From: Escherichia coli
GTDB lineage: Bacteria > Pseudomonadota > Gammaproteobacteria > Enterobacterales > Enterobacteriaceae
Direction: 5' to 3' (one strand)
Length of the DNA stretch: 64,000 nucleotides
Assembly: GCF_045037415.1 (NCBI RefSeq)
Contig: NZ_CP173438.1
Shown here: positions 1-64,000 of the stretch, one piece after another
Layout of the letters: each line of letters begins with the position of its first letter
How positions within the stretch are numbered: position 1 is the first letter of the stretch
Program-made: the position numbers and the translations under genes
Notes under the pieces: generated by a model
What the model saw: only the letters and a program-made list of their open reading frames with translations
Told to the model about the DNA's origin: nothing
Database searches by the model: none

Positions 1-9970: not shown

Positions 9971-10642
9971 TTAGCCTCTGATGATTTTAAGCGCCCATGC
10001 GCCACTCATAATGACCAGCAGCACCAGACACATACCAAAAGCCAGCATACAAGCCTGAGCCATATTCATAAAATGCCATGGTGGTAGCAGATACCAGCCT
10101 TCAGATTGCTGATACATTTCCACAAACCACTGTTGCGTGCTGCTCAGTGTGACGCCATCAGGAACGATTGGTGCGTCATAGCCACAATCCCCGGTAGGCT
10201 TGAACCAATTTGGTGCCCACTGTGCCAGCGGCAGGTTAAAGGGAAAAGTGGGATCGGTAGAGCAACCCTGTACGCCAAACAGTGAATCGGGATCCGGATT
10301 ATGTACTGCATGGTGGATATCGTTCAGTTTGAGCGAAAACTTCAGTCCCAAAATGCTGCCGTAAAATGCCATCACGCAGCCAATTAGCTTGAGGATGATG
10401 TTCTTTGGATTGATCGCTGCAACCAATCCTCCAATCACCATCACAAACATGGCGTAGCGAATGTATACACATTGCTCACAGGGTGCCATGTAGAGATAGA
10501 TCTGGAAGAAAGAGTGCGCCAGGATAATTAACGTGCCCATCGCAACGGCCATTAACAACCACAACAAGCGTTGCTCCTGCCATCTGACCAGTGTGTCAAC
10601 TGGTGATGTGCGAAGATCTTTCCACATTCCCTTAATACCCAT
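9971..10642 (-). CDS. dsbI: DsbB-like membrane disulfide oxidoreductase DsbI, 223 aa
   Basis: Polytopic membrane protein with a CEQC pair in the first periplasmic loop and a large C-terminal domain; partner of dsbL and assT. Confidence 0.8.
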
Positions 10643-10656
10643 AGCCTGTTTCCCTG

Positions 10657-11325
10657 TTATTTGCTTGCTAACTCACGGATAAGGTCTGCCATCGCGTCGA
10701 TGGATTTGATGCTCTTGGTGTAGATCAAGTACTTACCATTAACGACATAGGCTGGAACCCCCTGGATTTTGGCGACATCATAAGAGGCTTTCCATTTTTC
10801 CAGTGTTTCTTGAACTGCTGGTTCTTTCAGTGCCGCTTCAAAATCCGCCTGACTCATACCTGCGGCATCCAGACCAGTTTTGATAAAGGCAGCGGGATCT
10901 TTACCGTCAGACCAGCGTTCTTTTTTGTCGTGATAAGCCGCGTAGTAGGCAAACTTGGCTTTCTTAAACTGAGAGTTAGCATCAAATAAGGAAATGCCTG
11001 CTGCTTTATCTTTATTGATCAAGACCGCAAAGACTTCGCTTGCTTGTTTGCCGTATTCACCTTTGGTTTCCAGATGGAACGGCGTGAAAGCAACGATATC
11101 TTTCACTTTTTCCGATACCGGACCGGTAACCGCTTTGTCGTACTTGTAACAGAACGGGCAGGCGTAGCTAAATACCTTAATCAGCGTTTTGTCGGCATTC
11201 GGAATAGGTTTTTCCAGAACCATGTAATCCGTGCCTTCGGTAAATGCAGAAGCGGTAAATGAAACAGCCAAAGCTGCGGTAAGCAGTATGGTTTTAAATA
11301 GTGATGAGATCCCTAATTTCGACAT
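10657..11325 (-). CDS. dsbL: Periplasmic thiol:disulfide oxidoreductase DsbL (DsbA paralogue), 222 aa
   Basis: Signal peptide plus thioredoxin-fold active site CPFC (..[14 protein letters not shown]..). Confidence 0.85.
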
Positions 11326-11342
11326 TTTTATTCCCTTCTTAA

Positions 11343-13139
11343 TTATTTGAACATCTGTTGTGGACGGACTAACAGTGCACGATAGTGAGTCTGATTGGGT
11401 TTATCTGACAGCACGTCGATTTCCACTTTCACTTCTTTGGTTTTGTAATCGATTTCGTTCAACTTACCGATGGTTGGCTGCCCGACATCGAACAAATGAA
11501 TAGAACCACCGAAGCCAAACATGGTGTTACGGTCGGCTTGATATTCAATGATGGAGGTAATCGGGCTATAGAAATCGTAGCCACGTTCTTTACCGTATTC
11601 CCACACTTGCTGAACGGTGCCTTTCTTCTCATCAATCTTATATTCCACAAAGCGGGAGTATTTCATGGTTGGTAAGGCAGGTTGTTCCAGATGACGCCCA
11701 TCGCCATTATCAAAAATGGTGAGCGTTCCTTTGCTGGAAATCCAGGCGGTATGCTGGGTGTAGGTAAAGTCGAAGTCTGAGTTTTCGCACAGGCCATTTT
11801 CGTTACAGGTAATTGGCTTACCGTTAGCATCAACCGGTTTCAGCAGCTTGCTGGCCAGCGGTTTTTCCCAACCTTTAGAGGGCGCAAGGATCCATTTCAC
11901 TTGCTTATCACGACCAATCTTCACAACACCCTGGTGGCGAGAGGAGAGGATGATAGAGTCATCTTTTGCGTCATAGGCGATAGAGTTCACGTGCGCCCAG
12001 TTGCGGCCTGGCCCTACACCCAGCGCGTCGCCGAACGGTGTATCTGGTTCCAGTTTTGCCTGTTGTCCTGCATGGGCAAGGTCAACGTTAACGCAAACTG
12101 CACCTGCATCCAGCGCGCCGAGCAGTGCATCGCGTTTCGGATCGAGGATCTTGGTCAGATCCCATACATCGACAACGCGACCAGATTTATCGACTTCGAG
12201 GATATGGTCACGAATGGTGGTGACGTGTACGCCGTCATCGCGACGATAGTTACTCTTACCTACGCGCAACAGTACCGTGCCATTTGGCGTCTCAATGGAC
12301 TCATGAGTGGCGTCAGCAAATCCGCGCGGTAGTTTGTGATCTTCGAGCACCTGCCCCATCATGTCGAACTCGTACCAGTGCTGACCTTGTACAGCGGTAA
12401 AGGTGCCGCGTGGCGTTTCACGGATACCCATCAGATAACCACGTTTGTTAATGTTGCGGTCACGACCATCGTAGAAGGTGTTTTGATCCAACCACCAGCG
12501 GTATTCGCCTTCCGTATCGACGATAAAGGTGAATGGCGCGATATCAAAAGGGAGTGCGCCAGTTGCCGGACCCGCATCAAGGATACCGGCATTTTTATCT
12601 TTCTCACCATGCCAGTGGAGATCGGAACCTTGGGCGGTAAAGGTGTGGGTATTAACCAGATAGAGGCGATCTTCAAAACCTGGCGCGACTTTAACGACTT
12701 TGGTTTGCTGTAGGTCGGAGATGGAGCGGTTATCCATGTAATTGTTGACGATGGCGGAAGTCTGCACCACGTAATCATCTTTCATGGCCTTACCGTTTTC
12801 TTTCCACTCAACGGTCACTTTGTTCGCAAACTTCTGGTAAAGACCAAAAATCGGTACACCATCGTAAGTTTTCAGTGACTCGTTGCCCACTTTATAGCTG
12901 ATGTCAACGCCTTTTTCGCCCTTCCCGTGGACGGTAACTTTGACGTCAGAAATAACATGGCTGTCTAAATCAACCAGCGCGGTTAAGGGCGCATTACCGT
13001 AGGGATCGACGATAATCGCCCCAAGCTGCCCGGCAGGCGGTGCTGGTTTAAAACCCGCAGCCATCACCCCCGATGCTGACAAACCCAGGGTTATCGCCAC
13101 AGTTCCGGCTACGAGTGTTTTTCTATATTTATCAAACAT
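11343..13139 (-). CDS. assT: Periplasmic arylsulfate sulfotransferase AssT, 598 aa
   Basis: 598-aa secreted protein (signal peptide MFDKYRKTLVAGTVAITLGLSASGVMA) with beta-propeller-like composition; operon partner of dsbL/dsbI as described for uropathogenic E. coli. Confidence 0.8.
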   Translation of the reverse strand: MFDKYRKTLVAGTVAITLGLSASGVMAAGFKPAPPAGQLGAIIVDPYGNAPLTALVDLDSHVISDVKVTVHGKGEKGVDISYKVGNESLKTYDGVPIFGLYQKFANKVTVEWKENGKAMKDDYVVQTSAIVNNYMDNRSISDLQQTKVVKVAPGFEDRLYLVNTHTFTAQGSDLHWHGEKDKNAGILDAGPATGALPFDIAPFTFIVDTEGEYRWWLDQNTFYDGRDRNINKRGYLMGIRETPRGTFTAVQGQHWYEFDMMGQVLEDHKLPRGFADATHESIETPNGTVLLRVGKSNYRRDDGVHVTTIRDHILEVDKSGRVVDVWDLTKILDPKRDALLGALDAGAVCVNVDLAHAGQQAKLEPDTPFGDALGVGPGRNWAHVNSIAYDAKDDSIILSSRHQGVVKIGRDKQVKWILAPSKGWEKPLASKLLKPVDANGKPITCNENGLCENSDFDFTYTQHTAWISSKGTLTIFDNGDGRHLEQPALPTMKYSRFVEYKIDEKKGTVQQVWEYGKERGYDFYSPITSIIEYQADRNTMFGFGGSIHLFDVGQPTIGKLNEIDYKTKEVKVEIDVLSDKPNQTHYRALLVRPQQMFK

Positions 13140-13589
13140 GGATATATCTCCTTATATAACGCAAATATATAATAATGATGAATATCGACTGTTGAGAGGG
13201 TGCTAATAAATTCGTTACGTGAATATAAATATTAATTCAATAAAGAGTGAGAATGTTTTTGTGTTTCTTTTAAATATGTTGTTATTCGGTGAAACAAATA
13301 TTTATGTTTAATGGATAGTAGGGGGGCAATATATCAATCACAATGTTCAATACTGTGTAGTGTGATCCCTGCAACATTGTTTTTTAATTATTAAATTTAA
13401 ATCTGGTGAGATAAAAGTAAAGTATTTAAATAATATCAAATAGTTATGTTGTGATGTATTCACTTACTTTAATTACAATATCGCTTGCATATGACGATTT
13501 AACATTAAATTGAGTATTAATGTTAAATAAAGGTTGGATATGTATGTGTTTATATATTGATGGGAATTATGAATGGTGGATTATAAGAG

Positions 13590-13612
13590 ATTGCCCCGCT
13601 TATCGGGGCAAT
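13590..13612 (-). terminator. Terminator-like hairpin downstream of ygiC (ATTGCCCCG-CTTAT-CGGGGCAAT)
   Basis: 9-bp GC-rich inverted repeat immediately 3' of the ygiC stop on the minus strand. Confidence 0.45.
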
Positions 13613-13623
13613 ATTAAGCTGTA

Positions 13624-14784
13624 TTACTCAACAAAAATATGTGGATAAAACCGAGACATATCCTGGGTGATCAATGCACGGTCTTCACGAATGCCAATTC
13701 CGGCAGGTTGATCGTTCACCAGCCAGCTACCAATCAGCATATAGCTGTCGCCGAATTTCGGTAACGGGTGGAATTGCTGAACAATCATCCCTTCTTCGCC
13801 ATACGGACCTTCCGCTGCTTCAATGGTTTTGCCGTTCTCAATGATCGACACGTTTGCGCCTTCACGGGAGAAGATCGGTTTAACCACATATTTTTCCATT
13901 TGCGGATGATCATCTTCCGCAAAATAAGCGGGCAGCAGGTTCGGGTGATTCGGGAACATCTCCCACAGTAGCGGTAGAAGCGCTTTGTTGGAGATAATGC
14001 TCTTCCACGCCGGTTCCAGCCAGCGTACGCCTGCATCCTCCAGCTTGGTGGAGAACATCTCACGCAACATAAATTCCCACGGATACAGCTTGAACAGGTT
14101 GGAAATCACCTGATCCTGTAAATCCGTGAACTGACCTTTTTCACCTAACCCGATATCGTCAATGTAGAGGAACTCGGTGGCGATTTCAGCTTCCGTTGCG
14201 CAGTCCTGCAAATACTGAATGGTTCCGCGATCTTCCACCGTGTCGCGACAGCAGGTGAGATGCAGCAACTGGAAGCCATACTGTTCACGCAGCTCAACGA
14301 AGCGATCGATCAGCTTTTCTTGCAGACTGTTAAACTGGTCGCTGCCCTCCGGCAAGTTACCGGCGTTAAGCTGATCTTCCAGCCAGATCCACTGAAAGAA
14401 CGCCGCCTCGTATAGTGACGTTGGCGTATCGGCGTTATTTTCCAGAAGTTTAGGTTCGCCAGTGCCATCCCACGCCAGATCAAGACGCGAATAAAGCGAT
14501 GGCTGGTGCGTCAGCCATGACTGGCGCACAAAACTCCAGGTGTGTTTTGGTATGCGGAATTTGGTCATCAGCTCATCGCTGGCGATCACTTTTTCCACCA
14601 CTTTCAGGCACATCTGGTGCAGTTCGGCGGTGACTTCTTCCAGCTTTTCAACCTGAGAGAGGGTCAACTTGTAGTAAGCATCTTCACACCAGTACGGCTC
14701 GCCGTACATGGTGTGAAAATTGAAACCGTATTCGTGGGCTTTTTCGCGCCAGTCCGGGCGCTCGGTAATACTGACTCTTTCCAT
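13624..14784 (-). CDS. ygiC: Glutathionylspermidine-synthase-like ATP-grasp protein YgiC, 386 aa
   Basis: 386-aa product [38 protein letters not shown]... recognised as YgiC; adjacent to ygiB and tolC. Confidence 0.9.
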
Positions 14785-14789
14785 CGGTA

Positions 14790-15461
14790 TCAGCCACCCA
14801 TTGAACGAGAAGAGGTGCCGGTTGCGCTACGCTGCATAGTGCTTTGTTTGGCAACAGATTCACCAAAACCGCCACGGGTAACAGTAGTAGTGGTCGCCGG
14901 TTTTGGTGCCATTGCCGTCTTCGGTACGGTCATGGTGCGGCCTGGCTGGGCTGCGCCATAGTTTTTACCGGTCGCGTCGGTATATTTACCGTAAGCCGGG
15001 CTGGCCGGGTTTTTCGAGGAGAACAGCGGCTGCTGTGCAAATCCCGCGCCGCCGCCCATCAGACGTCCCATCATGTAACCGGCCATCAGCGGCATCCAGA
15101 AACTCCCGCTGGATTGCTGGGCCTGCGCCTGGTTTTCTGGTGCCATGCCAGCCTGGGCTGGTGCCTGCTGGCACTGACCTTCACCAAATTCAGCAACACA
15201 GTCTTCACGGGTGGCGTATTTCGGCGCAGTACGTTCGGCTTCTTTCAGCGCATTGTTGTACGCGGTGGTACATTCGGCGCTTTTGCCTGGGTTTGCAGCT
15301 GAACAGTCGTCAGCATTTTGATAGAGAGACACTGTTTCATCACTCTTTTCACAGCCCGCCAGCATAAAAACAGTGGCAACCGCGAGAGCGACTGGTGTCA
15401 GATGGCGTGCGCTCCAGTTTTTGCGGAACGATGCGTGGCGTATGGATTTTGTCCGTTTCAT
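14790..15461 (-). CDS. ygiB: DUF1190 lipoprotein YgiB, 223 aa
   Basis: ORF 14790..15494; start at [16 protein letters not shown]... with lipobox-like LAGC; Gly/Met/Ala/Gln-rich C-terminus typical of YgiB. Confidence 0.85.
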
Positions 15462-15608
15462 TTTTGTCTTCCGGGACCAGTGGTAAATACCCATCAGAAT
15501 AGAGGATGGCTGGTCGAAATTGAAGCGAGAAGGGGGAAGAATGCGGCAGATAACCCGTATCTTTACGTTGCCTTACGTTCAGACGGGGCCGAAGCCCCGT
15601 CGTCGTCG

Positions 15609-17090
15609 TCAGTTACGGAAAGGGTTATGACCGTTACTGGTGGTAGTGCGTGCGGATGTTTGCTGAACGACTGGTGCCGGGCTATCAGGCGCATAACCAT
15701 CAGCAATAGCATTCTGTTCCGGCGTTTGCGGGGCAACGTTTTCCGGATTAGTGGAAACCGGTTTGCTCAGCGCATTGTTCAGTGCCAGCAGATCCTGCTC
15801 GTTCAACGTACCCAGAGCTGACTTAATATTCAACTGGTTAATCAGGTAGTTATAACGCGCATTTGCCAGCTCTTGCTTAGCGTTGTACAGCGTGGTGGTC
15901 GCATCCAACACATCAACAATGGTACGCGTACCGACCGAGTAACCCGCCTCCATCGCGTCTAATGAGCTTTGAGCGGAAACTACGGCTTGTTTGTAGGCGT
16001 TAATGCTACTGATAGAAGCATTAATGTTGTTGAAGGAGGAACGTACGGTTTGTACGACGCTACGATGCGCGCTTTCCAGTTGCTCGCTGGCACCAACAAA
16101 GTTGTACTGGGCCTGTTTCACCTGCGAGTTAACCATTCCGCCCTGATAAATCGGCAGCGAGAAGCTCAGGCCAACTTTGTTCTGGCCCATATTGCTATCG
16201 TCATACTGGGTACCAGCGGCACCACGGGTTTTCGAACCGCTATAAGAGGTGTCAGAAATCCCGGTAGAAGCCGTTAAATCCAGAGTCGGTAAGTGACCAT
16301 CCTGCGCCTGGCGAATTTGCTCGCGCGCCAGGTCCTGGCTCAAACGCGCCTGTAACAGGGACAGGTTGCGTTTTTCGGCTTCTTTCAGCAGCGTGTTAAC
16401 CGGCTGTGGTTTGTCGGTTTTAAAGTTTTCGACATTCAGCGCCGCCAGTTCCGGATAGTAGTTACCGGTGATCTGGCGCAGCTGCTCTACCGCGTTATCA
16501 AGGTTATTACGTGCGGTCACTTCGTTCGCCAGCACGGTATCGTACTGTGCGCGGGCGTTCTGCACGTCGGTGATCGCTACCAGGCCCACGTTAAAACGTT
16601 GGGTGGTTTGATCTAATTGACGGTAGATCGCTTCTTTTTGCGCCTGTGTATAGGAAAGAACGTCAATCGCATTCAACACGTTGAAATAAGCGGTCGCGGT
16701 GTTGAGGATCAAGGTTTGTTGATCGGTCTGATACGTGACGTCCTGAATCCCAGCTGCTTTTTCCTGCAGCGTTAACGCACGCCATTTCGACATATCAAAA
16801 ATGGATTGAGTTAACTGCAGGGACGCACTGGTCGCGTTAGAGTTGATGCCGTTCGCGTCGCGGTAGCCGTTGCTATAGGTGTAATCTGCACCTAAACCTA
16901 GCTGTGGCAGTAATGGACTGCGCGCTTCATTAATTTTTTCAAAGGCAGCATCACGATCGGCGGCAGACTTACGCAATTCCGGGTTACTAAGGCGTGCTTG
17001 CTGATAAACTTGCATCAGGTTCTCGGCCTGGCTCAACGAACTGAACCCAGAGAGGCTCAGGCCGATAAGAATGGGGAGCAATTTCTTCAT
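15609..17090 (-). CDS. tolC: Outer membrane channel TolC, 493 aa
   Basis: ORF 15609..17129; start at MKKLLPILIGLSLSGFSSLSQAENLMQVYQQARLSNPELRKS..., a canonical TolC sequence. Confidence 0.95.
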   Translation of the reverse strand: MKKLLPILIGLSLSGFSSLSQAENLMQVYQQARLSNPELRKSAADRDAAFEKINEARSPLLPQLGLGADYTYSNGYRDANGINSNATSASLQLTQSIFDMSKWRALTLQEKAAGIQDVTYQTDQQTLILNTATAYFNVLNAIDVLSYTQAQKEAIYRQLDQTTQRFNVGLVAITDVQNARAQYDTVLANEVTARNNLDNAVEQLRQITGNYYPELAALNVENFKTDKPQPVNTLLKEAEKRNLSLLQARLSQDLAREQIRQAQDGHLPTLDLTASTGISDTSYSGSKTRGAAGTQYDDSNMGQNKVGLSFSLPIYQGGMVNSQVKQAQYNFVGASEQLESAHRSVVQTVRSSFNNINASISSINAYKQAVVSAQSSLDAMEAGYSVGTRTIVDVLDATTTLYNAKQELANARYNYLINQLNIKSALGTLNEQDLLALNNALSKPVSTNPENVAPQTPEQNAIADGYAPDSPAPVVQQTSARTTTSNGHNPFRN

Positions 17091-17294
17091 TTGCATTCCT
17101 TGTGGTGAAGCAGTATTTAGCGCGATCAAACTGTAAAATTATTGCGGATTCTAGCAGAAGCCGCTACCGCAAAAGGTTGGCGTTACGTGCCATAGGGCGT
17201 TAATGTGCCTCAATTTAACACATGACTGCTCAAACGGCAGTCAAACGTCGCTGAAATTCACATTTAATTCACTATTAGTGCCAGGACATTAACA

Positions 17295-17924
17295 ATGCTT
17301 AAGCCAGACAACCTGCCCGTTACATTTGGCAAAAACGATGTAGAAATTATTGCACGAGAAACACTTTATCGCGGCTTTTTTTCATTAGATCTTTATAGAT
17401 TTCGTCATCGTCTATTCAACGGGCAAATGAGTCATGAGGTACGGCGGGAAATTTTTGAGCGCGGTCACGCCGCAGTCTTGCTACCCTTTGACCCAGTGCG
17501 TGATGAAGTTGTGCTGATTGAGCAGATTCGGATTGCCGCGTACGACACCAGCGAAACCCCTTGGCTACTGGAGATGGTTGCCGGGATGATTGAAGAGGGT
17601 GAAAGTGTGGAAGATGTTGCCCGTCGCGAAGCGATTGAAGAGGCGGGACTGATAGTCAAACGGACCAAACCGGTGTTAAGTTTCCTGGCAAGCCCGGGGG
17701 GCACCAGTGAGCGTTCGTCAATTATGGTGGGCGAAGTGGACGCCACGACCGCAAGCGGTATTCACGGTCTGGCTGATGAAAACGAAGATATTCGCGTTCA
17801 TGTGGTAAGCCGGGAACAGGCATACCAGTGGGTAGAAGAGGGGAAAATCGACAACGCAGCGTCGGTCATCGCTTTGCAATGGCTGCAGCTGCATCATCAA
17901 GCGTTAAAAAATGAGTGGGCATAA
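17295..17924 (+). CDS. nudF: ADP-ribose pyrophosphatase NudF, 209 aa
   Basis: Nudix box region (..[22 protein letters not shown]..) and tolC-adjacent context. Confidence 0.9.
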
Positions 17925-18347
17925 ATGAAGCGTTACACACCTGACTTTCCTGAAATGATGCGCCTGTGCGAGATGAACTTTTCACAATTGCGCCGTTTGT
18001 TACCGCGCAATGACGCACCCGGCGAAACTGTAAGCTATCAGGTGGCAAACGCACAATATCGGCTGACGATTGTGGAATCGACCCGATACACTACCCTGGT
18101 GACAATAGAACAGACTGCGCCCGCGATCAGTTACTGGAGCCTTCCGTCAATGACGGTGCGTCTGTATCATGACGCGATGGTGGCTGAAGTGTGTTCAAGC
18201 CAGCAGATTTTTCGCTTCAAAGCGCGGTATGATTATCCTAATAAAAAGTTGCATCAACGCGACGAAAAGCATCAAATTAATCAGTTTTTAGCGGACTGGT
18301 TGCGATACTGTTTAGCACATGGAGCGATGGCGATTCCGGTTTATTAG
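17925..18347 (+). CDS. yqiB: DUF1249 protein YqiB, 140 aa
   Basis: 140-aa ORF whose start overlaps the nudF stop (ATGA); conserved nudF-yqiB-cpdA-yqiA arrangement. Confidence 0.8.
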
Positions 18348-18371
18348 CGTCGTGAAACCTAAGGACACCAT

Positions 18372-19199
18372 TTGGAAAGCCTGTTAACCCTTCCTCTGGC
18401 TGGTGAGGCCAGAGTCAGGATTTTACAAATTACCGACACTCACCTGTTTGCACAAAAGCACGAAGCCCTGTTAGGGGTAAACACCTGGGAAAGCTACCAG
18501 GCGGTGCTGGAGGCGATTCGGCCACACCAGCACGAATTCGACCTGATTGTCGCGACAGGTGATTTAGCGCAGGATCAATCCTCTGCGGCCTATCAGCATT
18601 TCGCTGAAGGCATCGCAAGTTTTCGTGCGCCCTGCGTCTGGCTGCCGGGCAACCACGATTTCCAGCCCGCGATGTACAGTGCGTTACAGGATGCGGGTAT
18701 CTCCCCGGCGAAGCGGGTGTTTATTGGTGAGCAATGGCAAATCCTGTTGCTGGATAGCCAGGTGTTTGGCGTGCCGCACGGTGAGCTGAGCGAGTTTCAG
18801 CTTGAGTGGCTGGAACGTAAACTGGCCGATGCGCCAGAACGCCATACGTTGCTGCTGCTGCATCATCATCCGCTACCTGCGGGTTGTAGTTGGCTTGATC
18901 AACACAGCCTGCGTAACGCGGGCGAACTGGATACCGTGCTGGCGAAGTTTCCGCACGTCAAATACTTGCTGTGCGGTCATATTCATCAGGAGCTGGATCT
19001 CGACTGGAACGGTCGCCGCCTGCTGGCAACGCCGTCGACCTGTGTGCAGTTTAAGCCGCACTGTTCCAACTTTACGCTGGATACCATCGCGCCCGGCTGG
19101 CGTACTCTTGAGTTACATGCTGATGGCACGCTGACCACCGAGGTGCATCGCCTGGCGGACGCACGCTTCCAACCTGATACCGCTTCAGAAGGCTACTGA
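18372..19199 (+). CDS. cpdA: 3',5'-cyclic AMP phosphodiesterase CpdA, 275 aa (TTG start as called by the ORF track)
   Basis: Metallophosphoesterase motifs (ITDTH, GDL, GNHD, HHHP, GHIH) in the product. Confidence 0.9.
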
Positions 19200-19780
19200 T
19201 GTCTACGCTTCTTTATTTACACGGTTTCAACAGCTCGCCGCGCTCTGCAAAAGCGAGCTTGTTAAAAAACTGGCTGGCGGAACATCACCCTGACGTTGAG
19301 ATGATCATTCCGCAGCTGCCGCCGTATCCTTCCGACGCGGCAGAACTGCTGGAATCCATTGTCCTGGAACATGGCGGCGATTCGCTGGGTATTGTCGGTT
19401 CGTCACTGGGGGGATATTACGCCACCTGGTTGTCGCAATGTTTTATGCTGCCCGCAGTGGTGGTCAACCCGGCGGTGCGCCCGTTTGAACTGCTGACGGA
19501 CTATCTCGGTCAGAACGAGAACCCCTACACCGGGCAGCAATATGTGCTAGAGTCACGCCATATTTACGATCTCAAAGTCATGCAGATTGACCCGCTGGAA
19601 GCGCCGGATTTGATCTGGCTGCTGCAACAGACGGGAGATGAAGTGCTGGATTACCGCCAGGCGGTGGCGTACTACGCTTCCTGCCGCCAGACTGTCATAG
19701 AAGGCGGCAACCACGCATTCACGGGCTTCGAAGATTATTTCAACCCGATCGTCGATTTTCTTGGTCTGCACCATCTCTGA
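19199..19780 (+). CDS. yqiA: Esterase YqiA (alpha/beta hydrolase), 193 aa
   Basis: Start overlaps the cpdA stop; product [19 protein letters not shown]...GSSLGGYY has the serine-hydrolase nucleophile elbow. Confidence 0.85.
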
Positions 19781-19805
19781 CGATCAACTCGAATTGCTAA
19801 CTTAA

Positions 19806-21701
<1,896 letters not shown>

Positions 21702-21729
21702 TAATCCTCCCGCCAGAAGAATAAAACAT

Positions 21730-21762
21730 AGCCCGGTATACAAGTGTATACCGGGCTTTTTT
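21730..21762. terminator. Bidirectional rho-independent terminator between parE (+) and the TonB-dependent receptor gene (-)
   Basis: AGCCCGGTATAC-AAGT-GTATACCGGGCT hairpin followed by TTTTTT. Confidence 0.6.
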
Positions 21763-21764
21763 GA

Positions 21765-23906
21765 TCAAAATTCCATTTTCACCGTGAATTGCACTTCACG
21801 CGGATCGCCAATCTGATTCCCCAGATTATTTGTGGCGATGGAAGAGGTGTAATACGTTTTATCAAACAGGTTTTTGACGTTTAATTGCAGTGTGACCGGA
21901 TACTGCAATTTCATTTTGTATGCGGCGAAGGCATCGGCAACAAAATAGCCTGGCAGATAATAGTCAGCCCCATTGGTTGCCGAACGACGGCTTACACCAT
22001 GTCCACCACCGCCAAATGTCAGCGTATTATTGCCTGGCATGTTATGAATATCATAGGTCAGGAATAGCGAACCGGTATGACGAGGAACATTCGGCAATGG
22101 TTTCCCTGCATAATCAGGATCCTCCAGAACCTTAGCATCGGTATAGCCGTAGCTGGCAATGATATTAATGTTTTCAGTTAATGCTCCCGCAAGGTCGACT
22201 TCTACCCCTCTTGAACGAACACGGCCTGCCGTTTTGGCGATGGTTTCATCACCAATACTTTCGGTATACAACACATTACGTTTATGGATATCAAACAGCG
22301 CAATATCTGCGGTGATACCATCGAATAGCTCGAATTTTGCCCCGACTTCGTAAGCATTAGATGATTCCGGTGGAAGATCGCCAATGTAGCTGGCAATTGA
22401 CGACTGCGGCATAAATGTTTGCGAATAATTGGCAAATAAGGATACCGATGGCGTCAGTTTGTAGACCAACCCCAGTTTGGGAGTCCATTGTTCATCGCGG
22501 CTGTCAGTATTGACATTAAAAGGACGGCCTTTACCCGCATACTGCGTGTAATACTGATAGCGGATCCCGGCGACGGCAATCCAGTTATCGGTCAGATAGA
22601 GTGCGTCCTGTGCATACGCTGAGTAGCTCTCCTGTTTGATCGTCTGATCACTGTCCGACGCCGAAACCGTTGTACATTTGCTGGTATTACCATAAACAGG
22701 GTTGTAAATATTGAAATCTTTAGCTTTTTTACAGCGAATCATATCTGTACGCAGAAGATCATAATATTCATATGACACCCCACCCAGAATCTCATTATAG
22801 AATCCGGCAATATCAACATTCCCTTGCAGATCCGCACGAGTAGCATGCATACGCTGGGTAGAGCCCTGAGTTGCATCAACACGCCGTGTCAGTGTTCCTG
22901 TCGTTGCATCATATGCGGTAACACGCGCCTGATTATCGCTGTATTTATCCTGGCTGTAGCTGTAATCAAAGCGTGCTGTCCACTGGCTATTGAGATGATA
23001 TTCTGCGTTGAGTTGCGCCAGATCGGACTGACCATCTGTAATATTAAACGGTTCGTCAAAACGTATTTTTCGATCAACGTTTACGGGCTGTTTCGTCGTA
23101 AGGTCGAAAATCGTTCCACGATCGAACGGAGTTTTATAGTCCCGATGGGAATAGAGCATGGTTACTGTTGCATTATCACCAAACCATGTGAGTGACGGGG
23201 CAATAAATGTACTGCGCTCTTTACCGAAGTTTCGCCAGTAATCTTCATCCTGCACTTCCCCGGTAAGGCGATACGCCAGCTGAGTGCCTTCAATGGGACC
23301 TGTGATATCAAGTTGCCCAGTGCCGCCACCAAAACTGGAGGAGGTGGCTGAAACCGAACCATGGAATGTTTTTTCCGGGCGCTTGGTCACGACGTTAATC
23401 AGTCCGCCAGGATCGAGAATGCCATACAGCGTGGAGGCCGGGCCTTTTAGCACTTCCACACGTTCTGTGGCGGCGTTGAAACTGCGAGGAAGTACGGTTC
23501 GCAGACCGTTGGTCATGATGGAGCCATCCCGGTTTGCGCCAAACCCACGGCGTACAAAGGCGTCCTGAGTTCCGCCTAATGTATTGGTCTGTACCACGTT
23601 ACTGACGTTATAAAGCGCCTCATCCAGCGTTGTCGCATTCTGGTTTTCCAGAACCTGATCGCTAACCGTATTGACCACCTGCGGGATATCCAGCATCGGC
23701 ATATCGGTTAATGTCGCCGTAGAGGTGCTCAGAGGTTGATAACCATCGGTTGCCTCAGTTGCGGTATTTGCATCTGCTGTAACAGTGATTGTTTCGCCAT
23801 CTTTGGTCGTTACAGAGTCTGTTGCATGAATCATCGGTGCCGCAAAAAGCAGTGAAAAGAGCGCCCGACCTTTGAGTCCTGAGAATGAAGGTGTGAACAT
23901 AGCCAT
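21765..23906 (-). CDS. TonB-dependent outer-membrane siderophore receptor (fit-locus FitA-like), 713 aa
   Basis: Signal peptide, plug-domain and C-terminal beta-barrel ending ...QFTVKMEF (terminal aromatic residue); divergent from an iron-type ABC importer with a Fur-box-like site between them. Confidence 0.8.
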   Translation of the reverse strand: MAMFTPSFSGLKGRALFSLLFAAPMIHATDSVTTKDGETITVTADANTATEATDGYQPLSTSTATLTDMPMLDIPQVVNTVSDQVLENQNATTLDEALYNVSNVVQTNTLGGTQDAFVRRGFGANRDGSIMTNGLRTVLPRSFNAATERVEVLKGPASTLYGILDPGGLINVVTKRPEKTFHGSVSATSSSFGGGTGQLDITGPIEGTQLAYRLTGEVQDEDYWRNFGKERSTFIAPSLTWFGDNATVTMLYSHRDYKTPFDRGTIFDLTTKQPVNVDRKIRFDEPFNITDGQSDLAQLNAEYHLNSQWTARFDYSYSQDKYSDNQARVTAYDATTGTLTRRVDATQGSTQRMHATRADLQGNVDIAGFYNEILGGVSYEYYDLLRTDMIRCKKAKDFNIYNPVYGNTSKCTTVSASDSDQTIKQESYSAYAQDALYLTDNWIAVAGIRYQYYTQYAGKGRPFNVNTDSRDEQWTPKLGLVYKLTPSVSLFANYSQTFMPQSSIASYIGDLPPESSNAYEVGAKFELFDGITADIALFDIHKRNVLYTESIGDETIAKTAGRVRSRGVEVDLAGALTENINIIASYGYTDAKVLEDPDYAGKPLPNVPRHTGSLFLTYDIHNMPGNNTLTFGGGGHGVSRRSATNGADYYLPGYFVADAFAAYKMKLQYPVTLQLNVKNLFDKTYYTSSIATNNLGNQIGDPREVQFTVKMEF

Positions 23907-24005
23907 TTAGTCTGTTATCCCAAAAACTCGCGGATTGTCGCGAGTGAAAATTGTTTCTTATTGCTCACTAAGCACTATCCGTTTGTTATTTCGCCATCGG
24001 ATATG

Positions 24006-24024
24006 TAATTGAGAATCATTCAAT
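24006..24024. promoter_or_regulatory. Candidate Fur box in the divergent promoter region between the receptor and the ABC importer operon
   Basis: TAATTGAGAATCATTCAAT resembles the Fur consensus GATAATGATAATCATTATC (about 11/19, core GAGAATCATTC); AT-rich intergenic region. Confidence 0.45.
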
Positions 24025-24279
24025 CACGCAGTAATGTAGTAGTAAATGAGAAATAACAAAAAATTGCTACATGTGTTTTTATGAAAGGTTTATACAATTT
24101 GATTGCTTTTAATTTATTGATATTTAATGTTTTTATTTTTATGTATAAAAATATTTTACCTGTTATTTACCTTGTTTTTGTGTGGCTTTTAACTGCTTGA
24201 CTACTACATTTTGTGGCGTCAAACTCTCAAAGGAGAATGAGTTTTATTTTTGTTTGTCTTTGATTAAGTTGGCGTACAC

Positions 24280-25089
24280 GTGGCACATAACGCAAAAGGG
24301 CAGGGGCTGATCCTCGACAATGTTTCTGCCGGGTATCACAAGAAAATCATTGTTGATGGTGTTTCTTTCTCCGTTCCCACAGAAAAAATGACCGTTCTGG
24401 TTGGGGCAAACGGCTGTGGAAAGTCGACGTTGCTCAGCACCATTGCACGTATCTTGCAACCTATGGGCGGTTCGATATTGCTTGATGGCAAAGCGATTCA
24501 CGAGCAACCAACGAAAGCGTTATCCCGTAGACTTGGGATCTTGCCGCAGTCGCCATTATTGCCGGAGGGCTTAACCGTTTATGAACTGGTGTCGCGTGGG
24601 CGTTTTCCCTGGCAAAATTTCATACGTCAATGGAGCGACGCCGATGAGCAGGCGGTGGAAGAGGCCCTGAAATTAACCGGTACGCAGGAGTTTGCACATT
24701 TACCTGTTGAAAAACTCTCTGGTGGGCAGCGCCAGCGTTGCTGGATTGCGATGGTGTTGGCGCAAAAGACGCCTTATATCCTGCTGGATGAACCCACAAC
24801 CTGGCTTGATTTACGTTATCAGGTTGAAATTCTTGAGTTATTACATGATTTAACGCGTCATCACGGGCGTACAGTCGTCGTGGTGTTGCATGATCTGAAT
24901 TTTGCCGTCAATTATGGCGATACGTTGATATTTTTACGCCAGGGGAAAGTGGTGCGTGTGTTGAATGAGGGGGAGCATTGCACGCCTGAACTGGTAAAAG
25001 CTGTCTTTGACGTTGATGTTCACGCATCAATAAATCCTCTGACGGGAAAGCCGTTCTTCATGCCGTTTCGTGGTGTAGAAAAAGTATGA
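24280..25089 (+). CDS. ABC transporter ATP-binding protein (iron-siderophore/FecE-like), 269 aa, GTG start
   Basis: Walker A GANGCGKST, ABC signature LSGGQRQR, Walker B ILLDEPT. Confidence 0.85.
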   Translation: MAHNAKGQGLILDNVSAGYHKKIIVDGVSFSVPTEKMTVLVGANGCGKSTLLSTIARILQPMGGSILLDGKAIHEQPTKALSRRLGILPQSPLLPEGLTVYELVSRGRFPWQNFIRQWSDADEQAVEEALKLTGTQEFAHLPVEKLSGGQRQRCWIAMVLAQKTPYILLDEPTTWLDLRYQVEILELLHDLTRHHGRTVVVVLHDLNFAVNYGDTLIFLRQGKVVRVLNEGEHCTPELVKAVFDVDVHASINPLTGKPFFMPFRGVEKV

Positions 25090-26069
25090 TGCGCACAGGG
25101 CTGGTTACTGTAATTTTCCTCGCCTTACTGCTGGTGGGATGCGTGGTATATCCAGGGATTGGTGCCCGATTTATTGCACCACAAACGGTGTTGCAGGCAT
25201 TTCTTCATTTTGATCCGCAAAACTTCGATCACAACGTAATTGTAAGACTCCGTTTGCCGCGTTTAGCGGCAGCATTGCTTACCGGTGCTTCTCTTGGTGT
25301 TGCTGGTGCTTTGTTGCAGGCTGTCATTCGTAACCCATTGGGGGAACCACATATTTTAGGCTTAAATGCCGGAGCCGCTCTTGCTGTCGTTGCCGCCAGT
25401 GCGCTTGGACTGGCCTTTCCGGTTGGACGCCCACTGCTGGCATCTACGGGGGGCGCGTTATTGTTCCTGTTGATATTGCTGCTTTCCTCCGCAGGGCGTT
25501 CAGGGTTAACGCCAATGAAAGTTACTTTATGCGGCGTGGCGCTATCGGCGTTCGTGTCCTCAATAACGGCTGCAATCCTGATTCTTGACGAACAAACACT
25601 GCTGGCGATGCGGACATGGCTAGCAGGTGATTTAGCGGGGCAGGATTGGGCGACGCTGGGTACGTCCGCCTGGTTTTCTCTGGGGGGATTTGTGTTAGCC
25701 CTTTACCTTGCACCCTCCCTTAACATGTTGGCACTGGGCGATCGCATGGCGCAGGGGCTGGGCGTCTCTGTACTCCGCACGCGAACATTCACCCTGCTTG
25801 CGATCGCGTTGCTCTGTGGCGCAGCCGTATCGATTGCTGGCCCCATTGGTTTTGTCGGCCTGCTAGTACCGCAGATTGTCCGGCGTCTGGTATCAGCGGA
25901 TCTGCGCGTTCTGCTCCCTCTTTCAGCTTGTGTCGGCGCGCTTTTGTTATTACTGGCAGATATTATTGCCCGGACGCTTTTCACGCCCCATGAGTTAGCG
26001 ACCGGTGTCATGACGGCGTTAGTTGGTGCGCCTGTTTTTGTCATTATGGCGACGAGGATGTTCAAATGA
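25086..26069 (+). CDS. ABC transporter permease (FecCD family), 327 aa
   Basis: Polytopic hydrophobic protein; start overlaps the ATPase stop (translational coupling). Confidence 0.85.
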   Translation: MMRTGLVTVIFLALLLVGCVVYPGIGARFIAPQTVLQAFLHFDPQNFDHNVIVRLRLPRLAAALLTGASLGVAGALLQAVIRNPLGEPHILGLNAGAALAVVAASALGLAFPVGRPLLASTGGALLFLLILLLSSAGRSGLTPMKVTLCGVALSAFVSSITAAILILDEQTLLAMRTWLAGDLAGQDWATLGTSAWFSLGGFVLALYLAPSLNMLALGDRMAQGLGVSVLRTRTFTLLAIALLCGAAVSIAGPIGFVGLLVPQIVRRLVSADLRVLLPLSACVGALLLLLADIIARTLFTPHELATGVMTALVGAPVFVIMATRMFK

Positions 26070-27115
26070 GTCGGATAATGAACGTCGGGCTACGCCCACT
26101 ACGTGTTGGTAAGTTTTCGACACTGGTGCGCCCTAAAAATCTGCTGTTGCTTGGTGGGCTGTTCCTGCTTGCGGTTGGAATACTGATATTCGGTCTGATG
26201 CAGGGTTCTTTCTCTGTTCCGGCATCGGAAGTAGGACGAGCGTTGTTTGCTCCAGAAAACGTAAGCACAGACGCACGTTATATTGTGCAGGATATTCGCT
26301 TGCCGAGAGTCATCATGGCATTGCTATGCGGGGCCATGTTAGGTATGGCAGGGGCCGCAATGCAATCCATTGCACGTAACGGCCTTGCCGATCCTGGTTT
26401 AATCGGCGTCAAAGAAGGATGTAGCGTGGCTGTGCTGTGGCTGATTTTCCAGTTTCCAATGCTGGGAATGTTCTGGCGTCCAGTGGCTGGTCTTGCTGGT
26501 GGCCTGTTGGTGGCTTTAATCGTGATTTTTTGTGCGCGCGATATTTCCCGCCCGCGATTTGTTCTGATTGGTATTGGTGTTTCCTGGTTTTTCGCCGCCG
26601 GTATCGGTGTATTTATGACCACTGCAGATGTTCGAGATGTACAAACTGCATTGATGTGGTTATCGGGAAGCCTGCATGCAGCTAACTGGATGTTAGTCGG
26701 TATTTCAGCCTGTTGGATGTTGCCAGCCGCTCTTTTATTGCTGTTCACCGCCAGGACTGCGGATATCGCTCTGCTTGGTCATCAGGTTGCAACCGGGTTA
26801 GGGGTGAATAGTTCTCGTCTGGCGTTGTTACGTGTCGCCGCACCCATAATCCTGACAGCCGTCTGCGTTTCGTGTGTTGGTAACATCGGTTTTGTCGGAT
26901 TGATAGCACCCCATATATCACGTTTTATTCTACGTGGCGGGCAGACGACATTACTGCTGGGGAGCGCGGTATCGGGGGCGTTGTTAGTTATTCTGGCGGA
27001 TAGCATTGGTCGTTTGGCTTTTTTGCCTTTGCAACTGCCTGCCGGAATCATTATCTCACTGATTGGTGGACCATTTTTTTTACTACTGCTCTGGCAGCGC
27101 AGGAACAGTTTTTAA
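26066..27115 (+). CDS. ABC transporter permease (FecCD family), 349 aa
   Basis: Second FecCD-type permease; start overlaps the preceding stop. Confidence 0.85.
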   Translation: MSRIMNVGLRPLRVGKFSTLVRPKNLLLLGGLFLLAVGILIFGLMQGSFSVPASEVGRALFAPENVSTDARYIVQDIRLPRVIMALLCGAMLGMAGAAMQSIARNGLADPGLIGVKEGCSVAVLWLIFQFPMLGMFWRPVAGLAGGLLVALIVIFCARDISRPRFVLIGIGVSWFFAAGIGVFMTTADVRDVQTALMWLSGSLHAANWMLVGISACWMLPAALLLLFTARTADIALLGHQVATGLGVNSSRLALLRVAAPIILTAVCVSCVGNIGFVGLIAPHISRFILRGGQTTLLLGSAVSGALLVILADSIGRLAFLPLQLPAGIIISLIGGPFFLLLLWQRRNSF

Positions 27116-27125
27116 CGGGAGTTAT

Positions 27126-28073
27126 ATGCGTTTATTTTTTTCTCTGCTGATACTGTTGTCATTTTTTTCCCGTGCAACAGAACCTGTTCAGGTATTTACT
27201 GATGATTTAGGGCGCAAAGTCACTGTTCCTGCTCATCCAAAGAGAATTGTCTCTTTACACGATCTTGATATCACTATTCCTCTGATTGAGCTCGGTGTAC
27301 CTCCTGTCGCCAGCCACGGGCGAACTCGGCCTGACGGTAGCCATTTCATTCGATCTGGCGCGTTATTGACAGGTGTCGACTTTGATAATTCATCGATCGC
27401 CTTTATTGGTACCGCTGATATTGATATTGAAGCGATTGTGGCGGCAAAGCCTGACTTGATCATCACAGAACCGACCCGTAATACGCCCATTGAACAACTT
27501 GAAAAAATTGCGCCCACGGTGAGCATTGATCATCTCAAAGGGGGCGCGCCAGAAATCTATCGCAAGCTGGCAGAACTTACAGGAACGCAGTCGCAGCTGG
27601 CGATACTTGAACGCCGCTATCAGGCACAAATCAATGCGCTGAAGGCGACGCTGGACAGCCAAAAAATAACGGTATCGGTGATTCAGGCAAACCAGGGAAA
27701 AATTAATGTGATGCATAGCTATCATTCGCTGGGACGGGTATTACGCGATGCTGGTTTTCGTTTTCCGCCGCTGATTGAGAGCATTCCTGAAGGTGGGCGA
27801 ATGGATGTGAGCGCGGAGCGTTTACCTGAACTGGATGCCGATTTTGTTTTTGCAACCTGGCGCGGTGACACCGGTGGTAAACCTCAGGATGAGCTGGCAG
27901 CAATGGAAAAAGTCATGCCGGGATGGTGTCAGTTTCTGACTGCCTGTCGTTCCGGGCGTTATGTGCTGATTTCTCGTGAAGAGGCAATTTCTAACTCCTT
28001 TGCATCTCTGGGGCTGATGGCTGCGCAGATACAATCACAAATTGCAGGGCGACCTCTACCGGAGGCTAAATGA
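27126..28073 (+). CDS. Periplasmic iron-siderophore binding protein (FhuD/FecB-like), about 315 aa
   Basis: ORF 27063..28073; start chosen at the ATG preceded by GGGAG; signal peptide MRLFFSLLILLSFFSRA; class III SBP-like composition. Confidence 0.8.
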   Translation: MRLFFSLLILLSFFSRATEPVQVFTDDLGRKVTVPAHPKRIVSLHDLDITIPLIELGVPPVASHGRTRPDGSHFIRSGALLTGVDFDNSSIAFIGTADIDIEAIVAAKPDLIITEPTRNTPIEQLEKIAPTVSIDHLKGGAPEIYRKLAELTGTQSQLAILERRYQAQINALKATLDSQKITVSVIQANQGKINVMHSYHSLGRVLRDAGFRFPPLIESIPEGGRMDVSAERLPELDADFVFATWRGDTGGKPQDELAAMEKVMPGWCQFLTACRSGRYVLISREEAISNSFASLGLMAAQIQSQIAGRPLPEAK

Positions 28074-28957
28074 TCCAGAAAGATAAAGTGCGGGTTGATA
28101 TTTTTGGTGAGCGTTTTCGCACTCGCGCGAGTCAGTTAACGCCTGGGTTAAGAGTTGTCGCCAGCTACATTAATGAGCATCGTGAAGTGGTACTCGAGCA
28201 AACGGCGATGGAAATTGCGGCCACGTTGAACACTTCCGATGCCACAGTTATCAGGGCTATACAGGCCCTGGGGTTTGCCGGGCTGCGTGATCTGAAACGC
28301 ACTCTGGAACAGTGGCTTGGTCCAGCCCTTAGTTCCAGCGAAAAGATGTCTACGACGGTGAGTAACTTGACGAGCGATGTTAACACCGCAATCGACTTTG
28401 TTCTTGAAGGGCATTTGTATACCTGTAATGTCCTGTCAGAGCCTGAAAACCGCCACGCGCTTGCGCAAGCTGTAGCGTTGTTGGTGCAGGCACGGCAAGT
28501 CGCAATTTTTGGCATTGGCGCTTCGGGTATTCTGGCGGACTATACCGCACGACTATTCAACCGCATAGGTTTGCCTGCCACGGCACTAAACCGTACGGGT
28601 ATTGGCCTTGCCGAGCAACTGATCGCGCTTCAACGTGGCGATGTTCTGATCATGATGGCGCAAAAATCTGCGCACCGGGAAGGGCTGACAACGCTTCGTG
28701 AGGCGAGGCGGCTGGGGATCCCTGTTATTTTGCTGACAAACGCGCTGGATTCACGTTTTAGCAAAGACGCCAGTATCGTGATTCATGTTCCGCGCGGGGA
28801 TGAAAAAGGGAAAACGCCGCTACATGGTACGGTATTGTTGTGTCTGGAAATGATTGTCTGGTCGGTAGCTTCCGCAGTGCCGCAGCGTGCGGTTAAAACC
28901 ATTAAGCGAATTAACGATTTCCATCGAGGACTGAAAACGGGAAGAAAGAATGGCTAA
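28070..28957 (+). CDS. RpiR/MurR-family transcriptional regulator (HTH plus SIS domain; fit-locus FitR-like), 295 aa
   Basis: N-terminal HTH (..EIAATLNTSDATVIRAIQALGF..) and C-terminal SIS-type sugar-phosphate binding region; start overlaps the binding-protein stop. Confidence 0.8.
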   Translation: MIQKDKVRVDIFGERFRTRASQLTPGLRVVASYINEHREVVLEQTAMEIAATLNTSDATVIRAIQALGFAGLRDLKRTLEQWLGPALSSSEKMSTTVSNLTSDVNTAIDFVLEGHLYTCNVLSEPENRHALAQAVALLVQARQVAIFGIGASGILADYTARLFNRIGLPATALNRTGIGLAEQLIALQRGDVLIMMAQKSAHREGLTTLREARRLGIPVILLTNALDSRFSKDASIVIHVPRGDEKGKTPLHGTVLLCLEMIVWSVASAVPQRAVKTIKRINDFHRGLKTGRKNG

Positions 28958-29001
28958 TCTGGGCTGAGACCGGTAGCAGCACCGGCCTCTTTTTAGAAAT
29001 G

Positions 29002-29316
29002 TCAAAGCCCCGGCTGCAGGATACGAATATTCATCTCCAGCACGTCACCTTTTACGGCTTCGCTATATGCTTTCATGTGCGGGGTTTGCAGATGCGCTTC
29101 AAGATGCGCGATGCTTTCCCACTGCTCAATCATCACGATAGAATCCGGTGCCATAGACTGGAAACTCACGCCAGCAGCGCAATCCACCATTGGCGCATAG
29201 CCGTGGCAACCTTCTTCTTTCAGTACGGTTGGAACGATTTTAGCAAACTGATCCAACACTGCCTGACGGTGATGTTGACCAGGACGAGTACGAATTTCTG
29301 CGATTACTGTAATCAT
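29002..29316 (-). CDS. ygiN: Quinol monooxygenase YgiN (ABM domain), 104 aa
   Basis: Product MITVIAEIRTRPGQHHRQAVLDQFAKIVPTVLKEEGCHGYAP... recognised as YgiN; operon with mdaB. Confidence 0.9.
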   Translation of the reverse strand: MITVIAEIRTRPGQHHRQAVLDQFAKIVPTVLKEEGCHGYAPMVDCAAGVSFQSMAPDSIVMIEQWESIAHLEAHLQTPHMKAYSEAVKGDVLEMNIRILQPGL

Positions 29317-29346
29317 GGTTAACTCCTTCTAAAGCCAGAGCTCTAG

Positions 29347-29928
29347 TTAACCAAAAATTTCCACAAGATGCTTGCGATATTCTTCAGTATAGCGGGGAAC
29401 ATCAGGCATTTTTATCACGTCATTAGCGATAAATGTCGGCAGCGGTTCCATGCCAAGGAATTGGTTTGCTTTATGGAACGGCAGGTACACACCGTCAACA
29501 CCAACGCCGTGGAAGAACTGATCTTTTTCGGTGAAGGCTTCCATTGGTGCGTTCCAGGTCAGAGAAAGCATATATTTTTTGCCCTGTACCAGGCCGCCGG
29601 AACCGTATTTTTTTGATGGATCTTTGCGGGTACGACCATCGCTGGCATACAGAGTCCCGTGACCTTCGGTGAATACATCATCAATATATTTTTTCACTGT
29701 CCACGGCGCGCCCATCCACCAGCCAGGCATCTGCCAGATCACCACATCAGCCCAGAGAAAGTTTTGTACTTCCGCTTTGACATCGTAGTCGCTGTCGGCG
29801 CGAACAATGCGGACATCATGCCCGAGGTCGCGCAGTGTGCCATCCGCGACTTCGGTCAGGGTGTCGTTCAGTTGACCATTGGAGTGGGCGAATTTTTTCG
29901 CGCCGTTGATAATCAGGATGTTGCTCAT
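29347..29928 (-). CDS. mdaB: NADPH:quinone oxidoreductase MdaB, 193 aa
   Basis: ORF 29347..30084; start at MSNILIINGAKKFAHSNGQLNDTL... (flavodoxin-like fold). Confidence 0.9.
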   Translation of the reverse strand: MSNILIINGAKKFAHSNGQLNDTLTEVADGTLRDLGHDVRIVRADSDYDVKAEVQNFLWADVVIWQMPGWWMGAPWTVKKYIDDVFTEGHGTLYASDGRTRKDPSKKYGSGGLVQGKKYMLSLTWNAPMEAFTEKDQFFHGVGVDGVYLPFHKANQFLGMEPLPTFIANDVIKMPDVPRYTEEYRKHLVEIFG

Positions 29929-30178
29929 TTTTTTAACCTCAAGGTGAGACGTTTGCCGACTATAGTACGTCACAGAGCGGTACGGTGAAATTAGCAAAAT
30001 GTGCAAAGTCTTTTGCGAATTTAGCAAAAGTCTGATCTTTCTCTGATTCACCGATGCGGGATAAATATTTTCTGAAAATGACAATACTTAAATCAACTTC
30101 CCATAAGCTCCCACAGGAGAGATGTATTATGCAAATGATACAGGAGTTTTTCGGAAAAAATGATTATGGAGAATATAT

Positions 30179-30658
30179 ATGTCAAATATGATATACTTAT
30201 CAATTAAAGGGAAAATACAAGGTTTGATCTCTGAGGGTTGTGGTTCGTATGCATCTATTGGTAATAAATATCAAATAAATCATGTGGATGAAATTTTTGT
30301 TTTACAGTTCGACCATTCTTTAAGTCGAGAGTATAATGTAGTGCATCACCCCATAAAATTTTACAAGCCAATAGATAAATCCTCCCCTTTATTAAATGCC
30401 GCTCTTTCTGAAAATGAAGAGTTATCAGCTGTATTTAATTTTTATAGAATTAATTCTGGCGGTTGTATTGAAAGGTTTTACACAATTGAATTGCAAGGAG
30501 CACATTTATCGAATATTCTGACATGTTATCCACACTCAATTACACATGCGGGTAATCAGCCGGAAGAGGTCATTGTTCTTAATTATAAAAATATAACATG
30601 GAAGCACCATATCGCGAGTACGGAATCATATAGTTGTTGGGAAGAAAGGATTTTTTAA
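30179..30658 (+). CDS. hcp: Orphan Hcp-family protein (type VI secretion tube/cargo-carrier family), 159 aa
   Basis: Product MSNMIYLSIKGKIQG...HHPIKFYKPIDKSSPLLNAAL...FNFYRINSGG...VIVLNYKNITWKHH... follows the conserved Hcp pattern; AT-rich; no other T6SS core genes in the window. Confidence 0.75.
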   Translation: MSNMIYLSIKGKIQGLISEGCGSYASIGNKYQINHVDEIFVLQFDHSLSREYNVVHHPIKFYKPIDKSSPLLNAALSENEELSAVFNFYRINSGGCIERFYTIELQGAHLSNILTCYPHSITHAGNQPEEVIVLNYKNITWKHHIASTESYSCWEERIF

Positions 30659-30660
30659 AT

Positions 30661-31371
30661 ATGAAAAGCGATCTCACTATAAAAAATAGATATTGTACAA
30701 TTCCACAAGCGAAGTTCCGTAAATGGGATGAAATGGACGTTTTACTCTGGAAGTTAGGAAAAAATGATTCGCGTCGCCGTTCAGGAGTATATTATTTAAA
30801 TGCTTATAAAGATGCATATGTACAATATAATAGAGACAAAATAATTAAATATGCATACGCCGCTGGAATTCGTCCAGAGTTACTGGGCGGCGTGGCCTGG
30901 ATTGAGTCAGGAGGTATGCCTGAAAATTATAAGTTTCAGATATATGAAACAAAAAGAATGATCGGATTGTTAGATATGCCTGAAAATAAAACATCATTTG
31001 GCTCAATGGGTATACAAATACGAACCGCAGCGATTACTCTAGGTCTAGACCCTTCAGAATTAACTACCAGAAATCAGTTAGAGTTAGCGACATGCCTAAT
31101 GGAGGATGATTTTACCTTTCAAATTGCTGCTACTTATTTAAGAGATCTTGTTCTTTTTGATTATCCCTCTTCGGCAACACTGTATATGACGAATGAGCAG
31201 TATATTATGGCTGGTATTAGATATAATCGTGGTGTTGAACGAGATTTGGGTTTTTTTATTTGTTTAATTAATAATTTGCCTGCACGTGATACAGATGATT
31301 ATAAATTCATCTCTTATGGTATGAGGTTGTTAGAGATTAGAGAACATATCAAAAAATTGATTAATGAGTAA
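30661..31371 (+). CDS. Putative Hcp-associated effector with lytic-transglycosylase (SLT / lysozyme-like) motifs, 236 aa, no signal peptide
   Basis: ATG preceded by AAGGA, 2 nt after the hcp stop. Ordered motifs: E82-S83 (WIESGG), G117-I-Q-I120 with TAA (SMGIQIRTAA), A157-T-Y-L160 (QIAATYLRDL), Y188-N-R-G191 (GIRYNRG). AT-rich. Confidence 0.6.
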   Translation: MKSDLTIKNRYCTIPQAKFRKWDEMDVLLWKLGKNDSRRRSGVYYLNAYKDAYVQYNRDKIIKYAYAAGIRPELLGGVAWIESGGMPENYKFQIYETKRMIGLLDMPENKTSFGSMGIQIRTAAITLGLDPSELTTRNQLELATCLMEDDFTFQIAATYLRDLVLFDYPSSATLYMTNEQYIMAGIRYNRGVERDLGFFICLINNLPARDTDDYKFISYGMRLLEIREHIKKLINE

Positions 31372-31377
31372 TCAGAT

Positions 31378-31710
31378 ATGTTAAAAAAACAACTACTATC
31401 AATATTTGAAGCACTATTATATATAATGCTTACTTATTGGTTAATAGATTCTTTTTTTGCTTTCAATAAGTATGACTGGATGCTTGAGTCGGGAGACAAT
31501 ATTTGCAGTATACCTTCTGTTTCAGGCGAAGATCGTATATTACAAGCAATGATTGCAGCATTTTTTCTTCTGACACCACTTATTATTCTTATCTTAAGAA
31601 AACTCTTTATGCGGGAAATGTTCGAGTTTTGGCTATATGTATTCTCGCTCGTTATTTGTCTGGGTTGTGGTTGGTGGCTTTTTTGGGGACGGTTTATATT
31701 TTGCTATTAG
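31378..31710 (+). CDS. ygiZ: Small polytopic inner-membrane protein YgiZ, 110 aa; candidate cognate immunity protein
   Basis: Starts 6 nt after the effector stop on the same strand; three predicted TM helices; matches YgiZ in size and in position next to qseC. Confidence 0.7.
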   Translation: MLKKQLLSIFEALLYIMLTYWLIDSFFAFNKYDWMLESGDNICSIPSVSGEDRILQAMIAAFFLLTPLIILILRKLFMREMFEFWLYVFSLVICLGCGWWLFWGRFIFCY

Positions 31711-31755
31711 TAAAGTCTATGAGAGTCGTTTTAACGGCTCTCATAGACAGAGAAG

Positions 31756-33105
31756 TTACCAGCTTACCTTCGCTTCAAATCCACCTTGTTTCGCATTCCC
31801 AAAATCAACATTCATGCCATGCAATTTGGCGATTCGCTGGACAATCGATAGCCCAAGTCCACTGCCGGTAGCGGTTTGTCCGGGTGGGCGATAGAAGCGT
31901 TCGCCAATTCGCGCCAGTGCCTCTGGTGTCACACCAGGGCCGTTATCCCTCACGATGAAATTATCGGCATTCAGCGTGACGTCTACCACGCTACCTTGTG
32001 GACTGTAACGCACGGCGTTATCCAGCAAATTTCGCACCAACAAACTTAGCAATAGCGGTTGTCCGGTGCGTTTGATGCCGTTGGCATTGAGTGTCAGTCG
32101 CACGTCAATGTTCGCCTGCTGCGCCGTGTGGTAAATATCCATCACCGACGATTGCAGGAGATCTTCAAGCGGGATCTCCGCGACGTCCTGAAGGTTATCC
32201 AGTGAGTCCAGCCGCGATAGCGTGAGCAGTTGATCAACCAGACGAGTAGCGCGATCGATCCCGGAATGTAATTGGAGCAGCGCTTTTTTCCGCGCCTGCG
32301 GATCATCGTCAGAGAGCTGAGCAACTTCGGTTTGCACTTTCAGCGCCGTTAACGGGCTACGAAGTTCGTGAGCTGCGTCGGAGGTAAAGCGTCGTTCACG
32401 AACCATCATCGCATGTGTGCGGGCGAACAGTTGATTTAGCGACTCAACCAGTGGGCGCACTTCGCTGGGTACGCCCGTCGCGTTTAGTGGTTTTTCCGAG
32501 TCTGGGTCACGCATACGTAGTGCCAGCGCCAGTTTGTTCAGCGGCGCGAGTTCACGACCCAGTAGCACCATCATGATGATTAACATAATCGGCAGTGCGA
32601 CCAGCCACGGGATCAATTGTCCGGCAACAATCGCCAGCGCCATGTCTTCACGGTATTCCCATTCCTGACCCACAACGATGCGATATTTGCCATCAGGTGA
32701 GGTCATCCAGACAAAACGCCAGGGATCGTCTTCACCGACCAGTTGCCCGTCAGCAAAACCTTCCCGCTGATAGCTATAGGGAATATCTTCTCCGTTATCG
32801 CCATCGTTAAGGACCATTCTGCCGTCGTGGGTAAAGATGGCAAAAGTCAGCGCATCGTCATCAACATGACCGTGTTTTAATTTATTTGGCGTCTGTGCCA
32901 TGCGATCCGCCGCGTTGATTTCGTTGAGATCGAGCGTACTTAACCGTTTGGCAAACAGCATCAGTTGGGTGTCGAACAACTCATCGACGTTATCCGTTGT
33001 TTGTTTCCAGGCGACAAAGCTGGAAAGCAGCCAGGTCACCGAGGCCAGAATTAAAAAGATTAGCGTCAGCCTGACTCGCAGACTAAGACGTTGGGTAAAT
33101 TTCAT
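31756..33105 (-). CDS. qseC: Sensor histidine kinase QseC, 449 aa
   Basis: Two TM segments, HAMP, H-box (..[12 protein letters not shown]..) and HATPase region; overlaps the qseB stop. Confidence 0.9.
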
Positions 33106-33761
33106 TTCTCACCTAATGTGTAGCCAATACCATGCACGGTACGAATAAAATCACTACCGAGTTTGCGTCGCAGATGATGCACATGCACTTCAACGGCATT
33201 ACTGGTGACCTCTTCGTCCCAGGTATACAGTTTCTCTTCAATCAGTTTGCGCGGCAGTACCCGACCAGCGTTACGCATCAGTAATTCCAGCAGGGCAAAT
33301 TCTTTTGGTTTCAGCGTTAAGGGTTCGCCAGCCAGCGTGGCGATACGTTTGCCGGGGTCGAGCATGACGTTGCCGTGGCGCAGCTCGTTGCTGGCCTGGC
33401 CGTTGGTTCGGCGCATCAGAGCTTCCAGCCTGGCGGCGACTTCTATCAACGCAAAAGGTTTACACAGATAATCGTCAGCTCCCAGACGCAGCCCTTCTAC
33501 ACGTTCCGCCAGCGCATCGCGCGCAGTCAGGATCAATACAGGCTCACGCTGACCTTTTTCTCGCCATTCGCGCAAAATATCGCGACCATCCATGCCTGGT
33601 AAGGTTAAATCCAGGATCACCGCATCATAAGGTGCGCTATATAGCGCCTCTTTTCCCTGACGACCTTGTGTAAACCAGTCGACGCTAAAACCCATTTTAC
33701 TAAGGCCCGTTTTGATGCCGTCGCCAATCAGCATGTCATCTTCTATCAGTAAAATTCGCAT
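33102..33761 (-). CDS. qseB: Response regulator QseB (OmpR family), 219 aa
   Basis: [15 protein letters not shown]... receiver domain plus winged-helix C-terminus; upstream of qseC with 4-bp overlap. Confidence 0.9.
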
Positions 33762-33912
33762 TTTTTCATCCCTGCGATAACCGTATTTGCTGCCAGTAAA
33801 CCGTGTTGTAACGCGCTCTGTACAGCATTAAATTTTATTTTTTTCCCTTAAGAAGTTGTTAAGGACTATCTTGTTAAATGCTCGGAAACAGACATTAAAG
33901 GGAGTAATAAAC

Positions 33913-34305
33913 ATGAAAAAATTCGCAGCAGTAATCGCAGTAATGGCCCTGTGCAGTGCACCGGTTATGGCAGCAGAGCAGGGAGGTTTTTCTGGCCCAT
34001 CGGCAACGCAAAGTCAGGCCGGAGGATTCCAGGGGCCGAACGGCAGCGTAACGACTGTAGAAAGCGCAAAATCCCTGCGTGACGACACCTGGGTAACCCT
34101 ACGCGGCAATATCGTTGAACGCATCTCTGACGATCTCTACGTGTTCAAAGATGCCAGCGGTACTATCAATGTTGATATCGACCATAAACGCTGGAACGGC
34201 GTGACGGTGACGCCGAAAGATACGGTTGAGATTCAGGGTGAAGTCGATAAAGACTGGAACTCTGTTGAAATTGACGTCAAACAGATCCGCAAAGTAAATC
34301 CGTAA
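33913..34305 (+). CDS. ygiW: Periplasmic BOF/OB-fold stress protein YgiW (VisP), 130 aa
   Basis: ORF 33856..34305; start at MKKFAAVIAVMALCSAPVMA (signal peptide); divergent from qseB. Confidence 0.85.
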   Translation: MKKFAAVIAVMALCSAPVMAAEQGGFSGPSATQSQAGGFQGPNGSVTTVESAKSLRDDTWVTLRGNIVERISDDLYVFKDASGTINVDIDHKRWNGVTVTPKDTVEIQGEVDKDWNSVEIDVKQIRKVNP

Positions 34306-34357
34306 TTGTTACCGCTCCCGGGACGCGTTCCCGGGAATAATTTCGCAGGGAGGCAAA

Positions 34358-34840
34358 ATGACAAACCTGACACTGGATGTAAATATTATCGATTTCCCAT
34401 CAATCCCTGTGGCGATGTTGCCGCACCGCTGTAGCCCTGAGTTGCTCAACTACAGCGTGGCGAAATTTATCATGTGGCGTAAAGAGACGGGGCTTTCTCC
34501 TGTTAACCAAAGCCAGACTTTTGGCGTCGCCTGGGACGACCCTGCCACCACCGCACCAGATGCGTTTCGCTTTGATATCTGCGGCAGCGTTAGCGAACCG
34601 ATCCCCGATAATCGTTATGGCGTAAGTAATGGTGAACTTACCGGTGGACGTTATGCTGTGGCCCGCCATGTTGGCGAGCTGGACGATATTTCACACACGA
34701 TATGGGGCATCATTCGCCACTGGCTGCCTGCAAGCGGCGAGAAAATGCGTAAAGCACCGATTCTGTTTCACTACACCAATCTTGCCGAAGGGATGACAGA
34801 GCAGCGACTGGAAATGGATGTTTATGTACCGTTAGCGTGA
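34358..34840 (+). CDS. ygiV: GyrI-like domain protein YgiV, 160 aa
   Basis: 160-aa cytoplasmic protein downstream of ygiW; family and context consistent with YgiV. Confidence 0.8.
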   Translation: MTNLTLDVNIIDFPSIPVAMLPHRCSPELLNYSVAKFIMWRKETGLSPVNQSQTFGVAWDDPATTAPDAFRFDICGSVSEPIPDNRYGVSNGELTGGRYAVARHVGELDDISHTIWGIIRHWLPASGEKMRKAPILFHYTNLAEGMTEQRLEMDVYVPLA

Positions 34841-34948
34841 TGGGGAATCTTTACCGGAGTGTGAGCCAAATCACTCGCGATAAGTTTGAGCAAACAATGC
34901 CACAGGCGTATTGTTGTCGGGCTTATAATTTCTCCGGTAAGGAATACC

Positions 34949-36556
34949 ATGTATACGCGAAATTTATTATGGCTGGTCAGCCTGGTAAGTGCGGCTCCTC
35001 TCTACGCTGCTGACGTTCCCGCCAACACACCGCTCGCCCCGCAACAAGTCTTTCGTTACAACAATCATAGCGACCCAGGCACGCTCGACCCGCAAAAGGT
35101 AGAGGAGAATACCGCCGCGCAGATTGTGCTGGATCTGTTTGAAGGTCTGGTATGGATGGACGGTGAAGGCCAGGTGCAGCCCGCTCAGGCTGAACGCTGG
35201 GAGATACTTGACGGCGGCAAGCGCTATATTTTCCATCTGCGTAGCGGTTTGCAGTGGTCAGACGGTCAGCCTCTGACGGCAGAGGATTTTGTCCTCGGCT
35301 GGCAGCGCGCGGTTGACCCGAAAACGGCAAGCCCTTTTGCTGGCTATCTGGCACAGGCGCACATTAACAATGCCGCGGCTATTGTTGCGGGTAAAGCAGA
35401 TGTTACATCGCTGGGTGTCAAAGCGATGGATGATCGTACTCTTGAAGTTACGCTTGAGCAGCCGGTTCCTTGGTTCACGACGATGCTCGCCTGGCCGACG
35501 CTGTTCCCGGTTCCTCATCATGTCATCGCTAAACATGGCGATAGCTGGAGTAAGCCAGAGAACATGGTTTACAACGGTGCCTTTGTGCTTGATAAATGGG
35601 TAGTTAACGAAAAGATTACTGCACGCAAAAATCCAAAGTACCGCGATGCGCAACATACAGTATTGCAACAGGTTGAGTATCTGGCGCTGGATAATTCGGT
35701 CACCGGCTATAACCGCTATCGCGCGGGAGAGGTCGATCTCACCTGGGTTCCGGCGCAGCAAATTCCCGCCATTGAAAAATCACTGCCTGGCGAGCTACGA
35801 ATTATCCCGCGTCTGAACAGCGAATATTACAACTTTAACCTTGAGAAACCGCCATTTAACGATGTGCGGGTGCGTCGGGCGCTATATCTTACGGTTGATC
35901 GACAGCTTATTGCGCAAAAGGTACTGGGGTTGAGAACGCCCGCAACCACGCTGACGCCGCCAGAGGTAAAAGGCTTTAGCGCGACGACGTTCGATGAACT
36001 GCAAAAGCCAATGAGTGAGCGCGTCGCGATGGCAAAAGTCTTGCTGAAACAGGCGGGATACGACGCCTCTCATCCGCTACGCTTTGAGCTGTTCTACAAC
36101 AAGTACGATCTGCATGAAAAGACCGCGATAGCGTTGTCTTCCGAATGGAAAAAATGGCTGGGTGCACAGGTGACGCTGCGCACAATGGAGTGGAAAACCT
36201 ATCTTGATGCCCGACGAGCCGGTGATTTTATGCTGTCTCGGCAGTCGTGGGATGCGACGTACAATGATGCCTCCAGCTTCCTGAACACGCTCAAAAGCGA
36301 TAGTGAAGAAAACGTCGGCCACTGGAAAAACGCGCAGTATGACGCCTTACTAAACCAGGCGGCACAAACGGCTGATGCAACAAAGCGTAATGCGCTGTAT
36401 CAGCAGGCAGAAGTGATCATCAACCAGCAGGCACCGCTGATTCCCATCTACTATCAGCCGTTAATCAAACTGCTTAAACCCTACGTTGGCGGTTTTCCGC
36501 TGCATAATCCCCAGGATTATGTCTACAGCAAAGAGTTGTATATCAAGGCACATTGA
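34949..36556 (+). CDS. ygiS: Periplasmic solute-binding protein YgiS (OppA/DppA family), 535 aa
   Basis: ORF 34886..36556; start at MYTRNLLWLVSLVSAAPLYA (signal peptide); family 5 SBP composition. Confidence 0.85.
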   Translation: MYTRNLLWLVSLVSAAPLYAADVPANTPLAPQQVFRYNNHSDPGTLDPQKVEENTAAQIVLDLFEGLVWMDGEGQVQPAQAERWEILDGGKRYIFHLRSGLQWSDGQPLTAEDFVLGWQRAVDPKTASPFAGYLAQAHINNAAAIVAGKADVTSLGVKAMDDRTLEVTLEQPVPWFTTMLAWPTLFPVPHHVIAKHGDSWSKPENMVYNGAFVLDKWVVNEKITARKNPKYRDAQHTVLQQVEYLALDNSVTGYNRYRAGEVDLTWVPAQQIPAIEKSLPGELRIIPRLNSEYYNFNLEKPPFNDVRVRRALYLTVDRQLIAQKVLGLRTPATTLTPPEVKGFSATTFDELQKPMSERVAMAKVLLKQAGYDASHPLRFELFYNKYDLHEKTAIALSSEWKKWLGAQVTLRTMEWKTYLDARRAGDFMLSRQSWDATYNDASSFLNTLKSDSEENVGHWKNAQYDALLNQAAQTADATKRNALYQQAEVIINQQAPLIPIYYQPLIKLLKPYVGGFPLHNPQDYVYSKELYIKAH

Positions 36557-36565
36557 TGCCTTTAT

Positions 36566-36590
36566 CGCCGCCGGAGCACGTCCGGCGGCG
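36566..36590. repeat. GC-rich hairpin (CGCCGCCGGA-GCACG-TCCGGCGGCG) downstream of ygiS; terminator- or REP-like
   Basis: 10-bp perfect inverted repeat 10 nt after the ygiS stop; no T run follows. Confidence 0.3.
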
Positions 36591-36693
36591 CTATTCACGC
36601 TGATCTCCTGTGACTCGACGCGGCAGATAATGTAGTATCTCCGGCAATATTGCCCCTTTGAAGGCTGGCGAATAAGTTGAGGAATCAGAATTA

Positions 36694-38952
36694 ATGAGCG
36701 ATATGGCAGAGCGCCTTGCGCTACATGAATTTACGGAAAACGCCTACTTAAACTACTCCATGTACGTGATCATGGACCGTGCGTTGCCGTTTATTGGTGA
36801 TGGTCTGAAACCTGTTCAGCGCCGCATTGTGTATGCGATGTCTGAGCTGGGCCTGAATGCCAGCGCCAAATTTAAAAAATCGGCCCGTACCGTCGGTGAC
36901 GTACTGGGTAAATACCATCCGCACGGCGATATTGCCTGTTATGTAGCGATGGTCCTGATGGCGCAGCCGTTCTCTTACCGTTATCCGCTGGTTGATGGTC
37001 AGGGGAACTGGGGGGCGCCGGACGATCCGAAATCGTTCGCGGCAATGCGTTACACCGAATCCCGGTTGTCGAAATATTCCGAGCTGCTATTGAGCGAGCT
37101 GGGGCAGGGGACGGCTGACTGGGTGCCAAACTTCGACGGCACTTTGCAGGAGCCGAAAATGCTGCCTGCCCGTCTGCCAAACATTTTGCTTAACGGCACC
37201 ACCGGTATTGCCGTCGGCATGGCGACCGATATTCCACCGCATAACCTGCGTGAAGTGGCTCAGGCGGTAATTGCCTTAATCGACCAGCCGAAAACCACGC
37301 TCGATCAGCTGCTGGATATCGTGCAGGGGCCGGATTATCCGACTGAAGCGGAAATTATCACTTCGCGCGCCGAGATTCGTAAAATCTACGAGAACGGACG
37401 TGGTTCAGTGCGTATGCGCGCGGTTTGGAAGAAGGAAGATGGCGCGGTGGTTATCAGCGCATTGCCGCATCAGGTTTCAGGTGCGCGCGTACTGGAGCAA
37501 ATTGCTGCGCAAATGCGCAACAAAAAGCTGCCGATGGTTGACGATCTGCGCGATGAATCTGACCACGAGAACCCGACCCGTCTGGTGATTGTGCCGCGTT
37601 CCAACCGCGTGGATATGGATCAGGTGATGAACCACCTCTTTGCTACCACCGATCTGGAAAAGAGCTATCGCATTAACCTCAATATGATCGGTCTGGATGG
37701 TCGTCCGGCGGTGAAAAACCTGCTGGAAATCCTCTCCGAATGGCTGGTGTTCCGCCGCGATACCGTGCGCCGCCGACTGAACTATCGTCTGGAGAAAGTT
37801 CTCAAGCGCCTGCATATCCTCGAAGGTTTGCTGGTGGCGTTTCTCAATATCGACGAAGTGATTGAGATCATTCGTAATGAAGATGAACCGAAACCGGCGC
37901 TGATGTCGCGGTTTGGCCTTACGGAAACCCAGGCGGAAGCGATCCTCGAACTGAAACTGCGTCATCTTGCCAAACTGGAAGAGATGAAGATTCGCGGTGA
38001 GCAGAGTGAGCTGGAAAAAGAGCGCGACCAGTTGCAGGGCATTTTGGCTTCCGAGCGTAAAATGAATAACCTGCTGAAGAAAGAACTGCAGGCAGACGCG
38101 CAAGGCTACGGTGACGAACGTCGTTCGCCGTTGCATGAACGCGAAGAAGCGAAAGCGATGAGCGAGCACGACATGCTGCCGTCTGAACCTGTCACCATTG
38201 TGCTGTCGCAGATGGGCTGGGTACGCAGCGCTAAAGGCCATGATATCGACGCGCCGGGCCTGAATTATAAAGCGGGTGATAGCTTCAAAGCGGCGGTGAA
38301 AGGTAAGAGCAACCAACCGGTAGTGTTTGTTGATTCCACCGGTCGTAGCTATGCCATCGACCCGATTACGCTGCCGTCGGCGCGTGGTCAGGGCGAGCCG
38401 CTCACCGGCAAATTAACGTTGCCGCCTGGAGCGACCGTTGACCATATGCTGATGGAAAGCGACGATCAGAAACTGCTGATGGCTTCCGATGCGGGTTACG
38501 GTTTCGTCTGCACCTTTAACGATCTGGTGGCGCGTAACCGTGCAGGTAAGGCTTTGATCACCTTACCGGAAAATGCCCATGTTATGCCGCCGGTGGTGAT
38601 TGAAGATGCTTCCGATATGCTGCTGGCAATCACTCAGGCAGGCCGTATGTTGATGTTCCCGGTAAGCGATCTGCCGCAGCTGTCGAAGGGCAAAGGCAAC
38701 AAGATTATCAACATTCCATCGGCAGAAGCCGCGCGTGGCGAGGATGGCCTGGCGCAACTGTACGTTCTGCCGCCGCAAAGCACGCTGACCATTCATGTTG
38801 GGAAACGCAAAATTAAACTGCGTCCGGAAGAGCTACAGAAAGTCACTGGCGAACGTGGACGCCGCGGTACGTTGATGCGCGGTTTGCAGCGTATCGATCG
38901 TGTTGAGATCGACTCTCCTCGCCGTGCCAGCAGCGGTGATAGCGAAGAGTAA
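36694..38952 (+). CDS. parC: DNA topoisomerase IV subunit A ParC, 752 aa
   Basis: Product [49 protein letters not shown]... with the active-site region AAMRYTE. Confidence 0.95.
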
Positions 38953-38992
38953 TATGCCGGGGAGGGCGCTGTTTCCTCCCGCTTGCAAGGAA

Positions 38993-39023
38993 CGCCGGAT
39001 GAAACGTTAAGTCGTCATCCGGC
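38993..39023. repeat. REP-like palindromic element (GCCGGATGA ... TCATCCGGC) in the parC-plsC intergenic region
   Basis: 9-bp inverted repeat with GCCGGATG-type arms characteristic of enterobacterial REP units. Confidence 0.4.
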
Positions 39024-39186
39024 AGCGTATTCAATCCCCGGAAACGATAAAAATTCCCTTGAAACCGTTGTTTATTCATGCGTTGCGATTAACAATACGC
39101 TTTTCCAGAGAGCGGCTTTTAACAATGCCCTAACCTGATTTTCAGGTGACGTACAATGCCAGTCTCTCAGACCTTCAGAGGGTGTT

Positions 39187-39924
39187 ATGCTATATATCTT
39201 TCGTCTTATTATTACCGTGATTTACAGCATCTTAGTCTGTGTATTCGGCTCCATTTACTGCCTTTTCAGCCCGCGTAATCCGAAACATGTGGCCACCTTT
39301 GGGCATATGTTTGGTCGTCTTGCGCCGCTTTTCGGCCTGAAAGTGGAGTGCCGCAAACCTGCAGACGCTGAAAACTACGGCAATGCTATCTATATTGCTA
39401 ACCACCAGAACAATTATGACATGGTGACGGCATCGAACATTGTGCAGCCGCCGACAGTGACGGTAGGTAAAAAGAGTTTGCTGTGGATCCCCTTCTTCGG
39501 GCAGTTGTATTGGTTAACCGGCAACTTATTGATCGACAGAAACAATCGCACTAAAGCTCACGGCACTATTGCGGAAGTAGTGAATCACTTCAAAAAACGC
39601 CGTATTTCCATCTGGATGTTCCCGGAAGGAACCCGCAGCCGTGGTCGCGGCCTGCTGCCGTTCAAGACCGGGGCATTTCACGCGGCAATTGCGGCGGGCG
39701 TCCCGATTATACCCGTGTGCGTCTCTACAACTTCGAATAAGATTAATCTTAATCGGCTACACAACGGTCTGGTGATTGTCGAAATGCTGCCGCCAATTGA
39801 CGTCAGTCAGTATGGCAAAGATCAGGTTCGCGAGTTGGCTGCCCATTGTCGTTCGATAATGGAACAAAAAATCGCCGAGCTCGATAAAGAAGTCGCAGAA
39901 CGCGAAGCCGCCGGAAAAGTTTAA
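39187..39924 (+). CDS. plsC: 1-acyl-sn-glycerol-3-phosphate acyltransferase PlsC, 245 aa
   Basis: Acyltransferase motifs NHQNNYD and FPEGTRS in the product. Confidence 0.9.
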   Translation: MLYIFRLIITVIYSILVCVFGSIYCLFSPRNPKHVATFGHMFGRLAPLFGLKVECRKPADAENYGNAIYIANHQNNYDMVTASNIVQPPTVTVGKKSLLWIPFFGQLYWLTGNLLIDRNNRTKAHGTIAEVVNHFKKRRISIWMFPEGTRSRGRGLLPFKTGAFHAAIAAGVPIIPVCVSTTSNKINLNRLHNGLVIVEMLPPIDVSQYGKDQVRELAAHCRSIMEQKIAELDKEVAEREAAGKV

Positions 39925-39998
39925 GTCGGCAATCTGTATTTTTGCGGGGAACACTTTCCTGCACGGTATTACTTTAGCCAGTTTTACATGGAGCAAAT

Positions 39999-41411
39999 AT
40001 GTCACTCAGTCGGCGTCAGTTCATTCAGGCATCGGGGATTGCACTTTGTGCAGGCGCTGTTCCCCTGAAGGCCAGCGCAGCCGGGCAACAGCAACCGCTA
40101 CCCGTTCCGCCGCTGCTTGAATCTCGCCGTGGGCAACCGCTGTTTATGACTGTACAACGTGCGCACTGGTCATTTACGCCAGGGACACGCGCGTCGGTTT
40201 GGGGAATCAATGGTCGTTACCTGGGGCCGACTATCCGCGTCTGGAAGGGCGACGATGTTAAGCTTATTTACAGCAACCGCCTGACAGAAAATGTCTCAAT
40301 GACGGTGGCCGGGCTACAGGTACCTGGCCCGCTGATGGGCGGTCCGGCACGGATGATGTCGCCAAACGCTGACTGGGCACCCGTACTGCCCATTCGCCAG
40401 AACGCAGCTACTCTGTGGTATCACGCCAATACTCCCAACCGCACGGCTCAGCAGGTCTATAACGGCCTTGCCGGAATGTGGCTGGTGGAAGATGAAGTCA
40501 GTAAATCGCTGCCTATCCCCAACCATTATGGTGTGGATGATTTTCCTGTCATTATTCAGGATAAACGGCTGGATAACTTTGGTACGCCAGAATATAACGA
40601 ACCTGGAAGCGGCGGCTTTGTTGGCGATACGCTACTGGTTAACGGTGTACAAAGCCCGTACGTTGAAGTCTCGCGTGGCTGGGTGCGCTTGCGTCTGTTG
40701 AACGCGTCGAACTCTCGTCGCTATCAACTACAGATGAGCGATGGTCGCCCGTTACATGTGATTTCTGGCGATCAGGGATTCCTGCCCGCTCCTGTATCGG
40801 TGAAGCAACTTTCGCTGGCACCGGGCGAGCGTCGTGAGATTCTGGTGGATATGAGCAACGGTGATGAAGTGTCGATTACCTGTGGCGAAGCGGCGAGCAT
40901 TGTTGATCGTATTCGTGGCTTCTTTGAGCCATCCAGCATTCTGGTTTCTACGCTGGTGCTAACGCTGCGCCCAACCGGCCTTCTGCCGCTGGTCACAGAC
41001 AGTCTTCCGATGCGCTTGCTGCCAACTGAAATCATGGCCGGTTCGCCGATTCGAAGTCGTGATATCAGTCTGGGTGATGACCCGGGGATTAATGGGCAGT
41101 TGTGGGACGTCAACCGTATTGATGTTACTGCGCAGCAAGGAACGTGGGAACGCTGGACGGTGCGCGCGGACGAGCCGCAAGCGTTCCATATTGAAGGCGT
41201 GATGTTCCAGATCCGTAACGTGAATGGCGCGATGCCGTTCCCGGAAGACAGAGGCTGGAAAGATACCGTTTGGGTTGACGGACAAGTGGAGCTGCTTGTT
41301 TATTTCGGTCAGCCTTCCTGGGCGCACTTCCCGTTCTACTTCAACAGTCAGACGCTGGAAATGGCGGACCGTGGCTCGATTGGGCAACTGTTGGTCAATC
41401 CGGTACCGTAA
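39999..41411 (+). CDS. ftsP: Cell division protein FtsP (SufI), multicopper-oxidase fold, Tat-secreted, 470 aa
   Basis: Twin-arginine signal MSLSRRQFIQASGIALCAGAVPLKASA; cupredoxin-like domains. Confidence 0.9.
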   Translation: MSLSRRQFIQASGIALCAGAVPLKASAAGQQQPLPVPPLLESRRGQPLFMTVQRAHWSFTPGTRASVWGINGRYLGPTIRVWKGDDVKLIYSNRLTENVSMTVAGLQVPGPLMGGPARMMSPNADWAPVLPIRQNAATLWYHANTPNRTAQQVYNGLAGMWLVEDEVSKSLPIPNHYGVDDFPVIIQDKRLDNFGTPEYNEPGSGGFVGDTLLVNGVQSPYVEVSRGWVRLRLLNASNSRRYQLQMSDGRPLHVISGDQGFLPAPVSVKQLSLAPGERREILVDMSNGDEVSITCGEAASIVDRIRGFFEPSSILVSTLVLTLRPTGLLPLVTDSLPMRLLPTEIMAGSPIRSRDISLGDDPGINGQLWDVNRIDVTAQQGTWERWTVRADEPQAFHIEGVMFQIRNVNGAMPFPEDRGWKDTVWVDGQVELLVYFGQPSWAHFPFYFNSQTLEMADRGSIGQLLVNPVP

Positions 41412-41422
41412 TGGACCAATTC

Positions 41423-41448
41423 AATGCCCCACAGAGTGGTGGGGCATT
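41423..41448. terminator. Hairpin (AATGCCCCAC-AGAGTG-GTGGGGCATT) between ftsP (+) and the TRAP transporter operon (-)
   Basis: 10-bp perfect inverted repeat between convergent genes. Confidence 0.45.
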
Positions 41449-41481
41449 GAAAATTACTCAGTATGCAGTCTTCATTGTGTA

Positions 41482-42786
41482 TCAGGTCGAAAATAATCCT
41501 GGCAGCATCAGACTAAGCTGCGGGAAATAACAAATAATTGCCATTACTACAAACAATGCCAGAAACATCGGCAGTAATGGTTTTATTGCCCTGTCGATAC
41601 TGACCTTACCAATGCTGCATCCCACAAACAGAATGGTGCCGACAGGTGGTGTGCAAAGGCCAATGGTTAAGTTGAAAACCATAATGATGCCGAAGTGAAT
41701 CGGATCAATCCCCAGATGCTGGGCGATCGGCAGGAAAATAGGTGTAAATATCAGGATCGCCGGCGTGATATCCATAAAGGTACCAACGATCAACAGAATG
41801 ATATTGATAATAAACAGAATGACCCATTTGTTATCCGAAACGCGGGTAATCAGTTCGTTGATCAACTCAGGAACATCAGCATTCGTCATGGCCCATGACA
41901 TCCCCATCGAGCAGCCTACCAGTAACAGAACAATTGAACTGGTTACTACCGAATCTAACAGAATATCATTGAGCTTCTTAAGAGTGATTTCCCGGTAAAT
42001 CATCGCCAGGGCTAAACTATAAATTACCGCAATTGCCGATGCTTCTGTAGGCGTAAATACCCCCGCGATAATACCGCCAATAATGATAAAAATAAGCATC
42101 AGGCTAGGAATTGATTCGCGGAATACCTGTAAAAACTGACGGTAATTAATGCGCTCGGCCACCGGATAATGGTGACGTCGGGCATAAAGTGCAGCTACAA
42201 ACATTAAGGCAACAGCGGTGAGGATGCCCGGCAGATATCCAGCTAAGAACAACGCAGCGACAGAAGTCCCGCCACTGGCAAGGGAATAAACAATCAACAC
42301 ATTGCTCGGTGGGATCATCAGGCCAATGGGGGCAGAGGCAATATTAACCGCTGCTGAAAACGCCGGATCATATCCCTCTTTTTCTTGCAGTGGTGACATA
42401 ATCCCACCTACCGCGGCGGCTGACGCAACGGCTGAACCTGAAATCGCACCAAACAGTGTATTCGCGAGGATATTACAATGAGCCAGTGAGCCAGGAAGAC
42501 GCCCAACTAATGCTTGCGCCAGGTTAACCAGTCGTCTGGCTATACCACCGGTATTCATAATGTTTCCGGCTAACACGAAGAAGGGAATGGCTAATAGCGT
42601 AAAGCCATCCAGCCCCACAGTCATCTTTTGCGAAATCACAGAAATGGCGGCATCGGGTGGTAAGGCAGTAATAATAGATAACAGCGAAGAAAGACCAATC
42701 GCAAAAGTAATTGGCACACCTATTGCCAGCATGACGGCAAAACTGCCAAATAAAATTAAGACGGGGTAGATATATTCAAAGTCCAT
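41482..42786 (-). CDS. TRAP transporter large permease subunit (DctM family), about 434 aa
   Basis: ORF 41482..42828; start chosen at the ATG preceded by GAGGGA; highly hydrophobic polytopic product. Confidence 0.8.
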   Translation of the reverse strand: MDFEYIYPVLILFGSFAVMLAIGVPITFAIGLSSLLSIITALPPDAAISVISQKMTVGLDGFTLLAIPFFVLAGNIMNTGGIARRLVNLAQALVGRLPGSLAHCNILANTLFGAISGSAVASAAAVGGIMSPLQEKEGYDPAFSAAVNIASAPIGLMIPPSNVLIVYSLASGGTSVAALFLAGYLPGILTAVALMFVAALYARRHHYPVAERINYRQFLQVFRESIPSLMLIFIIIGGIIAGVFTPTEASAIAVIYSLALAMIYREITLKKLNDILLDSVVTSSIVLLLVGCSMGMSWAMTNADVPELINELITRVSDNKWVILFIINIILLIVGTFMDITPAILIFTPIFLPIAQHLGIDPIHFGIIMVFNLTIGLCTPPVGTILFVGCSIGKVSIDRAIKPLLPMFLALFVVMAIICYFPQLSLMLPGLFST

Positions 42787-42796
42787 ATTTCCCTCG

Positions 42797-43279
42797 TTAA
42801 TGAAAATTCCGTTTACGATAGTTGTCAATAATATTCATTACTGAATACCAGACCAGAATAAGCCCACTGACAGGCATAACCCAATATACTTTATCCATTG
42901 GCCATTTTAATACTGGAGAGATTTGTCCAACATGTTGTGCTTTTTCAACAACAATATTCCCGCCATAGATCATGAAAATAACCGCAAAGACCGTAATAAT
43001 AATTTGGATAAAACTGTCAAGCGTCAGAACAGATGCAGCCGGAAGTTTTTGAGCCAACAAATCAATGGCCAGATGTTTTTTTAACCCCGCAGTATATACA
43101 CCGCCAAGTAAAATCATCCACATAAATAAAATCTGGGTGAACTCATCAAGCACAGTGCTGGGAGCGTTAAAAATAAAACGTGCAATAACTTGCCAGGTTA
43201 CGCAGAACACCATAATGGCGAGAATAATGCAGCAACATCCGGCAAGGATCTTATTAAGAATATGAGTGAGTGTTCGCAT
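42797..43279 (-). CDS. TRAP transporter small permease subunit (DctQ family), 160 aa
   Basis: 160-aa four-TM protein between DctP-like and DctM-like genes. Confidence 0.75.
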   Translation of the reverse strand: MRTLTHILNKILAGCCCIILAIMVFCVTWQVIARFIFNAPSTVLDEFTQILFMWMILLGGVYTAGLKKHLAIDLLAQKLPAASVLTLDSFIQIIITVFAVIFMIYGGNIVVEKAQHVGQISPVLKWPMDKVYWVMPVSGLILVWYSVMNIIDNYRKRNFH

Positions 43280-43320
43280 AAGTCTTCCATGAAAAGGCAG
43301 GAATTACCTGCCCATTAGGG

Positions 43321-44304
43321 TTACATACTTTCTACTAGCTCAAGGTTTTTGGCTGATTGTGCATCTTTCGCCTTGAATTCATCGTATAACGGTTTGACGC
43401 GTTCTTTGAAAGCGGATTTATCAACATCAACAACTGTTGCGTTCATCCCTTTCATTTTGTCGTAGGCTTCTTTTTCAGCCGCAGGCCAGATGACGTCCTT
43501 CATCTGCATCATTGACTCATCGGCTGCTTTTAATAATGCCGTGCGCTCTTTATCACCAAGTTTATTTAACACGTCGGTGCTGATAATTAACACATCAGGT
43601 ACCATGGTGTGTTCATCACGTGAATAGACTTTTGCGACTTCGGCGTGACGCATATCGGCATAGACAACGGTATTGTTCTCTCCGCCATCAACCACTCCTT
43701 GCTGAAGTGCGGTGTAGAGTTCGCCTTGCGCCATCGGGGTAGCGACACCACCGAGTGCTTTCATCATTGCAATGGCGCTGGGGCTTTGTTGAACCCTGAT
43801 TTTCATTCCCGCTAAATCTTCAGGTTTTGTAATCGGTTTATTGGAATAAAAACTTCTCGCACCGCCGTCATAGTACGTAATACCAACAAAACCTTTGCTT
43901 TCTGATGAATTAAGTATTTTTTTACCTAAATCACTTTGCAGAACACGATAATAGTGATCACGGTCGCGGAATAAGAACGGCAGACTGAAAAGGCTGTAAT
44001 CCGGAGCAAATGATTCTAGTGATGCAGCATTAACCTTAACCATCTGTAATGCACCGGAGTTCATTAATTCCAGTGATTCACGCTCATTACCTAATGTCGC
44101 ATTTGGGTAAATGCGAATAACTAATTCACCATTAGAATACTCTTTGGTTTTATCCGCTAAATAGCTTAATGCTTTATGGACAGCATGGCTTTTATCCTGA
44201 TTATGACTCAGTTTTAATGTTGTTTTTGCCAGTGTGGTATTAGATATTAATAAACAACTGGTTAACAGCATAAGCGATGCCGTCAGAGGACGAAGTGCTT
44301 TCAT
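43321..44304 (-). CDS. TRAP transporter periplasmic solute-binding protein (DctP family), 327 aa
   Basis: Signal peptide plus DctP-family composition; upstream of the dctQ/dctM-like genes. Confidence 0.85.
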   Translation of the reverse strand: MKALRPLTASLMLLTSCLLISNTTLAKTTLKLSHNQDKSHAVHKALSYLADKTKEYSNGELVIRIYPNATLGNERESLELMNSGALQMVKVNAASLESFAPDYSLFSLPFLFRDRDHYYRVLQSDLGKKILNSSESKGFVGITYYDGGARSFYSNKPITKPEDLAGMKIRVQQSPSAIAMMKALGGVATPMAQGELYTALQQGVVDGGENNTVVYADMRHAEVAKVYSRDEHTMVPDVLIISTDVLNKLGDKERTALLKAADESMMQMKDVIWPAAEKEAYDKMKGMNATVVDVDKSAFKERVKPLYDEFKAKDAQSAKNLELVESM

Positions 44305-44376
44305 ATCCTGCTCCTGGTTAATATAACAGAAACGATAAATACAGCGCTTTTCTATCGTTATAATAAAAAATAGTGA

Positions 44377-45387
44377 TTAATTCTCTGCCAGATAATGGAA
44401 TATTCCTGCCGGAACCGGAATACCTTCCTGTTGGCATTTTTCTTTGTAGTGCATTTGCGGATCGTTCGGCGCTAACACTTTTTCGACACCAGGAGCCGGT
44501 TTAACGGCATGCAGCTCCGTGACCATTTTCGCCATAGTTTTTGCAAAAACAGGATTGCCGAGCTTTTTCGGATCGATGGCAATAACCAAACTTGCCAGCT
44601 TACGCATCTTGTCATAATCACCATACATGCGAACAATATGGTTGCCAAAATTCGCATTCATCAGCACGCCAGTCAGTGCATCAATAGCCAGTGCAATGCC
44701 TGAACCTTTGTGTTGGCCGAAAGGTAGCAGGTTTTCAATCTTATACGGATCAGTGGTGCCATAACCGTTTTTATCTATCGCCAGTCCTTCACCAATATGT
44801 TTTCCGGTTTCCTTTGCATGAAGTATTTTGCCGAAAGCCGTGGCACTGGTCGCCATATCAACAATCATCGGATGGCTGTTTTCCACCGGGAAACCAAAGG
44901 CGATGGGGTTAGTTCCCAAAAAGCGCTCGGCGCCGCCATGGGGAGCCACACAGGTATCGGTTTGCGTCATTACGATAGCAACCAACCCTTTGTTGGTGAT
45001 CATCTCTGCAAAATAAGATAACGCACCACAGTGAGACGTGTTTTTAACGCTAACAAAACCGAGACCCTCTTGCTGGGCCAGTTTAATAGCGTGCTCAGTG
45101 GCGCTAATTAATGCGGAATGCCCCATTCCGTCGTCAGAGTCGAGAATGGCCACTGACGGTGAAATTTGCTCAATGCTAAACTGCGGGGCTTTATTTAACC
45201 CTCCGGCAGCAAGGCGGGTGCAATAATGTTCGACACGCATAACACCATGTGAATGCACACCGGTAATATCGGCATGTACTAAAACATCTGTCACCTGTTG
45301 TGTGGTGTCGGTATCCAGCCCGGCGGTATGTAATTTGTGGTGCACCAGTGATTTTAAATTTTCTTCACTGACATAAACAGTTGTCAT
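44377..45387 (-). CDS. Ldh_2-family NAD(P)H oxidoreductase (malate/L-lactate dehydrogenase-2 family; 2,3-diketo-L-gulonate reductase / YiaK-like), 336 aa
   Basis: Family recognised from overall sequence pattern (..GVHSHGV.., ..GTNPIAFG..); in operon with the TRAP genes. Confidence 0.7.
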   Translation of the reverse strand: MTTVYVSEENLKSLVHHKLHTAGLDTDTTQQVTDVLVHADITGVHSHGVMRVEHYCTRLAAGGLNKAPQFSIEQISPSVAILDSDDGMGHSALISATEHAIKLAQQEGLGFVSVKNTSHCGALSYFAEMITNKGLVAIVMTQTDTCVAPHGGAERFLGTNPIAFGFPVENSHPMIVDMATSATAFGKILHAKETGKHIGEGLAIDKNGYGTTDPYKIENLLPFGQHKGSGIALAIDALTGVLMNANFGNHIVRMYGDYDKMRKLASLVIAIDPKKLGNPVFAKTMAKMVTELHAVKPAPGVEKVLAPNDPQMHYKEKCQQEGIPVPAGIFHYLAEN

Positions 45388-45397
45388 ATTTGTTCCC

Positions 45398-46414
45398 TTA
45401 AAAAGTGATCACACCCTTGACCATATTTTTATTTTCTACAACGTTACGCTGGTAATCTTCGCCAACACTAAAGAAATTGAACGCCTGGTTTTTCATTAAA
45501 TTTTCGTGAATTTTATTGCTGCGCATCAGTTCAATCACCAACGCAAAATCTTCCCGTGTGGCATTGCGGCTGCTGAGTAACGTTGTCTCTTTTTTATGGA
45601 AGGTCGGATCGTCAATAACAAGTTCACCAATGTACAAACCGATGAAAACAATTTTGCCGCCATGACGAATAAGATTGACATCATGACTCATTGAAGCTTT
45701 ATTTCCCGTCGCATCCAGTACTACGCAAGCCAGTTCGCCTCCAAAGGCCTCACGAAGCGCGGCAATAAAATCTTCCTGTGTGGGATTGAAGGCATTAATC
45801 GCCAGATGATCCACAACGTGCTGGCGACGTTGACAGTCAATATCAGCAACAACAACATGTGCCCCTTTAGCCCGGGCGATGGCTGCGGTAGCCAGACCGA
45901 TTGGCCCAGCGCCAATCACCAGTACGTTTTGTTCAGCCTTGATCTCTGCCCGACGAACGGCATGTGCACCAATGGCGAAACATTCAACCAATGCTCCGGC
46001 ACTGTCGCTGACCTCGTCAGGGAGAGGCACAAGGTTGTCTTCACGTACCGCAAGGTACTCACTAAAACCCCCATCCTGATGCACGCCATACAGCGAAACA
46101 CGTTCGCAGCAGTTCGTTTTCTCTTCCCGACAGGCTGCGCACTCGCCACACGGAATGCATGGGATGACGGAATAGCGCTGGCCTGATTGTGCTGTTTGGC
46201 ACTGGCTGCCTCGCGAAACCGCTTCGGCGCATATTTCATGACCTAATACACGTGGGTAGCTAAAAAAAGGCTGTCTGCCGGCAAAAGCGTGAATATCAGT
46301 ACCACAAATACCCACAGCTTTTATTTTTAACAGCACTTCATTATCTGCTGGTGTGGGAATATCCTTTTCCACATATTCCATAACGCCAGGCTGCTGACAA
46401 ATTAATGTTTTCAT
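45398..46414 (-). CDS. Zinc-dependent medium-chain alcohol/polyol dehydrogenase (IdnD / LgoD / sorbitol DH-like), 338 aa
   Basis: Catalytic Zn motif GHE (..VLGHEICAEAV..), structural Zn cysteines (CIPCGECAACREEKTNCC), Rossmann GAGPIG. Confidence 0.8.
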   Translation of the reverse strand: MKTLICQQPGVMEYVEKDIPTPADNEVLLKIKAVGICGTDIHAFAGRQPFFSYPRVLGHEICAEAVSRGSQCQTAQSGQRYSVIPCIPCGECAACREEKTNCCERVSLYGVHQDGGFSEYLAVREDNLVPLPDEVSDSAGALVECFAIGAHAVRRAEIKAEQNVLVIGAGPIGLATAAIARAKGAHVVVADIDCQRRQHVVDHLAINAFNPTQEDFIAALREAFGGELACVVLDATGNKASMSHDVNLIRHGGKIVFIGLYIGELVIDDPTFHKKETTLLSSRNATREDFALVIELMRSNKIHENLMKNQAFNFFSVGEDYQRNVVENKNMVKGVITF

Positions 46415-47883
46415 TTCTGCTCATCCGATAATAATTGGCTGATGGTGGCCTTGATGCCTTTGTTTTTTATATTTGCAAAGGCGATTTTTATTTCATTTAT
46501 AAATGGCTGATGGTTGCTTAAATCACCAAATATGGCGCTAAGGTGCAGTAATGCGAGCGCCTGTTGCCATGCGTCTTGTTGTTCCTTTATTAGCGCCTGA
46601 AATTGTTCATTCATTGGATCCGCGACAGACTGGCTTTTCTCAACAGCTTCAATGACATAATGCAACCAACCAGCAACGAGCAGTGACAGAACAGCATTGT
46701 TTTGTTTTTGCTGATGCAATTTCAGCCAGGGCGTCAGCGCACGCTGGGGAAGCTTTTGTGAACCGTCCATAGCGATTTGCCCGGTACGGTGTGCAACATT
46801 ACGGTTGCTAAAGCGTTCAATTAACAGGTCGGCGTATTCCTGGGCGTCGATATTTAAGTCTGGATTAAGTGTTCGGGCTTGTTCATTAATCATCAGTTGG
46901 CGGGTAATGGAACGAAAATCAGCGTCTTCCATGCATTGCCAGATAAATTCATAGCCAGCCAGTGAGCCGTTATAGGCCAGAAATGAATGGCCACCGTTTA
47001 ACATGCGTAACTTCATCTCTTCATAAGGCTGAACATTGCTGACAAACATCGCGCCTGCTTTATCCCATTGTGGTCGCCCATGCACAAAATTATCTTCAAT
47101 CACCCACTGACGAAATGATTCGCAGACGATCCCGCAGGGATCGGCATAACCGGTTTTAGTTTCCAGTAAGGCGAATTGCGATTCGGTCATTGCCGGAACA
47201 ATGCGATCGACCATCGTGCCTGGAAATGAGACATTTTCTTCGATCCACTGAGCCAGGGGCTGGTCCAGTTGTCGGGCAAAACCGAGAACGGCATTTCGCG
47301 TCAGATGCCCATTGTCTGGCAAGTTGTCGCAGGAGAGCACGCTAAAAGCGGCGAGCCCTGCCGCTTTACGTTGTTGCAAAGCACAGACGATCAAGCCAAT
47401 AGCCGACTGAGGCGCATCCGGGTTTTGTAGATCGTGTTTGATTAATCCATTGGTGAGATCAAGCGATCGCGTTTGCGAATCGAGACAATAGCCTTTCTCG
47501 GTGATGGTTAATGAAACGATTTTTACCTGAGGTTCAGTCAATTTCTGGATTGCTGCGGCAATGCCATCCACGGGGGTATGAATACCGCCAGTTACCGAAC
47601 GCACAAGGCGTGAGGTAGATTGCGATGCAGATGTTTCCACAACCGAAAACAGCCCATTTTGCGCATTTAAGTTTTCGATCAGTTGAGCATCACCAAACAG
47701 GTTGATCTCAAAGATCCCCCAGTGGGTGTCAGAAAGCTGATTAGTGAGATCCGTGTAGACAGCCTGGTGTCCGCGATGAAAAGCGCCAAAACCAATATGG
47801 ACAATATCTGCCTGTAACCCGCCCCGAGGCCAGGTGGTTACCTGATCATAGTGGGCGGCATCGATACTTTCGTTCCCTGACAT
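46411..47883 (-). CDS. Mannitol-dehydrogenase-family oxidoreductase (fructuronate / tagaturonate reductase, UxuB / UxaB-like), about 490 aa
   Basis: ORF 46411..47919; start chosen at the ATG preceded by AGGAG; N-terminal Rossmann (VHIGFGAFHRGHQ) typical of long-chain mannitol DH family; 4-bp overlap with the next gene. Confidence 0.8.
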   Translation of the reverse strand: MSGNESIDAAHYDQVTTWPRGGLQADIVHIGFGAFHRGHQAVYTDLTNQLSDTHWGIFEINLFGDAQLIENLNAQNGLFSVVETSASQSTSRLVRSVTGGIHTPVDGIAAAIQKLTEPQVKIVSLTITEKGYCLDSQTRSLDLTNGLIKHDLQNPDAPQSAIGLIVCALQQRKAAGLAAFSVLSCDNLPDNGHLTRNAVLGFARQLDQPLAQWIEENVSFPGTMVDRIVPAMTESQFALLETKTGYADPCGIVCESFRQWVIEDNFVHGRPQWDKAGAMFVSNVQPYEEMKLRMLNGGHSFLAYNGSLAGYEFIWQCMEDADFRSITRQLMINEQARTLNPDLNIDAQEYADLLIERFSNRNVAHRTGQIAMDGSQKLPQRALTPWLKLHQQKQNNAVLSLLVAGWLHYVIEAVEKSQSVADPMNEQFQALIKEQQDAWQQALALLHLSAIFGDLSNHQPFINEIKIAFANIKNKGIKATISQLLSDEQK

Positions 47884-48205
47884 TATGCTCTTACTCCTGG
47901 TGGCTTGTGTGTATACCAATTTACATAATTCATTAGACCAAAAACAGAGAGATGCATCACGCTTGCAGAGAAAGGTAAAAGTACGAAACAGAACAACAAG
48001 GCGTTATTTATATCTGTATCAATGAGTTATATGAATAAAATGAAAGGAAAGTTTTTTAGAGGTCAGTTTTTAGGATAATTGCCGCTAATCTAAGATATCT
48101 GATGATAGTCGATTTATTAGACCAATTAAAAAGAGAGCGTGTACCAGTGGAGGGCGGAAGGCAGAGCCGGCGTTATTTTTTCCGCCAGCTCTGGACTAAT
48201 GAAGG

Positions 48206-48955
48206 TTAACGAGCGAAGAAAAAGTCATCAAAATCGCTGATGGAAGCGTCTTGTTTGAAGATTTTGATCAGTTCATTTTTGCTGTTTTCCAGATGTCTCC
48301 AGGACGCTTCCCTGGCGAGCTCTGAATCTTTCTGTTGCAGAGCCAGGAAAATAGCCCGGTGATCTTCCAGCCATTGCAGACGCAAATGCTTTTCATGCAG
48401 GTACTTGTAGTTAAGTTTCTTCCAGCGGGGGTTTTCTGTACGAACTGCCCGCCATAATTCAGCAGCTTGTTTGATGAGTACCCGATTTTGCGTCGCTTCG
48501 GCAATAATGCTATGAAATCGGTGATCCAGGTCTTCAAATTTATCACTTTCCGCAGCGATGGCTTTTTCCTGTAATCCAATGATTTTCTTCAACTCTTGTA
48601 ACTCGTTAAAGCTGATCTGGCTGGCAGCAAAACCGGTAATATTGCTCTCAATTACCTGACGTGCCTGTAACAGTTCAAACGGGCCAATTTCTGAATAGGG
48701 CATTAATGATTTCTGGTTGAGCTTATCGGTGGAGTCGACAAAGAAAATCCCTGACCCTTGCTTCACATTCAATACGCCTTTCAGTTCCAGCATAATGATG
48801 GCTTCACGAATGGTAGTTCGGCTGGTATTAAACCGCTCGCTCAGTTCACGTTCTGAAGGTAAGCGTTCTCCGGCCTTAAATACGCCTGAATACAGCAGCT
48901 CTTCAATCTGTAGACCAATATCGTAATAGCGGCGCTTTGTAATAACCTGTTCCAT
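48206..48955 (-). CDS. GntR/FadR-family transcriptional regulator, 249 aa
   Basis: N-terminal GntR HTH (..GERLPSERELSERFNTSRTTIREAIIMLELKGVL..) plus FCD-type C-terminal domain; upstream of the TRAP/oxidoreductase operon. Confidence 0.8.
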   Translation of the reverse strand: MEQVITKRRYYDIGLQIEELLYSGVFKAGERLPSERELSERFNTSRTTIREAIIMLELKGVLNVKQGSGIFFVDSTDKLNQKSLMPYSEIGPFELLQARQVIESNITGFAASQISFNELQELKKIIGLQEKAIAAESDKFEDLDHRFHSIIAEATQNRVLIKQAAELWRAVRTENPRWKKLNYKYLHEKHLRLQWLEDHRAIFLALQQKDSELAREASWRHLENSKNELIKIFKQDASISDFDDFFFAR

Positions 48956-49206
48956 ACCTTGCCTTACTGTGGGTGTCCTCGGATAGCCGATCGACGTGCA
49001 ATATGATTTGAACGTTGCTGAGCGGCATAAATAGTAGCGGCAGTTGCCACGATACCGCCAGCCTTAAATGTGCTTGCCCAAGTCGGGCAGTGAAAAACCT
49101 CACCAGGGTATTTCGCCACCGTTCATCAACATCACTTCATTTCCGCGCGTGATACAGCGTATAATCCCCGGCCTTTGATTATTTTTTTACCATTTCTGGA
49201 AGCAAA

Positions 49207-51426
49207 ATGAGCTCTATCTCCCTGATCCAACCGGATCGCGACCTGTTCTCCTGGCCGCAGTACTGGGCCGCCTGTTTTGGACCGGCACCGTTTTTGCCGA
49301 TGTCACGTGAAGAGATGGATCAACTAGGCTGGGATAGCTGCGACATCATTTTGGTTACTGGCGACGCGTATGTCGATCACCCAAGCTTCGGGATGGCGAT
49401 TTGCGGTCGTATGCTGGAAGCGCAGGGCTTTCGCGTCGGGATCATCGCCCAGCCAGACTGGAGCAGTAAAGACGACTTTATGCGTCTGGGTAAACCGAAT
49501 CTGTTTTTCGGTGTTACTGCTGGCAACATGGACTCGATGATCAACCGCTATACCGCCGATCGCCGTTTACGTCATGACGATGCCTACACGCCAGATAATG
49601 TCGCGGGTAAGCGTCCGGATCGCGCCACACTGGTTTATACCCAACGTTGTAAAGAGGCGTGGAAAGATGTGCCGGTGATCCTCGGCGGTATTGAGGCCAG
49701 CCTGCGCCGTACCGCGCACTATGATTACTGGTCGGATACCGTGCGCCGTTCCGTGCTGGTGGATTCGAAAGCCGACATGCTGATGTTTGGTAACGGTGAG
49801 CGTCCGCTGGTGGAAGTGGCGCACCGTCTGGCGATGGGCGAGCCGATTAGTGAAATCCGCGATGTGCGTAATACCGCGATTATCGTAAAAGAGGCGTTGC
49901 CAGGCTGGAGCGGTGTGGATTCCACCCGTCTTGATACCCCTGGGAAAATCGACCCAATCCCGCATCCGTATGGCGAAGATTTGCCGTGCGCGGATAACAA
50001 ACCGGTAGCTCCGAAAAAGCAGGAAGCCAAATCTGTAACCGTGCAGCCACCACGCCCGAAACCGTGGGAAAAAACCTACGTGTTGCTGCCTTCTTTCGAG
50101 AAAGTGAAGGGCGATAAAGTGCTGTACGCCCATGCTTCGCGCATTCTGCACCACGAAACTAACCCAGGCTGCGCCCGCGCATTGATGCAAAAACATGGCG
50201 ACCGCTATGTATGGATCAACCCGCCTGCTATTCCGCTTTCTACCGAAGAGATGGATAGCGTCTTTGCGCTGCCGTACAAGCGCGTGCCGCATCCGGCTTA
50301 CGGTAATGCCCGAATTCCGGCTTACGAAATGATTCGTTTCTCGGTCAACATTATGCGTGGCTGCTTTGGCGGCTGCTCTTTCTGTTCTATTACCGAGCAC
50401 GAAGGGCGCATTATTCAGAGCCGTTCCGAAGATTCGATTATTAATGAGATCGAAGCGATCCGCGACACTGTTCCAGGTTTTACGGGCGTGATTTCCGATC
50501 TCGGTGGGCCTACTGCCAACATGTATATGTTGCGCTGCAAATCGCCACGCGCTGAGCAAACCTGCCGTCGTTTGTCGTGCGTTTATCCGGATATTTGTTC
50601 GCACATGGACACTAATCATGAACCGACCATCAATCTCTATCGCCGTGCGCGTGATCTGAAAGGCATTAAAAAGATCCTGATTGCCTCTGGTGTGCGTTAT
50701 GACATCGCTGTAGAAGATCCGCGCTATATCAAAGAGCTGGCGACCCATCACGTTGGCGGTTATCTGAAGATTGCCCCGGAACATACCGAAGAAGGGCCGT
50801 TATCGAAGATGATGAAGCCGGGCATGGGCAGCTATGACCGCTTTAAAGAGCTGTTCGATACTTACTCGAAACAGGCAGGTAAAGAACAGTATCTGATCCC
50901 GTATTTCATCTCCGCGCACCCGGGTACGCGTGATGAAGATATGGTGAATCTGGCGCTATGGCTGAAAAAGCATCGCTTCCGCCTCGACCAGGTGCAGAAC
51001 TTCTATCCGTCGCCGCTGGCTAACTCGACCACCATGTATTACACCGGCAAAAACCCGCTGGCGAAGATTGGTTATAAGAGTGAAGACGTCTTCGTGCCGA
51101 AGGGCGACAAACAGCGTCGTTTGCATAAAGCGTTGTTGCGTTACCACGATCCGGCAAACTGGCCGTTAATCCGCCAGGCGCTGGAAGCGATGGGCAAAAA
51201 GCATCTGATTGGCAGCCGTCGCGATTGCTTAGTGCCTGCGCCAACTATTGAAGAGATGCGTGAGGCTCGTCGCCAGAACCGCAATACCCGTCCGGCGTTG
51301 ACTAAACATACGCCGATGGCGACCCAGCGTCAGACGCCTGCTACGGCAAAAAAAGCGTCGTCTACGCAATCTCGCCTGCAGAATGCTGGTGCGAAGAAAC
51401 GCCCTAAAGCGGCGGTTGGACGTTAA
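49207..51426 (+). CDS. ygiQ: Radical SAM protein YgiQ (UPF0313), 739 aa
   Basis: Radical-SAM cysteine motif (CFGGCSFC) and Lys/Arg-rich C-terminal tail. Confidence 0.9.
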
Positions 51427-51431
51427 AAAAT

Positions 51432-51467
51432 ATCCCCGGTAACAGAATGCTGCCGGGGATTTTTTTA
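51432..51467 (+). terminator. Rho-independent terminator of ygiQ (ATCCCCGG...CCGGGGAT followed by TTTTTTT)
   Basis: 8-bp GC stem with 13-nt loop followed by a 7-T run immediately after the ygiQ stop. Confidence 0.6.
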
Positions 51468-51725
51468 TCATTCTGCGTACATACGCAAGCAGCGCAGGCA
51501 GTCGAAATAGTCCTGTGCATCAAGACGCGTATTGGCTCTGTTAGCTTCGGATTTGGCAGCATAGATTTGTGGGCGTAATGCTTTCATATCCTGCTCAAGC
51601 CGGGCGATTTTGGCATTTAATGTTTGCACATTGCTCGCCAGCTGATTGATCTTTTGCTCATTGACGCAGCCACTGAGCAAGCAGGTTGCCAGAACAACAG
51701 CTCCCACGGTGAAAATCGTTTTCAT
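51468..51725 (-). CDS. yqhH: Lpp-like outer-membrane lipoprotein YqhH, 85 aa
   Basis: Lipobox LLSGC then a coiled-coil heptad region resembling Braun lipoprotein. Confidence 0.85.
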
Positions 51726-51775
51726 ATAGTGTTCCCTTTTATTTATTGTTCCGGCTAATTGTTATTTAATTCAGC

Positions 51776-52702
51776 TCATTGTTTTAATCTGGCGGCGGTT
51801 TTTGCCTCAATCTGCTTAAGTAGGCTGCCGCTGTTCGGGCGGATAAAATCAGCGATTTCCCACTTACCTTCGCGCCGCTGTAAAATCAGTTCTTGCTCTT
51901 CGTTGTTGCCATTGGTCAGCGTAAAGCGAACATGAATGCGGGCGGAATCGGTGGTTTTCTCCAGGACTCGAATTTCATCAACGCGTGAAAATAACGACTC
52001 TTCGCCAAAACAGATCGGATTGTCGTAAATAAATTGCCGTTCTATTGGCATATCTTCATCGGGATTGTTGGCCGTCTTGAAGGTGGTTTTATAGAAGGCA
52101 TTGACCGCCTGGCGGTAAGAGTCGGAAACCACCCACGTCCACGGCCAGCTATAATCAGCAATATGTTCAAAGAGTTCGGCAACAAAGGCTTCCGGCTGTT
52201 CTTTTTGCAACGAAGCTATAGCGGCCAGTGTTTTTTCATTCTCGCTATTAACCGCTTGTAAGACGCTGCCATGATTGCTGACAATATCGTCAATGACCCA
52301 ACGACCATTTTCCGCCACCATTTTCAGTGTCTGCGAGGTCTTTTCTTTATCGTCTTGAAAGATACGAAAGCGCACAATGGCATCGGCATGATCGGCGTCA
52401 GTTTGGGTTATCGCTACGCTTTCTAACACCAGATCGCCAAAATCCTGACAATCACAAACCGGATCATAATCCAGCCAGCCAATATTGCCCGGCAGCGTAA
52501 GATTGTCGTTCAGGGTAAGCGCCTGTTGAATACGCGCAGAAGTTATCGCTCGCTCTCCGGTTTCACCAAAATAAGGGGCAGTGGCATCTGATTTATAGTT
52601 CTGATAAATATGCCGGACTGTTTGTTCTACGGTCTGTGAGGGGGGCTGTGCGTGTACGGTAAAACTTGCCAGGGCTGCTAAAAACAGAAGTATTATTTTC
52701 AT
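51776..52702 (-). CDS. yqhG: DUF3828 periplasmic protein YqhG, 308 aa
   Basis: Signal peptide MKIILLFLAALASFTVHA; position between yqhH and dkgA. Confidence 0.8.
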   Translation of the reverse strand: MKIILLFLAALASFTVHAQPPSQTVEQTVRHIYQNYKSDATAPYFGETGERAITSARIQQALTLNDNLTLPGNIGWLDYDPVCDCQDFGDLVLESVAITQTDADHADAIVRFRIFQDDKEKTSQTLKMVAENGRWVIDDIVSNHGSVLQAVNSENEKTLAAIASLQKEQPEAFVAELFEHIADYSWPWTWVVSDSYRQAVNAFYKTTFKTANNPDEDMPIERQFIYDNPICFGEESLFSRVDEIRVLEKTTDSARIHVRFTLTNGNNEEQELILQRREGKWEIADFIRPNSGSLLKQIEAKTAARLKQ

Positions 52703-52901
52703 CTGTTTTTCACCTCTCCGTTGCGTTTATCCCGGATATAGATGAGTTGTTCTTTTAAGAGCTTCCGGCTCTGCATGATGATGTCCTTATATTTGGCATT
52801 CCTGAACAAGGAAGAGTAGCAACGGGCGGGACGCGAGGGGAATAAATGATTTCTGAAAAGTCCGGTAGCGGAACATTACCGCCACCGGGAGAATTTGCAC
52901 G

Positions 52902-53729
52902 TTAGCCGCCGAACTGGTCAGGATCGGGACCGAGACGCTTGCCCTGATCGAGTTTTGCAATTTCGCCAAGTTCGTCTTTGTCGAGACGGAAATCCCAGAC
53001 ATCAAAGTTTTCGACAATGCGTGAAGGTGTGACCGATTTTGGGATCACCACCAGGCCGCTATCCAGATGCCAGCGGATAACAATCTGCGCAGGGGTTTTG
53101 CCGTATTTATCTGCCAGATCGCGAATGACTTTCTGATCGAAAACGCCTTTCCCTCCTTGCGCTAATGGGCTCCAGGATTCGGTCTGGATTTTGTGTGTCG
53201 CGTTCCAGGCATGTAGCTGGCGTTGTTGCATCAGCGGGTGAAGTTCGATCTGGTTTATCACAGGCGTCACGCCAGTTTCATCAATCAGGCGTTGCAGGTG
53301 ATGGATCTGGAAGTTGCACACGCCGATGCTTTTGATTAATCCCTCTTTTTGCAATTCGATCATGCCTTTCCATGCTTTGACATAATGGTCGATAGCGGGA
53401 ACGGGCCAGTGCATTAAATAGAGGTCGATATAATCAAGCTGGAGTTTTTTCAGGCTGTCGAGCAGGGCTTCGCGGGGGCGCTTGTGGTCGTCGTTCCACA
53501 GCTTAGTGGTGATGAACAGTTCTTCTCTGTTGACTGAGGCATTTTTCAGGGCTTTGCCGACACCTTCTTCGTTCTTGTAGGCCGCGGCGGTATCAATCGA
53601 GCGATAACCCACTTCTAACGCTTTTTGAATGGCGGTGATTACTTCCTCATTACTTGCTTGCCAGACGCCCAGTCCCAGCTGGGGCATGACATTGCCATCC
53701 TGTAGCTTAATAACGGTTGGATTAGCCAT
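52902..53729 (-). CDS. dkgA: 2,5-diketo-D-gluconate reductase A / methylglyoxal reductase DkgA (aldo-keto reductase), 275 aa
   Basis: AKR family pattern (MANPTVIKLQDGNVMPQLGLGVWQ...IDTAAAY...); downstream of yqhD. Confidence 0.9.
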   Translation of the reverse strand: MANPTVIKLQDGNVMPQLGLGVWQASNEEVITAIQKALEVGYRSIDTAAAYKNEEGVGKALKNASVNREELFITTKLWNDDHKRPREALLDSLKKLQLDYIDLYLMHWPVPAIDHYVKAWKGMIELQKEGLIKSIGVCNFQIHHLQRLIDETGVTPVINQIELHPLMQQRQLHAWNATHKIQTESWSPLAQGGKGVFDQKVIRDLADKYGKTPAQIVIRWHLDSGLVVIPKSVTPSRIVENFDVWDFRLDKDELGEIAKLDQGKRLGPDPDQFGG

Positions 53730-53833
53730 ACGTTCCTCCTTTATATGAACTCACCGGAGCAGGCTCCGGTGAGGTGTTGTGAACTTAAGTCTGGACGAAA
53801 TGCCCGAAAACGAAAGTTTGAGGCGTAAAAAGC

Positions 53834-54997
53834 TTAGCGGGCGGCTTCGTATATACGGCGGCTGACATCCAGCGTAATGTCATGATTTTCGCCCAGTTGG
53901 GTCATGCCGTGCTCTTCCAGTTTTTTCAGCAAAGCCGGGATGGAGCTGCCGTCCAGACCGTAGTCGGAGAGGTGGGTCAGCACGCCTAATTGCTCAAAGA
54001 AATTGCGGGTTGCGGCAATCGCGGCGTCAATACGCTCATCGTCTGAACCTTCAGTGATGTTCCAGACGCGTTCAGCATATTGCAGCAGCTTAGCGCGCTT
54101 GGTATCGCGTTTTTCATTCCACAGTGCAGGCAGGACGATAGCCAGTGTTTGCGCGTGATCCAGACCGTGCATCGCAGTCAGTTCGTGGCCCAGCATATGC
54201 GTTGCCCAGTCCTGCGGTACGCCAGCGCCGATCAAACCGTTCAGCGCCTGAGTCGCCGCCCACATGACGTTGGCGCGCACATCGTAGTTTTCTGGCTCTT
54301 TCAGGGCTTTCGGACCATCTTCGATCAGCGTCAGCAAAATGCCTTCTGCGAAACGGTCCTGAATTTTGGCATCAACCGGTTTGGTAACATACTGTTCCAC
54401 GGTGTGTACAAAGGCGTCCACTACGCCGTTAGCCACCTGACGCGGCGGCAGGGTGTAGGTATAAACCGGATCGAGCACGGCAAATACGGGCTGAACATGG
54501 GCAGAATGGAACGCCTGCTTGTCGCCTGTGGTTTTACGGGAGATCACCGCGCCTGCGTTGGATTCTGAACCGGTTGCTGGCAGCGTCAGCACACAGCCCA
54601 TCGGGATGGCGCTTTTAATCTCTTTACCGCCCGTTTGCAGAATGTGCCACGGATCGATATTTTCCGGATAGTTAGCCGCTGCGGCGATAAATTTGGTGCC
54701 GTCCAGTACAGAACCGCCGCCAACCGCCAGCAGGAACGTCACTTTCTGTTCGCGAACCAGTTTCACGGCGTTCATCAGCGTTTCATAAGCCGGGTTTGGT
54801 TCAATACCGCCAAATTCCAGTACGTCCATGCCTTTCAGGGCATCCAGAACTTGATCGAGAACGCCGGTTTTTTTCACGCTGCCGCCGCCGTAGGTAATCA
54901 ATACGCGAGCATCGTGAGGAATTTGTTCGCGTAAACCAGCGATTGCGCCTTTACCAAACAGAATGCGGGTTGGGGTGTGCAGATTAAAGTTGTTCAT
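53834..54997 (-). CDS. yqhD: NADPH-dependent aldehyde reductase YqhD (iron-type alcohol dehydrogenase), 387 aa
   Basis: ORF 53834..55021; start at [22 protein letters not shown]...; group III Fe-ADH motifs (GGGSVLD). Confidence 0.9.
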
Positions 54998-55133
54998 TAC
55001 TTGCTCCCTTTGCTGGGTCAATATGAGGGCAGAGATCGGTCTGCCTGATGTTTTTCATTGTGGTCGCCAGCGCCGTACCTCTCAATGCTCATTTCTGCCA
55101 ATGTCTTGCCTATTTCTCCAGAGTGCTGGAGAA

Positions 55134-56090
55134 ATGCTACAAAATTGCGCACAATCAAATTGCCGCATTATTCCTAAGAAATTACGCGATATGAAACGTG
55201 AAGAGATTTGCCGCTTGCTGGCGGATAAAGTTAATAAACTGAAAAATAAAGAAAATAGTTTGTCAGAGCTGTTGCCCGATGTGCGTTTGTTGTATGGCGA
55301 GACGCCTTTCGCACGCACACCGGTGATGTACGAGCCTGGCATCATAATTCTCTTTTCCGGGCATAAAATCGGTTATATCAATGAACGCGTGTTTCGTTAT
55401 GATGCCAATGAATACCTGCTGCTGACGGTGCCGTTGCCGTTTGAGTGCGAAACCTATGCCACGTCAGAGGTGCCGCTGGCAGGGTTGCGTCTCAATGTCG
55501 ATATTTTGCAGTTACAGGAACTGTTGATGGACATTGGCGAAGATGAGCATTTCCAGCCGTCGATGGCAGCCAGCGGGATTAACTCTGCCACGTTATCAGA
55601 AGAGATTTTATGCGTGGCGGAGCGGTTACTCGACGTGATGGAGCGACCGCTGGATGCGCGTATTCTCGGCAAACAGATCATCCGCGAAATTCTGTACTAC
55701 GTGCTGACCGGACCTTGCGGCGGCGCGTTACTGGCACTGGTCAGCCGCCAGACTCACTTCAGCCTGATTAGTCGCGTGCTGAAACGGATTGAGAATAAAT
55801 ACACCGAAAACCTGAGCGTCGAGCAACTGGCGGCAGAAGCCAACATGAGCGTATCGGCGTTCCACCATAATTTTAAGTCTGTCACCAGCACCTCGCCGTT
55901 GCAGTATTTGAAGAATTACCGTCTGCATAAGGCGCGGATGATGATCATCCACGACGGCATGAAGGCCAGCGCGGCGGCGATGCGCGTCGGCTATGAAAGC
56001 GCATCGCAATTTAGCCGTGAGTTTAAACGTTACTTCGGTGTGACGCCGGGGGAAGATGCGGCAAGAATGCGGGCGATGCAGGGGAATTAA
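55134..56090 (+). CDS. yqhC: AraC-family transcriptional activator YqhC, 318 aa
   Basis: ORF 54963..56090; start chosen at the in-frame ATG giving 318 aa; C-terminal AraC-type HTH; divergent from yqhD. Confidence 0.8.
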
Positions 56091-56129
56091 ATACGTTCCC
56101 GGTACAGCAACCGGGAACGGGGAAAATCG

Positions 56130-56789
56130 TCAGGCGTTACAGTATTTTTTTTTAATCACCACAAACAGCGTGCCCAACAAGCCAGCGGTTAACAAGGCAA
56201 TTGGCAGGATCATCAGGAACGTCATTACCTGATCTTCATGTCGTTTAACGAACGGAATCATACTTAAGGCATAGCCGAAACTGGTTACCACGCTGACCCA
56301 CAGCAATCCGCTTAACCAGTTGAAAAACTGGAAGCGGCGGTTTGGCAGACCGGAAATTCCCGCCATGGTTGGCAGCAGCGTACGGACAAATGCAAGAAAA
56401 CGTCCAGCCAGCAGCGCCAGCAGACCGTGGCGGTCAAACATGCAGGTGGCGCGCTGGTGATATTTAGCAGGAAGCTGTGCCAGCCAGCCTTTCACCGTTT
56501 TGGTATTCCCTAACCAGCGCCCCTGAATATAACTTAGCCAGCAGCCCAGACTTGCTGCGGCGGTCAGAATCGCAATCGTAGGCAGAAAATCCATAACCCC
56601 CTGGGCAATCAATGCGCCTGCCAGTATCAACAAGCTGTCGCCTGGCAAAAATGAGGCGGGCAGCAAGCCGTTTTCTAAAAACAGCGTGGCAAACATAACA
56701 AAGTAAACAACGCTAACAATATGAGGGTCCGCCAGCGCGGCAAAGTCGTGTTGCCAGAGCGCAGCGATGATATCTTGAATAACAGCCAT
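56130..56789 (-). CDS. yghB: DedA-family inner membrane protein YghB, 219 aa
   Basis: DedA/SNARE-associated family pattern, polytopic; adjacent to metC. Confidence 0.85.
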
Positions 56790-56928
56790 GGACTTTCCTG
56801 TGGAACAGCGTTTAAGCCTTTATCTGCCTATTGTACTCCTGAATCGTCCGGGACGCCTTGATCCCGGACGCAACAATTTAAGACTTTTCACAATAAAATG
56901 TCTGCAAAATTGTCCAAAAGTGGCAATG

Positions 56929-58116
56929 TTATACAATTCGCGCAAAACCGGCGTCCAGATCGGCAATCAGATCGTCGACATCTTCCAGACCAATATGCAG
57001 GCGAATCAAGGTCCCGCTAAAATCGATCTTGCCTTGTGGGCGAATGGCGGCGATATGTTCTGGTTGATTTGCCAGGATCAACGATTCATACCCGCCCCAC
57101 GAGTAGGCCATGCTGAATAAACTGAAGTTATCCAGATAGTTCGCCAGCTCTTCATCATTGAGTTTTTTCTTAAGCACAAAGGAAAATAGCCCGCTGCTGC
57201 CTGTAAAGTCTCGTTTCCAGAATTCGTGGCCTTTACTGCCAGGCAGAGCAGGGTGGTTAACTCGCGCTACTTGGGGATGTTCTGCCAGCCATTCAGCCAC
57301 TTTCAGACTGCTTTCATGATGTTGGCGCAAACGCACACCTAATGTGCGCAGGCCACGGCTGGTTATATAGGCGGTATCGGCATCGACCATCTGGCCCATC
57401 AGATAGGCATTCTCTCGCAGCTGCTCCCAGCAACGGGCATTGCACACCGCAGTGCCAATCATCGCATCTGAATGCCCAACCAGATATTTGGTGGCGGCCT
57501 GAATAGAAACATCGATGCCAAAATCCAGCGCCTTAAACAGCACACCGGCTGCCCAGGTGTTGTCGATCATAATGATGGCATCCGGGACCACACTGCGTAC
57601 GGCGGCAACAATCGCCGGAACATCGTGGACTTCCATGGTGATGGAACCTGGCGATTCCAGAAACACGATTTTAGTGTTTGGCTGCAGATGCTTAACGATA
57701 TCGGCACCAATCAGCGGATCAAACCACGATGTCGTTACGCCCAGTTTGCTGAGGATTTTGCTACAGAAATCCTGACTCGGTTCATAGGCGGTGTTGGTCA
57801 TCAACACATGATCGCCCTGTTCGACAAAAGCAAGAATGGAATTAGCAACCGCTGCCGCCCCGCAGGGAAATAGCACACAGCCTGCGCCACCTTCCAGTTC
57901 ACACATCGCTTGTTGTAAGGAGAAATGGGTTAACGTTCCACGCCGTCCATAGAACAACTCGCCATTGGCGCGATTACGTGTCGCGTGTTTTTTGGCTTCT
58001 ACACTGTCAAAGACCAGCGAAGACGCGCGCTGAATCACGCTATTTACCGCACCGAGCGTGTATTTTTTGCTGCGTCCTGCATTCACCAGTTGAGTATCAA
58101 GCTTTTTGTCCGCCAT
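56929..58116 (-). CDS. metC: Cystathionine beta-lyase MetC (PLP-dependent), 395 aa
   Basis: ORF 56929..58251; start at [38 protein letters not shown]... Confidence 0.9.
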
Positions 58117-58281
58117 GTCGGGATTCCTGTTTTTATACGTCTGGATGTCTAAACTAGCATGAATATTCGCGGGCGCATCCTGAAGAATTGGCATAAAGCA
58201 GAAAATTTTCGCAAATGGCGTGCTGGTTACTTTTTTACTGCGTAAACGCAAGGAAAAGAAAGCAAAGGTACGGCAGTATGC

Positions 58282-58304
58282 AAATAGTAATGAGAACGAC
58301 TATC
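58282..58304. promoter_or_regulatory. Candidate Fur box in the exbB promoter region
   Basis: AAATAGTAATGAGAACGACTATC, a partial match to the Fur consensus, about 65 bp upstream of exbB. Confidence 0.35.
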
Positions 58305-58367
58305 AATTCGACGTCGTTTTGATATTATTATGCACAGATTTTGTGACTTGCGTCCTGGAGATACACA

Positions 58368-59102
58368 GTGGGTAATAATTTAATGCAGACGGACCTCTCC
58401 GTCTGGGGTATGTATCAGCACGCCGATATTGTCGTTAAGTGCGTGATGATTGGGCTTATTTTGGCCTCCGTAGTCACCTGGGCAATCTTCTTCAGTAAGA
58501 GCGTGGAGTTCTTCAATCAGAAGCGTCGTCTTAAGCGCGAGCAGCAACTGCTGGCTGAAGCGCGTTCCTTAAACCAGGCCAACGATATCGCCGCTGATTT
58601 TGGTAGCAAAAGCTTGAGCCTGCATTTGCTCAATGAAGCGCAGAATGAGCTGGAACTGTCAGAAGGCAGCGACGATAACGAAGGTATTAAAGAACGTACC
58701 AGCTTCCGTCTGGAGCGTCGGGTCGCCGCAGTAGGTCGTCAAATGGGCCGTGGTAACGGCTATCTGGCAACCATCGGCGCGATTTCGCCGTTCGTTGGTC
58801 TGTTTGGTACGGTCTGGGGCATCATGAACAGCTTTATTGGTATCGCGCAAACGCAGACCACTAACCTGGCAGTCGTTGCGCCGGGTATTGCAGAAGCTCT
58901 GTTAGCAACGGCAATCGGCCTCGTGGCAGCGATTCCTGCGGTCGTTATCTATAACGTATTTGCACGCCAGATTGGCGGCTTTAAAGCGATGCTGGGTGAT
59001 GTTGCAGCGCAGGTATTGTTGCTGCAAAGCCGTGACCTGGATCTGGAAGCCAGCGCCGCTGCGCATCCGGTTCGTGTCGCACAAAAATTACGTGCAGGAT
59101 AA
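58368..59102 (+). CDS. exbB: TonB-system energiser ExbB, 244 aa
   Basis: MotA/TolQ/ExbB family membrane protein; product MGNNLMQTDLSVWGMYQHADIVVKCVMIGLILASVVTW... Confidence 0.95.
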   Translation: MGNNLMQTDLSVWGMYQHADIVVKCVMIGLILASVVTWAIFFSKSVEFFNQKRRLKREQQLLAEARSLNQANDIAADFGSKSLSLHLLNEAQNELELSEGSDDNEGIKERTSFRLERRVAAVGRQMGRGNGYLATIGAISPFVGLFGTVWGIMNSFIGIAQTQTTNLAVVAPGIAEALLATAIGLVAAIPAVVIYNVFARQIGGFKAMLGDVAAQVLLLQSRDLDLEASAAAHPVRVAQKLRAG

Positions 59103-59108
59103 TGTCCG

Positions 59109-59534
59109 ATGGCGATGCATCTTAACGAAAACCTCGACGATAACGGCGAAATGCATGATATCAACGTGACGCCGTTTATCGACGTGATGTTGGTTTTGCT
59201 GATTATCTTTATGGTGGCGGCACCGTTAGCGACGGTAGATGTGAAGGTGAATTTGCCTGCTTCTACCAGCACGCCGCAGCCGCGCCCGGAAAAACCGGTT
59301 TATCTGTCGGTGAAAGCAGACAACTCGATGTTTATTGGTAACGATCCGGTCACCGATGAAACAATGATTACGGCGTTGAATGCGTTAACCGAAGGCAAGA
59401 AAGACACCACCATCTTCTTCCGTGCGGATAAAACTGTCGATTACGAGACGTTGATGAAGGTAATGGATACGCTGCATCAGGCGGGTTACCTGAAAATAGG
59501 TCTGGTCGGCGAAGAAACTGCGAAAGCGAAATAA
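59109..59534 (+). CDS. exbD: TonB-system protein ExbD, 141 aa
   Basis: ExbD/TolR family (MAMHLNENLDDNGEMHDINVTPFIDVMLVLLIIFMV...). Confidence 0.95.
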   Translation: MAMHLNENLDDNGEMHDINVTPFIDVMLVLLIIFMVAAPLATVDVKVNLPASTSTPQPRPEKPVYLSVKADNSMFIGNDPVTDETMITALNALTEGKKDTTIFFRADKTVDYETLMKVMDTLHQAGYLKIGLVGEETAKAK

Positions 59535-59539
59535 AAATG

Positions 59540-59575
59540 ATGCCCGGTTGCTTTTCACAACCGGGCATTTTTTTA
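59540..59575 (+). terminator. Rho-independent terminator of exbBD (ATGCCCGGTTG...CAACCGGGCAT followed by TTTTTTT)
   Basis: 11-bp perfect stem followed by a 7-T run directly after the exbD stop. Confidence 0.6.
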
Positions 59576-60457
59576 ACCTAAATGCTCGCCGCCGCAGACA
59601 CCGTGCACTTCTGCGGTGACGTAGCTCGACTCCTGACTTGCCAGGTAAACATATACAGGGGCCAGCTCCGCCGGTTGCCCCGCACGCTTCATCGGCGTTT
59701 TCTGACCAAACTGCGGGATCTTATCCTGCGTTTGTCCGCCAGAAATTTGCAGTGCTGTCCAGATCGGGCCTGGCGCGACAATATTCACCCGAATACCTTT
59801 CTCCGCGACCTGTTTTGCCAGGCCACGGCTGTAGTTCAGAATTGCCGCCTTCGTAGCCGCATAGTCCAGTAAATGCGGGCTTGGCTGGTATGCCTGGATT
59901 GAGGAAGTGGTGATGATACTTGCACCTTTCGGTAGCAGGGGGATCGCTTCCTGGGTTAGCCAGAACAACGCGAAAACGTTAATGGCAAAGGTCTTTTGAA
60001 ACTGTTCGCTGGTGAGGTCTGCAATATCAGGAATGGCAACCTGTTTCCCGGCTACCAGCGCCATAATATCCAGCCCGCCTAACGCCTTGTGTGCTTCGTG
60101 AACCAGCGAACGGGCGAATTTCTCATCGCTTAAATCGCCTGGCAGCAGAACGGCTTTGCGTCCGCATTCTTCAATGATCTTTTTCACATCCTGAGCGTCT
60201 TCTTCTTCCACGGGAAGATAACTGATCGCCACGTCAGCCCCTTCACGCGCGTAAGCAATGGCGGCAGCGCGACCGATTCCGGAATCGCCCCCTGTCACCA
60301 GTGCTTTACGATCTTTCAGGCGACCGCTACCAACATAGGTTTTCTCGCCGCAATCCGGTACCGGTGTCATCTTCGCCTGGATGCCTGGCGTCGGTTGTTT
60401 CTGTTTGGGATATTCACCAGTGTAATACTGCGTGGTCGGGTCTTTTAAATGAGACAT
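59573..60457 (-). CDS. yghA: Short-chain dehydrogenase/reductase YghA, 294 aa
   Basis: SDR cofactor motif [12 protein letters not shown] and catalytic YxxxK region. Confidence 0.85.
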
Positions 60458-60578
60458 CGTTTTTCTCCCTTCAGGTTCAACGTCCTTTAAGGGTAGACGC
60501 TCTCGATGCGTTGATAAGGGAACCAGGAAGATCCCTAACCCTCAGAATTATGCGACAAAGGTTTAACGTATATGTTGA

Positions 60579-61142
<564 letters not shown>

Positions 61143-61150
61143 TCTGATTC

Positions 61151-61170
61151 GGGCGCGGTTCTCGCGCCCG
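61151..61170. terminator. Hairpin (GGGCGCG-GTTCT-CGCGCCC) between yqhA (+) and yghZ (-)
   Basis: 7-bp GC stem between convergent stops. Confidence 0.45.
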
Positions 61171-61181
61171 TTATTAACAGG

Positions 61182-62222
61182 TCATTTATCGGAAGACGCC
61201 TGCCACAAATTCAGCTCTCCATCGGCGATATGCTGATCAATCTGCGCCAGCTCCTCGGTGCTAAATGTCAGATTATTCAGCGCCTGCACGTTCTCCTCAA
61301 GTTGCTCCGCGCGGCTGGCACCAATCAATACCGACGTCACGCGATCATCTTTCAGCAACCAGCTTAACGCCATTTGCGCCATTGATTGTCCACGCTGCTG
61401 TGCCATTTCATTCAATAACCGCAGGCTGTTGAGGTTGGCTTCGGTGAGCATTTTCGGCGTCAGACCACGAACTTTATTCCCTTCACGATGCATCCGTGAA
61501 TCTTGCGGAATACCGTTGAGATATTTTCCGGTCAGCAATCCCTGTGCCAGTGGAGTAAAGGCAATGCAGCCCACGCCGTTATTTTGCAGGGTATCCAGCA
61601 GGCCGCTTTTATCCACCCAGCGGTTCAGTAAATTGTACGAAGGTTGATGAATTAACAGCGGAATTTTCCACTCGCGCAGCAACTCGACCATTTTTTGCGT
61701 CCGCTCTGGCGAGTAAGAGGAGATCCCGACATACAGCGCCTTACCGCTTTGTACAGCATGAGCCAGCGCAGAGGCGGTTTCTTCCATCGGCGTATTTTCA
61801 TCGACGCGATGAGAGTAAAAGATATCGACATACTCAAGCCCCATACGCTTCAGGCTTTGGTCGAGGCTGGCGAGCAGGTATTTACGTGAGCCGCCAGAGC
61901 CGTATGGGCCGGGCCACATATCGTATCCGGCTTTGGTAGAGATAATCAGTTCATCGCGATAAGCGGCAAAATCCTCGCGCAGCAGGCGACCAAAGTTCTC
62001 TTCTGCGCTTCCTGGAGGCGGCCCGTAGTTGTTGGCTAAATCAAAGTGCGTAATGCCTAAATCAAACGCTTTACGCAGGATCGCACGCTGTGATTCCAGC
62101 GCGTTAACGTGACCGAAATTGTGCCATAAACCGAGCGATAACGCGGGCAGGCGTAAACCACTTTTTCCGCAATAGCGGTACTGCATCTGCCCGTAACGTT
62201 CGGGATTCGCTAACCAGACCAT
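61182..62222 (-). CDS. yghZ: Aldo-keto reductase YghZ (Kv-beta-like, L-glyceraldehyde 3-phosphate reductase), 346 aa
   Basis: AKR family pattern (..GITHFDLANNYGPPPGSAEENFG..). Confidence 0.85.
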   Translation of the reverse strand: MVWLANPERYGQMQYRYCGKSGLRLPALSLGLWHNFGHVNALESQRAILRKAFDLGITHFDLANNYGPPPGSAEENFGRLLREDFAAYRDELIISTKAGYDMWPGPYGSGGSRKYLLASLDQSLKRMGLEYVDIFYSHRVDENTPMEETASALAHAVQSGKALYVGISSYSPERTQKMVELLREWKIPLLIHQPSYNLLNRWVDKSGLLDTLQNNGVGCIAFTPLAQGLLTGKYLNGIPQDSRMHREGNKVRGLTPKMLTEANLNSLRLLNEMAQQRGQSMAQMALSWLLKDDRVTSVLIGASRAEQLEENVQALNNLTFSTEELAQIDQHIADGELNLWQASSDK

Positions 62223-62378
62223 GACCTCTCCTTTCCATCGTTCAATTTCGAAACAATGTTTCTAGTTTAGCGATTCGCCAGCGCGTATCCCGTAGTCTGG
62301 CTCACAGAGTGACGAAAAACTGGGCAAAAACACGCGCTTATGCTTTGCTTAAAAAAACACCAGTTGAGGAGTGCAACG

Positions 62379-63266
62379 ATGCCGCGTTTAACCGCCAAAG
62401 ATTTCCCACAAGAGTTGCTGGATTACTACGACTATTACGCTCACGGGAAAATCTCGAAACGTGAGTTCCTCAACCTTGCGGCGAAGTATGCGGTGGGCGG
62501 GATGACGGCATTAGCGCTGTTTGATTTGCTCAAGTCAAATTATGCGTTGGCGACTCAGGTAGAGTTTACCGACCCGGAAATTGTTGCTGAGTACATCACG
62601 TATCCCTCGCCAAATGGTCACGGCGAGGTACGGGGTTATCTGGTGAAGCCCGCAAAAATGAGCGGCAAAACGCCAGCCGTGGTAGTGGTGCATGAGAATC
62701 GAGGGCTGAATCCGTATATCGAAGATGTGACGCGGCGAGTGGCGAAGGCTGGGTACATCGCCCTGGCGCCAGACGGTTTAAGCTCAGTAGGTGGCTATCC
62801 TGGTAACGATGATAAAGGCCGCGAACTGCAACAGCAGGTTGATCCAACCAAACTGATGAATGATTTCTTTGCCGCAATTGAGTTTATGCAACGCTATCCG
62901 CAAGCGACAGGCAAAGTGGGTATTAGCGGATTTTGCTATGGCGGGGGCGTATCGAACGCGGCAGCAGTCGCGTATCCGGAACTGGCCTGCGCGGTGCCGT
63001 TTTATGGGCGTCAGGCACCCACTGCCGATGTGGCGAAGATTGAAGCGCCTTTACTGCTCCACTACGCTGAACTGGATAGCCGAATCAACGAGGGCTGGCC
63101 CGCTTACGAGGCGGCGTTGAAAGCCAATAATAAGGTCTATGAGGCGTATATATATCCGGGGGTTAATCACGGATTCCATAATGATTCCACGCCCCGTTAT
63201 GACAAATCTGCCGCCGATCTTGCCTGGCAAAGGACGCTGAAATGGTTCGATAAATATCTCTCCTGA
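62379..63266 (+). CDS. yghX: Dienelactone-hydrolase-family protein YghX, apparently intact, about 295 aa
   Basis: ORF 62340..63266; start at MPRLTAKDFPQELLDYYDYYAHG...; alpha/beta hydrolase with nucleophile elbow GFCYGG. Confidence 0.75.
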   Translation: MPRLTAKDFPQELLDYYDYYAHGKISKREFLNLAAKYAVGGMTALALFDLLKSNYALATQVEFTDPEIVAEYITYPSPNGHGEVRGYLVKPAKMSGKTPAVVVVHENRGLNPYIEDVTRRVAKAGYIALAPDGLSSVGGYPGNDDKGRELQQQVDPTKLMNDFFAAIEFMQRYPQATGKVGISGFCYGGGVSNAAAVAYPELACAVPFYGRQAPTADVAKIEAPLLLHYAELDSRINEGWPAYEAALKANNKVYEAYIYPGVNHGFHNDSTPRYDKSAADLAWQRTLKWFDKYLS

Positions 63267-63384
63267 TGGGTTTATCTCTTACAGGATTACGTCTTAAACA
63301 AGCATGAAAAAATAGCGTGCGCAAATGTCGTTCTTTGCCTAAAATATCGCTATATATGACAATATATAGCGAATGAGGTGAACG

Positions 63385-63672
63385 ATGAATAACCATTTTG
63401 GTAAAGGCTTAATGGCGGGATTAAAAGCAACGCATGCCGACAGTGCGGTTAATGTGACAAAATTCTGTGCCGATTATAAACGCGGTTTTGTATTAGGCTA
63501 CTCACACCGGATGTACGAAAAGACCGGAGATCGCCAGCTTAGCGCCTGGGAAGCGGGTATTCTGACGCGCCGTTATGGACTGGATAAAGAGATGGTAATG
63601 GATTTCTTTCGTGAGAATAATTCCTGTTCTACGTTGCGCTTTTTTATGGCCGGTTATCGCCTAGAAAATTGA
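63385..63672 (+). CDS. yghW: DUF2623 protein YghW, 95 aa
   Basis: 95-aa ORF between yghX and the hyb operon. Confidence 0.7.
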
Positions 63673-63860
63673 TCAAACATACGTATTATCTTGCTTTAAT
63701 TAATTACACTAATGCTTCTTCCCTTCGTTTTAGTGCCCCGCCGCAGTATCATGATATCGATAACCATAATAAATGTGTGGTAAATGGCGCATCGATCGCA
63801 TTATTGATTTTGCGATTGAGGCAAAATATATGCCAGGTCTTCGCAACGGAATAACTATAA

Positions 63861-64000: not shown

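Follow-up and report, generated by a model that had tools for sequence, protein, structure and literature searches.

The closest described relative of the locus studied here is the assT-dsbL-dsbI operon of UPEC strain CFT073 (Grimshaw et al. 2008, as cited in PMC6067686). After export to the periplasm, CFT073 AssT transfers the sulfuryl group of a phenolic sulfate to a phenolic acceptor in a ping-pong reaction via a sulfo-histidine (His436) intermediate. The enzyme requires one disulfide, Cys418–Cys424; DsbL puts the disulfide into AssT, and DsbI re-oxidizes DsbL (PMC13426309, PMC7810732, PMC6067686). AssT can also be folded by DsbA/DsbB, and the UPEC gene is reported to be silent in standard culture (PMC7810732). 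H-NS acts as repressor and LeuO as activator of the S. Typhi assT-dsbL-dsbI operon, in the account that a review gives of Gallego-Hernandez et al. 2012 (PMC4264507). Earlier publications already cover the operon with its enzymology and structures, its absence from K-12 and, for Salmonella, control by H-NS/LeuO.

The window, a stretch of 64,000 nucleotides of E. coli DNA, contains three closely packed minus-strand genes, identified from the list of open reading frames and their translations as assT (11343–13139, 598 residues), dsbL (10657–11325, 222 residues) and dsbI (9971–10642, 223 residues). The intergenic gaps are 17 and 14 nt. Flanking the cluster are ygiD on the plus strand (9110 or 9137 to 9925) and ygiC on the minus strand (13624–14784), the limits of the cluster coinciding exactly with the stop codons of the two genes. 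The sequence-only reading had placed a three-gene minus-strand AssT/DsbL/DsbI operon between ygiD and ygiC, with CPFC in DsbL and CEQC in DsbI; the reading frames, gene identities, layout and flanking genes all hold at the coordinates above, and both motifs were found again on re-inspection (YACPFCY and APCEQCV). The cluster is the already described E. coli assT-dsbL-dsbI operon, correctly identified and ordinary.

Both ends of the cluster carry hairpins. A terminator scan located an intrinsic terminator 3' of dsbI at 9933–9961 on the minus strand, inside the 45-bp dsbI-ygiD spacer (9926–9970), in which a 12-bp perfect stem is followed by UCUUUUAUU (folding energy −23.5 kcal/mol, z=−7.3); it is kept at other Escherichia loci. 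Transcription of the operon would end at this hairpin. At the other end, a ygiC terminator hairpin (13590–13612, minus strand; −15.4 kcal/mol, z=−3.2) is particular to the operon-bearing haplotype, and compensatory changes preserve pairing of its stem in E. albertii and Escherichia sp. MOD1.

AssT matches Pfam families PF05935 (1.2e-135) and PF17425 (3.7e-29) and aligns with PDB 3elq over residues 28–598 at 1320 bits. 3ELQ and 3C7M are the AssT and DsbL structures of the CFT073 system. By these matches the assT product is a periplasmic, PAPS-independent aryl-sulfate sulfotransferase in which a six-bladed beta-propeller follows an N-terminal Ig-like domain. With residues numbered on the mature protein, the catalytic His436, the sulfuryl-binding His252, His356, Asn358, Arg374 and Thr501, and the Cys418/Cys424 disulfide pair listed for AssT (PMC13426309) are all present. 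Since 588 of 598 residues are the same as in the characterized CFT073 enzyme, AssT of the window would be expected to act as a sulfotransferase on phenolic donors and acceptors.

The two redox proteins are equally conventional. DsbL matches the Pfam DSBA family (PF01323) and PDB 3c7m (2.4e-127, residues 28–222), its CPFC motif lying at C56/C59. The solved DsbL chain begins at residue 28, which fits a cleaved signal peptide, and by homology the product is a periplasmic DsbA-like dithiol oxidase made with a signal peptide. DsbI matches Pfam DsbB (3.4e-23) and scores 417 bits against the NCBIfam DsbI equivalog, for which the cut-off is 212. It has hydrophobic segments, CEQC at C55/C58 and a further pair of cysteines, C127 and C153, features that identify it as a DsbB-like, predicted inner-membrane, quinone-linked oxidase that re-oxidizes DsbL.

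Among 5426 complete E. coli genomes, 1508 carry the operon, in every case full length and at the ygiC-ygiD site, and 3917 are counted as negative; strains identified as operon-negative include K-12, 95-3192 and ATCC 43894. Over the whole window, identity reaches 100% with an O25:H4 E. coli strain, which is probably ST131. A single plasmid match occurs among the matches listed. Besides the O25:H4 strain, carriers include CFT073, UTI89, an O127:H6 strain, strain 042, and wild-animal and water isolates. The association with ExPEC that had been proposed is really an association with lineages.

The operon had also been described as inserted between ygiD and ygiC, a description that its distribution outside E. 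coli does not support. The cluster occupies the same ygiC-ygiD site in E. albertii, E. whittamii and Escherichia sp. MOD1 and L003, where its divergence matches that of the flanking genes. Salmonella, Citrobacter and Intestinirhabdus have the order yqiD, intergenic region, assT, dsbL, dsbI between zupT and ribB, which in Salmonella and Citrobacter puts the cluster ~2 kb away, after zupT-yqiD. In Pseudocitrobacter, a yqiD-like gene adjoins assT at the Escherichia site. Moreover, a repeat search found no flanking direct or inverted repeats around the cluster, and the list of reading frames contains no integrase or transposase within it, the segment being filled by the three genes and their leader. 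The leader is AT-rich; the operon genes are near-native in composition, with GC3 of 0.47–0.55 against 0.55–0.60 in the flanks. Neither the mobility signatures of a genomic islet nor the combination of absence from sister species and foreign composition was found in the repeats, reading frames, GC3 values and Escherichia loci.

It is nevertheless worth weighing whether the operon is an islet recently acquired between ygiD and ygiC by ExPEC lineages. Such an acquisition would account for its presence in a minority of E. coli genomes, for the AT-rich leader together with the slightly low G+C of the genes (45–50% against 51–56% in the flanks), and for a K-12 junction that has a separate terminator hairpin, with a loose resemblance to the REP-type hairpins found where ygiC meets ygiD in Salmonella and Citrobacter. 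We regard it as very improbable: four other Escherichia lineages have the operon at the same site with flank-like divergence, Salmonella and Citrobacter have it in the same neighbourhood, repeats and integrase-like reading frames are missing, and empty and occupied E. coli haplotypes have ordinary flanks in common with no fixed ygiD differences. The shared site in other Escherichia, the position ~2 kb off in Salmonella and Citrobacter, and the lack of mobility signatures make the absence from K-12 look like a loss. We infer the direction of this presence/absence event by parsimony; loss of the cluster by K-12-like lineages is more likely than insertion elsewhere. The cluster would thus be long established in the tolC-ribB neighbourhood by vertical inheritance, most likely lost in K-12-like E. 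coli, and not an ExPEC-specific insertion.

The empty allele was examined in K-12, where the operon is absent as the earlier reading had stated and the two flanking genes end on either side of a 37-bp hairpin filler, which replaces the ygiC terminator hairpin of the occupied allele with a different one. The same filler is found in four of four empty genomes compared (K-12, ATCC 43894, FT130 and N96), which points to a single origin of the empty allele. The filler has nothing in common with the occupied allele and so is not a simple deletion scar. It was also considered as a multicopy REP element and rejected, being present in a single copy per genome. The last 150 bp of K-12 ygiD diverge by 7%, a patch whose changes are missing from ATCC 43894, FT130 and N96, and fixed ygiD differences between occupied and empty genomes number zero. 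Because the divergent patch is confined to K-12 and its lineage, we rejected an ancient two-haplotype polymorphism or an introgressed empty allele.

The assT leader, which occupies the minus strand between the start codon of assT and the end of ygiC (13140–13623), is the compositionally unusual part of the locus. The ~480 bp of atypical AT-rich non-coding DNA reported earlier measures 484 bp and has a G+C content of 27.7%, compared with 48.8% over the window; across the 64 kb, only 0.7% of 484-bp segments have 29% G+C or less. An Rfam scan of 9000–15000 placed no family in the leader, its sole match being a chance snoRNA (E=0.73). Small reading frames in the leader are short and mechanical (42 residues or fewer) with no gene-like signs, and tblastn with YqiD found a coding remnant in none of the Escherichia leaders. 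A structured 5' untranslated region was likewise discarded, the putative assT untranslated region having no unusual structure (z=0.03).

Conservation within the leader is confined to blocks. Nearest to assT, 13140–13222 is nearly invariant in alignments of Escherichia, Salmonella and Citrobacter and includes the ribosome-binding site AAGGAG (13153–13148), eight nucleotides before the ATG. Further upstream, 13314–13381 is the best-conserved intergenic stretch across genera. A consensus promoter scan of the assT strand of the leader returned nothing at threshold; the core does contain a candidate sigma-70 promoter that lies below this threshold, in which TTGTGA (13343–13338) and TACTAT (13320–13315) are separated by 17 nt and agree with the consensus at 8 of 12 positions. 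Upstream of it is a CRP-like site, TGTTG-N6-TCACA (13376–13361). The promoter and CRP readings of this core are both putative.

If the CRP-like site is functional, expression could depend mainly on CRP-cAMP acting from a class I position ~60 bp upstream of a start site that TTGTGA-17-TACTAT would serve, an arrangement compatible with H-NS silencing on top. The TCACA half-site and its AATG flank are conserved across genera around a variable central spacer, and the spacing to the conserved TACTAT is maintained. The left half-site, however, is weak, and matches of equal quality are no more frequent in the window than chance predicts (23 observed, 27 expected), so that the leader match to the CRP consensus is in itself no better than chance. 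We consider this dependence unlikely.

The distal leader has a different character. A repeat search identified a perfect 12-bp inverted repeat at 13497–13528, ATTTAACATTAA-N8-TTAATGTTAAAT, of which TATTTAACATTA (~13530–13519) forms part and is invariant in seven of seven Escherichia leaders. The repeat aligns to an element just upstream of yqiD in E. coli, Salmonella and Citrobacter, though the single alignments are weak (z 0.5–2.7). Leader positions 241–323 and 439–484 align with the Salmonella/Citrobacter upstream region at 72–85% identity and the rest is unaligned; the homologous portion, about half of the leader, is promoter-proximal. Two leader alleles exist in E. coli and are only ~76% identical. 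The partial alignment with Salmonella, covering only about half of the leader, and the difference between the E. coli alleles indicate that most of its sequence is poorly constrained.

We propose, tentatively, that the leader travelled with the operon as what is left of an ancestral control region shared by divergent yqiD and assT, and that it keeps an activator site and promoter conserved between genera (13314–13381) and a yqiD-type palindromic operator (13497–13528). In this possible but doubtful history, the two deeply diverged E. coli alleles, of which one is nearest to that of E. whittamii, hint at lineage-specific rewiring or introgression of the regulation of the operon.

The sequence-only reading had suggested nucleoid-protein silencing of this long leader, an idea that fits the review report of H-NS/LeuO control in S. 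Typhi and the part-homology of the leader to the Salmonella upstream region. The low G+C of the leader and the silence reported for the UPEC gene in standard culture are indirect support. The most likely arrangement is that dsbI, dsbL and assT are co-transcribed from the leader, which nucleoid proteins of the H-NS type would silence until an antagonist such as LeuO relieves them, as reported for S. Typhi. The lack of an assT-strand promoter at the scan threshold and the poor sequence constraint on most of the leader count against this arrangement. Entries for assT, dsbL or dsbI were not found in the supplements of H-NS studies of CFT073 (ChIP-seq) and strain 042. The high-affinity H-NS motif TCGATAAATT has just two matches in or beside the leader, each with two mismatches, which makes the motif scan uninformative. 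H-NS binding follows AT-richness more than a strict motif.

The leader could instead be mostly decayed filler, the remnant of a yqiD-like gene and intergenic DNA, with a simple proximal promoter and no nucleoid-protein silencing. The resemblance of its distal part to the yqiD upstream element, the survival of a yqiD-like gene in Pseudocitrobacter, a divergence much faster than that of coding DNA (~76% against 94–98% identity), the lack of H-NS motif enrichment and the unstructured putative untranslated region are all in keeping with decay. The discrete blocks conserved across genera ~180–240 bp upstream of the ATG, the AT-richness favoured by H-NS, the reported silence of the UPEC gene and the regulation described for the Salmonella homologue argue against it; we judge it quite improbable. 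Our joint reading, which we hold with considerable confidence, is of a known operon with an AT-rich leader that would descend from an older divergent yqiD-assT control region and is most likely subject to H-NS-type silencing and LeuO-type opening, the operon being resident of old in the tolC-ribB neighbourhood and most likely lost by K-12-like E. coli. The significance of the locus goes little beyond its correct annotation; the conserved leader blocks offer defined starting points for mapping its promoter in UPEC.

Set against the known systems, the window departs little from what has been described. The DsbL/DsbI pair has its folds (Pfam DSBA and DsbB) and thiol-disulfide relay chemistry in common with the housekeeping DsbA/DsbB pair. 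It differs in its CPFC and CEQC active sites and in being encoded beside a dedicated substrate, and DsbL scores 78 bits against the NCBIfam DsbA equivalog, far under the cut-off of 279. CFT073 has the operon at the same ygiC-ygiD locus, and alignment to this UPEC reference shows near-identical proteins, with ten residue differences in AssT, none in DsbL and one in DsbI; the CFT073 leader, at 3629202–3629685 of NZ_CP051263.1, is 99.8% identical. The assT DNA is only 96.1% identical, whereas neighbouring segments reach 99.3–99.8%, a dip that suggests a recombination patch. In Salmonella the cluster follows zupT-yqiD and precedes ribB rather than lying between ygiC and ygiD, the leader is alignable over only about half its length, and the H-NS/LeuO regulation is that reported for S. 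Typhi. The S. Typhi system shares the three genes and their order and has an AT-rich upstream region, AssT of S. enterica subsp. arizonae is ~86% identical to that of the window, and the leader core and ribosome-binding blocks are conserved in Salmonella.

The assT-dsbL-dsbI cluster spans 9971–13139 on the minus strand and comprises three ORFs separated by 17 and 14 nt: assT (11343–13139; 598 aa), dsbL (10657–11325; 222 aa, with YACPFCY) and dsbI (9971–10642; 223 aa, with APCEQCV). The coordinates and the CPFC (DsbL) and CEQC (DsbI) motifs of the sequence-only reading proved exact on re-inspection of the ORFs, and its gene identities were confirmed by domain and structure matches. AssT matches Pfam Arylsulfotrans (1.2e-135) and an N-terminal Ig-like domain, and its residues 28–598 match the solved enzyme of uropathogenic CFT073 (3ELQ). 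DsbL falls in the DSBA family and matches the solved structure of its CFT073 counterpart (3C7M), and DsbI scores 417 bits against an NCBIfam DsbI equivalog cut-off of 212. Published AssT positions (PMC13426309) are all present, namely catalytic His436, sulfuryl-binding His252, His356, Asn358, Arg374 and Thr501, and the Cys418–Cys424 pair, as are both cysteine pairs of DsbI. A strong terminator (9933–9961) lies 3' of dsbI, and ygiC ends in a hairpin (13590–13612) whose stem is maintained by compensatory changes in other Escherichia species. The neighbouring ygiD starts at 9110 as a mechanical ORF; RefSeq annotation of identical loci places the start 27 nt downstream, at 9137.

Species-representative genomes were scanned for AssT and then searched by tblastn with the flanking proteins. 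In E. coli, E. albertii, E. whittamii, Escherichia sp. MOD1 and a divergent Escherichia (L003), the order is tolC-ygiB-ygiC, leader-assT-dsbL-dsbI, ygiD (reverse), zupT, yqiD and ribB. Salmonella, Citrobacter and Intestinirhabdus carry ygiC, ygiD, zupT and yqiD, then about 400 bp of intergenic DNA, assT-dsbL-dsbI and ribB; Pseudocitrobacter has assT at the Escherichia site with a yqiD-like gene immediately upstream. The more distant Budvicia, Leminorella, Limnobaculum and Edwardsiella have the three genes with none of these flanking genes close by. From E. coli to other Escherichia, divergence of the operon genes is comparable to that of their flanks (for E. albertii, about 85–86% identity for dsbI, dsbL and assT and 81–92% for the flanks), codon composition gives a GC3 near that of the neighbouring genes, and no repeats were found flanking the operon segment. 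Together, the shared sites and neighbourhood, flank-like divergence, near-flank GC3 and lack of repeats argue that the cluster has long resided in this neighbourhood and been inherited vertically. The proposal that the operon had been inserted between ygiD and ygiC is therefore not upheld, given its presence at the same site in other Escherichia; K-12-type genomes most probably lost it, and 'retained here, lost in K-12-like lineages' should replace 'inserted'. Independent decay is seen in Citrobacter sp. On2M (L049, 3168–4775), where the assT region is fragmented, dsbI is reduced to a C-terminal fragment and tblastn gave no match to dsbL.

Absence from K-12, as first supposed, was verified: the ygiC and ygiD stop codons are only 37 bp apart there. 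This single-copy filler forms a separate hairpin, has nothing in common with the 3698 bp between the same stop codons in the window, and is no deletion scar. A few substitutions aside, it is conserved in each of the four empty genomes that were compared (K-12, ATCC 43894, FT130 and N96), and on this conservation the empty allele seems to have a single origin. In K-12 (L001) ygiD, 12 lineage-specific substitutions (603–786) cluster in the final 187 bp, as might be expected of an empty allele carried on an old divergent haplotype. That explanation is rejected since the other three empty genomes do not share the patch, which is probably one of local recombination; no fixed differences in ygiD were found between occupied and empty genomes.

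The operon segment occurs in 1508 of 5426 complete E. coli genomes, full length and at the same locus in every carrier. An O25:H4 strain, taken from its serotype to be ST131, matches the window at 100% identity. As to the suggested association with extraintestinal pathogens, carriers among those listed include CFT073, UTI89, F11, ATCC 25922, two APEC O2:K1 strains, an O127:H6 strain, strain 042, and wild-animal and water isolates. O127:H6 is the serotype of EPEC strain E2348/69, and 042 is enteroaggregative and of phylogroup D; on that reading the operon follows lineage rather than pathotype. It is occasionally inactivated, as in E. coli AZ 186 (L002, 3734–6307), where IS1 splits assT in a strain otherwise 100% identical.

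The long AT-rich leader is real: 484 bp (13140–13623) at 27.7% G+C, compared with 48.8% for the whole window; across the 64 kb, just 0.7% of segments of that length are equally AT-rich. Searches of the leader found no Rfam family, credible ORF or unusual RNA structure. Judged by its alleles, the leader is fast-evolving; E. coli has two classes, window-like (1246 genomes) and FDAARGOS_1291-like (262), with about 76% mutual identity, the minor class being nearest to the E. whittamii leader (88%). Despite this divergence, discrete blocks are conserved between genera, among them a ribosome-binding block adjoining the assT ATG and a core (13381–13314; AACAATGTTGCAGGGATCACACT...TTGTGA-17 nt-TACTAT). 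TTGTGA-17 nt-TACTAT may be a weak sigma-70 promoter, falling below the consensus-scan threshold, and TGTTG-N6-TCACA upstream of it is a candidate CRP-like site, a match by itself not above chance. A third block, a perfect palindrome (13528–13497), resembles the element that immediately precedes yqiD in a number of species, each alignment being weak by itself. These conserved elements and the Pseudocitrobacter arrangement suggest descent of the leader from a divergent yqiD-assT control region.

Other features of the window were noted alongside. Between ribB and yqiD lies a four-gene, minus-strand chaperone-usher fimbrial operon (2438–7988) encoding an unassigned 349-aa protein that may be an adhesin (2438–3487), a PapD-like chaperone (3484–4233), an usher (4240–6777) and a fimbrial subunit (6847–7410), preceded by about 580 bp (7411–7988) of 26–30% G+C. 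CFT073 has it at the same place; in K-12 and FDAARGOS_1291 ribB directly adjoins yqiD. Of two yqiD (7989–8159) alleles, the one common to the window, CFT073 and strain 042 (WP_001296421.1) shares only about 68% identity with that of K-12, from which it departs mainly in its C-terminal half. A third very AT-rich stretch (30179–31710; G+C ≤32% around 30.0–31.3 kb) contains genes for an orphan Hcp (type VI secretion) and a DUF2645 protein, together with an ORF of 245 aa that no Pfam family matches.

For the S. Typhi assT-dsbL-dsbI genes, one review describes repression by H-NS and activation by LeuO, dependent on growth conditions (PMC4264507). The UPEC gene is reported to be unexpressed in standard culture (PMC7810732). 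With a leader so poor in G+C (27.7%) and in part homologous to the Salmonella region, E. coli too would most likely control these genes by H-NS-type silencing with counter-silencing. An H-NS-site motif scan of the leader was uninformative, and neither assT, dsbL nor dsbI is listed in the supplementary data to H-NS studies of CFT073 and strain 042.

The AssT sequence departs from that of CFT073 at 10 positions and DsbI at one; DsbL is identical. In nucleotide sequence, assT (11343–13139) is 96.1% identical to that of CFT073 (L056) and the flanking leader, dsbL and dsbI are 99.3–99.8% identical, which suggests a recombination patch within assT. Near-identity of the proteins and presence of all published residues indicate that the published mechanism applies: periplasmic AssT works by a ping-pong reaction via a sulfo-histidine, its sole disulfide is formed by DsbL, DsbL is re-oxidized by DsbI, and housekeeping DsbA/DsbB can replace the dedicated pair (PMC13426309, PMC7810732, PMC6067686). 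The finding is real and, apart from 'inserted', was correctly interpreted; its gene content, structure, mechanism and absence from K-12 are already known.

Follow-up and report, generated by a model that had tools for sequence, protein, structure and literature searches.

Substrate-responsive regulators of siderophore uptake include FecIR sigma/anti-sigma signalling and AraC-type proteins (PchR, YbtA, AlcR, FoxR), and are usually activators answering to the cognate siderophore. The fit system of Escherichia coli was reportedly described by Ouyang and Isaacson in Infect Immun in 2006. Their study of strain i484 (Ouyang and Isaacson, Open Microbiol J 2008; PMC2593036) covered fitA, fitBCDE and fitR, and showed experimentally that the divergent fit promoters are repressed in two layers, by Fur and by FitR. 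In that work fit was derepressed 23-fold in a fur mutant, and FitR was found to be a DNA-binding autorepressor acting independently of Fur, which shifted a 359-bp spacer probe in EMSA and repressed only 2- to 5-fold in LB, iron-chelator induction still being seen without it (PMC2593036). FitA protein was detected in the outer membranes of AIEC (PMC9409007), and a 2026 genome paper listed a region of 7193 bp under the name "fit operon" (PMC12928451). The gene cluster, including its repressor, is already published, and its identity is not new. The original prediction regarded the pairing of an RpiR regulator with iron uptake as unusual and the regulator's effector as unknown, a fair remark; FitR had, however, already been characterised as an autorepressor, and such a pairing was therefore already known.

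Fhu/Fox-type uptake (FhuA/FhuE/FoxA, an FhuD-type protein and FhuBC) combines the same TonB receptor, cluster-A binding protein and FecCD-type importer as Fit, and is likewise under Fur control and used for siderophores of other organisms. Among named proteins, FitA and FitE had their closest relatives in these systems, yet the scores stayed far below the cut-offs (230 against 803 for FhuA, 167 against 1300 for FoxA). Fit has its own one-component repressor, whereas the E. coli fhu genes are without one. As with FecIR, PchR, YbtA, AlcR and FoxR, a second dedicated regulator acts on top of Fur on a single uptake system, but FitR belongs to another protein family and is a repressor.

Within the RpiR family, RccR of Pseudomonas (PDB 8JU9/8K3B), HexR, MurR and NanR share the HTH_6 and SIS domains with FitR. 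RccR and MurR are autoregulated like FitR, and MurR acts in a divergent spacer with two operators. The target of FitR is an iron transporter, while that of RccR is carbon metabolism.

Identity and layout of the locus

As judged from its sequence, the block at 21765-28957 of the window (the whole 64-kb stretch of DNA analysed) is the published fit iron-uptake locus of pathogenic E. coli. Gene content and order were as published, with fitA divergent from fitB-fitC-fitD-fitE-fitR, six genes in all (Table 1). Each of the 18 published fit primers (Table 2 of PMC2593036) fell in the correct gene and on the correct strand; 17 matched exactly, and fitC_R had a single mismatch. The fitA qPCR primers fell at 23086-23162, primers fitR1 and fitR2 and the fitR qPCR pair fell in fitR, and the published promoter probe (PMC2593036) corresponded to 23928-24286. 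The block was of the same length as the 7193-bp region of PMC12928451. Order, orientation, primers, FitE sequence and extent all agreed, and no material difference from the published system was found. The original prediction of a 713-aa receptor divergent from an ABC importer and an RpiR regulator, in a fit-like locus inserted between parE and ygiN, was borne out: the ORFs lay exactly where it had placed them, both flanks were confirmed (parE by its TIGR01055 match), and the primers and the match of FitE to 3BE5 (see below) agreed with the published locus. RefSeq annotated the fit genes with family names only and without fit gene names.

The perfect hairpin between the convergent parE and fitA genes is likely a bidirectional terminator. 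It is very probable that this is the chromosomal fit locus of extraintestinal and B2-type E. coli, and that the cassette is self-contained for ferric-chelate uptake; this grading is a single joint one, spanning locus identity, transport path, two-layer control, operator map, substrate lean and effector.

Table 1. Features of the fit locus and its flanks (positions in the window)
Feature	Position	Strand	Evidence or content
parE	19809-21701		TIGR01055, 1249 bits
Perfect hairpin, 12-bp stem	21730-21757		Terminator scan, both strands; convergent parE/fitA 3' ends
fitA, TonB-dependent outer-membrane siderophore receptor, 713 aa	21765-23906	-	Pfam, TIGR01783
Block 1, TGTAATTGAGAATCATTCAAnCA	24004-24026		Invariant in 9 genera
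Block 2, TGTAGTAGTAAA	24035-24046		TGTAGT 24035-24040 and TTTACT 24046-24041 (minus strand)
GCTACA, inverted partner of the 24035 hexamer, 31 bp off	24066-24071		Partly conserved
Block 3, TTGACTACTACA	24197-24208	+	TTGACT 24197-24202 fused to ACTACA 24203-24208
CAAACT, putative -10 of PfitB	24220-24225	+	17 nt 3' of the -35
Block 4, GAGAATGAGTTTTATTTTTGTTT	24233-24255		Fur-like box 13/19; about +1 to +20 of the predicted PfitB
fitB, ABC ATPase	24280-25089	+	Pfam/TIGRFAM matches, primers, RefSeq
fitC, FecCD-family permease	25086-26069	+	PF01032, 299 bits; primers
fitD, FecCD-family permease	26078-27115	+	PF01032, 262 bits; primers; RefSeq start
fitE, periplasmic binding protein (Peripla_BP_2), 315 aa	27126-28073	+	PDB 3BE5/3BE6, RefSeq
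fitR, RpiR/MurR-family repressor, 295 aa	28070-28957	+	Pfam, primers
Terminator-like hairpin 3' of fitR	28970-28985	+	Terminator scan
ygiN	29002-29316	-	Flank of the fit locus

Receptor and importer

FitA carried the Plug (PF07715) and barrel (PF00593) domains of Pfam and scored 374 bits on the siderophore-receptor model TIGR01783 (cut-off 223.5). Its N-terminus (MAMF...MIHA followed by TDS...ETITVTA) comprised a signal peptide and a TonB box, ETITVTA, that of FhuA being DTITVTA. The closest solved structures were FoxA, FetA and FhuA (~155-170 bits). In contrast to the FecIR system, FitA was without an N-terminal signalling domain (no STN domain by Pfam, the Plug beginning at residue 72) and no ECF sigma gene was linked to fit, neither sigma nor FecR genes being present among the ORFs or the RefSeq annotation of the cassette. 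A role of FitA as a FecA-type signalling transducer was rejected for want of an STN domain and of a linked ECF sigma/anti-sigma pair.

The importer set was complete, with a pair of FecCD permeases, an ABC ATPase and a single Peripla_BP_2 protein (FecCD/BtuCD type, cluster-A binding protein). The start codon of fitB was GTG, the same start being used in the authors' promoter primer and in RefSeq. The longest ORFs of fitD and fitE started at 26066 and 27063, and RefSeq placed the starts at 26078 and 27126; the latter was supported for fitE because 3BE5 begins at residue 19, after a signal peptide of 18 residues. FitE was essentially identical to the crystal structure 3BE5/3BE6 (E = 2e-195 over residues 19-315), from Shi et al. 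(Proteins 2009) as cited in PMC3080849.

Conserved blocks, predicted promoters and Fur-like boxes in the spacer

The fitA-fitB spacer (373 bp, 30% GC) contained four blocks that were invariant across 9 genera, the rest being 49% identical. Invariant blocks were also kept in the spacers of 84 loci from Enterobacteriaceae and Erwiniaceae. These blocks appear to define two promoters, with TGTAGT/ACTACA in both -35 regions. On the fitA side, TGnTTGAAT (24026-24018, minus strand), kept in 84/84 loci, would be the extended -10 of PfitA, and the TTTACT within Block 2, present in 81/84, its putative -35. TGTAGT stood at +31 from Block 1 in all loci but one (83/84), and RCTACA at +61/62 in 52/84. On the fitB side, the TTGACT of Block 3 would serve as the -35 of PfitB, with (C/T)AnnnT at a fixed 17-nt spacing in 72/72 loci (CATGAT 29, CAAACT 21, CAAAAT 10). 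ACTAC[AC] was found at this second promoter in 84/84 loci, including those without TTGACT. Block 3, itself invariant in the 9 genera, was an inverted copy of Block 2 lying 150 nt apart (inverted repeat I2, 13/14), and the 9-mer of the two blocks occurred at two places only in the 64-kb window. Agreement with the sigma-70 consensus was just 8/12 for each predicted promoter, and a simple promoter scan flagged neither. The exact 20-mer of Block 1, which contained a Fur-like box (24005-24023, 12/19) and a TGTAAT hexamer (24004-24009), was found in at least 80 species-representative genomes; Fur, FitR and the promoter, singly or all together, could account for this invariance.

With up to 3 mismatches allowed, the 64-kb window contained no match to the 19-bp Fur consensus. 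The best Fur-like match in the spacer was one of 13/19, at 24233, followed by two of 12/19, at 24005 and 24119; composition-matched shuffles reached at least 13/19 in 25% of trials, and the 12-13/19 range in 25-74%. The boxes at 24005 and 24233 fell inside blocks kept across genera. Block 4 reached at least 13/19 in 51/84 loci, compared with 7/84 for a control stretch, at a position fixed at 31-33 nt from ACTACA, and the Shimwellia site reached about 15/19 (read by eye). The Fur-box-like sequence originally reported between the two units is real and conserved across genera, but at 12-13/19 a single spacer is not distinguishable from chance. The boxes at 24005-24023 and 24233-24251 are retained as candidate Fur sites.

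FitR and its effector pocket

FitR matched HTH_6 (PF01418, 38.8 bits) and SIS (PF01380, 52 bits) above cut-off, and its start overlapped the fitE stop by 4 nt. The top Foldseek matches were RccR, 3SHO, NanR and MurR, RccR being the closest solved homologue both by sequence and by fold, at an identity of only about 21-23%. The phosphate-binding loop, SQSGRSK in RccR, read AQKSAHR in FitR (residues 197-203), a non-canonical form invariant in the clade. The phosphate-binding serines S139/S183/S185/S188 of RccR (MurR counterparts S146, S190 and S192) corresponded to S152/A197/K199/H202, one of the four being kept. These replacements agreed in two independent pairwise alignments (RccR, NanR), and the canonical serine set was also absent from the nearest ~100 cluster representatives. 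Since the altered loop does not vary within the clade, the pocket appears to have been remodelled and to be under selection. The effector of FitR is probably an anionic small molecule, but a phosphosugar would probably not be bound canonically. Tentatively, FitR-type proteins may form a distinct RpiR branch whose basic pocket (AQKSAHR with R161 and R165) senses a non-phosphosugar, namely the siderophore, its iron-free form or a breakdown product.

FitR could possibly act instead as a metabolic sensor, its SIS domain binding a phosphosugar of central metabolism (as RccR and HexR do with KDPG) and coupling the iron transporter to carbon status. All RpiR-family effectors known to date carry phosphate (PMC11014249; PMC9177960), and the small 2- to 5-fold repression in LB is consistent with such a role. 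The regulator and the operator motif that accompanies it were nearly constant while receptor (36% identity) and binding protein (24%) differed, which agrees better with a common cellular signal than with a single particular siderophore. Two points argue against a phosphosugar: FitR has other residues in place of three of the four phosphate-binding serines, and a MurR S190A mutant was without detectable binding; R161, R165, K199, H202 and R203 could still hold phosphate in another geometry.

Candidate FitR operators and proposed regulation

TGTAGT (24035-24040) and ACTACA (24203-24208) are likely candidate operators of FitR because the conserved motif is the one bound by its closest solved relative, the tetrameric RccR, for which TGTAGT/ACTACA was established by footprint and EMSA (PMC11014249). 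The match included the TGTAGTAGT form of PaceA. The hexamers were spaced differently: the distances were 25 nt and 150 nt for fit, but 3 nt (PaceE) and, by our own count, 14 nt (PaceA) in the printed RccR probes, where the long operator spacer is called 16 bp (PMC11014249). Of the two arginines shown to be important for DNA binding in RccR, FitR kept only one (R62), which speaks against the proposed sites.

That the two hexamers are promoter elements only (-35 and flanks), or sites of another host factor, with FitR binding elsewhere in the spacer, is unlikely. Both hexamers abut -35 elements, the FitR EMSA used the whole 359-bp fragment only, and Q65 stands in FitR where RccR has R56, but ACTACA was retained in Pantoea-type loci without the TTGACT -35, a FitR-type gene accompanied the motif wherever the locus extended far enough, the closest characterised homologue has the identical motif as its operator (PMC11014249), and the exact 9-mer recurred nowhere else in the window.

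Fur with iron exerts the first and strong layer of repression on PfitA and PfitB, and would cover the PfitA -10/+1 from 24005-24023 and the PfitB +1 region from 24233-24251. FitR exerts the second, weaker layer, and would bind, probably in tetrameric form as RccR and MurR do, to the two hexamers that overlap both -35 elements, where it would occlude RNA polymerase; the two sites may be bridged over 150 bp. FitR also represses itself, since its own gene comes last in fitBCDER.

Proposed transport path and probable substrate class

The protein families suggest that FitA would take a ferric chelate across the outer membrane in a TonB-dependent manner, that FitE would hold it in the periplasm, and that FitCD with the FitB ATPase would import it. 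The chelate would not be made by the cell from genes linked to fit, and biosynthesis genes were linked in none of 8 neighbourhoods. The substrate is most likely a hydroxamate-type xenosiderophore, a class held with moderate confidence and offered as a lean rather than a call because the receptor and binding-protein matches lie far below equivalog cut-offs. FitA passed the siderophore-receptor model only, its nearest named relatives being FhuA, FoxA and ferrioxamine receptors; FitE was nearest to YfiY and to hydroxamate binders of the FhuD type, and the Pantoea partner proteins to ferrichrome/ferrioxamine families. Enterobactin is not the fit substrate (PMC5907654).

Import of a non-siderophore (haem, a cobalamin-like compound or another metal chelate) is very improbable: the fit literature assigns no substrate (PMC5907654), one later paper relates fit to Fe2+, Co2+ and Cd2+ uptake (PMC12928451), and FecCD/Peripla_BP_2 importers carry haem and B12 too, but FitA, well above the siderophore cut-off, fell far short of the haem model (97, cut-off 317) and the B12 model (43, cut-off 600), every one of its closest solved structures is a siderophore receptor, the closest relatives of FitE are hydroxamate or catecholate binders, and fit expression is controlled by Fur and iron (PMC2593036).

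The putative operator map and the analysis of the FitR loop are the additions made here beyond the published fit work. If FitR does sense a siderophore or a product of it, Fit would be a substrate-inducible piracy system under a new kind of siderophore-responsive one-component repressor, and an invariant operator module would be reused before at least three receptor types in Enterobacteriaceae and Erwiniaceae.

Identity with the published fit locus

The original prediction described the cassette at 21765-28957 as fit-like; comparison with the published locus showed that it is fit itself. All 18 fit primers (PMC2593036, Table 2) mapped to the expected gene in the expected orientation, 17 as exact matches and fitC_R with one mismatch, and the promoter probe of the same authors corresponded to 23928-24286. 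FitE matched PDB entries 3BE5/3BE6 (E = 2e-195), a structure reported under the name FitE by Shi et al. (2009, as cited in PMC3080849) and entered as Ec-FitE (3BE6) in PMC10553834. The fit operon was given as a 7193-bp region in a 2026 genome paper (PMC12928451), exactly the span first proposed for the cassette. Based on primers, structure and extent, the cassette is therefore the fit locus, an already known feature and an ordinary Fur-controlled siderophore-type uptake cassette; the initial observation was confirmed, and its interpretation supported.

Genes of the fit cassette and its surroundings, with conserved blocks and putative promoters of the fitA-fitB spacer
Feature	Coordinates	Strand	Description	Basis
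parE	19809-21701		upstream of cassette	
fitA		-	713 aa; Plug and TonB-dependent barrel domains	NCBI siderophore-receptor model TIGR01783, 374 bits (cut-off 223.5)
fitB		+	ABC ATPase	
fitC, fitD		+	two FecCD permeases	
fitE		+	Peripla_BP_2 binding protein	
fitR		+	HTH_6 and SIS regulator, RpiR/MurR	
ygiN	29002-29316	-	downstream of cassette	
mdaB		-	downstream of cassette, with ygiN	
Block 1	24004-24026		TGTAATTGAGAATCATTCAAnCA	nine-genus alignment
Block 2	24035-24046		TGTAGTAGTAAA	nine-genus alignment
Block 3	24197-24208		TTGACTACTAC(A)	nine-genus alignment
Block 4	24233-24255		GAGAATGAG.TTATTTTT.TTT	nine-genus alignment
PfitA (putative)		-	TTTACT (81/84), 17 nt, extended -10 TGnTTGAAT (84/84)	inferred
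PfitB (putative)		+	TTGACT, 17 nt, then (C/T)AnnnT (72/72)	inferred

The predicted positions of the six open reading frames were confirmed exactly. RefSeq start codons of fitD and fitE were located at 26078 and 27126. Two observations confirmed the fitE start: its product has an 18-residue signal peptide, and the crystallised construct starts at residue 19. The fitB gene was annotated from a GTG (24280) in E. coli, Salmonella and Lelliottia; in other genera, the region aligned to this GTG was untranslated and carried a GGAG-type ribosome-binding site followed by an ATG. The true E. coli start could be the in-frame ATG at 24319. An Rfam scan of 21000-32000 returned no RNA family. Between mdaB and ygiZ, a two-gene insert absent from K-12 MG1655 (30179-31371, plus strand, GC 0.32-0.35) encoded an orphan Hcp (PF05638, 73 bits) followed by a 236-aa protein that matched no Pfam family. 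The two may be an effector or immunity pair associated with Hcp and placed outside any T6SS cluster.

Distribution and genomic context

The full fit block was found in 1870 of 5426 complete E. coli genomes. It was absent from K-12, where ygiN and parE are separated by 47 bp, and neither direct repeats nor mobility genes were evident at the parE and ygiN junctions compared with this empty site. Since parE was also the neighbour of the cassette in Lelliottia, Silvania and several Enterobacter species, the distribution is compatible with either recent insertion or loss in some lineages. FitA, an outer-membrane protein detected in AIEC, is mostly restricted to phylogroup B2 (PMC9409007). The locus is a marker of B2 and extraintestinal E. 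coli, AIEC included, and relatives in Klebsiella ST258 are induced by iron starvation.

FitR orthologues (65-88% identity) were found in Salmonella, Lelliottia, Enterobacter, Kosakonia, Citrobacter, Raoultella, Klebsiella, Sodalis, Erwinia and Pantoea. Eight orthologous neighbourhoods shared the identical six-gene cassette with unrelated flanks, and none of them contained siderophore-biosynthesis genes; a search there for biosynthesis or catabolic genes as a clue to the substrate yielded nothing recurrent, the flanks varying by genus. The Salmonella copy (L006) occupied a different chromosomal site, close to uspB and a PHO4-family transporter, with a VgrG/DcrB/PAAR-RHS toxin island directly downstream (L006 12806-20888). 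In some relatives, additional genes separated the regulator from the binding-protein gene. In L003 (7007-10004) they encoded a PepSY_TM protein, of the FoxB/FpvG-like reductase type, and two proteins distantly resembling PstS (50-75 bits, cut-off 207); in L092 (6010-7946) they encoded two PstS-like proteins. The flanks of L003 (beta-glucoside PTS, two GH1 genes, LacI) were those of the cassette in Erwinia L008; its contig looks Erwiniaceae-like, and the record, titled Pseudomonas cerasi, may carry a wrong label or contamination.

Substrate class

Enterobactin is not the fit substrate (PMC5907654). FitA scored below the cut-offs of all equivalog models, with FhuA, ferrioxamine receptors and FhuE as best named matches, and its nearest solved structures were FoxA, the enantio-pyochelin receptor FetA and FhuA. 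A canonical TonB box was present and the signalling domain absent. FitE was closest to YfiY and to hydroxamate binders of the FhuD type. For the partner proteins in Pantoea, the closest matches were FhuA/FoxA and the ferrichrome/ferrioxamine binding protein. As no biosynthesis genes were linked to the cassette, a hydroxamate-type xenosiderophore is our best guess for the substrate, and only a guess.

Putative promoters and Fur-like boxes of the fitA-fitB spacer

Both fitA and fitB are repressed when FitR is over-expressed and derepressed 2-5 fold in a fitR mutant, with repression regained by complementation, and spacer DNA is shifted by His-tagged FitR, the shift being competed off by unlabelled probe; without FitR, chelator still induces (PMC2593036). 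Searching the literature for studies of the FitR operator or effector returned nothing later than that report (2008).

Mean column identity of the spacer (373 bp, 30% GC) was 49% in an alignment of nine genera, which displayed four blocks that were invariant or nearly so. At least 80 species-representative genomes contained an exact copy of the Block 1 20-mer, nearly always between fitA and fitB homologues. Across 84 distinct loci from Enterobacteriaceae and Erwiniaceae, the arrangement points to two divergent promoters, PfitA and PfitB. A simple sigma-70 scan called no promoter in the spacer, and the two putative promoters each scored only 8/12 against sigma-70. From them, transcription would begin around 24011 (minus strand) and 24232 (plus strand). 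Both -35 hexamers were contained in a 12-nt motif, TT(G/T)ACTACTACA, whose copies were inverted and 150 nt apart; the 9-mer ACTACTACA had no further occurrence in the 64-kb window.

The Fur box originally predicted between the two transcription units was no better than chance in the single sequence, and found support at two sites once genera were compared. The 19-bp Fur consensus had no match with up to three mismatches anywhere in the 64-kb window. Within the spacer, the site at 24233 matched best (13/19), followed by those at 24005 and 24119 (12/19 each), and 25% of shuffles of this 30% GC spacer attained 13/19 or more, so that a Fur box could not be claimed from one sequence alone. The 24005 site, however, lay within a block invariant across nine genera. 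The block at 24233 reached at least 13/19 in 51 of the 84 loci, compared with 7 for a control stretch, and its site was kept 31-33 nt from a fixed landmark; the Shimwellia counterpart, GATAATGATATTTATTACT, matched at about 15/19 (counted by eye). Comparison thus appears to rescue the Fur-like sites at 24005 and 24233, and not that at 24119.

Candidate FitR operators

By sequence and by fold, the closest solved relative of FitR was RccR of P. aeruginosa, a tetramer. Footprinting, EMSA and probes carrying mutations established the RccR operator as a TGTAGT/ACTACA palindrome, which at PaceA takes the form TGTAGTAGT...ACTACA (PMC11014249). MurR, likewise a tetramer and autoregulated, binds at two operators within a divergent spacer (PMC9177960). 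By analogy, the hexamers TGTAGT at 24035-24040 and ACTACA at 24203-24208 in the fit spacer are probably FitR operators. TGTAGT was found at +31 from Block 1 in 83 of the 84 loci, ACTAC[AC] at the second promoter in all 84, and a third, inverted copy at +62 in 52. ACTACA was kept even in some 14 Pantoea loci that lack the TTGACT -35 and whose second promoter serves the regulator gene alone, which argues that the hexamer is more than a -35 element. A caveat to the operator assignment is that, although arginine R53 of RccR was retained in FitR as R62, R56 was replaced by Q65.

In Pantoea-type loci, the receptor shared 36% identity with FitA, the binding protein 24% with FitE and the regulator 65-67% with FitR, and neither Block 1 nor Block 2 was altered; conservation in the system is thus highest for the regulator and the operator. 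A reduced Pantoea variant (L044 10137-14736; L042 3290-7873) placed a FitR-like regulator divergently from a receptor and a ferrichrome/ferrioxamine-type binding protein, with identical operator blocks. Permease and ATPase genes were absent, and this variant presumably borrows another ABC importer.

A non-canonical SIS domain in FitR

RccR grips the phosphate of KDPG through S139, S183, S185 and S188 (PMC11014249), and MurR uses S146, S190 and S192, binding being undetectable in the S190A mutant (PMC9177960); both studies conclude that phosphorylated metabolites are the ligands of this family. When FitR was aligned by HMMER to RccR and, separately, to NanR, its S152, A197, K199 and H202 fell at the equivalent positions, the loop reading AQKSAHR in FitR, in contrast with SQSGRSK in RccR and SSSGSTK in NanR. 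The MAQKSAHREG loop was essentially invariant in eleven orthologues, Pantoea type included, and R161 and R165 were invariant too. An exhaustive search showed the canonical loop to be absent from all of the nearest ~100 cluster representatives, most of which displayed AYGRxYxE; FitR is thus one member of a large, non-canonical RpiR-family branch. To our knowledge, no effector has been defined for this branch. Among sister-clade proteins, P0127 (45% identity to FitR) again closed a receptor and FecCD/ABC operon, while P0123 (52%) and P0129 (42%) were not iron-linked, and genomic context therefore does not define the wider branch. The AlphaFold model of FitR (mean pLDDT 65) was adequate for fold assignment and inadequate for pocket modelling.

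Implications

The comparative spacer map, new here, would comprise two promoters, two Fur-like boxes and hexamers on both -35 elements. It provides base-level hypotheses that can be checked with a few mutated probes and, like the altered SIS pocket, is a modest addition to a known locus. The pocket speaks against screening merely the usual phosphosugars; a siderophore-related FitR ligand, if true, would widen the known sensing range of SIS-domain regulators.

Follow-up and report, generated by a model that had tools for sequence, protein, structure and literature searches.

In the 64,000-nt stretch of Escherichia coli DNA analysed here (the window), the divergent genes mdaB and hcp are separated by 250 bp (29929–30178) that contain a repeated motif and a short open reading frame, which raises the question of which gene, if either, these elements serve. 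We propose, with a probability of roughly 65%, that this interval is a junction between two unrelated promoter regions, the marbox-containing control region of mdaB and the promoter of an inserted cassette (Table 1). The left 105 bp (29929–30033) would represent the ancestral control region of mdaB-ygiN, and the right 145 bp (30034–30178) the leftmost part of an inserted cassette of 1.7 kb.

Table 1. Features at the mdaB–hcp junction, with window coordinates and supporting details.
Feature	Position	Strand	Details
mdaB, NADPH:quinone oxidoreductase, first gene of mdaB-ygiN	29347–29928	-	ORF list and RefSeq annotation of identical or near-identical loci
Predicted mdaB -10, TACTAT (other genera TAnnAT)	29962–29967	-	17 bp downstream of TTTCAC (29985–29990)
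Marbox-like 20-mer TTTGCACATTTTGCTAATTT	29988–30007	-	Forward orientation, overlaps -35
Marbox 15-mer core GCACATTTTGCTAAT	29990–30004	-	Centre 29997, about -42 from the predicted start
Ultra-conserved 23-nt block GCAAAAGACTTTGCACATTTTGC	29994–30016	-	Mean consensus fraction 0.99 in 76 non-Escherichia species
Conserved palindrome (A)TTATTGC-N7-GCAAAAGA	30009–30031	-	E. coli form ACTTTTGC-TAAATTC-GCAAAAGA
Inserted cassette: own promoter region, hcp, 236-aa gene, ygiZ, terminator shared with qseC	30034–31755	+	Homology break versus cassette-free genomes
RcsB-type box GGATAAATATTTTCTGAAAATGA	30059–30081	+	Core TTTTCTGA (30068–30075), exact match to published wwTTCykA
Predicted hcp -10, TATTAT	30125–30130	+	55 bp downstream of the TTC core; predicted start ~30137
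20-codon mini-ORF (MQMIQEFFGKNDYGEYICQI)	30129–30191 (ATG–TGA)	+	Overlaps hcp ATG (30179)
hcp, T6SS tube protein	30179–30658	+	Pfam T6SS_HCP E 3.5e-20, TIGR03344 E 5.5e-59, aligned from residue 1
236-aa unannotated protein, lysozyme-like/GH23 lytic-transglycosylase fold	30661–31371	+	Fold comparison
ygiZ, DUF2645 inner-membrane protein	31378–31710	+	Pfam DUF2645 E 6.3e-11

The two motif copies about 30 bp apart (ATTAGCAAAAT, 29990–30000, and TTTAGCAAAAG, 30020–30030; start-to-start offset 30 bp) and the imperfect palindrome TGCAAAGTCTTTTGCG (30002–30017) that a preliminary description of this DNA had noticed were all recovered. A repeat search extended the direct repeat to 13 nt, GAA(A/T)TTAGCAAAA (29987–29999 and 30017–30029, 12/13 identical), and also returned two inverted pairs, AAATTAGCAAAA/TTTTGCGAATTT and AGTCTTTTGCGAA/TTAGCAAAAGTCT. 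The two copies are the only occurrences of TTAGCAAAA in the window, a count that is not significant by itself (chance mean 0.94, at least two matches in 22 of 100 shuffles). The repeat structure of the 250-bp region significantly exceeds chance: among shuffles of the region, 2.0% contained a 13-nt direct repeat with at most one mismatch, 1.2% an inverted repeat of 12 nt, and 0.1% the two combined.

The motif block (29988–30031) was found in 5,425 of 5,426 complete E. coli genomes regardless of the neighbouring gene, and positions 29929–30033 are identical among four E. coli architectures. The cassette is present in 1,261 of the 5,426 genomes and missing from at least 714 of them, as well as from most Enterobacteriaceae. 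In cassette-free genomes homology stops at 30033, with the qseC stop codon 5 nt beyond, and comparison with these genomes places the motif block in the backbone and the cassette start at 30034. The preliminary description had called for an alignment with K-12 to separate backbone from cassette. K-12 shares 29930–30106 at 94% identity; from approximately 30107 onwards, including the predicted hcp -10, there is no homology to K-12. We had considered that the cassette might be ancestral at this slot, which was dropped after a family-wide survey found qseC directly upstream of mdaB in 76 of 80 species. Judging from this distribution, the motif block is older than the hcp cassette. A block older than the cassette cannot have arisen as an operator of hcp, and the earlier suggestion that it might serve the cassette was not supported, the block being present and invariant in genomes that lack the cassette.

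In mdaB sense, ATTATTGC-N7-GCAAAAGACTTTGCACATTTTGC is 98–99% conserved in the 76 non-Escherichia species. Consensus fractions are 0.99 for the 23-nt block, 0.98 for the left arm, 0.48 for the N7, 0.99 for the right arm, and 0.63 for the spacer, as compared to 0.96 for positions 1 and 2 and 0.75 for position 3 of the mdaB codons. The block, which holds the perfect small palindrome GCAAA-AGAC-TTTGC, is thus more conserved than mdaB non-synonymous sites, and in a comparison spanning more than 20 genera no other non-coding sequence of the locus is as well conserved. Conservation of 0.99 over 23 nt is among the strongest intergeneric non-coding conservation one could expect. As the distal TTAGCAAAA copy lies partly inside the variable N7 spacer, the direct repeat is Escherichia-specific. 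The proposal that the motif is an mdaB operator consequently stands in part: the element is a conserved, marbox-containing regulatory element of mdaB, but a two-copy operator is not borne out, the direct repeat being confined to Escherichia.

By consensus match, positions 29988–30007 qualify as a predicted marbox. Both the proximal TTAGCAAAA copy and the imperfect palindrome's left arm fall within this site, which differs from AYNGCACNNWNNRYYAAAY (19-mer; AYnGCACnnWnnRYYAAAYn) at two positions, from the relaxed pattern gcannwwntgnnaaa at one, and agrees with the ChIP-seq consensus gcactaattgctaaa at 11 of 15 positions. A scan of the 64 kb with the 19-mer and two mismatches allowed found 12 sites versus 19 expected, and alone is no better than chance, while GCACNNNTTGCTAA had a single exact match in the window, the mdaB marbox. 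As a control, the same marbox scan picked up a marbox-like site upstream of tolC. Class II sites were defined as forward, overlapping the -35, and centred between -36 and -55. The geometry of the mdaB marbox would fit this class relative to the start predicted (~29955) from the conserved TAnnAT -10, in which T1, A2, A5, and T6 each reach 90% conservation or more across the 76 non-Escherichia species. A sigma-70 consensus scan of 29850–30300 on both strands returned no promoter-like site, and the absence of a near-consensus sigma-70 promoter on either side is expected for activator-dependent promoters, although it is not positive evidence of such dependence.

Table S2 of PMC12052159 contains the identical 15-mer among its predicted MarA sites, assigned to mdaB and coupled with a start at 3170500. 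After conversion of coordinates this start falls roughly 16 bp downstream of the centre of the site, and hence differs from the class II start predicted here. Sites in that table were each matched to whichever of 28,107 starts lay closest, and the 'relative position' column is inconsistently offset; we gave it up as a means to fix the mdaB start and take it as support only for the site having been predicted. Membership of mdaB in the mar regulon has been stated before (PMC2989944, citing Martin and Rosner 2002; PMC6561319), and in Salmonella mdaB is the top RamA-dependent gene (-3.2-fold on ramA inactivation; PMC3139621). Primer extension in that genus gave no mdaB start. Among the portions of text and supplements covered here, mdaB is absent from a MarA ChIP-seq study of ETEC (PMC5684230) and from a MarA/SoxS/Rob/RamA ChIP-seq study of Salmonella (PMC10268841).

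The proximal part of the block is, on these matches, a predicted marbox in class II position within a stress-responsive mdaB promoter. It would overlap a weak -35 (TTTCAC), 17 bp from the conserved TAnnAT -10, with the proximal TTAGCAAAA copy as the downstream half of the marbox and the palindrome arm carrying the GCAC element. Monomeric MarA, SoxS, Rob, or RamA may bind at about -42 and recruit RNA polymerase in the class II manner, so that the MdaB quinone reductase would be switched on by redox or xenobiotic stress. The site shares with class II marbox promoters (micF, fumC, inaA, nfnB, lpxL P1, rfaY P1) a ~20-bp asymmetric sequence with GCAC and TGCTAA, forward orientation, overlap with a poor -35, and a centre at about -42 from the predicted start; likewise mdaB encodes a detoxifying oxidoreductase induced alongside nfsA, nfnB, acrAB, and tolC, as in the marA/soxS/rob regulon. 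Unlike those promoters, the mdaB marbox is a computational prediction, and conservation runs nine bases further upstream and includes an extra palindrome. The preliminary observation is therefore mostly ordinary, as the striking repeat is promoter sequence of a gene already known to belong to a stress regulon, and the result mainly serves to clarify that observation.

Conservation of the block exceeds what a degenerate marbox consensus needs: the marbox alone leaves the invariance of nine more upstream bases (GCAAAAGAC) and of the left arm unexplained. An extra constraint is indicated, which could come from a terminator, from another activator, or from a different factor. The distal TTAGCAAAA copy, which overlaps the left arm and the N7 spacer of the conserved palindrome, would be part of this second conserved element, TTGC-N7-GCAA, found as ATTATTGC N7 GCAAAAGA in 63 of 81 sequences. 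It could act as a weak terminator of qseC, as another marbox-like site, or as the site of a different factor. A Rob-like regulator encoded beside ygiW (STM3175) was rejected as the cause of conservation, being found only in Kluyvera and Yokenella loci, with parC in that place in most genera.

An intrinsic terminator or insulator of qseBC that acts at the RNA level, blocking read-through from qseC into mdaB, is an unlikely though not far-fetched explanation of the palindrome. It would accord with the palindrome beginning 5 nt past the qseC stop in cassette-free genomes, where the 106–110 bp gap has no other structure, and with RT-PCR in Salmonella, in which preB (qseC) and mdaB were not co-transcribed. 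A consensus scan gave a terminator-like match on the plus strand (30010–30030), and the opposite, qseC-sense transcript can equally form the hairpin, with minimum free energies (MFE) of -7 kcal/mol in Escherichia and -10 to -11 kcal/mol in Salmonella (z down to -5). Over the 81 sequences, however, the mean MFE is just -5.5 kcal/mol (z -1.2) and most genera fold without these arms; the arms are conserved in sequence without compensatory change, an A-A mismatch is kept in 63 of 81, the stem has no more than two to three G-C pairs (three of seven in the terminator-like match), and no clean U-run is formed by the tract ACTTTGCACATTTTGC downstream. Rfam, searched at a permissive E-value over 29700–30400, returned no match. 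The combination of a stable G+C-rich hairpin, a U-tract, and kept pairing is hence adequate only in Escherichia and Salmonella, and an RNA hairpin as the sole reason for conservation was rejected in view of the folding results and the absence of covariation. In the window such a terminator would be a relic, as the cassette separates the palindrome from qseC, which has gained a different, strong hairpin with an 11-bp stem (31715–31748). A terminator would also be compatible with the marbox.

Rather improbable is a bipartite operator in which the two TTAGCAAAA copies, three helical turns apart, bind one regulator for mdaB with or without hcp, either as a second MarA-type monomer at about -63 or as a MarR/SlyA-type dimer. 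The 12/13 identity of the 13-nt repeat at 30-bp spacing, matched in only 2% of shuffles, and the invariance of both copies in all E. coli architectures are in its favour, and TTAGCAA resembles half of the SlyA palindrome, TTAGCAAGCTAA. The distal 15-mer GCTAAATTCGCAAAA is moreover a second predicted marbox in a relaxed search, with two mismatches (PMC12052159 Table S2). Outside Escherichia, however, the distal TTAG falls in the variable N7 (0.48) and only GC...GCAAAAGA is conserved, and no enrichment for A3, C4, and T9, the key bases of a marbox, is seen at the N7 positions that would have to provide them. A forward marbox at about -63 is not canonical class I, and the age of the block relative to the cassette argues against an origin as an hcp operator.

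Direct activation of mdaB-ygiN by the neighbouring response regulator QseB (PreA) through the conserved block appears quite improbable, even though overexpression of PreA in Salmonella increased mdaB expression (7-fold on arrays, 32.5-fold by qRT-PCR), a PreA site in the mdaB promoter was proposed in that work, and the genes are adjacent in nearly all Enterobacteriaceae. The intergenic region of qseB and ygiW, which holds two other PreA-activated promoters, has a sharp footprint, CTTAACAACTTCTTAAG, with two CTTAA half-sites 11 bp apart; nothing like it is found in the mdaB upstream block, and the effect of PreA on mdaB could be indirect. A QseB/PmrA-type site in the block was accordingly rejected, as it has no CTTAA-N6-CTTAA box, while this box is conserved at 33847–33863 between qseB and ygiW. 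Among CRP, PurR, sigma-54, OxyR, Fur, IHF, and CpxR patterns compared by eye, we know of none that fits both the sequence and the spacing.

On the other side of the junction, the cassette would bring its own AT-rich promoter, probably H-NS-silenced, with an RcsB-type box and the -10-like TATTAT. The box sits within the segment that is 94% shared with K-12, and its AAA....TTC.G is invariant in nine lineages with the cassette or with ygiZ only, including Pseudocitrobacter. The distance of 55 bp from core to -10-like hexamer is the same in K-12 (TAATTT) and in the related locus L011 (TAAACT), and the box centre would lie about 65 bp upstream of the predicted hcp start. For K-12 ygiZ, activation by BglJ-RcsB, with its core and geometry, and a box-to-start distance of 65–68 bp are described by Salscheider et al. 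(2014, PMC3950696), who showed that mutating the box or deleting rcsB abolishes activation there; a second core match in K-12, AATTCTTA, also satisfies this distance rule. The box is probably the BglJ-RcsB site of the cassette/ygiZ promoter, and the upstream element of the cassette would be the same element that K-12 keeps before ygiZ. With the BglJ-RcsB-activated, H-NS-repressed promoter of K-12 it has in common the upstream DNA, the core TTTTCTGA, and the equal distance to a -10-like hexamer, but the K-12 promoter serves ygiZ alone, whereas here hcp and the 236-aa gene lie downstream along with ygiZ. A Pectobacterium locus (L093) has no clear counterpart of the BglJ-RcsB box upstream of hcp.

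The mini-ORF of 20 codons and the preceding AGGAGAG (30115–30121, 9 nt upstream of the ATG) exist and overlap the hcp start as the preliminary description had it; the proposed role as leader peptide or translational coupling device did not hold up. ORFs of 20 codons or more whose ATG lies within the last 100 nt and which cross the hcp start occur in 17% of shuffles, versus 1.5% if a Shine-Dalgarno-like motif upstream is required, so that the mini-ORF is unusual only if the ribosome-binding motif is counted. That a translated leader ending 10 nt inside hcp modulates Hcp translation or is coupled to it is very improbable in our view, despite the rarity of such AGGAGAG-preceded ORFs across the hcp start and despite a Shine-Dalgarno motif and ATG that are intact in seven of seven E. 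coli-type alleles compared. In 637 of the 1,261 cassette genomes loss of the stop extends the ORF to 32 codons, a 1-nt deletion shifts the frame in the MS14387 allele, and three of three substitutions inside the ORF are non-synonymous. No equivalent ORF was found in Citrobacter-like relatives or in relatives with Hcp 74–76% identical, and the ORF is absent from the related loci L008, L009, L011, and L025, although the start, frame, and stop of a functional leader peptide should be conserved among relatives. The 20-codon length itself results from a derived Ile-to-Met change at codon 4 of Hcp.

Furthermore, the Shine-Dalgarno motif and ATG of the mini-ORF would lie at or upstream of the predicted hcp -10, occupying the spacer and the -10 of the predicted cassette promoter, with the ATG overlapping TATTAT, and hcp has its own well-spaced GGAG (30168–30171, 7 nt upstream of its ATG). 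In common with bacterial leader peptides and uORFs, the mini-ORF is short, is preceded by a Shine-Dalgarno motif, and ends near the start of the downstream gene. It differs from them in its unconserved length, frame, and sequence, its absence from relatives, its probable position outside the transcript, and the separate Shine-Dalgarno motif of hcp. We judge the mini-ORF to be a non-functional chance ORF that can be dropped as a functional element.

The cassette resembles a module of Hcp, a muramidase-like effector, and a YgiZ immunity protein. The 236-aa protein had no sequence matches in Pfam, NCBIfam, or PDB, and fold comparison alone was informative. A lysozyme-like fold with a catalytic Glu is encoded beside hcp and is followed by the gene of a small envelope protein, and ygiZ comes after the 236-aa gene in every case, across four genomic contexts that are unrelated. 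The 236-aa protein is accordingly a putative Hcp-dependent, muramidase-like cell-wall effector and YgiZ a putative immunity protein. Taking both sides of the junction together, it is plausible, at slightly less than even odds, that the RcsB-dependent, H-NS-silenced promoter of a mobile T6SS module (Hcp, a previously unrecognised lysozyme-fold effector, and YgiZ/DUF2645 immunity) abuts a 38-bp mdaB element whose distal palindrome is bound by another factor, and that K-12 ygiZ is what remains of such a module, an orphan immunity gene whose hcp and toxin partners were lost. If so, the K-12 gene ygiZ would gain a testable function as a T6SS immunity protein, the 236-aa family would be one of cell-wall effectors, and the control of ygiZ by BglJ-RcsB would be explained.

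Like orphan T6SS Hcp-effector-immunity islands (glycoside-hydrolase Tse3/Tsi3 and Tge2/Tsi2-type pairs), the cassette has hcp followed by genes for a lysozyme-fold protein and a membrane protein, both small, its three genes travel together between unrelated sites, and it is AT-rich and looks horizontally acquired. Unlike Tse3 and Tge2, the 236-aa protein is a putative effector and has no sequence similarity to named effector families. The orphan hcp2B operon of APEC, which contains vgrG2, DUF2169, and xmtU/V (PMC5874247), is distinct from this locus.

The repeated motif, the palindrome, the AGGAGAG and the 20-codon open reading frame (mini-ORF) named in the preliminary description of the mdaB-hcp intergenic region were all found at the positions claimed (table). 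A repeat search extended the direct repeat to 13 nt (12/13 identical) and added two overlapping inverted repeats. Shuffling the region produced a 13-nt direct repeat of such quality in 2.0% of cases, such an inverted repeat in 1.2% and the combination in just 0.1%, so the repeat structure is not due to chance. A mini-ORF was common in shuffles without a Shine-Dalgarno sequence (17%) and less common with an SD-like motif (1.5%).

Features of the mdaB-hcp region and related sites (window positions)
Feature	Position	Strand	Remark
tolC	15609-17129	-	
tolC-upstream marbox-like site	17175-17193	-	ATGGCACGTAACGCCAACC
ygiN	29002-29316	-	
mdaB	29347-29928	-	
Conserved mdaB -10	29962-29967		
mdaB -35	29985-29990		TTTCAC
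mdaB marbox-like 20-mer	29988-30007	-	TTTGCACATTTTGCTAATTT
Proximal repeat copy	29990-30000		ATTAGCAAAAT
Conserved 23-nt block	29994-30016		
Imperfect palindrome	30002-30017		TGCAAAGTCTTTTGCG
Distal repeat copy	30020-30030		TTTAGCAAAAG
RcsB-type core match	30068-30075		TTTTCTGA
AGGAGAG	30115-30121		
-10-like hexamer	30125-30130		TATTAT
20-codon ORF	30129-30191		
hcp	30179-30658	+	250-bp intergenic region on mdaB side
236-aa gene	30661-31371	+	
ygiZ	31378-31710	+	
Hairpin	31715-31748		GTCTATGAGAG...CTCTCATAGAC
qseC	31756-33105	-	
Candidate QseB box	33847-33863	-	CTTAACAACTTCTTAAG
YgiV (160 aa)	34358-34840		

Comparison with other genomes, including the K-12 type, which had been proposed for telling backbone from insert, assigned 29929-30033 to the backbone and 30034 onward to the cassette. 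Among 5,426 complete genomes of E. coli, 5,425 carry the mdaB side. Four main arrangements occur at the locus: 1,261 genomes (23%) have the full hcp cassette, 3,026 a K-12-type ygiZ-only form and 714 a cassette-free form with qseC abutting the mdaB control region; the fourth group comprises minor variants. Positions 29929-30033 are identical across all E. coli forms, and in the cassette-free form the divergence begins precisely at 30033/30034, immediately past the second repeat copy. An MdaB scan with one genome per species yielded 80 Enterobacteriaceae loci, 76 of them with qseC directly upstream of mdaB; the cassette was present only in Citrobacter werkmanii and one Pseudocitrobacter, and E. 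whittamii has ygiZ only. This wider survey ruled out that the cassette is ancestral at this slot: the family-wide ancestral state lacks the cassette, which occupies 30034-31755 as an insertion. It follows that the palindrome and both copies of the repeat are part of the ancestral region upstream of mdaB and not of the cassette. One of the 1,261 cassette copies was reported on a plasmid record rather than a chromosome.

The 132 nt upstream of mdaB were aligned for the window and 80 species. Read in mdaB sense (minus strand), the order is the qseC stop, ~5 nt, ATTATTGC, 7 variable nt, GCAAAAGACTTTGCACATTTTGCT(A/C)ATTT(c/t)AC, 17 nt and TAnnAT. The share of 76 non-Escherichia species matching the consensus was 0.98 in the left arm, 0.48 in the N7 spacer, 0.99 in the 23-nt block, 0.63 in the spacer and 0.68 in the 5' UTR, and within mdaB 0.96 at codon positions 1+2 and 0.75 at position 3; the block is thus more constrained than the non-synonymous sites of MdaB. 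The 20-mer has 2 mismatches to the consensus of the marbox (the MarA/SoxS/Rob/RamA site), its core is the sole exact GCACNNNTTGCTAA within the 64-kb window, and 11/15 positions of the site match the MarA ChIP-seq consensus gcactaattgctaaa. The same scan found a site with 1 mismatch upstream of tolC; since MarA, SoxS and Rob classically act on tolC, this hit was used as the scan's internal positive control. The mdaB site is in forward orientation, overlaps the -35 and is centred at ~-42 relative to the conserved -10, inside the class II range (centre -36 to -55). MarA, SoxS or Rob would bind this predicted marbox and activate mdaB in class II fashion. The element is supported by its sequence match, its geometry to the conserved -10 and its extreme conservation; regulon membership comes from the literature, which counts mdaB in the mar regulon (PMC2989944, PMC6561319). 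In Salmonella, where it is listed with nfsA, acrAB, yhbW, ybjC and tolC as ramA-dependent, only ramA itself is reduced more than mdaB when ramA is inactivated (PMC3139621). PMC12052159 (Table S2) lists the identical 15-mer, and likewise the distal GCTAAATTCGCAAAA, as computationally predicted MarA sites of mdaB; mdaB was not found in the accessible parts of two ChIP-seq studies. Of the earlier proposal of an operator for mdaB and/or hcp, the mdaB part is supported by the conserved upstream block and the marbox-like site; the hcp part is not supported, as both repeat copies predate the cassette.

The distal TTAGCAAAA overlaps both the left arm and the N7 spacer. Its TTAG part is unconserved outside Escherichia, which makes the direct repeat specific to that genus; what is conserved here is a palindrome, TTGC-N7-GCAA. 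The most likely single contributor to it is a putative qseBC terminator, a reading compatible with others: the palindrome lies 5 nt past the qseC stop in cassette-free genomes, and RT-PCR in Salmonella showed that preB (qseC) is not co-transcribed with mdaB. Against this, the hairpin is weak (mean MFE -5.5 kcal/mol, z -1.2) and reasonable in Escherichia and Salmonella only, and its arms are kept as sequence, with an A-A mismatch in 63/81 sequences and no covariation. We also considered that the distal element may be another site of marbox type, poorer than the first and 21 bp upstream of it; its conserved flanks coincide with consensus positions AYnGC...RYnAAA, but the variable spacer takes in the crucial A and C of GCAC, which show no enrichment there. 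A third reading was binding by a different factor. A direct QseB site upstream of mdaB is unlikely, as the sharp footprint CTTAACAACTTCTTAAG common to the two other QseB-activated promoters has no counterpart there. A Rob-like regulator adjoining ygiW is too sporadic to have caused the conservation. The palindrome is one of only two points worth following up.

In the divergent qseB/ygiW promoter region, the footprint sequence, with two CTTAA half-sites 11 bp apart and near-invariant across genera, is likely a QseB (PreA) box; a conserved CTGTACAG lies slightly beyond it. An AraC-type regulator resembling Salmonella STM3175, which is induced ~600-fold by PreA, follows ygiW in Kluyvera (L054) and Yokenella (L060); Escherichia has only YgiV at this slot and most genera parC. 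Speculatively, PreA of Salmonella Typhimurium might activate mdaB indirectly, via an STM3175-like regulator at the marbox.

On the cassette side, 30034-30106 is common to the K-12-type ygiZ-only form (~94%). According to PMC3950696, BglJ-RcsB activates the K-12 ygiZ promoter through a site mapped by mutagenesis (central wwTTCykA, centre 65-68 bp upstream of the 5'-RACE start). TTTTCTGA matches this core, and nine lineages of the cassette or ygiZ-only kind, Pseudocitrobacter included, share AAA....TTC.G without variation. In each lineage the TTC core is followed, 55 bp downstream, by a hexamer resembling a -10: TATTAT here, TAATTT in K-12 and TAAACT in the relative L011. Since this spacing gives the published distance, the hcp start is predicted at ~30137, with the RcsB-type box upstream; in K-12 a second core match also satisfies the distance rule. 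The main element is of a known kind, a probable marbox promoter for a gene of an established regulon, and adjoins a probable promoter of another known type (RcsB-dependent). Two further similarities may have arisen by chance, the DNA being AT-rich: a direct repeat AAATGAT(A/T)(C/A)(A/T)GGAG (30133-30146 and 30158-30171, 25 bp apart), the second copy of which holds the hcp Shine-Dalgarno, and 74% likeness across 23 nt between 30059-30081 and 30116-30138.

The suggestion that the mini-ORF is a leader peptide or coupling device was not supported. Its Shine-Dalgarno and ATG are kept in seven E. coli-type alleles, but the ORF itself is not: a G-to-C change at 30190 destroys the TGA in 637/1,261 cassette genomes (sequence-checked in six alleles), a 1-nt deletion in an A-run shifts the frame in MS14387, and all three substitutions within it are non-synonymous. 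The stop is a side effect of the derived replacement of Ile by Met in Hcp, as outgroups have ATT at that codon, and relatives with Hcp 74-76% identical have no comparable mini-ORF. Its Shine-Dalgarno lies within the predicted promoter spacer, its ATG overlaps the predicted -10, and hcp has a separate GGAG (30168-30171) 7 nt ahead of its start codon. We judged the mini-ORF non-functional; a function is very improbable.

The triad of hcp, the 236-aa gene (putative effector) and DUF2645 (ygiZ) is found again, complete, at unrelated loci in two species of Pectobacterium and on one Serratia plasmid. K-12 keeps both cassette ends, but in place of the 1,261 bp that contain hcp and the 236-aa gene it has 131 unrelated bases, which suggests ygiZ as a putative orphan immunity gene. 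These bases (1403-1533 of the K-12 DH1 locus, L002) have no detectable similarity to window 30107-31367, yet a -10-like hexamer among them is equally far from the RcsB-type box. A probable T6SS effector-immunity role of the cassette is the other point worth following up; our literature search found no mention of DUF2645 and, among 23 papers naming ygiZ, none on T6SS. The orphan hcp2B operon of APEC is a different locus. Between convergent ygiZ and qseC, the hairpin with a perfect 11-bp stem is probably a bidirectional terminator that arrived with the cassette and replaced an earlier qseC terminating element.

Positions 29000-32000 are 100% identical to ST131-type genomes and 99.6% to Nissle 1917. 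On the other side of mdaB-ygiN, 26066-28957 is a second variable island: genes for a FecCD-type permease, a periplasmic binding protein and a MurR/RpiR regulator adjoin ygiN here and in Nissle 1917, whereas parE adjoins it in K-12 (DH1).

Follow-up and report, generated by a model that had tools for sequence, protein, structure and literature searches.

Gene content of the locus

Why should an hcp gene lie between mdaB and qseC in Escherichia coli, and what is encoded by the two genes that directly follow it? In the window, the whole 64-kb stretch of DNA analysed here, a sequence-only reading had described three co-oriented, tight and AT-rich genes at this position, and the ORF list and GC content agree with that description. 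The genes and the block that holds them are as follows, with the RefSeq accessions and names of the proteins.

30179-30658, + strand: hcp (tssD), 159 aa, tube protein and cargo carrier of the T6SS, 159-aa clade (WP_000069057.1, 'Hcp family T6SS effector')
30661-31371, + strand: signal-less lysozyme-fold (GH23-like) putative toxin, 236 aa, predicted Hcp cargo effector (WP_000834026.1, 'hypothetical protein')
31378-31710, + strand: ygiZ, DUF2645, 110 aa, three-helix inner-membrane protein, predicted cognate immunity protein (WP_000914696.1, 'ygiZ, DUF2645')
30034..31755, no strand: variable, AT-rich block flanked by the hairpin on the mdaB side and the stop of qseC

The ORF of the putative toxin was listed as 30634-31371, and a conserved ATG start ('MKSDLT') at 30661 gives the protein of 236 aa. 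The gaps are 2 nt between hcp and the toxin gene and 6 nt between the toxin gene and ygiZ, the spacing given from the outset. GC content is 28-38% over about 29900-31850 and ~50% on either side, with 33.7% in the cassette versus 50.3% in its flanks. All three proteins are 100% identical to RefSeq entries in E. coli 21AR0275. In the annotation of a near-identical genome, no further T6SS gene appeared in the stretch matching the 64-kb window, as the sequence-only reading had held for core genes, and no phage genes were found beside the cassette. A simple scan, uninformative here, gave no promoter-like site upstream of hcp.

The cassette had not been recognised as a described one, and our literature search likewise found no paper describing it. 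Three published candidates were considered and rejected: hcp2B of APEC belongs to a different locus, hcp2B-vgrG2-xmtU/V (PMC5874247), hcp3 of porcine ExPEC is a 1149-bp extended Hcp (PMC4882540), and the orphan hcp of STEC encodes an Hcp-ET nuclease.

The 159-aa protein is an Hcp

The 159-aa protein matched TIGR03344 over residues 1-157 (E 5.5e-59, 198.8 bits versus a cutoff of 58.9) and also PF05638 (E 8e-20), which upholds its first assignment as an Hcp. Hcps of this cassette from other genera share 56-60% identity with it, and its nearest relatives encoded in T6SS clusters are terminal 159-aa Hcps (C. freundii, 53%; E. albertii, 48%). These terminal Hcps, found after vasL and beside yafT, lie inside complete T6SS clusters, unlike the cassette hcp; small unannotated genes follow them too, and are unrelated to the toxin-YgiZ pair. 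The Hcp of the host T6SS cluster at metV shares only 32% identity with that of the cassette, so that co-assembly of the two is putative, which counts against a use of the cassette as a weapon. There is a precedent for loading, in which a cargo monomer is enclosed by two Hcp rings (PMC13323088).

Fold and conserved motifs of the 236-aa protein

The best AF2 model of the 236-aa protein (pLDDT 77, pTM 0.77; the other four of five models had pLDDT 54-63) shows an all-helical lysozyme/lytic-transglycosylase fold. Its nearest structural neighbours are Slt and MltE, Tse3 is among the top structural matches, and all of the close ones cleave peptidoglycan glycan strands. Three motifs were located in the sequence.

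30895..30915, + strand: A79-W-I-E82-S-G-G85, which holds the predicted catalytic glutamate E82 (codon 30904-30906)
30991..31017, + strand: T111-S-x-G-S-x-x-x-Q119, which aligns with 'TSIGLGQ' of Tse3 in a weak profile match
31222..31233, + strand: Y188-N-R-G191, the counterpart of A-Y-N-x-G in lytic transglycosylases

In our alignments E82 is invariant in 25 close and 78 distant relatives, and it aligns, again in the weak profile match, with the Glu of 'AIILAEQ' in Tse3. T111, S112, G114, S115 and Q119 are invariant in the close relatives, and this motif is the equivalent of G-L-M-Q in family-1 lytic transglycosylases. The YNRG motif is likewise invariant in the close relatives; in the distant ones R-Y-N is nearly invariant and the G invariant. 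The N-terminus of the protein is hydrophilic, with neither a signal peptide nor a lipobox by hydropathy.

Sequence searches with the 236-aa protein against Pfam, NCBIfam and the PDB gave no match, and the Pfam SLT profile PF01464 did not match it even at E <= 10. A PDB profile search with the wider toxin family matched only Tse3 entries and weakly (E 0.31), and the single sequence or the close-family profile did not recover this relation. No relation was seen by hhalign between the toxin family and the SLT-domain protein encoded after VgrG in the host T6SS cluster. The toxin is related to a phage family of unknown function, phrog_11932 (E 5.7e-28). The fold model and the three motifs support the assignment of the 236-aa protein as a lysozyme/lytic-transglycosylase-fold domain, with glycan cleavage as its predicted activity. 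The 'SLT motif' proposed from the sequence thus holds for the three conserved motifs and the fold, and fails as a match to PF01464.

The toxin domain is carried by several delivery systems

The domain was found in 372 representatives at E <= 1e-3, and the same domain stands at the C-terminus of Rhs, PAAR, eCIS, WXG100 and MuF proteins; considering this terminal position on such carriers, we regard it as a toxin domain. Among the 78 distant members, Pfam detected eCIS_core in 12, PAAR in 3-4 and WXG100, Phage_Mu_F and RHS in 1 each, while NCBIfam placed an Rhs core in two of them (P0075 and P0169). PF01464 was matched by 1 of the 78 at E <= 1e-3 and by 9 at E <= 0.1. Some relatives also carry PG_binding_1 or OmpA peptidoglycan-binding domains by Pfam, which fits targeting of the sacculus.

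YgiZ and the DUF2645 family

RefSeq assigns YgiZ to DUF2645, and precomputed PF10840 matches exist on the downstream genes of other cassettes. In its AF2 model helices span residues 2-26, 50-77 and 81-109, in line with three hydrophobic stretches by hydropathy. The most conserved part of the family in the alignments is the following loop.

31456..31524, + strand: YgiZ loop, residues 27-49, N-K-Y-D-W-M-L-E-S-G-D-x-x-C43

The loop is net negative, and the N-terminal segment and segment 74-80 around it are positive; from this charge pattern and the positive-inside rule, the loop is predicted to be periplasmic. YgiZ and YjeO share C43 and the C-terminal C109. YgiZ ends in a hydrophobic stretch ('...WGRFIFCY'), without the charged hydrophilic tail that is typical of holins, and a search of YgiZ against PHROG gave no match.

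In all cassettes examined, a DUF2645 gene directly follows the toxin gene, with an overlap or a gap of 0-6 nt. A paralogous toxin-YjeO locus exists, and orphan DUF2645 genes also occur in E. whittamii and S. oryzae. These arrangements suggest that ygiZ and yjeO of K-12 are leftover antidotes to this toxin family. To our knowledge, soluble periplasmic cell-wall hydrolases are not usually countered by polytopic membrane proteins, which counts against an effector-immunity reading of the cassette; the immunity proteins Tsi3 and Tgi2 are soluble or lipoproteins. The abstract of one study describes activation of H-NS-repressed loci in K-12 by BglJ-RcsB and names ygiZ (PMC3950696).

The cassette in other genera

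The order Hcp-toxin-DUF2645 is shared by E. coli, Pectobacterium, Serratia, Chania, Erwinia and Photorhabdus, and the surrounding genes are unrelated. The occurrences outside E. coli were as follows.

Pectobacterium: cassette between pagP and eamA
Serratia: cassette on a conjugative plasmid
Chania: cassette adjoining an integrase and IS elements
Erwinia: trio present
Serratia sp. H1w: two cassette copies
P. zantedeschiae: cassette present
Photorhabdus: cassette present
Vent metagenome: module present

Over 28 locus pairs, identities of toxin and YgiZ were correlated with r = 0.96, versus 0.72 for Hcp and toxin, and the two copies within one Serratia genome are 93% identical in Hcp, 67% in toxin and 39% in YgiZ. 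Only 5 loci were obtained from GTDB representative genomes when these were scanned with an alignment of YgiZ; this pattern-based scan probably misses divergent members, given that the YjeO-type, Photorhabdus and Rahnella copies came by other routes. An E. coli 'plasmid' (NZ_MG591698.1) was rejected as evidence of mobility, as it carries parE-mdaB-qseBC and looks chromosomal.

Distribution and history in E. coli

Among 5426 complete E. coli genomes, all three genes are present in 1261 (23%), ygiZ alone in ~3300 (~61%) and none of them in ~830 (15%); ygiZ as a whole occurs in 4598 genomes versus 1261 for the toxin. At least 80% of both hcp and toxin is kept in 1260 of the 1261, and with one exception the sampled entries were annotated as intact CDSs. 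The cassette is present, among others, in ATCC 25922 and BEN2908, which we take to be ST73 and ST95, respectively. K-12-type genomes have only ygiZ between mdaB and qseC, as the sequence-only reading had stated; of the block they keep 30034-30088 and ygiZ, which is 92% identical, and alignment of their ~150-bp filler revealed no remnants of hcp or toxin. Genomes of the O157:H7 and E2348/69 types are without the whole block 30034..31755, based on junction alignments and the O157 annotation.

Between divergent E. coli alleles dN/dS was 0.12 for hcp, 0.11 for toxin and 0.25 for ygiZ, all from small counts, and by these ratios the cassette is under purifying selection. Its synonymous divergence matches that of the flanking qseC, which suggests long residence and loss in K-12- and O157-type strains. 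Since K-12 holds no remnants, the direction, gain or loss, is read from this parity only. The cassette had been called 'inserted'; its position is as described, and the direction implied by the word may be wrong in view of the parity with qseC.

Availability of a T6SS

The window encodes ParC S80I/E84V and ParE I529L, which mark it as ST131-H30. T6SS presence was checked genome by genome in single genomes. The near-identical genome has a T6SS cluster at metV, about 320 kb from the cassette, with tssM split by ISEc12. A T6SS encoded elsewhere, as supposed in the sequence-only reading, is thus present in this near-identical genome. In agreement, the only T6SS of ST131-H30 is reported to have tssM::ISEc12, and ST131 to be without a second TssM (PMC10711316). 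Owing to the split tssM, the toxin is probably not deliverable in this strain; with the gun probably broken in ST131-H30, only the immunity function can matter here. Lineages ST73 and ST95 are reported with a complete T6SS (PMC10711316). In the cassette-positive strain MS 115-1, no T6SS was found at metV or aspV, the two sites examined.

Comparison with known systems

Tse3-Tsi3 (Tge1-Tgi1) of the P. aeruginosa H1-T6SS is linked to the toxin by a sequence relation that is not significant (E 0.31). Tse3 has ~400 aa with an extra N-terminal domain and is not encoded beside hcp, whereas the cassette toxin has 236 aa and adjoins hcp; in place of Tsi3, a beta-sandwich that is soluble or a lipoprotein, the cassette has a three-helix membrane DUF2645 protein, which is not of the Tsi3 type. 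Tge2-Tgi2 of Pseudomonas protegens (PDB 4kt3) is a much weaker structural match to the toxin, with no sequence match, and Tgi2 is periplasmic and soluble in contrast with the membrane protein YgiZ. The PF01464 (GH23) enzymes Slt70, MltE and MltC carry a signal peptide or a lipobox and lack an immunity partner, unlike the signal-less cassette toxin. The Hcp-ET effectors of E. coli are likewise Enterobacteriaceae Hcps with a toxin and then immunity genes, and orphan immunity genes are noted there too in the summary of Ma et al. 2017 given by PMC6730261. Their toxins (HNH-DNase, Tle1, pyocin S3 or colicin DNase) are fused to Hcp, whereas the cassette toxin is a separate gene 2 nt downstream, with a cell-wall-type fold and a membrane immunity protein.

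Interpretation of the cassette

We consider it likely that the cassette encodes an orphan Hcp, its T6SS cargo in the form of a cell-wall toxin, and a three-helix membrane immunity protein, with functions assigned by inference. As in T6SS effector-immunity modules generally, the genes are adjacent, co-oriented and linked to hcp across taxa, the effector is signal-less, the immunity protein is by predicted topology a membrane protein with its conserved loop in the periplasm, the target compartment, the two co-diverge and orphan immunity genes exist. An orphan Hcp-linked effector-immunity cassette is also what the sequence-only reading had proposed, and fold, domain usage, synteny, co-divergence and orphan immunity genes all agree with it. 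Counting against it are the failure to match PF01464 or the SLT-domain protein of the host cluster, the low pLDDT of four of the five models, the phage family related to the toxin, the lack of a promoter-like site upstream of hcp in the simple scan and, for delivery, the split tssM of the near-identical genome and the metV and aspV sites of MS 115-1, where no T6SS was found.

The mechanism that we infer would begin with the 159-aa Hcp forming tube rings, inside which the cytoplasmic, signal-less 236-aa protein would be loaded. A T6SS encoded elsewhere would fire the toxin into the periplasm of a neighbouring Gram-negative cell, where the toxicity would arise from cutting of the glycan strands of peptidoglycan or a membrane-proximal precursor, with E82 as the catalytic acid. 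YgiZ would protect the producer and its kin from attack by sister cells, most likely by binding the toxin. Strains with ygiZ and without hcp and toxin, for example K-12, would have retained an orphan immunity gene, and yjeO would play the same role at a second, paralogous locus.

The nature of the immunity protein raises the question of where the toxin acts. Its site of action might be the outer surface of the inner membrane, with lipid II or lipid-linked nascent glycan as substrate, or it might perturb the membrane, with YgiZ protecting from within. Every cassette pairs the toxin with an integral membrane protein of three helices, the toxin has diverged from canonical SLT domains far enough for Pfam to fail, and membrane-anchored immunity accompanies membrane-surface toxins, as DUF943 does for the colicin-M-like DUF3289 (PMC11148199). 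Nevertheless, the three lytic-transglycosylase motifs are intact, the close structural neighbours all act on glycan strands of peptidoglycan, and the PG_binding_1 and OmpA domains of some relatives fit the sacculus, so that we regard a membrane-face target as rather improbable. Disuse is somewhat easier to imagine, though still unlikely: hcp and toxin could be stranded relics unused throughout E. coli, with only ygiZ functional, in immunity or in an unrelated membrane role. This would be in line with tssM::ISEc12 in ST131-H30 (PMC10711316), with MS 115-1 lacking a T6SS at both canonical sites, with the 32% identity between cluster and cassette Hcps and with the abstract that names ygiZ under BglJ-RcsB and H-NS, a hint that the locus may be silenced (PMC3950696). 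On the other hand, dN/dS of about 0.11-0.12 for hcp and toxin, though from small counts, and the retention of at least 80% of both genes in all but one of 1261 genomes do not resemble decay. ATCC 25922 and BEN2908 carry the cassette as well, presumably as members of ST73 and ST95. Both lineages are reported to have a complete T6SS (PMC10711316).

Two further explanations dispense with a toxin aimed at other cells. Linkage to the structural gene hcp and a fold nearest to Slt and MltE would suit a housekeeping transglycosylase for T6SS assembly, like MltE for EAEC Sci-1, which YgiZ tethers or regulates. We find this very hard to uphold, because a protein without signal peptide or lipobox cannot reach its own periplasm; moreover, Rhs, PAAR, eCIS, WXG100 and MuF toxin carriers terminate in this domain, the cassette is found on plasmids and away from T6SS clusters, and thousands of genomes have ygiZ alone, its divergence following that of the toxin as in an immunity gene. 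The least probable explanation is a phage-derived pair of endolysin and holin-like protein for T6SS-independent lysis or 'type 10'-style release, to which hcp is linked incidentally. A signal-less muramidase-fold protein followed by a ~110-aa three-helix membrane protein does have this appearance, the toxin matches phrog_11932 (E 5.7e-28), and intact copies persist where the T6SS is broken or was not detected. However, Hcp precedes the pair in every full cassette of six genera, YgiZ has neither a PHROG match nor the holin-type tail, no phage genes flank the cassette, and ygiZ persists alone in K-12-type genomes.

Beyond the reading as an Hcp-cargo toxin with its immunity protein, we offer a broader proposal tentatively and with low confidence. 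DUF2645 may represent an unrecognised class of polytopic inner-membrane immunity proteins against a widespread lysozyme-fold toxin delivered by T6SS, eCIS, T7SS-type and MuF-type carriers, which would differ from an ordinary sacculus hydrolase by working where membrane and cell wall meet, for instance on glycan that is nascent or lipid-linked; ygiZ and yjeO of K-12 would then be orphan immunity genes shaping the coexistence of strains in the gut.

If the cassette is what we consider it likely to be, K-12 ygiZ, yjeO and the Pfam family DUF2645 would gain a testable function, and so would a 'hypothetical protein' found in roughly one in four complete E. coli genomes, those with the cassette presumably including the ExPEC lineages ST131, ST73 and ST95. 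With 372 representative clusters on several carriers, naming the toxin domain would annotate many proteins. Three-helix membrane immunity to a lysozyme-fold toxin would be a mechanistic variant worth a structure. Finally, the antidote only in ~61% of genomes, weapon and antidote in 23% and neither in 15% would be the pattern expected from intraspecific T6SS warfare, and could help to explain the exclusion of strains in the gut.

Organization of the mdaB-qseC cassette

Between mdaB and qseC, the window carries three co-oriented open reading frames with gaps of 2 nt (hcp/toxin) and 6 nt (toxin/ygiZ), and their coordinates bear out the arrangement and spacing proposed in the sequence-only reading:

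30179-30658, + strand, hcp, 159 aa
30661 (ATG)-31371, + strand, toxin gene, 236 aa
31378-31710, + strand, ygiZ, 110 aa

The GC content of the cassette block is 33.7%, versus 50.3% in the flanks. All three proteins are identical to RefSeq entries in E. coli 21AR0275, labelled in cassette order as 'Hcp family T6SS effector', 'hypothetical protein' and 'ygiZ: DUF2645 family protein'. In K-12-type genomes ygiZ is the only gene between mdaB and qseC, in line with that reading, and O157:H7- and E2348/69-type genomes have no gene there. Its observation that the window holds no other T6SS core gene also stood, as no further T6SS gene is annotated in the corresponding stretch of a near-identical E. coli genome. 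Just to the left of the AT-rich variable block is a hairpin at 30010-30030 (CTTTTGCGAATTTAGCAAAAG and then a T-rich tail), and the O157-type deletion begins directly after this hairpin.

Elsewhere in the window, parE and ygiN are separated by a 7.2-kb block (21765-28957) with genes for a TonB-dependent siderophore receptor, a MurR/RpiR regulator and an ABC transporter made up of an ATPase, two FecCD permeases and a binding protein; the block is present in O157:H7 and absent in strain PN43, where parE abuts ygiN. Adjoining ygiC, positions 9971-13139 hold dsbI, dsbA/dsbL-like and aryl-sulfate sulfotransferase genes, according to the annotation of the near-identical genome. In PN43 the mqsR-mqsA toxin-antitoxin pair lies between ygiV and ygiS. 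The near-identical genome lacks it and so, it appears, does the window, since there is no large ORF at about 34300-34900 (ygiS starts at 34886).

Hcp and the 236-aa protein

The first protein matched TIGR03344 (E 5.5e-59) and PF05638 (8e-20), and by these profiles its proposed identity as Hcp/TssD is unambiguous. Other described E. coli orphan hcp genes were rejected as the cassette hcp because they lie at different loci.

In the case of the 236-aa protein, sequence searches of Pfam, NCBIfam and the PDB returned no match. Its close family comprises 34 clusters, all from Enterobacterales and all labelled 'hypothetical'. In a 25-member alignment, A-W-I-E82 is invariant within the AWIE(S)GG motif, where a few members differ at Ser83 and Gly84, and T111-S-x-G-S..Q119 and Y188-N-R-G are invariant too; these are the counterparts of the three family-1 lytic transglycosylase motifs. 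AlphaFold2 models the protein as all-helical (pLDDT 77, pTM 0.77, a level reached by only one of five models), and the hydrophilic N-terminus indicates that there is no Sec signal. In P0002, a JGI metagenome protein of 325 aa, the first ~100 residues of the cassette Hcp are fused in-frame to the toxin from residue 12 onward, which is either a natural deletion making an Hcp-toxin fusion or an assembly artefact.

When a profile of the family was searched against 1.84 billion representatives, 372 proteins were found at E ≤ 1e-3, 245 of them at E ≤ 1e-10, and many are proteins of 300-935 aa with the toxin domain at the C-terminus. A Pfam survey of 78 of these proteins identified eCIS_core (12/78), OmpA (5/78), PAAR (3-4/78), PG_binding_1 (2-4/78), and WXG100, Phage_Mu_F and RHS_repeat (1/78 each); SLT was matched weakly, in 1/78 at E ≤ 1e-3 and 9/78 at E ≤ 0.1, and NCBIfam placed an Rhs core in two of the 78. 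The motif glutamate, corresponding to E82, is invariant in 78/78. The only PDB sequences matched by the wider profile were Tse3 entries, weakly (E 0.31), in an alignment that pairs the family Glu and TSxG with 'AIILAEQ' and 'TSIGLGQ' of Tse3. A relationship was also found to phrog_11932, a phage family of unknown function. Since location at the C-terminus of various secreted-toxin carriers marks a domain as a polymorphic toxin domain, the domain of the 236-aa protein is, as judged from these architectures, a toxin domain.

YgiZ, YjeO and recurrence of the module

YgiZ has three hydrophobic segments, modelled by AlphaFold2 as helices 2-26, 50-77 and 81-109. The loop joining the first two helices (N-K-Y-D-W-M-x-E-x-G-D-x-x-C) is its most conserved part, and two cysteines, one in this loop and the other at the very C-terminus, are retained throughout the family. 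From the charge distribution, we infer a predicted topology with a cytoplasmic N-terminus and a periplasmic loop and C-terminus.

The yjeM-mscM interval is a second locus, where a toxin paralogue of 237 aa (34% identical) is accompanied by a DUF2645/YjeO-family gene of its own (E. coli loci L020/L021, 2574-5028; L023; L024, 1572-2197). This full form occurs in 45/5426 E. coli genomes, and K-12-type genomes carry yjeN and yjeO only, so that yjeO looks like another orphan immunity gene. YjeO is about 24% identical to YgiZ and has the loop motif and both cysteines in common with it. K-12 thus appears to carry two orphan members of the immunity family.

The order Hcp (159 aa), toxin (236-246 aa) and DUF2645 (109-112 aa), with genes that overlap or nearly abut, is repeated in unrelated neighbourhoods:

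Pectobacterium: between pagP and eamA
Serratia fonticola: conjugative plasmid, adjoining traI and traX
Chania: beside integrase and IS elements
Erwinia sorbitola: 5' end of hcp disrupted
Serratia sp. H1w: two copies
P. zantedeschiae: same gene order
Photorhabdus: between an ABC transporter and polB

Toxin-DUF2645 pairs occur in a vent metagenome too. Pairwise identities of the toxin and the DUF2645 protein are correlated with r = 0.96 (28 locus pairs), compared with 0.72 for Hcp and toxin. Two copies in one Serratia genome are 93% (Hcp), 67% (toxin) and 39% (DUF2645) identical, the pattern expected were Hcp constrained to fit a single machine, with effector-immunity pairs diversifying in step. 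A further lysozyme-type toxin with an immunity partner seems to lie about 3.5 kb downstream of the cassette in Chania multitudinisentens (locus L007, 10287-11314), where a gene for a Pesticin-domain protein precedes one for an LprI-like protein.

Distribution and history in E. coli

At mdaB-qseC, 1261 of 5426 complete E. coli genomes carry hcp and toxin (+ ygiZ) and 4598/5426 have ygiZ; by difference, about 3300/5426 have ygiZ alone and about 830/5426 neither. Identity among the 1261 is at least 99% in 894 and 95-99% in 367. Among the copies sampled, the sole disrupted one is in strain 1449 (rows H1/H31, NZ_CP184069.1 709805-711774), where IS1 interrupts hcp. Orphan DUF2645 genes are found in E. 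whittamii and Serratia oryzae; that of S. oryzae (locus L015, 3611-4321) lies in a conjugative-element-like region directly after a 91-aa ORF that, by eye, resembles toxins of the ParE/RelE type. Mobile elements may carry the immunity gene on its own, unaccompanied by the toxin.

Comparison of the B2-type allele with the 97% allele of strain MS 115-1 gave, on small counts, dN/dS values of 0.12 (hcp), 0.11 (toxin) and 0.25 (ygiZ), and the cassette dS of about 0.09 was close to the 0.12 of flanking qseC. These values argue for purifying selection and long residence at this site, which would make losses in the K-12- and O157-type genomes more likely than insertion in B2. This direction stays a probable one, as the K-12 filler showed no trace of hcp or the toxin.

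A candidate delivery machine

A T6SS elsewhere in the genome, as the sequence-only reading supposed, was found in the near-identical genome at the metV tRNAs, about 320 kb from the cassette (NZ_CP187203.1 1036290-1077305; loci L012 and L039). The cluster runs tssB..tssH, three vgrG, tssA, tssF-G-J-E and vasL; the three vgrG are followed by M23-peptidase, Tle1/DUF4123 and SLT-domain cargo genes, and tssM is split by ISEc12. The Hcp of this cluster shares only 32% identity with that of the cassette. Among cluster-encoded proteins, those nearest to the cassette Hcp are the terminal Hcps of C. freundii (53%) and E. albertii (48%) clusters, encoded after vasL; the ST131 cluster stops at the VasL-domain gene, without an Hcp after it.

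The window encodes the fluoroquinolone-resistance substitutions S80I and E84V in ParC (36694-38952) and I529L in ParE (19809-21701), the signature of ST131-H30 (clade C), which ties it to a lineage whose only T6SS has this tssM insertion. The same insertion is present in 99.8% of ST131 clade C genomes, and EC958, the reference strain of clade C, lacks a second TssM (PMC10711316). As such, the toxin is probably not deliverable in the window's strain. Among the genomes sampled, the cassette is also present in ATCC 25922 and BEN2908, which belong to ST73 and ST95. Intact T6SS clusters are reported for these two sequence types (PMC10711316). In cassette-positive MS 115-1 (loci L034, 1235-2300; L036, 30363-30659), the two sites examined, metV and aspV, hold no T6SS. 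At its aspV site, IS1 directly adjoins aspV and the yafT-yafV genes are missing, which suggests an IS1-mediated deletion.

Relation to known systems

The sequence-only reading did not recognise the cassette as described, and our searches on T6SS, Hcp, lytic transglycosylase, muramidase and immunity, with most subscription journals outside their reach, likewise found no description of it and no paper mentioning 'DUF2645'. Among the matches listed, none concerned T6SS by title and abstract for ygiZ, nor did any for 'yjeO', a term that matches non-gene text and whose matches were mostly clearly not about the gene. The effectors retrieved were others: Tse3, Tse4/Tae17, TseP, PseM, SleB-like T6EC3 and VT5. 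The cassette would work like Tse3/Tsi3-type systems, but the sequence comparisons do not place the toxin in Tge1, Tge2 or Pfam SLT, and the predicted immunity protein is of a different kind.

Taken together, the toxin domain on other carriers, the recurrence of the module and the parallel divergence of toxin and DUF2645 make an orphan Hcp-cargo effector-immunity cassette, as originally proposed, the best-supported reading, in which a divergent enzyme of lysozyme/lytic-transglycosylase fold would be the toxin and the DUF2645 membrane protein YgiZ would protect against it. The analysis mainly adds a proposed function for ygiZ, yjeO and DUF2645, and it brings to light a widespread toxin domain that has had no name.

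Follow-up and report, generated by a model that had tools for sequence, protein, structure and literature searches.

Three closely packed genes on the same strand, an orphan hcp, a short open reading frame that we call the candidate effector gene, and ygiZ, lie in the 64,000-nucleotide window of Escherichia coli DNA that was analyzed here (Table 1). They are separated by gaps of 2 nt (hcp to effector) and 6 nt (effector to ygiZ), and the cassette is AT-rich, with a GC content of 0.30-0.37 over positions 30000-31800 versus about 0.50-0.55 in the flanks. No type VI secretion system (T6SS) core gene was found within 20 kb on either side of it. A mechanical list of open reading frames starts the effector at a TTG codon (position 30634), which gives a 245-aa version; the ATG at 30661 is the RefSeq start and agrees with the N-termini of 24 full-length homologues. 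From this ATG the protein begins with MKSDLTIKNRYCTIPQAKFRKWDE, its highest Kyte-Doolittle mean over 19 residues is 0.87, and it has no hydrophobic segment. The absence of a signal peptide and of a lipobox, noted in an earlier sequence-only reading of the locus, is thus borne out.

Table 1. Features of the hcp-effector-ygiZ cassette (positions in the window; residue numbers refer to the 236-aa protein)
Feature	Position	Strand	Remarks
Orphan hcp/tssD	30179..30658	+	159 aa; TIGR03344 full length, E 5.5e-59; RefSeq 'Hcp family type VI secretion system effector'
Candidate effector gene	30661..31371	+	236 aa, 27.5 kDa, pI 8.3, TAA stop; RefSeq WP_000834026.1, 'hypothetical protein'
Domain make-up of the candidate effector			Divergent GH23/SLT-like domain, predicted to cleave glycan strands, ~residues 18-236; short N-terminal extension
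Motif I, GVAWIESGGMP (G77-P87)	30889..30921	+	E82 codon 30904-30906; predicted single catalytic acid/base
Motif II equivalent, TSFGSMGIQ (T111-Q119)	30991..31017	+	S112 invariant; T111, G114, Q119 at least 90% conserved
Motif III equivalent, A157-T-Y-L160	31129..31140	+	Inside DDFTFQIAATYL; A157, L160 at least 90% conserved
Motif IV, Y188-N-R-G191	31222..31233	+	G191 invariant; Y188, N189 at least 90% conserved
Y219-G220, C-terminal helix	31315..31320	+	At least 90% conserved in 82 relatives
ygiZ (DUF2645)	31378..31710	+	110 aa, three hydrophobic helices; Pfam DUF2645, E 7.8e-11; putative cognate immunity gene
Segment replaced in K-12 by 131 unrelated bp	30107..31367	+	Contains hcp and effector; blastn of the K-12 mdaB-ygiZ region

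When the K-12 mdaB-ygiZ region is compared with the window by blastn, homology ends at position 30106 and resumes at 31368, so that K-12 lacks hcp and the effector gene and keeps ygiZ, at 92% identity. The same imbalance is seen at the scale of the species: the ygiZ region is matched in 4599 of 5426 complete E. coli genomes, versus 1261 (~23%, ST131 and Nissle 1917 included) for the effector gene, which is intact in 1260 of its 1261 carriers. Such a persistence of ygiZ alone in K-12, after loss of the two genes upstream, fits an orphan immunity gene.

Outside E. coli, the cassette is found in Citrobacter, Pseudocitrobacter, Pectobacterium, Buttiauxella, Rahnella and Serratia, in the latter both on the chromosome and on conjugative plasmids. 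A genome-contig scan, run on a database with one genome per species, gave 8 loci. The 13 other cassette loci that were examined, which lie on plasmids and at genomic sites unrelated to one another, all keep the order hcp-effector-DUF2645, and a 159-aa Hcp is encoded directly 5' of the effector homologue in every cassette locus. A more distant homologue (L024) belongs to an hcp-effector cassette of the same kind, followed by a gene for a 109-aa membrane protein, at the thiBPQ/polB site. The cassette is therefore both conserved and mobile.

The sequence-only reading had proposed that the open reading frame carries the ordered catalytic motifs of family-1 lytic transglycosylases (LTs), which, in the classification of Blackburn and Clarke, are E-S, G-L-M-Q, x-x-Y-L and A-Y-N-x-G. 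The open reading frame is real, and a codon by codon check places the four motifs where they had been claimed. Among 25 close homologues (54 to 74% identity), residues E82, T111, S112, G114, S115, Q119, A123, A157, L160 and Y188-N-R-G191 are invariant. A wider set of 82 relatives (24 to 42% identity) retains only E82, G85, S112 and G191 as invariant residues, and K50, T111, G114, Q119, R187, Y188, N189, Y219 and G220 as residues conserved in at least 90% of sequences. Judged from this alignment, the motif match is not a chance one, as E82 stays unchanged in all 82 relatives, the most remote of which have ~25% identity. Across relatives, the consensus has an invariant Glu followed by a variable Ser, G-L-M is replaced by [SV]-[AG]-[MI], and A..[HY]L and Y-N-x-G are kept.

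Some details of the motif assignment did not survive this comparison. S83, taken as part of the ES signature, varies between S, T, V and A and is mostly V in distant relatives, and G117 and T122, also proposed as signature residues, are specific to E. coli, with A and V, respectively, in most relatives. The long spacing between motifs I and II, put at about 35 residues, stood: 37 residues separate E82 from Q119, versus 18 in MltE, which amounts to an insertion of ~19 residues. Within motif II itself, the Ser to Gln spacing is 7, the same as in MltE (S75...Q82). The conserved Y219-G220 pair was missing from the original motif list. Y219 lies outside the hhalign alignment to the LT profile described below; judging by its order in the sequence, it may be equivalent to a Tyr that family-1 LTs have near their C-terminus (Y192 in MltE).

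E82 is the sole invariant carboxylate among the 82 relatives, and a second conserved carboxylate is absent. This pattern would be compatible with LT chemistry, and equally with a Tse3-type enzyme; the protein may be a lytic transglycosylase or a hydrolytic muramidase.

How far the protein belongs to the lysozyme-like enzymes depends on the depth of the comparison. Searched as a single protein, the effector had no Pfam match even at E ≤ 10 and no NCBIfam match at E ≤ 1, and PDB searches with phmmer and with a close-family profile (hmmsearch) returned only noise (LHCI proteins and a phiKZ protein, E 0.08-0.7). Among the 82 relatives, 9 touch Pfam SLT (PF01464) at E ≤ 0.1, and one does so at E ≤ 0.001 (4.6e-5). 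The profile of the 82-sequence family, compared by hhalign with an alignment of the catalytic domains of five E. coli LT paralogues (MltE, Slt70, MltC, MltD and MltF), gave a probability of 94% (E 1.3e-7, 119 columns). In this register, E82 falls on MltE E64 and on the catalytic Glu of Slt70 ('QES'), motif III is matched to 'NPERNISMGAAYL' in MltE, and YNRG to AYNxG (AYNAG in Slt70); motifs I, III and IV are thereby aligned, and motif II is not placed cleanly against the LT profile. The match is convincing only against the five-paralogue alignment, as single sequences gave weak scores (MltE 38%, Slt70 0.3%). The profile search suggested in the sequence-only reading thus failed for the single sequence in Pfam and succeeded from profile to profile, with the catalytic Glu in register.

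Structure prediction, also suggested there, points the same way. A first AlphaFold run gave one confident model out of five; a second one, on a deeper alignment, gave a pLDDT of 86.7, with all five models between 83 and 87. The predicted structure has the all-alpha, lysozyme-like fold of GH23 enzymes, and its best Foldseek match is MltE, with a probability of 1.0. Among the structure matches, an MltE E64Q entry is, by its name, an inactive mutant. Taken together, the profile alignment, the predicted model and the contacts of 9 of 82 relatives with SLT argue for placing the putative toxin module, as a very divergent member, in the lysozyme-like GH23/SLT superfamily, in agreement with the initial proposal of a divergent SLT-type protein.

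The family-1 LTs (MltE/EmtA, Slt70, MltC, MltD and MltF) appear to share the motif order with the effector, the Glu, YL and YNxG elements being in register, and motif I is nearly identical in MltE (AIESGGNP versus WIESGGMP). In contrast to them, the effector has no Pfam SLT match, a stretch from motif I to motif II that is ~19 residues longer, no conserved Ser in 'ES' within its family, and neither a Sec signal nor a lipobox; moreover, it belongs to a toxin-immunity type of cassette and is not a housekeeping gene.

The context in which relatives of the domain are found is informative on its role. It forms the C-terminal tip of PAAR (3), Rhs, eCIS_core (12) and WXG100 (1) proteins, and is therefore to be regarded as a polymorphic toxin domain: the same domain is mounted on several delivery modules, with a small immunity-like gene behind it. 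In all, ~370 clusters at 50% identity carry it, across T6SS, Rhs, eCIS and T7SS-type carriers, and some relatives have domains linked to peptidoglycan (OmpA-like in 5, PG_binding_1 in 2 to 3). One apparent signal-peptide fusion (P0004) was discarded, as it lies on a 3-kb metagenome contig, has a 100% identical C-terminus and is likely an assembly chimera. The genetic linkage to T6SS is thus double, through the adjacent hcp and through the fusion of homologous domains to PAAR and Rhs. The conserved cassette (13 of 13 other loci) and these fusions lend support to the earlier idea that export follows another route, such as Hcp. The orphan Hcp is presumably the carrier of the effector, and the gene order suggests that the latter physically loads into it. 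The effector size, 27.5 kDa, is compatible with Hcp loading and proves nothing in this respect.

The gene downstream is the putative cognate immunity gene. In each cassette locus, the effector homologue has a DUF2645 gene behind it, as have one homologue fused to PAAR and another of 310 aa (at least 14 loci), so that DUF2645 stays beside the toxin even when the delivery module changes. In more distant members, a 102-aa three-helix open reading frame follows an Rhs-fused member, and 165- and 166-aa polytopic proteins follow another relative (P0080). Wherever a relative that was examined has an immunity candidate next to it, this candidate is a small multi-helix membrane protein; one eCIS-type member and one Rhs fragment beside a transposase showed none. 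Of the three proteins of the cassette, YgiZ diverges fastest (28 to 64% identity, versus 55 to 73% for the effector and 55 to 76% for Hcp), and a word-index search with YgiZ returned almost only E. coli alleles. It has no soluble domain, ~30 residues predicted outside the bilayer and no charged cytoplasmic tail, and its two Cys residues, C43 and C109, co-occur, being both present or both absent across homologues. A model of the effector joined to YgiZ by a linker (AlphaFold) raised the confidence for the effector and was uninformative on the interface between the two proteins.

The known immunity proteins against peptidoglycan glycosidase effectors, such as Tsi3, Tgi2 and TsiV3, are either lipoproteins or soluble proteins of the periplasm. 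The gene that follows the effector encodes, instead of a Tgi-type protein, a DUF2645 membrane protein, and it would be atypical for this function to fall to a membrane protein of three helices that exposes ~30 residues. The literature that we searched for ygiZ/DUF2645, the RefSeq accessions, orphan-hcp effectors and LT-type T6SS effectors does not describe the cassette, nor did it link ygiZ to T6SS.

The question is then what the cassette does. We consider it probable that the open reading frame encodes an antibacterial T6SS effector, that is, a divergent GH23/SLT toxin delivered by Hcp, which cleaves glycan in the periplasm and against which YgiZ confers immunity. Synthesized as a cytoplasmic protein that lacks a signal peptide, the effector would ride on or inside its dedicated Hcp, whose gene ends 2 nt before its own, and would be injected into the periplasm of Gram-negative neighbors. 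There, it would cut the MurNAc-GlcNAc backbone of peptidoglycan, with E82 as single acid/base, and weaken the wall. Sister cells would be shielded by YgiZ, predicted to be a three-helix inner-membrane protein, whose periplasmic loop and C-terminus carry the Cys pair, probably disulfide-linked. Strains like K-12 would have lost hcp and the toxin and kept ygiZ as orphan immunity. Among the points against a T6SS effector are the lack of T6SS core genes within 20 kb and the case of ST131 clade C, which has the gene at 99.9% identity and in which tssM is reported to be disrupted, whereas clades A and B are reported to have an intact tssM (PMC10711316).

The most serious competing scenarios concern the target. 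An SLT-like T6SS toxin might kill at the outer face of the inner membrane, for example by acting on lipid II or on nascent lipid-linked glycan, or by perturbing the membrane, and not via the mature sacculus. Action at this place would explain why the immunity protein is small and polytopic: all immunity candidates are small multi-helix membrane proteins (DUF2645 in at least 14 loci, and the proteins of 102, 109, 165 and 166 aa), and YgiZ exposes only ~30 predicted residues. However, the conserved residues of the toxin are those of glycan-strand-cleaving enzymes, its relatives bear OmpA-like and PG_binding_1 domains, it has no hydrophobic segment of its own, and a short, disulfide-stabilized YgiZ loop could still plug the active-site groove. 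We hold this scenario to be distinctly unlikely. A broader proposal, which we view as doubtful without being negligible, joins a toxin family with the SLT fold and YgiZ/DUF2645 immunity to a membrane-proximal target, lipid II-linked or nascent glycan, most E. coli holding ygiZ as a standing defense against B2-type attackers; here, the consistent occurrence of small polytopic immunity proteins would mean that the mature sacculus is not attacked.

Three other scenarios question the toxin itself. Secretion systems have LTs of their own, and a protein combining an SLT-like fold with linkage to T6SS genes might likewise make space in peptidoglycan for the T6SS or envelope machine of the producer. 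Yet it has no signal peptide or lipobox with which to reach the producer's own periplasm, the domain sits at the C-terminal end of proteins of the PAAR, Rhs, eCIS-core and WXG100 types, which is a toxin architecture, plasmids and islets remote from T6SS core genes carry the gene together with an orphan hcp and an immunity-like gene, and ygiZ is kept alone in strains without the enzyme; such a role is very improbable. Zero matches were obtained by tblastn of the effector against 50,697 phage records, which leads us to reject a phage origin as the main explanation in spite of the match of the effector to phrog_11932 (unknown function, E 5.7e-28). A decayed endolysin-holin pair, with Hcp adjacent by accident, would account for a lysozyme-like enzyme without signal peptide beside a 110-aa three-helix membrane protein, but neither YgiZ nor Hcp has a significant PHROG match, the enzyme precedes the membrane protein, YgiZ lacks a charged cytoplasmic tail, no other phage genes lie nearby, every cassette locus has the link to Hcp, and some members are fused to PAAR or Rhs. 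We give it next to no credence. Finally, the extreme divergence from curated SLT models and the lack of conservation of S83 could be read as signs of a catalytically dead domain, or of an unrelated function, the motif likeness being due to shared fold ancestry only. It is, however, precisely the catalytic Glu and the motifs of the substrate groove that stay invariant over this wide divergence, and the gene is intact in all but one of its E. coli carriers, which makes this scenario exceedingly improbable.

If the T6SS effector explanation is retained, two unannotated genes, the 'hypothetical protein' and the K-12 y-gene ygiZ (DUF2645), receive a testable function, and a toxin domain missed by current Pfam and NCBIfam models is now defined. 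The three-gene hcp-toxin-immunity cassette, also present on Serratia conjugative plasmids, offers a compact unit for studies of cargo selection by Hcp, and orphan ygiZ alleles could influence which E. coli strains withstand, in the gut, attackers of the B2 lineage. The unusual element is that immunity would reside in a membrane-embedded protein, which may point to another site of action or mode of inhibition. Should the target prove to be membrane-proximal, it would be one undescribed for GH23-type effectors, attacked by a previously unnamed toxin family, and K-12, devoid of T6SS, would also be among the strains defended by ygiZ.

Among known T6SS toxins, the closest secreted analogue is Tse3 (Tge1) of the Pseudomonas aeruginosa H1-T6SS, described as a muramidase and as an Hcp-dependent cargo, and paired with Tsi3. 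It is the best PDB match of the family profile, at an E value (0.17) below significance; in that alignment, E82 falls on the Glu of 'ILAEQ', the catalytic Glu of Tse3 being presumably E250, and TSFG..Q falls on 'TSIGLGQ'. Both proteins have a long insert between the Glu and G-x-Q (~30 residues in Tse3 and 37 in the effector, versus 18 in MltE). Unlike the 236-aa effector, Tse3 has ~400 aa with extra domains, and Tsi3, its immunity protein according to the titles of PDB entries, is located in the periplasm, whereas YgiZ is a polytopic membrane protein. To our knowledge, Tse3 and Tsi3 form an effector-immunity pair without an hcp of its own.

For the Acinetobacter baumannii T6SS effectors Tse4 (10.1101/2021.03.04.433973) and Tae17 (PMC11796386), which act on peptidoglycan, killing is reported to depend on a domain of the lytic transglycosylase type. 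These two are set apart from the effector, being large, bifunctional and VgrG-associated, whereas the effector is a single-domain protein of 27.5 kDa with an orphan hcp and a membrane immunity protein. The E. coli Hcp-ET islets (Ma et al. 2017, as cited in 10.1101/2024.03.05.583533 and PMC11148199) are closer in their organization, with an hcp outside the main T6SS cluster, a toxin and a downstream immunity gene in one cassette. In Hcp-ET, the toxin is fused to Hcp, whereas the effector is here a separate open reading frame in a different frame, and the Hcp-ET toxins listed are nucleases and others, not an SLT-like domain. Two sequences among the relatives resemble true Hcp-ET proteins and were not retained as such: in one (P0002), a truncated Hcp is joined to the effector from residue 12, which looks like a secondary deletion, and in the other (L002), hcp contains an internal stop, which we read as a secondary deletion or an artefact.

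The 236-aa effector is best described as representing a new, unannotated family of T6SS/polymorphic-toxin effectors that resemble peptidoglycan glycosidases, with YgiZ as its putative and unusual membrane immunity partner. The gene is an intact ORF, the reverse strand being stop-rich. In a mechanical ORF list it begins further upstream, with a TTG at 30634; the ATG at 30661 is the RefSeq start (WP_000834026.1, 'hypothetical protein') and agrees with the N-termini of homologues. Only 2 nt separate it from the hcp stop, and 6 nt lie between its own stop and the start of ygiZ (see the table). The cassette formed by the three genes is AT-rich (GC 0.30 to 0.37, versus about 0.5 in the flanks). The product has a mass of 27.5 kDa and a pI of 8.3, and neither a hydrophobic segment nor a lipobox was found in it (top 19-residue hydropathy 0.87). 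Strain 4/1-1 is 99.6% identical to the window across 41.7 kb.

Features of the cassette locus and of related loci, with coordinates on the sequence named
Feature	Sequence	Position	Strand	Remark
ygiN	window		-	first in local gene order
mdaB	window		-	between ygiN and hcp/tssD
hcp/tssD	window	30179-30658	+	directly 5' of effector ORF
effector ORF	window	30661-31371	+	236 codons
effector residues 1-21	window	30661-30723		consensus xRNRFCDIxxxKFRK
phrog_11932 match	window	30661-31248		effector residues 9-196
ygiZ	window	31378-31710	+	directly 3' of effector ORF
qseC, then qseB	window		-	after ygiZ
hcp + effector segment	window	30107-31367		131 unrelated bp in K-12
segment not in K-12	window	21698-29003		about 7.3 kb between parE and ygiN
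direct junction of K-12 flanks	window	34842-34848		mqsR-mqsA missing
mqsR-mqsA	K-12 locus (L015)	1852-2545		between ygiV and ygiS
complete cassette	Serratia plasmids CP072744.1 and CP074138.1, metagenome scaffold (L005-L007)	4507-6058		beside RepA, TraI/TraX region
altered hcp and effector	metagenome scaffold, Citrobacter-like synteny (L002)	5563-6711		in-frame stop near hcp codon 31
interrupted cassette	E. coli strain 1449, NZ_CP184069.1	709726-712203		IS1 in orphan tssD/hcp
DUF2645 gene in two frames	Buttiauxella gaviniae (L022)	3752-4041		hcp, effector intact

The sequence-only reading had recognised four motifs of family-1 lytic transglycosylases (LTs), and a codon check placed all of them at the residues given. 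Among 25 homologues (54 to 74% identity), E82, T111, S112, G114, S115, Q119, A123, A157, L160 and Y188-N-R-G191 are invariant. An exhaustive profile search yielded 372 clusters at 50% identity, 82 of which, 24 to 42% identical to the effector, were aligned; the sole invariant positions are then E82, the only such acidic residue, G85, S112 and G191, while K50, T111, G114, Q119, R187, Y188, N189, Y219 and G220 reach a conservation of at least 90%. Of the residues listed in the sequence-only reading, S83, G117 and T122 are not conserved. The four motifs are not a chance resemblance.

A profile search had been proposed as a check. It fails with Pfam for the single sequence, which has no match even at E ≤ 10, and the effector retrieves nothing in NCBIfam or PDB sequence searches, but the family profile does align to E. 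coli LT domains. Comparing the 82-sequence profile by hhalign with the catalytic domains of MltE, Slt70, MltC, MltD and MltF, taken from K-12, gave a probability of 94% (E 1.3e-7, 119 columns). In this alignment E82 pairs with MltE E64, DDFxFxIAAxYL with NPERNISMGAAYL and YNRG with AYNxG. Motif I is almost the same in MltE (AIESGGNP, against WIESGGMP), in which E64Q is an inactive mutant according to PDB titles. Pfam SLT is reached at E ≤ 0.1 by 9 of the 82 relatives, the best at 4.6e-5. The case is weakest at motif II, where the hhalign alignment is not clean. The top PDB match of the family profile is the Pseudomonas aeruginosa T6SS effector Tse3 (E 0.17), in an alignment that pairs E82 with the Glu of 'ILAEQ' and TSFGxxxxQ with 'TSIGLGQ'. 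Tse3, like the effector, carries a long insert following the catalytic Glu, which accounts for the long spacing remarked on earlier (37 residues from E82 to Q119, versus 18 in MltE). We conclude from these alignments that the effector is a genuine, very divergent member of the GH23/SLT superfamily, and that among characterised secreted proteins Tse3 is the closest analogue; on sequence alone, the chemistry may be that of a lytic transglycosylase or of a hydrolytic muramidase.

The architecture of the relatives is that of a polymorphic toxin domain, C-terminal in PAAR proteins (such as P0038), in Rhs proteins (P0075, P0126, P0168, P0169), in eCIS-core/DUF4157 proteins (12 of 82) and in one WXG100 protein. 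It is often accompanied by OmpA-like or PG_binding_1 domains, which point to peptidoglycan. Two further relatives are composite: P0002 (JGI, 325 aa) consists of about the first 100 Hcp residues followed by the effector from residue 12, and is probably a deletion variant; P0004 (ENA, 314 aa), on a 3-kb contig, carries ahead of a 100% identical effector C-terminus an unrelated sequence whose start resembles a signal peptide, and is probably an assembly chimera.

The free-standing form always lies between a 159-aa Hcp and a DUF2645-matching protein of about 110 aa. This cassette occupies the mdaB/qseC site in E. coli and Citrobacter-like genomes, lies between pagP and an EamA gene in Pectobacterium, and is found on 75-112-kb plasmids with TraI/RepA or on the chromosome in Serratia, on chromosomal contigs in Pseudocitrobacter and Buttiauxella, and on a megaplasmid in Rahnella; a more distant homologue (42% identity), with a 109-aa membrane protein as third gene, sits between thiBPQ and polB. 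That a conserved unit has moved among unrelated sites argues strongly, on genomic grounds, for a joint role of the three genes. On the Serratia plasmids the cassette adjoins the replication/transfer region and is therefore plasmid-mobile. Gene order points to Hcp as the presumed carrier; the 20 kb on either side of the cassette contain no T6SS core genes. The proposal of a divergent SLT-type enzyme exported by another route is thus supported by the LT alignment and the linkage to hcp, and the underlying observation holds. Residues 1-21, predicted to form a small beta-hairpin, are kept in Hcp-linked members only and are absent from relatives fused to PAAR, Rhs or eCIS modules, in which homology begins at about residue 17-22; they are a candidate Hcp-recognition element. 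In L002, the 3' end of hcp is joined in frame to the effector at W22, apparently through a deletion between '..SYSxW-EE' and '..RKW-DE', which suggests either a cassette in decay or faulty assembly. In strain 1449 the effector and ygiZ remain beside the split hcp, and the B. gaviniae DUF2645 gene contains a frameshift or a sequencing error.

The DUF2645 gene stays beside the toxin despite a changed delivery module, following both the PAAR-fused P0038 and a 310-aa form, and of the 12 downstream proteins, 7 have a DUF2645 match at E ≤ 0.001. Behind more distant members lie small polytopic membrane proteins of other kinds, namely a 102-aa three-helix ORF after one Rhs-fused member and proteins of 165/166 aa after P0080. 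Of the three cassette genes, the last is the fastest to diverge (28 to 64% identity, versus 55 to 73% for the effector and 55 to 76% for Hcp). YgiZ has three hydrophobic helices, with one Cys in the loop that follows helix 1 and a second at the C-terminus; homologues have either both or neither, which suggests a disulfide between two periplasmic residues. The effector gene occurs in 1261 of 5426 complete E. coli genomes, and the ygiZ side matches in 4599. K-12 has lost hcp and the effector and keeps an intact ygiZ (92% identical), as expected for an orphan immunity gene.

Membrane-embedded immunity is unusual for peptidoglycan glycosidase effectors, and we keep a less likely rival reading, in which the toxin would work at the surface of the membrane and have lipid-linked or nascent glycan as its substrate. 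A space-making enzyme serving the producer's own T6SS is unlikely, given the missing export signal, the toxin architecture of the relatives and the immunity-like partner. The sole hint of a phage endolysin-holin remnant is the match to phrog_11932 (function unknown, E 5.7e-28), which may derive from predicted prophage regions; against it, no homologue was found in a collection of 50,697 phages, and no phage genes lie nearby.

Our literature search found no paper linking ygiZ or DUF2645 with T6SS and none describing the cassette, though an earlier description may exist; DUF2645 is also absent from the supplement of a large T6SS effector-immunity survey, which we searched. The window also differs from K-12 in lacking the mqsR-mqsA toxin-antitoxin pair and in having the segment between parE and ygiN, whose counterpart in the near-identical strain 4/1-1 encodes a TonB-dependent siderophore receptor, an ABC ATPase, two FecCD permeases, a substrate-binding protein and a MurR/RpiR regulator.

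Follow-up and report, generated by a model that had tools for sequence, protein, structure and literature searches.

The gene ygiZ of Escherichia coli K-12 has no assigned function, and the locus described here raises the question of what such a gene might be for. In the window (the whole 64,000-nucleotide stretch of E. coli DNA that was analysed), ygiZ lies between mdaB and qseC as the last of three genes on one strand, behind an orphan hcp gene and an open reading frame for a protein of 236 residues. The original prediction, made from the sequence of the window, was that YgiZ may be the immunity protein of the effector encoded immediately upstream, and that the ygiZ of K-12 would then be a retained orphan immunity gene. 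We examined this proposal by comparing the locus across E. coli genomes and other genera, and by predicting the structures of the two proteins. The features on which the argument depends are collected in Table 1.

Table 1. Features of the window discussed in the text
Feature	Position	Strand	Description and basis
AT-rich island between mdaB and qseC	30034-31755		GC profile and blastn against the empty site L002
hcp + effector segment	30107-31367		131-bp sequence in its place in ygiZ-only strains; blastn of the K-12-type locus L001 against the window
hcp/tssD	30179-30658	+	Orphan; T6SS tube protein, 159 aa; TIGR03344 (TssD), E 5.5e-59; PDB Hcp matches to E 2e-20
Putative Hcp-borne cargo effector gene	30661-31371	+	236 aa; ATG at 30661, TAA at 31369-31371
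Codon of invariant Glu82	30904-30906	+	Candidate catalytic glutamate; W-I-E-[STVA]-G-G motif
Effector gene 3' end	31283-31377	+	Degenerate collinear copy upstream of the orphan ygiZ in Escherichia sp. E2593
ygiZ	31378-31710	+	Intact 110-codon ORF; DUF2645 (PF10840), E 7.8e-11 over residues 13-109
YgiZ codons 30-54	31465-31539	+	Conserved acidic loop with invariant Cys43; predicted periplasmic, putative effector-binding element
yqhG	51776-52702		YqhG/Tai3 family protein

The three genes are tightly packed: the end of hcp is separated from the effector ATG by 2 nt, and the effector stop codon from the ygiZ ATG by exactly 6 nt, the latter as first noted. A consensus scan for promoters and terminators between hcp, the effector gene and ygiZ found none, although the scan is crude and could have missed an internal ygiZ promoter. 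The GC content is 0.29-0.40 over positions ~30100-31600 versus ~0.45-0.56 in the flanks, which bears out that ygiZ shares the AT-rich composition of the cassette. Furthermore, blastn of the empty site of O157:H7 (L002) against the window places the breakpoints at 30033/30034 and 31755/31756, giving an island of ~1.7 kb. RefSeq genomes that are 99.9% identical over the region name the last gene ygiZ, with the product 'DUF2645 family protein', and label the hcp product 'Hcp family type VI secretion system effector'; the open reading frame between them is unannotated there ('hypothetical protein'). The effector gene is thus linked to a gene for the T6SS tube, and this Hcp is the presumed carrier of the 236-residue protein.

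Across 5,426 complete E. coli genomes, the locus occurs in three states. The full cassette is found in 1,261 genomes (~23%), ygiZ alone in 3,337 (~61.5%), and neither in 828 (~15%), so that ygiZ is present in 4,598 genomes and the effector in 1,261. K-12 belongs to the second class: K-12 J53 reads mdaB - ygiZ - qseC, in agreement with the original description of K-12, and its YgiZ is 92% identical to that of the cassette. In O157:H7, mdaB is followed directly by qseC and the entire island is absent. The effector itself falls into two identity bands, at least 99% in 891 genomes and ~97% in 370, the latter forming a separate genome group; the members listed for the first band include ST131 strains, UM146, Nissle 1917 and NC101. 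At megablast sensitivity, no effector is detectable in the ygiZ-only genomes. Hence, ygiZ homologues do occur in genomes that lack the effector, as expected of an orphan.

The association in the other direction is practically complete. The 3' half of the effector gene is contiguous with ygiZ in 1,260 genomes, which is every full-length effector (1,260/1,260), and in the sole genome with a partial effector, one and the same deletion spans the C-terminus of the effector and the N-terminus of YgiZ. None of the 5,426 complete genomes was found to have an intact effector and lack ygiZ. The proposed co-occurrence of ygiZ with hcp and the effector therefore holds from the side of the effector; the converse fails, DUF2645 genes without an effector being common. 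The promoter evidence likewise favours the original prediction: the scan of the cassette yielded no consensus ygiZ promoter, and the promoter reported for K-12 ygiZ (PMC3950696) falls in the segment that replaces hcp and the effector.

The same arrangement recurs well beyond E. coli. A peptide-pattern scan of genome contigs with two patterns gave seven loci, and wider relatives were found through the neighbours of effector homologues and by profile search; a word-indexed search for YgiZ homologues returned matches only in Escherichia, Citrobacter and Salmonella. Every effector homologue examined, from seven genera and down to ~40% identity, has a DUF2645 gene at -4 to +6 nt. The triplet occupies the orthologous mdaB/qseC locus in Citrobacter (L018 among others), with identical 2-nt and 6-nt spacings, and is present in Pseudocitrobacter, in Chania, in Serratia sp. 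H1w and in Pectobacterium zantedeschiae. It sits between pagP and an EamA gene in Pectobacterium, on a 75-kb plasmid in Serratia fonticola, and on a megaplasmid in Rahnella, where the effector is only 40% identical; a plasmid of Serratia JSRIV002 carries an effector-DUF2645 pair. Outside the Escherichia/Citrobacter locus, then, the contexts are unrelated to one another and both chromosomal and plasmid-borne. The sizes are uniform (Hcp 159 aa, effector 236-240 aa, DUF2645 protein 108-113 aa), and the hcp-effector linkage is kept in seven genera. Both families are also very small and share the same narrow range of taxa: 34 clusters, all from Enterobacterales, make up the effector family, and a profile search of 1.84 billion proteins yielded 30 representatives of DUF2645.

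To this shared distribution is added a shared history. Over nine triplet loci, the pairwise distances of effectors and DUF2645 proteins correlate with r = 0.95 (Mantel p = 2e-4), while those of Hcps and effectors correlate with r = 0.74. Two Serratia loci (L007 and L021) are instructive in this respect, as their Hcps are 93% identical, their effectors 66% and their DUF2645 proteins 41%. Given that the Hcps are nearly identical and the other two proteins divergent, the effector and the DUF2645 gene have been swapped as a unit, independently of Hcp. The DUF2645 protein is the fastest-diverging member: its distances average 0.54, those of the effector 0.33. Co-divergence, paired exchange and the rapid evolution of DUF2645 are the behaviour expected for a cognate toxin-immunity pair, and the sequence comparisons strongly support such a relationship for the effector and YgiZ, which are adjacent, co-oriented and co-inherited.

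What kind of effector might this be? Its sequence has no usable match in Pfam, NCBIfam, PADLOC or the PDB chains, and its classification therefore rests on the predicted fold. An AF2 model built from 25 homologues (pLDDT 77, pTM 0.77; the remaining four models scored 54-63) adopts the fold of lytic transglycosylases and lysozymes; its nearest structural counterparts are Slt, MltE and Tse3, a T6SS muramidase, and the top Foldseek matches are all MltE, with a probability of ~1.0. The predicted fold, together with a candidate catalytic glutamate, is thus that expected of a Tge effector. By sequence, the protein does not belong to a described Tge family or to Pfam SLT, for which the best score, E 1.1, came from a Streptomyces relative. 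Glu82 is invariant in the 25 homologues, within the motif W-I-E-S-G-G, which is followed by T-S-F-G-S-x-x-x-Q and R-Y-N-R-G, and it is conserved in the Rahnella, Cronobacter, Streptomyces and Nostoc relatives as well. The resulting order of E-S, G-x-x-Q and Y-N-x-G is what we take to be the motif order of family-1 lytic transglycosylases, and on this basis Glu82 is a candidate catalytic residue.

The effector has neither a signal peptide nor a transmembrane or hydrophobic segment; lacking the former, it would need the T6SS to reach a periplasm. Some of its more distant relatives occur as domains of larger proteins. In Streptomyces, the domain forms the C-terminus of a 460-residue, polymorphic-toxin-like plasmid protein, followed by a 103-residue protein with multiple transmembrane segments, and in Nostoc it is the C-terminus of a protein of ~1,490 residues. 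Cronobacter has a 36%-identical homologue followed by a 98-residue protein with three transmembrane segments that is not recognisably a DUF2645 member. We regard the 236-residue protein as a member of a putative new T6SS effector family, with ~34 clusters and without a Pfam family.

YgiZ is, at first sight, an unusual partner for such an enzyme. Immunity against the peptidoglycan glycosidases of the T6SS is conferred, in the known cases (Tsi3/Tgi), by soluble proteins of the periplasm or by lipoproteins and not by polytopic membrane proteins. YgiZ has no signal-peptide or lipobox architecture and so is of neither Tgi type; its AF2 model predicts three long helices (residues 2-27, 48-77 and 81-102; pLDDT 79). 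The original description of YgiZ as almost entirely membrane-embedded is right as regards the three hydrophobic helices, but it overlooks a conserved extramembrane loop of ~20-25 residues. This first loop, with the motif N-K-Y-D-W-M-L-E-x-G-D-x-I-C-S-I-P, is the best-conserved part of DUF2645, and its Y32, W34, M35 and C43 are invariant in 16 DUF2645 sequences. In the same 16 members, the N-terminus and the second loop hold a mean of 5.4 K+R in ~17 residues, whereas the first loop holds a mean of 1.9 K+R and 4.0 D+E. By the positive-inside rule, this distribution of charges would place the first loop and the C-terminal tail in the periplasm.

Cys43 in the loop and Cys109 in the tail are invariant even in distant DUF2645 members, which is consistent with a periplasmic disulfide. 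The prediction that the loop and both cysteines face the periplasm comes solely from their charges, read by the positive-inside rule, and from the pattern of cysteines. It had been cautioned from the outset that immunity proteins against peptidoglycan-targeting effectors are usually periplasmic or lipid-anchored. The polytopic form of YgiZ is indeed unusual in this respect; nevertheless, the conserved acidic loop and the cysteines are predicted to lie on the very face of the membrane where a peptidoglycan-cutting effector would act, and the objection is therefore softened, if only partly.

If YgiZ is an immunity protein, the ygiZ-only strains should have lost its effector, and traces of such a loss can be found. 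The 131-bp sequence that stands in place of hcp and the effector is common to E. coli, Escherichia sp. E2593 and E. whittamii; thus, the event is either old or was spread by recombination. In E2593, a remnant of ~90 bp upstream of ygiZ is collinear with the effector 3' end (57 of 87 aligned positions identical, z = 5.6, with 1 in 2,000 shuffles reaching the score). K-12 has a further deletion relative to this remnant, and its 131-bp segment shows no significant trace of either hcp or the effector gene (z = 1.06), only the longer E2593 version being significant. Similar stubs of the effector C-terminus are seen elsewhere, with 14 residues at the orphan of Serratia oryzae (E 0.002) and 43 residues on the metagenomic contig L031 (E 1e-5), in which the stub precedes a tandem pair of DUF2645 genes. 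By these comparisons, orphaning happened at least three times (Escherichia, Serratia oryzae and L031), and an effector 3' stub was left each time. In Citrobacter, the decay can be seen at several stages: one locus has its hcp call shortened to 112 aa, although tblastn aligns all 159 Hcp residues, another has a frameshifted effector, and another an hcp::effector deletion fusion, yet all of them keep an intact 110-aa DUF2645 gene.

The orphans are also constrained. Between orphans of three Escherichia species or clades, dN/dS is 0.23-0.42 at a dS of 0.16-0.26 and every open reading frame is intact at 110 codons; orphan ygiZ is under purifying selection. Together with the remnant in E2593, this supports the proposal that the ygiZ of K-12 is a retained orphan immunity gene. 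In K-12 under laboratory conditions, ygiZ is silenced by H-NS, and it is activated by BglJ-RcsB from a promoter of its own (PMC3950696). Moreover, K-12 YgiZ carries D40G at a nearly invariant position of the loop. Given the silencing and this substitution, the protective capacity of K-12 YgiZ against the B2 effector is uncertain.

Taken together, these results lead us to favour the following explanation, to which we assign a probability of roughly 0.78: hcp, the 236-residue gene and ygiZ form a T6SS 'hcp island' module, in which YgiZ is the cognate immunity protein of a peptidoglycan-cutting cargo effector and has become an orphan in K-12-type strains. The dedicated Hcp presumably carries the effector into the periplasm of a neighbouring cell, where its lytic-transglycosylase/lysozyme-like domain would cleave the glycan strands of peptidoglycan. 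YgiZ would span the inner membrane, its N-terminus being cytoplasmic and its acidic loop (residues ~30-54) exposed to the periplasm; a disulfide between Cys43 and Cys109 probably links the loop to the C-terminal tail. The loop may bind or occlude the incoming effector at the membrane surface, and sister cells would thereby be protected. On the lineage from which most non-B2 E. coli, E. whittamii and a cryptic Escherichia clade descend, a deletion probably took hcp together with the effector gene except for its final ~90 bp; ygiZ would have been kept and would have gained its own H-NS-silenced, BglJ-RcsB-activated promoter. The orphan would then serve to protect its host from the ~23% of E. coli in which the effector is still in use. 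The central claim of the original prediction, that YgiZ may be the immunity protein of the upstream effector, is strongly supported by comparative genomics, namely by the synteny of the module, by the co-divergence of the pair, and by the fact that no intact effector was found without ygiZ in the genomes examined.

Other explanations of the same locus can be weighed against these data. YgiZ could be an immunity protein for an effector that acts at the membrane surface, on lipid-II-linked or nascent strands or on the membrane itself, and not as a bulk peptidoglycan hydrolase. A polytopic immunity protein is unusual for an effector of glycosidase fold and leaves room for membrane-proximal substrates of the toxin. 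All members of the toxin family that we examined are paired with a protein of ~100 residues and two or three transmembrane segments, even where that protein is not a DUF2645 member, as in Cronobacter and Streptomyces; the known Tgi/Tsi3 proteins are soluble or lipid-anchored, and Pfam SLT is not detected in the effector. However, the best structural matches are all enzymes that cleave glycan strands, the conserved glutamate and the family-1 lytic-transglycosylase motif order point the same way, and the effector has no hydrophobic segment; we consider action at the membrane surface quite unlikely. It is more improbable still that the orphan is a decaying relic which has lost its protective function and persists as a small and silent gene. 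Its silencing by H-NS and the D40G substitution in K-12 would fit such a relic, as would the complete absence of ygiZ from 828 E. coli genomes and the truncated or fused forms that occur in Shigella. Against it are the intact reading frames and low dN/dS of the orphans in three Escherichia species or clades, the fact that 3,320 of the 3,337 orphan copies in E. coli span at least 80% of the gene, and the dedicated, regulated promoter of ygiZ in K-12. The purifying selection thus weakens the relic reading for the orphans in general, while for K-12 in particular it keeps some probability, given the silencing and D40G.

A more radical view is that hcp and the effector landed by chance beside YgiZ, an unrelated membrane protein with a general function in the envelope or in stress. 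T7-driven overexpression of ygiZ in BL21 is harmless and improves sabinene tolerance and cell morphology (PMC7181518), the gene belongs to the BglJ-RcsB regulon, and within E. coli it is far more widespread than the effector. Chance would nonetheless have to account for an adjacency kept in seven genera at unrelated loci and on plasmids, for a co-divergence of r = 0.95 and exchange as a pair, for a tiny DUF2645 family confined to the taxa of the effector, and for the effector stubs beside the orphans, so that we give this view very little credence. Least credible of all is that the two proteins form an endolysin-holin-like pair for lysis or release. As in phage lysis cassettes, an enzyme of lysozyme fold does adjoin a protein of ~110 residues with three transmembrane segments, and the effector matches phrog_11932 at E 6e-28. 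Yet the order runs from the enzyme to the membrane protein, behind a T6SS hcp; the YgiZ C-terminus is hydrophobic (...GRFIFCY) in place of a charged cytoplasmic tail; YgiZ has no PHROG match, and a tblastn search of 50,697 phage genomes with the effector found nothing; overexpression of ygiZ is non-lethal and aids growth under stress; and YgiZ has long been retained without the enzyme. For YgiZ alone, classification as a phage holin was likewise rejected, in view of its non-toxic overexpression (PMC7181518), its hydrophobic C-terminus, the lack of a PHROG match and the lack of a phage context.

An immunity role for YgiZ would give a K-12 gene without an assigned function a specific candidate role that can be tested. 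The effector occurs in the clinically dominant B2 lineage and its relatives, among them ST131 strains, UM146, NC101 and the probiotic Nissle 1917. If the explanation is true, E. coli would divide into strains with both weapon and immunity (23%), strains with immunity alone (61%) and strains without protection (15%, O157:H7 among them), which predicts who kills whom in the gut. Strains of the Nissle type would then have a ygiZ-dependent advantage over O157:H7 and none over K-12-like commensals.

The unusual architecture of the immunity protein may furthermore reveal where such cell-wall toxins act. From the hcp islands of Enterobacterales to the polymorphic toxins of Streptomyces, the toxin domain is paired with a protein of ~100 residues and two or three transmembrane segments. 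A bolder proposal, which we offer tentatively and hold to be unlikely in its entirety, is that the DUF2645 proteins form an immunity class of a new kind, polytopic and embedded in the inner membrane, which would block a toxin of lytic-transglycosylase fold at the outer face of the cytoplasmic membrane by means of a disulfide-stapled acidic loop. On this view, the pairing would imply that the toxin works on membrane-proximal, nascent or lipid-linked peptidoglycan and not on the mature sacculus, and the ygiZ of K-12 and the Tai3-like yqhG would both belong to a default-silent, RcsB-dependent regulon of stored immunity genes. YqhG, also encoded in the window, is like YgiZ in being the product of a conserved E. 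coli gene that bears a T6SS-immunity family name, has no adjacent effector, and is H-NS-silenced and BglJ-RcsB-activated in K-12. It differs from YgiZ in fold and family and is not a multi-transmembrane protein, and it has no Tai3 match in NCBIfam.

Hcp-borne effector-immunity modules and orphan immunity genes are established concepts (e.g. PMC9796082). In the searchable literature, we found no paper that links ygiZ or DUF2645 to the T6SS or that describes the effector family; a report on an 'orphan hcp2B' in APEC was considered as a description of the locus and rejected, as it concerns a different hcp-vgrG operon. Among known systems, the T6SS peptidoglycan glycoside-hydrolase effector-immunity pairs of Pseudomonas, Tse3/Tsi3 (Tge1/Tgi1) and Tge2/Tgi2, are among the closest to the pair proposed here. 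The present effector has no detectable sequence similarity to the Tge families, its putative immunity protein is a three-helix inner-membrane protein, and the module stands behind an orphan hcp. In size and location, YgiZ resembles the proteins that confer immunity to pore-forming colicins (such as E1, Ia and A) and to T6SS pore-forming effectors (e.g. Psi1, PMC9796082), which also have ~110 residues and three or four transmembrane helices, reside in the inner membrane and are encoded beside the toxin gene. Those proteins, however, act within the bilayer on toxins that insert into the membrane, whereas the effector here has no hydrophobic segment and a predicted glycosidase fold, and no sequence relationship between the immunity proteins was found. 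A parallel in layout is provided by the hcp islands of Pantoea and Erwinia (PMC9796082) and the orphan immunity arrays of Vibrio cholerae, in which the order is likewise hcp, cargo effector and immunity gene, and in which effectors are lost or replaced while immunity is kept; the tandem DUF2645 pair of L031 resembles the orphan immunity arrays of the Pantoea/Erwinia islands. Compared with those islands, the one described here lies outside the T6SS clusters, at the housekeeping locus mdaB/qseC, and its orphan is nearly species-wide, being found in ~61% of E. coli genomes, and has its own regulated promoter.

At the 5′ end of ygiZ, the putative immunity gene, alleles from the cassette and orphan alleles (those without the effector, as in K-12) differ sharply. 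When the start of the gene in the window was compared with that of the K-12-type locus (L001), codons 1-8 read MLKKQLLS in cassette alleles versus MLKQKIKT or MLKHKIQT in orphan alleles, while beyond these codons the two kinds of allele share about 96% identity. Hence, a deletion or recombination breakpoint may fall just inside ygiZ, and not at the effector stop codon. At the other end, ygiZ and qseC are convergent genes 45 bp apart, and the gap between them contains an inverted repeat, ATGAGAGTCG-TTTTAA-CGGCTCTCAT, which may be a terminator common to both. The repeat was not flagged by the terminator scan, because a T-run is absent.

In Citrobacter-like contigs (L015/L016), a deletion has joined the Hcp C-terminus to residue ~22 of the effector (fusion protein P0011); the DUF2645 gene (the ygiZ family) 3′ of this hcp::effector fusion is intact. 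On a metagenome contig (L031), two DUF2645 paralogues of 117 and 116 aa lie side by side, preceded by a 43-aa stub of the effector C-terminus, and this pair is a small orphan-immunity array.

For the effector itself, residues 9-196 are matched by phrog_11932, a PHROG family of unknown function (E 5.7e-28), and phiKZ gp034 (PDB 9xps) is a weak match (E 0.41). A tblastn search of 50,697 phage genomes with the effector returned no match. Outside Proteobacteria, larger polymorphic-toxin-like proteins, encoded on Streptomyces and Nostoc plasmids, carry the toxin domain at their C-terminus. In Streptomyces, the toxin-domain gene is preceded by a gene for a small helical protein and followed by one whose 103-aa product contains 2-3 hydrophobic segments.

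Features and loci compared, with their coordinates
Feature	Sequence	Coordinates	Strand	Content
Effector gene	window	30661-31371	+	
ygiZ start	window	31378-31400	+	
ygiZ start	L001	1848-1870		
Inverted repeat	window	31721-31746		
hcp::effector fusion	L015/L016	3605-4711		
DUF2645 pair	L031	2609-3351		
Toxin-domain protein locus	L037	1694-3387		Streptomyces sp. NBC_01201 plasmid
Toxin-domain protein locus	L036	1-3148		Nostoc sp. HK-01 plasmid
Accessory clusters	window	2438-7410 and 9971-13139		chaperone-usher fimbrial operon; dsbI-dsbL-assT (arylsulfate sulfotransferase) cluster
Island	window	21765-28957		TonB-dependent siderophore receptor, FecCD-type ABC transporter, RpiR regulator
yqhH	window	51468-51725	-	
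yqhG	window	51776-52702	-	RefSeq name 'YqhG/Tai3 family protein'

Upstream of the cassette, the window also holds two accessory clusters and an island flanked by parE and ygiN. O157:H7 and Escherichia sp. E2593 also have the island's transporter and regulator genes; the loci compared from these two stop short of the receptor. The K-12-type locus is without the island, and ygiN directly follows parE there.

Tai3, the family named in the RefSeq annotation of yqhG, is a T6SS amidase immunity family; no Tai3 match for yqhG was found in NCBIfam. In K-12, yqhG and ygiZ are both H-NS-silenced loci that are activated by BglJ-RcsB (PMC3950696). Given the family name of yqhG and the silencing and activation common to the two genes, one regulon may hold two orphan T6SS immunity genes, yqhG and ygiZ.
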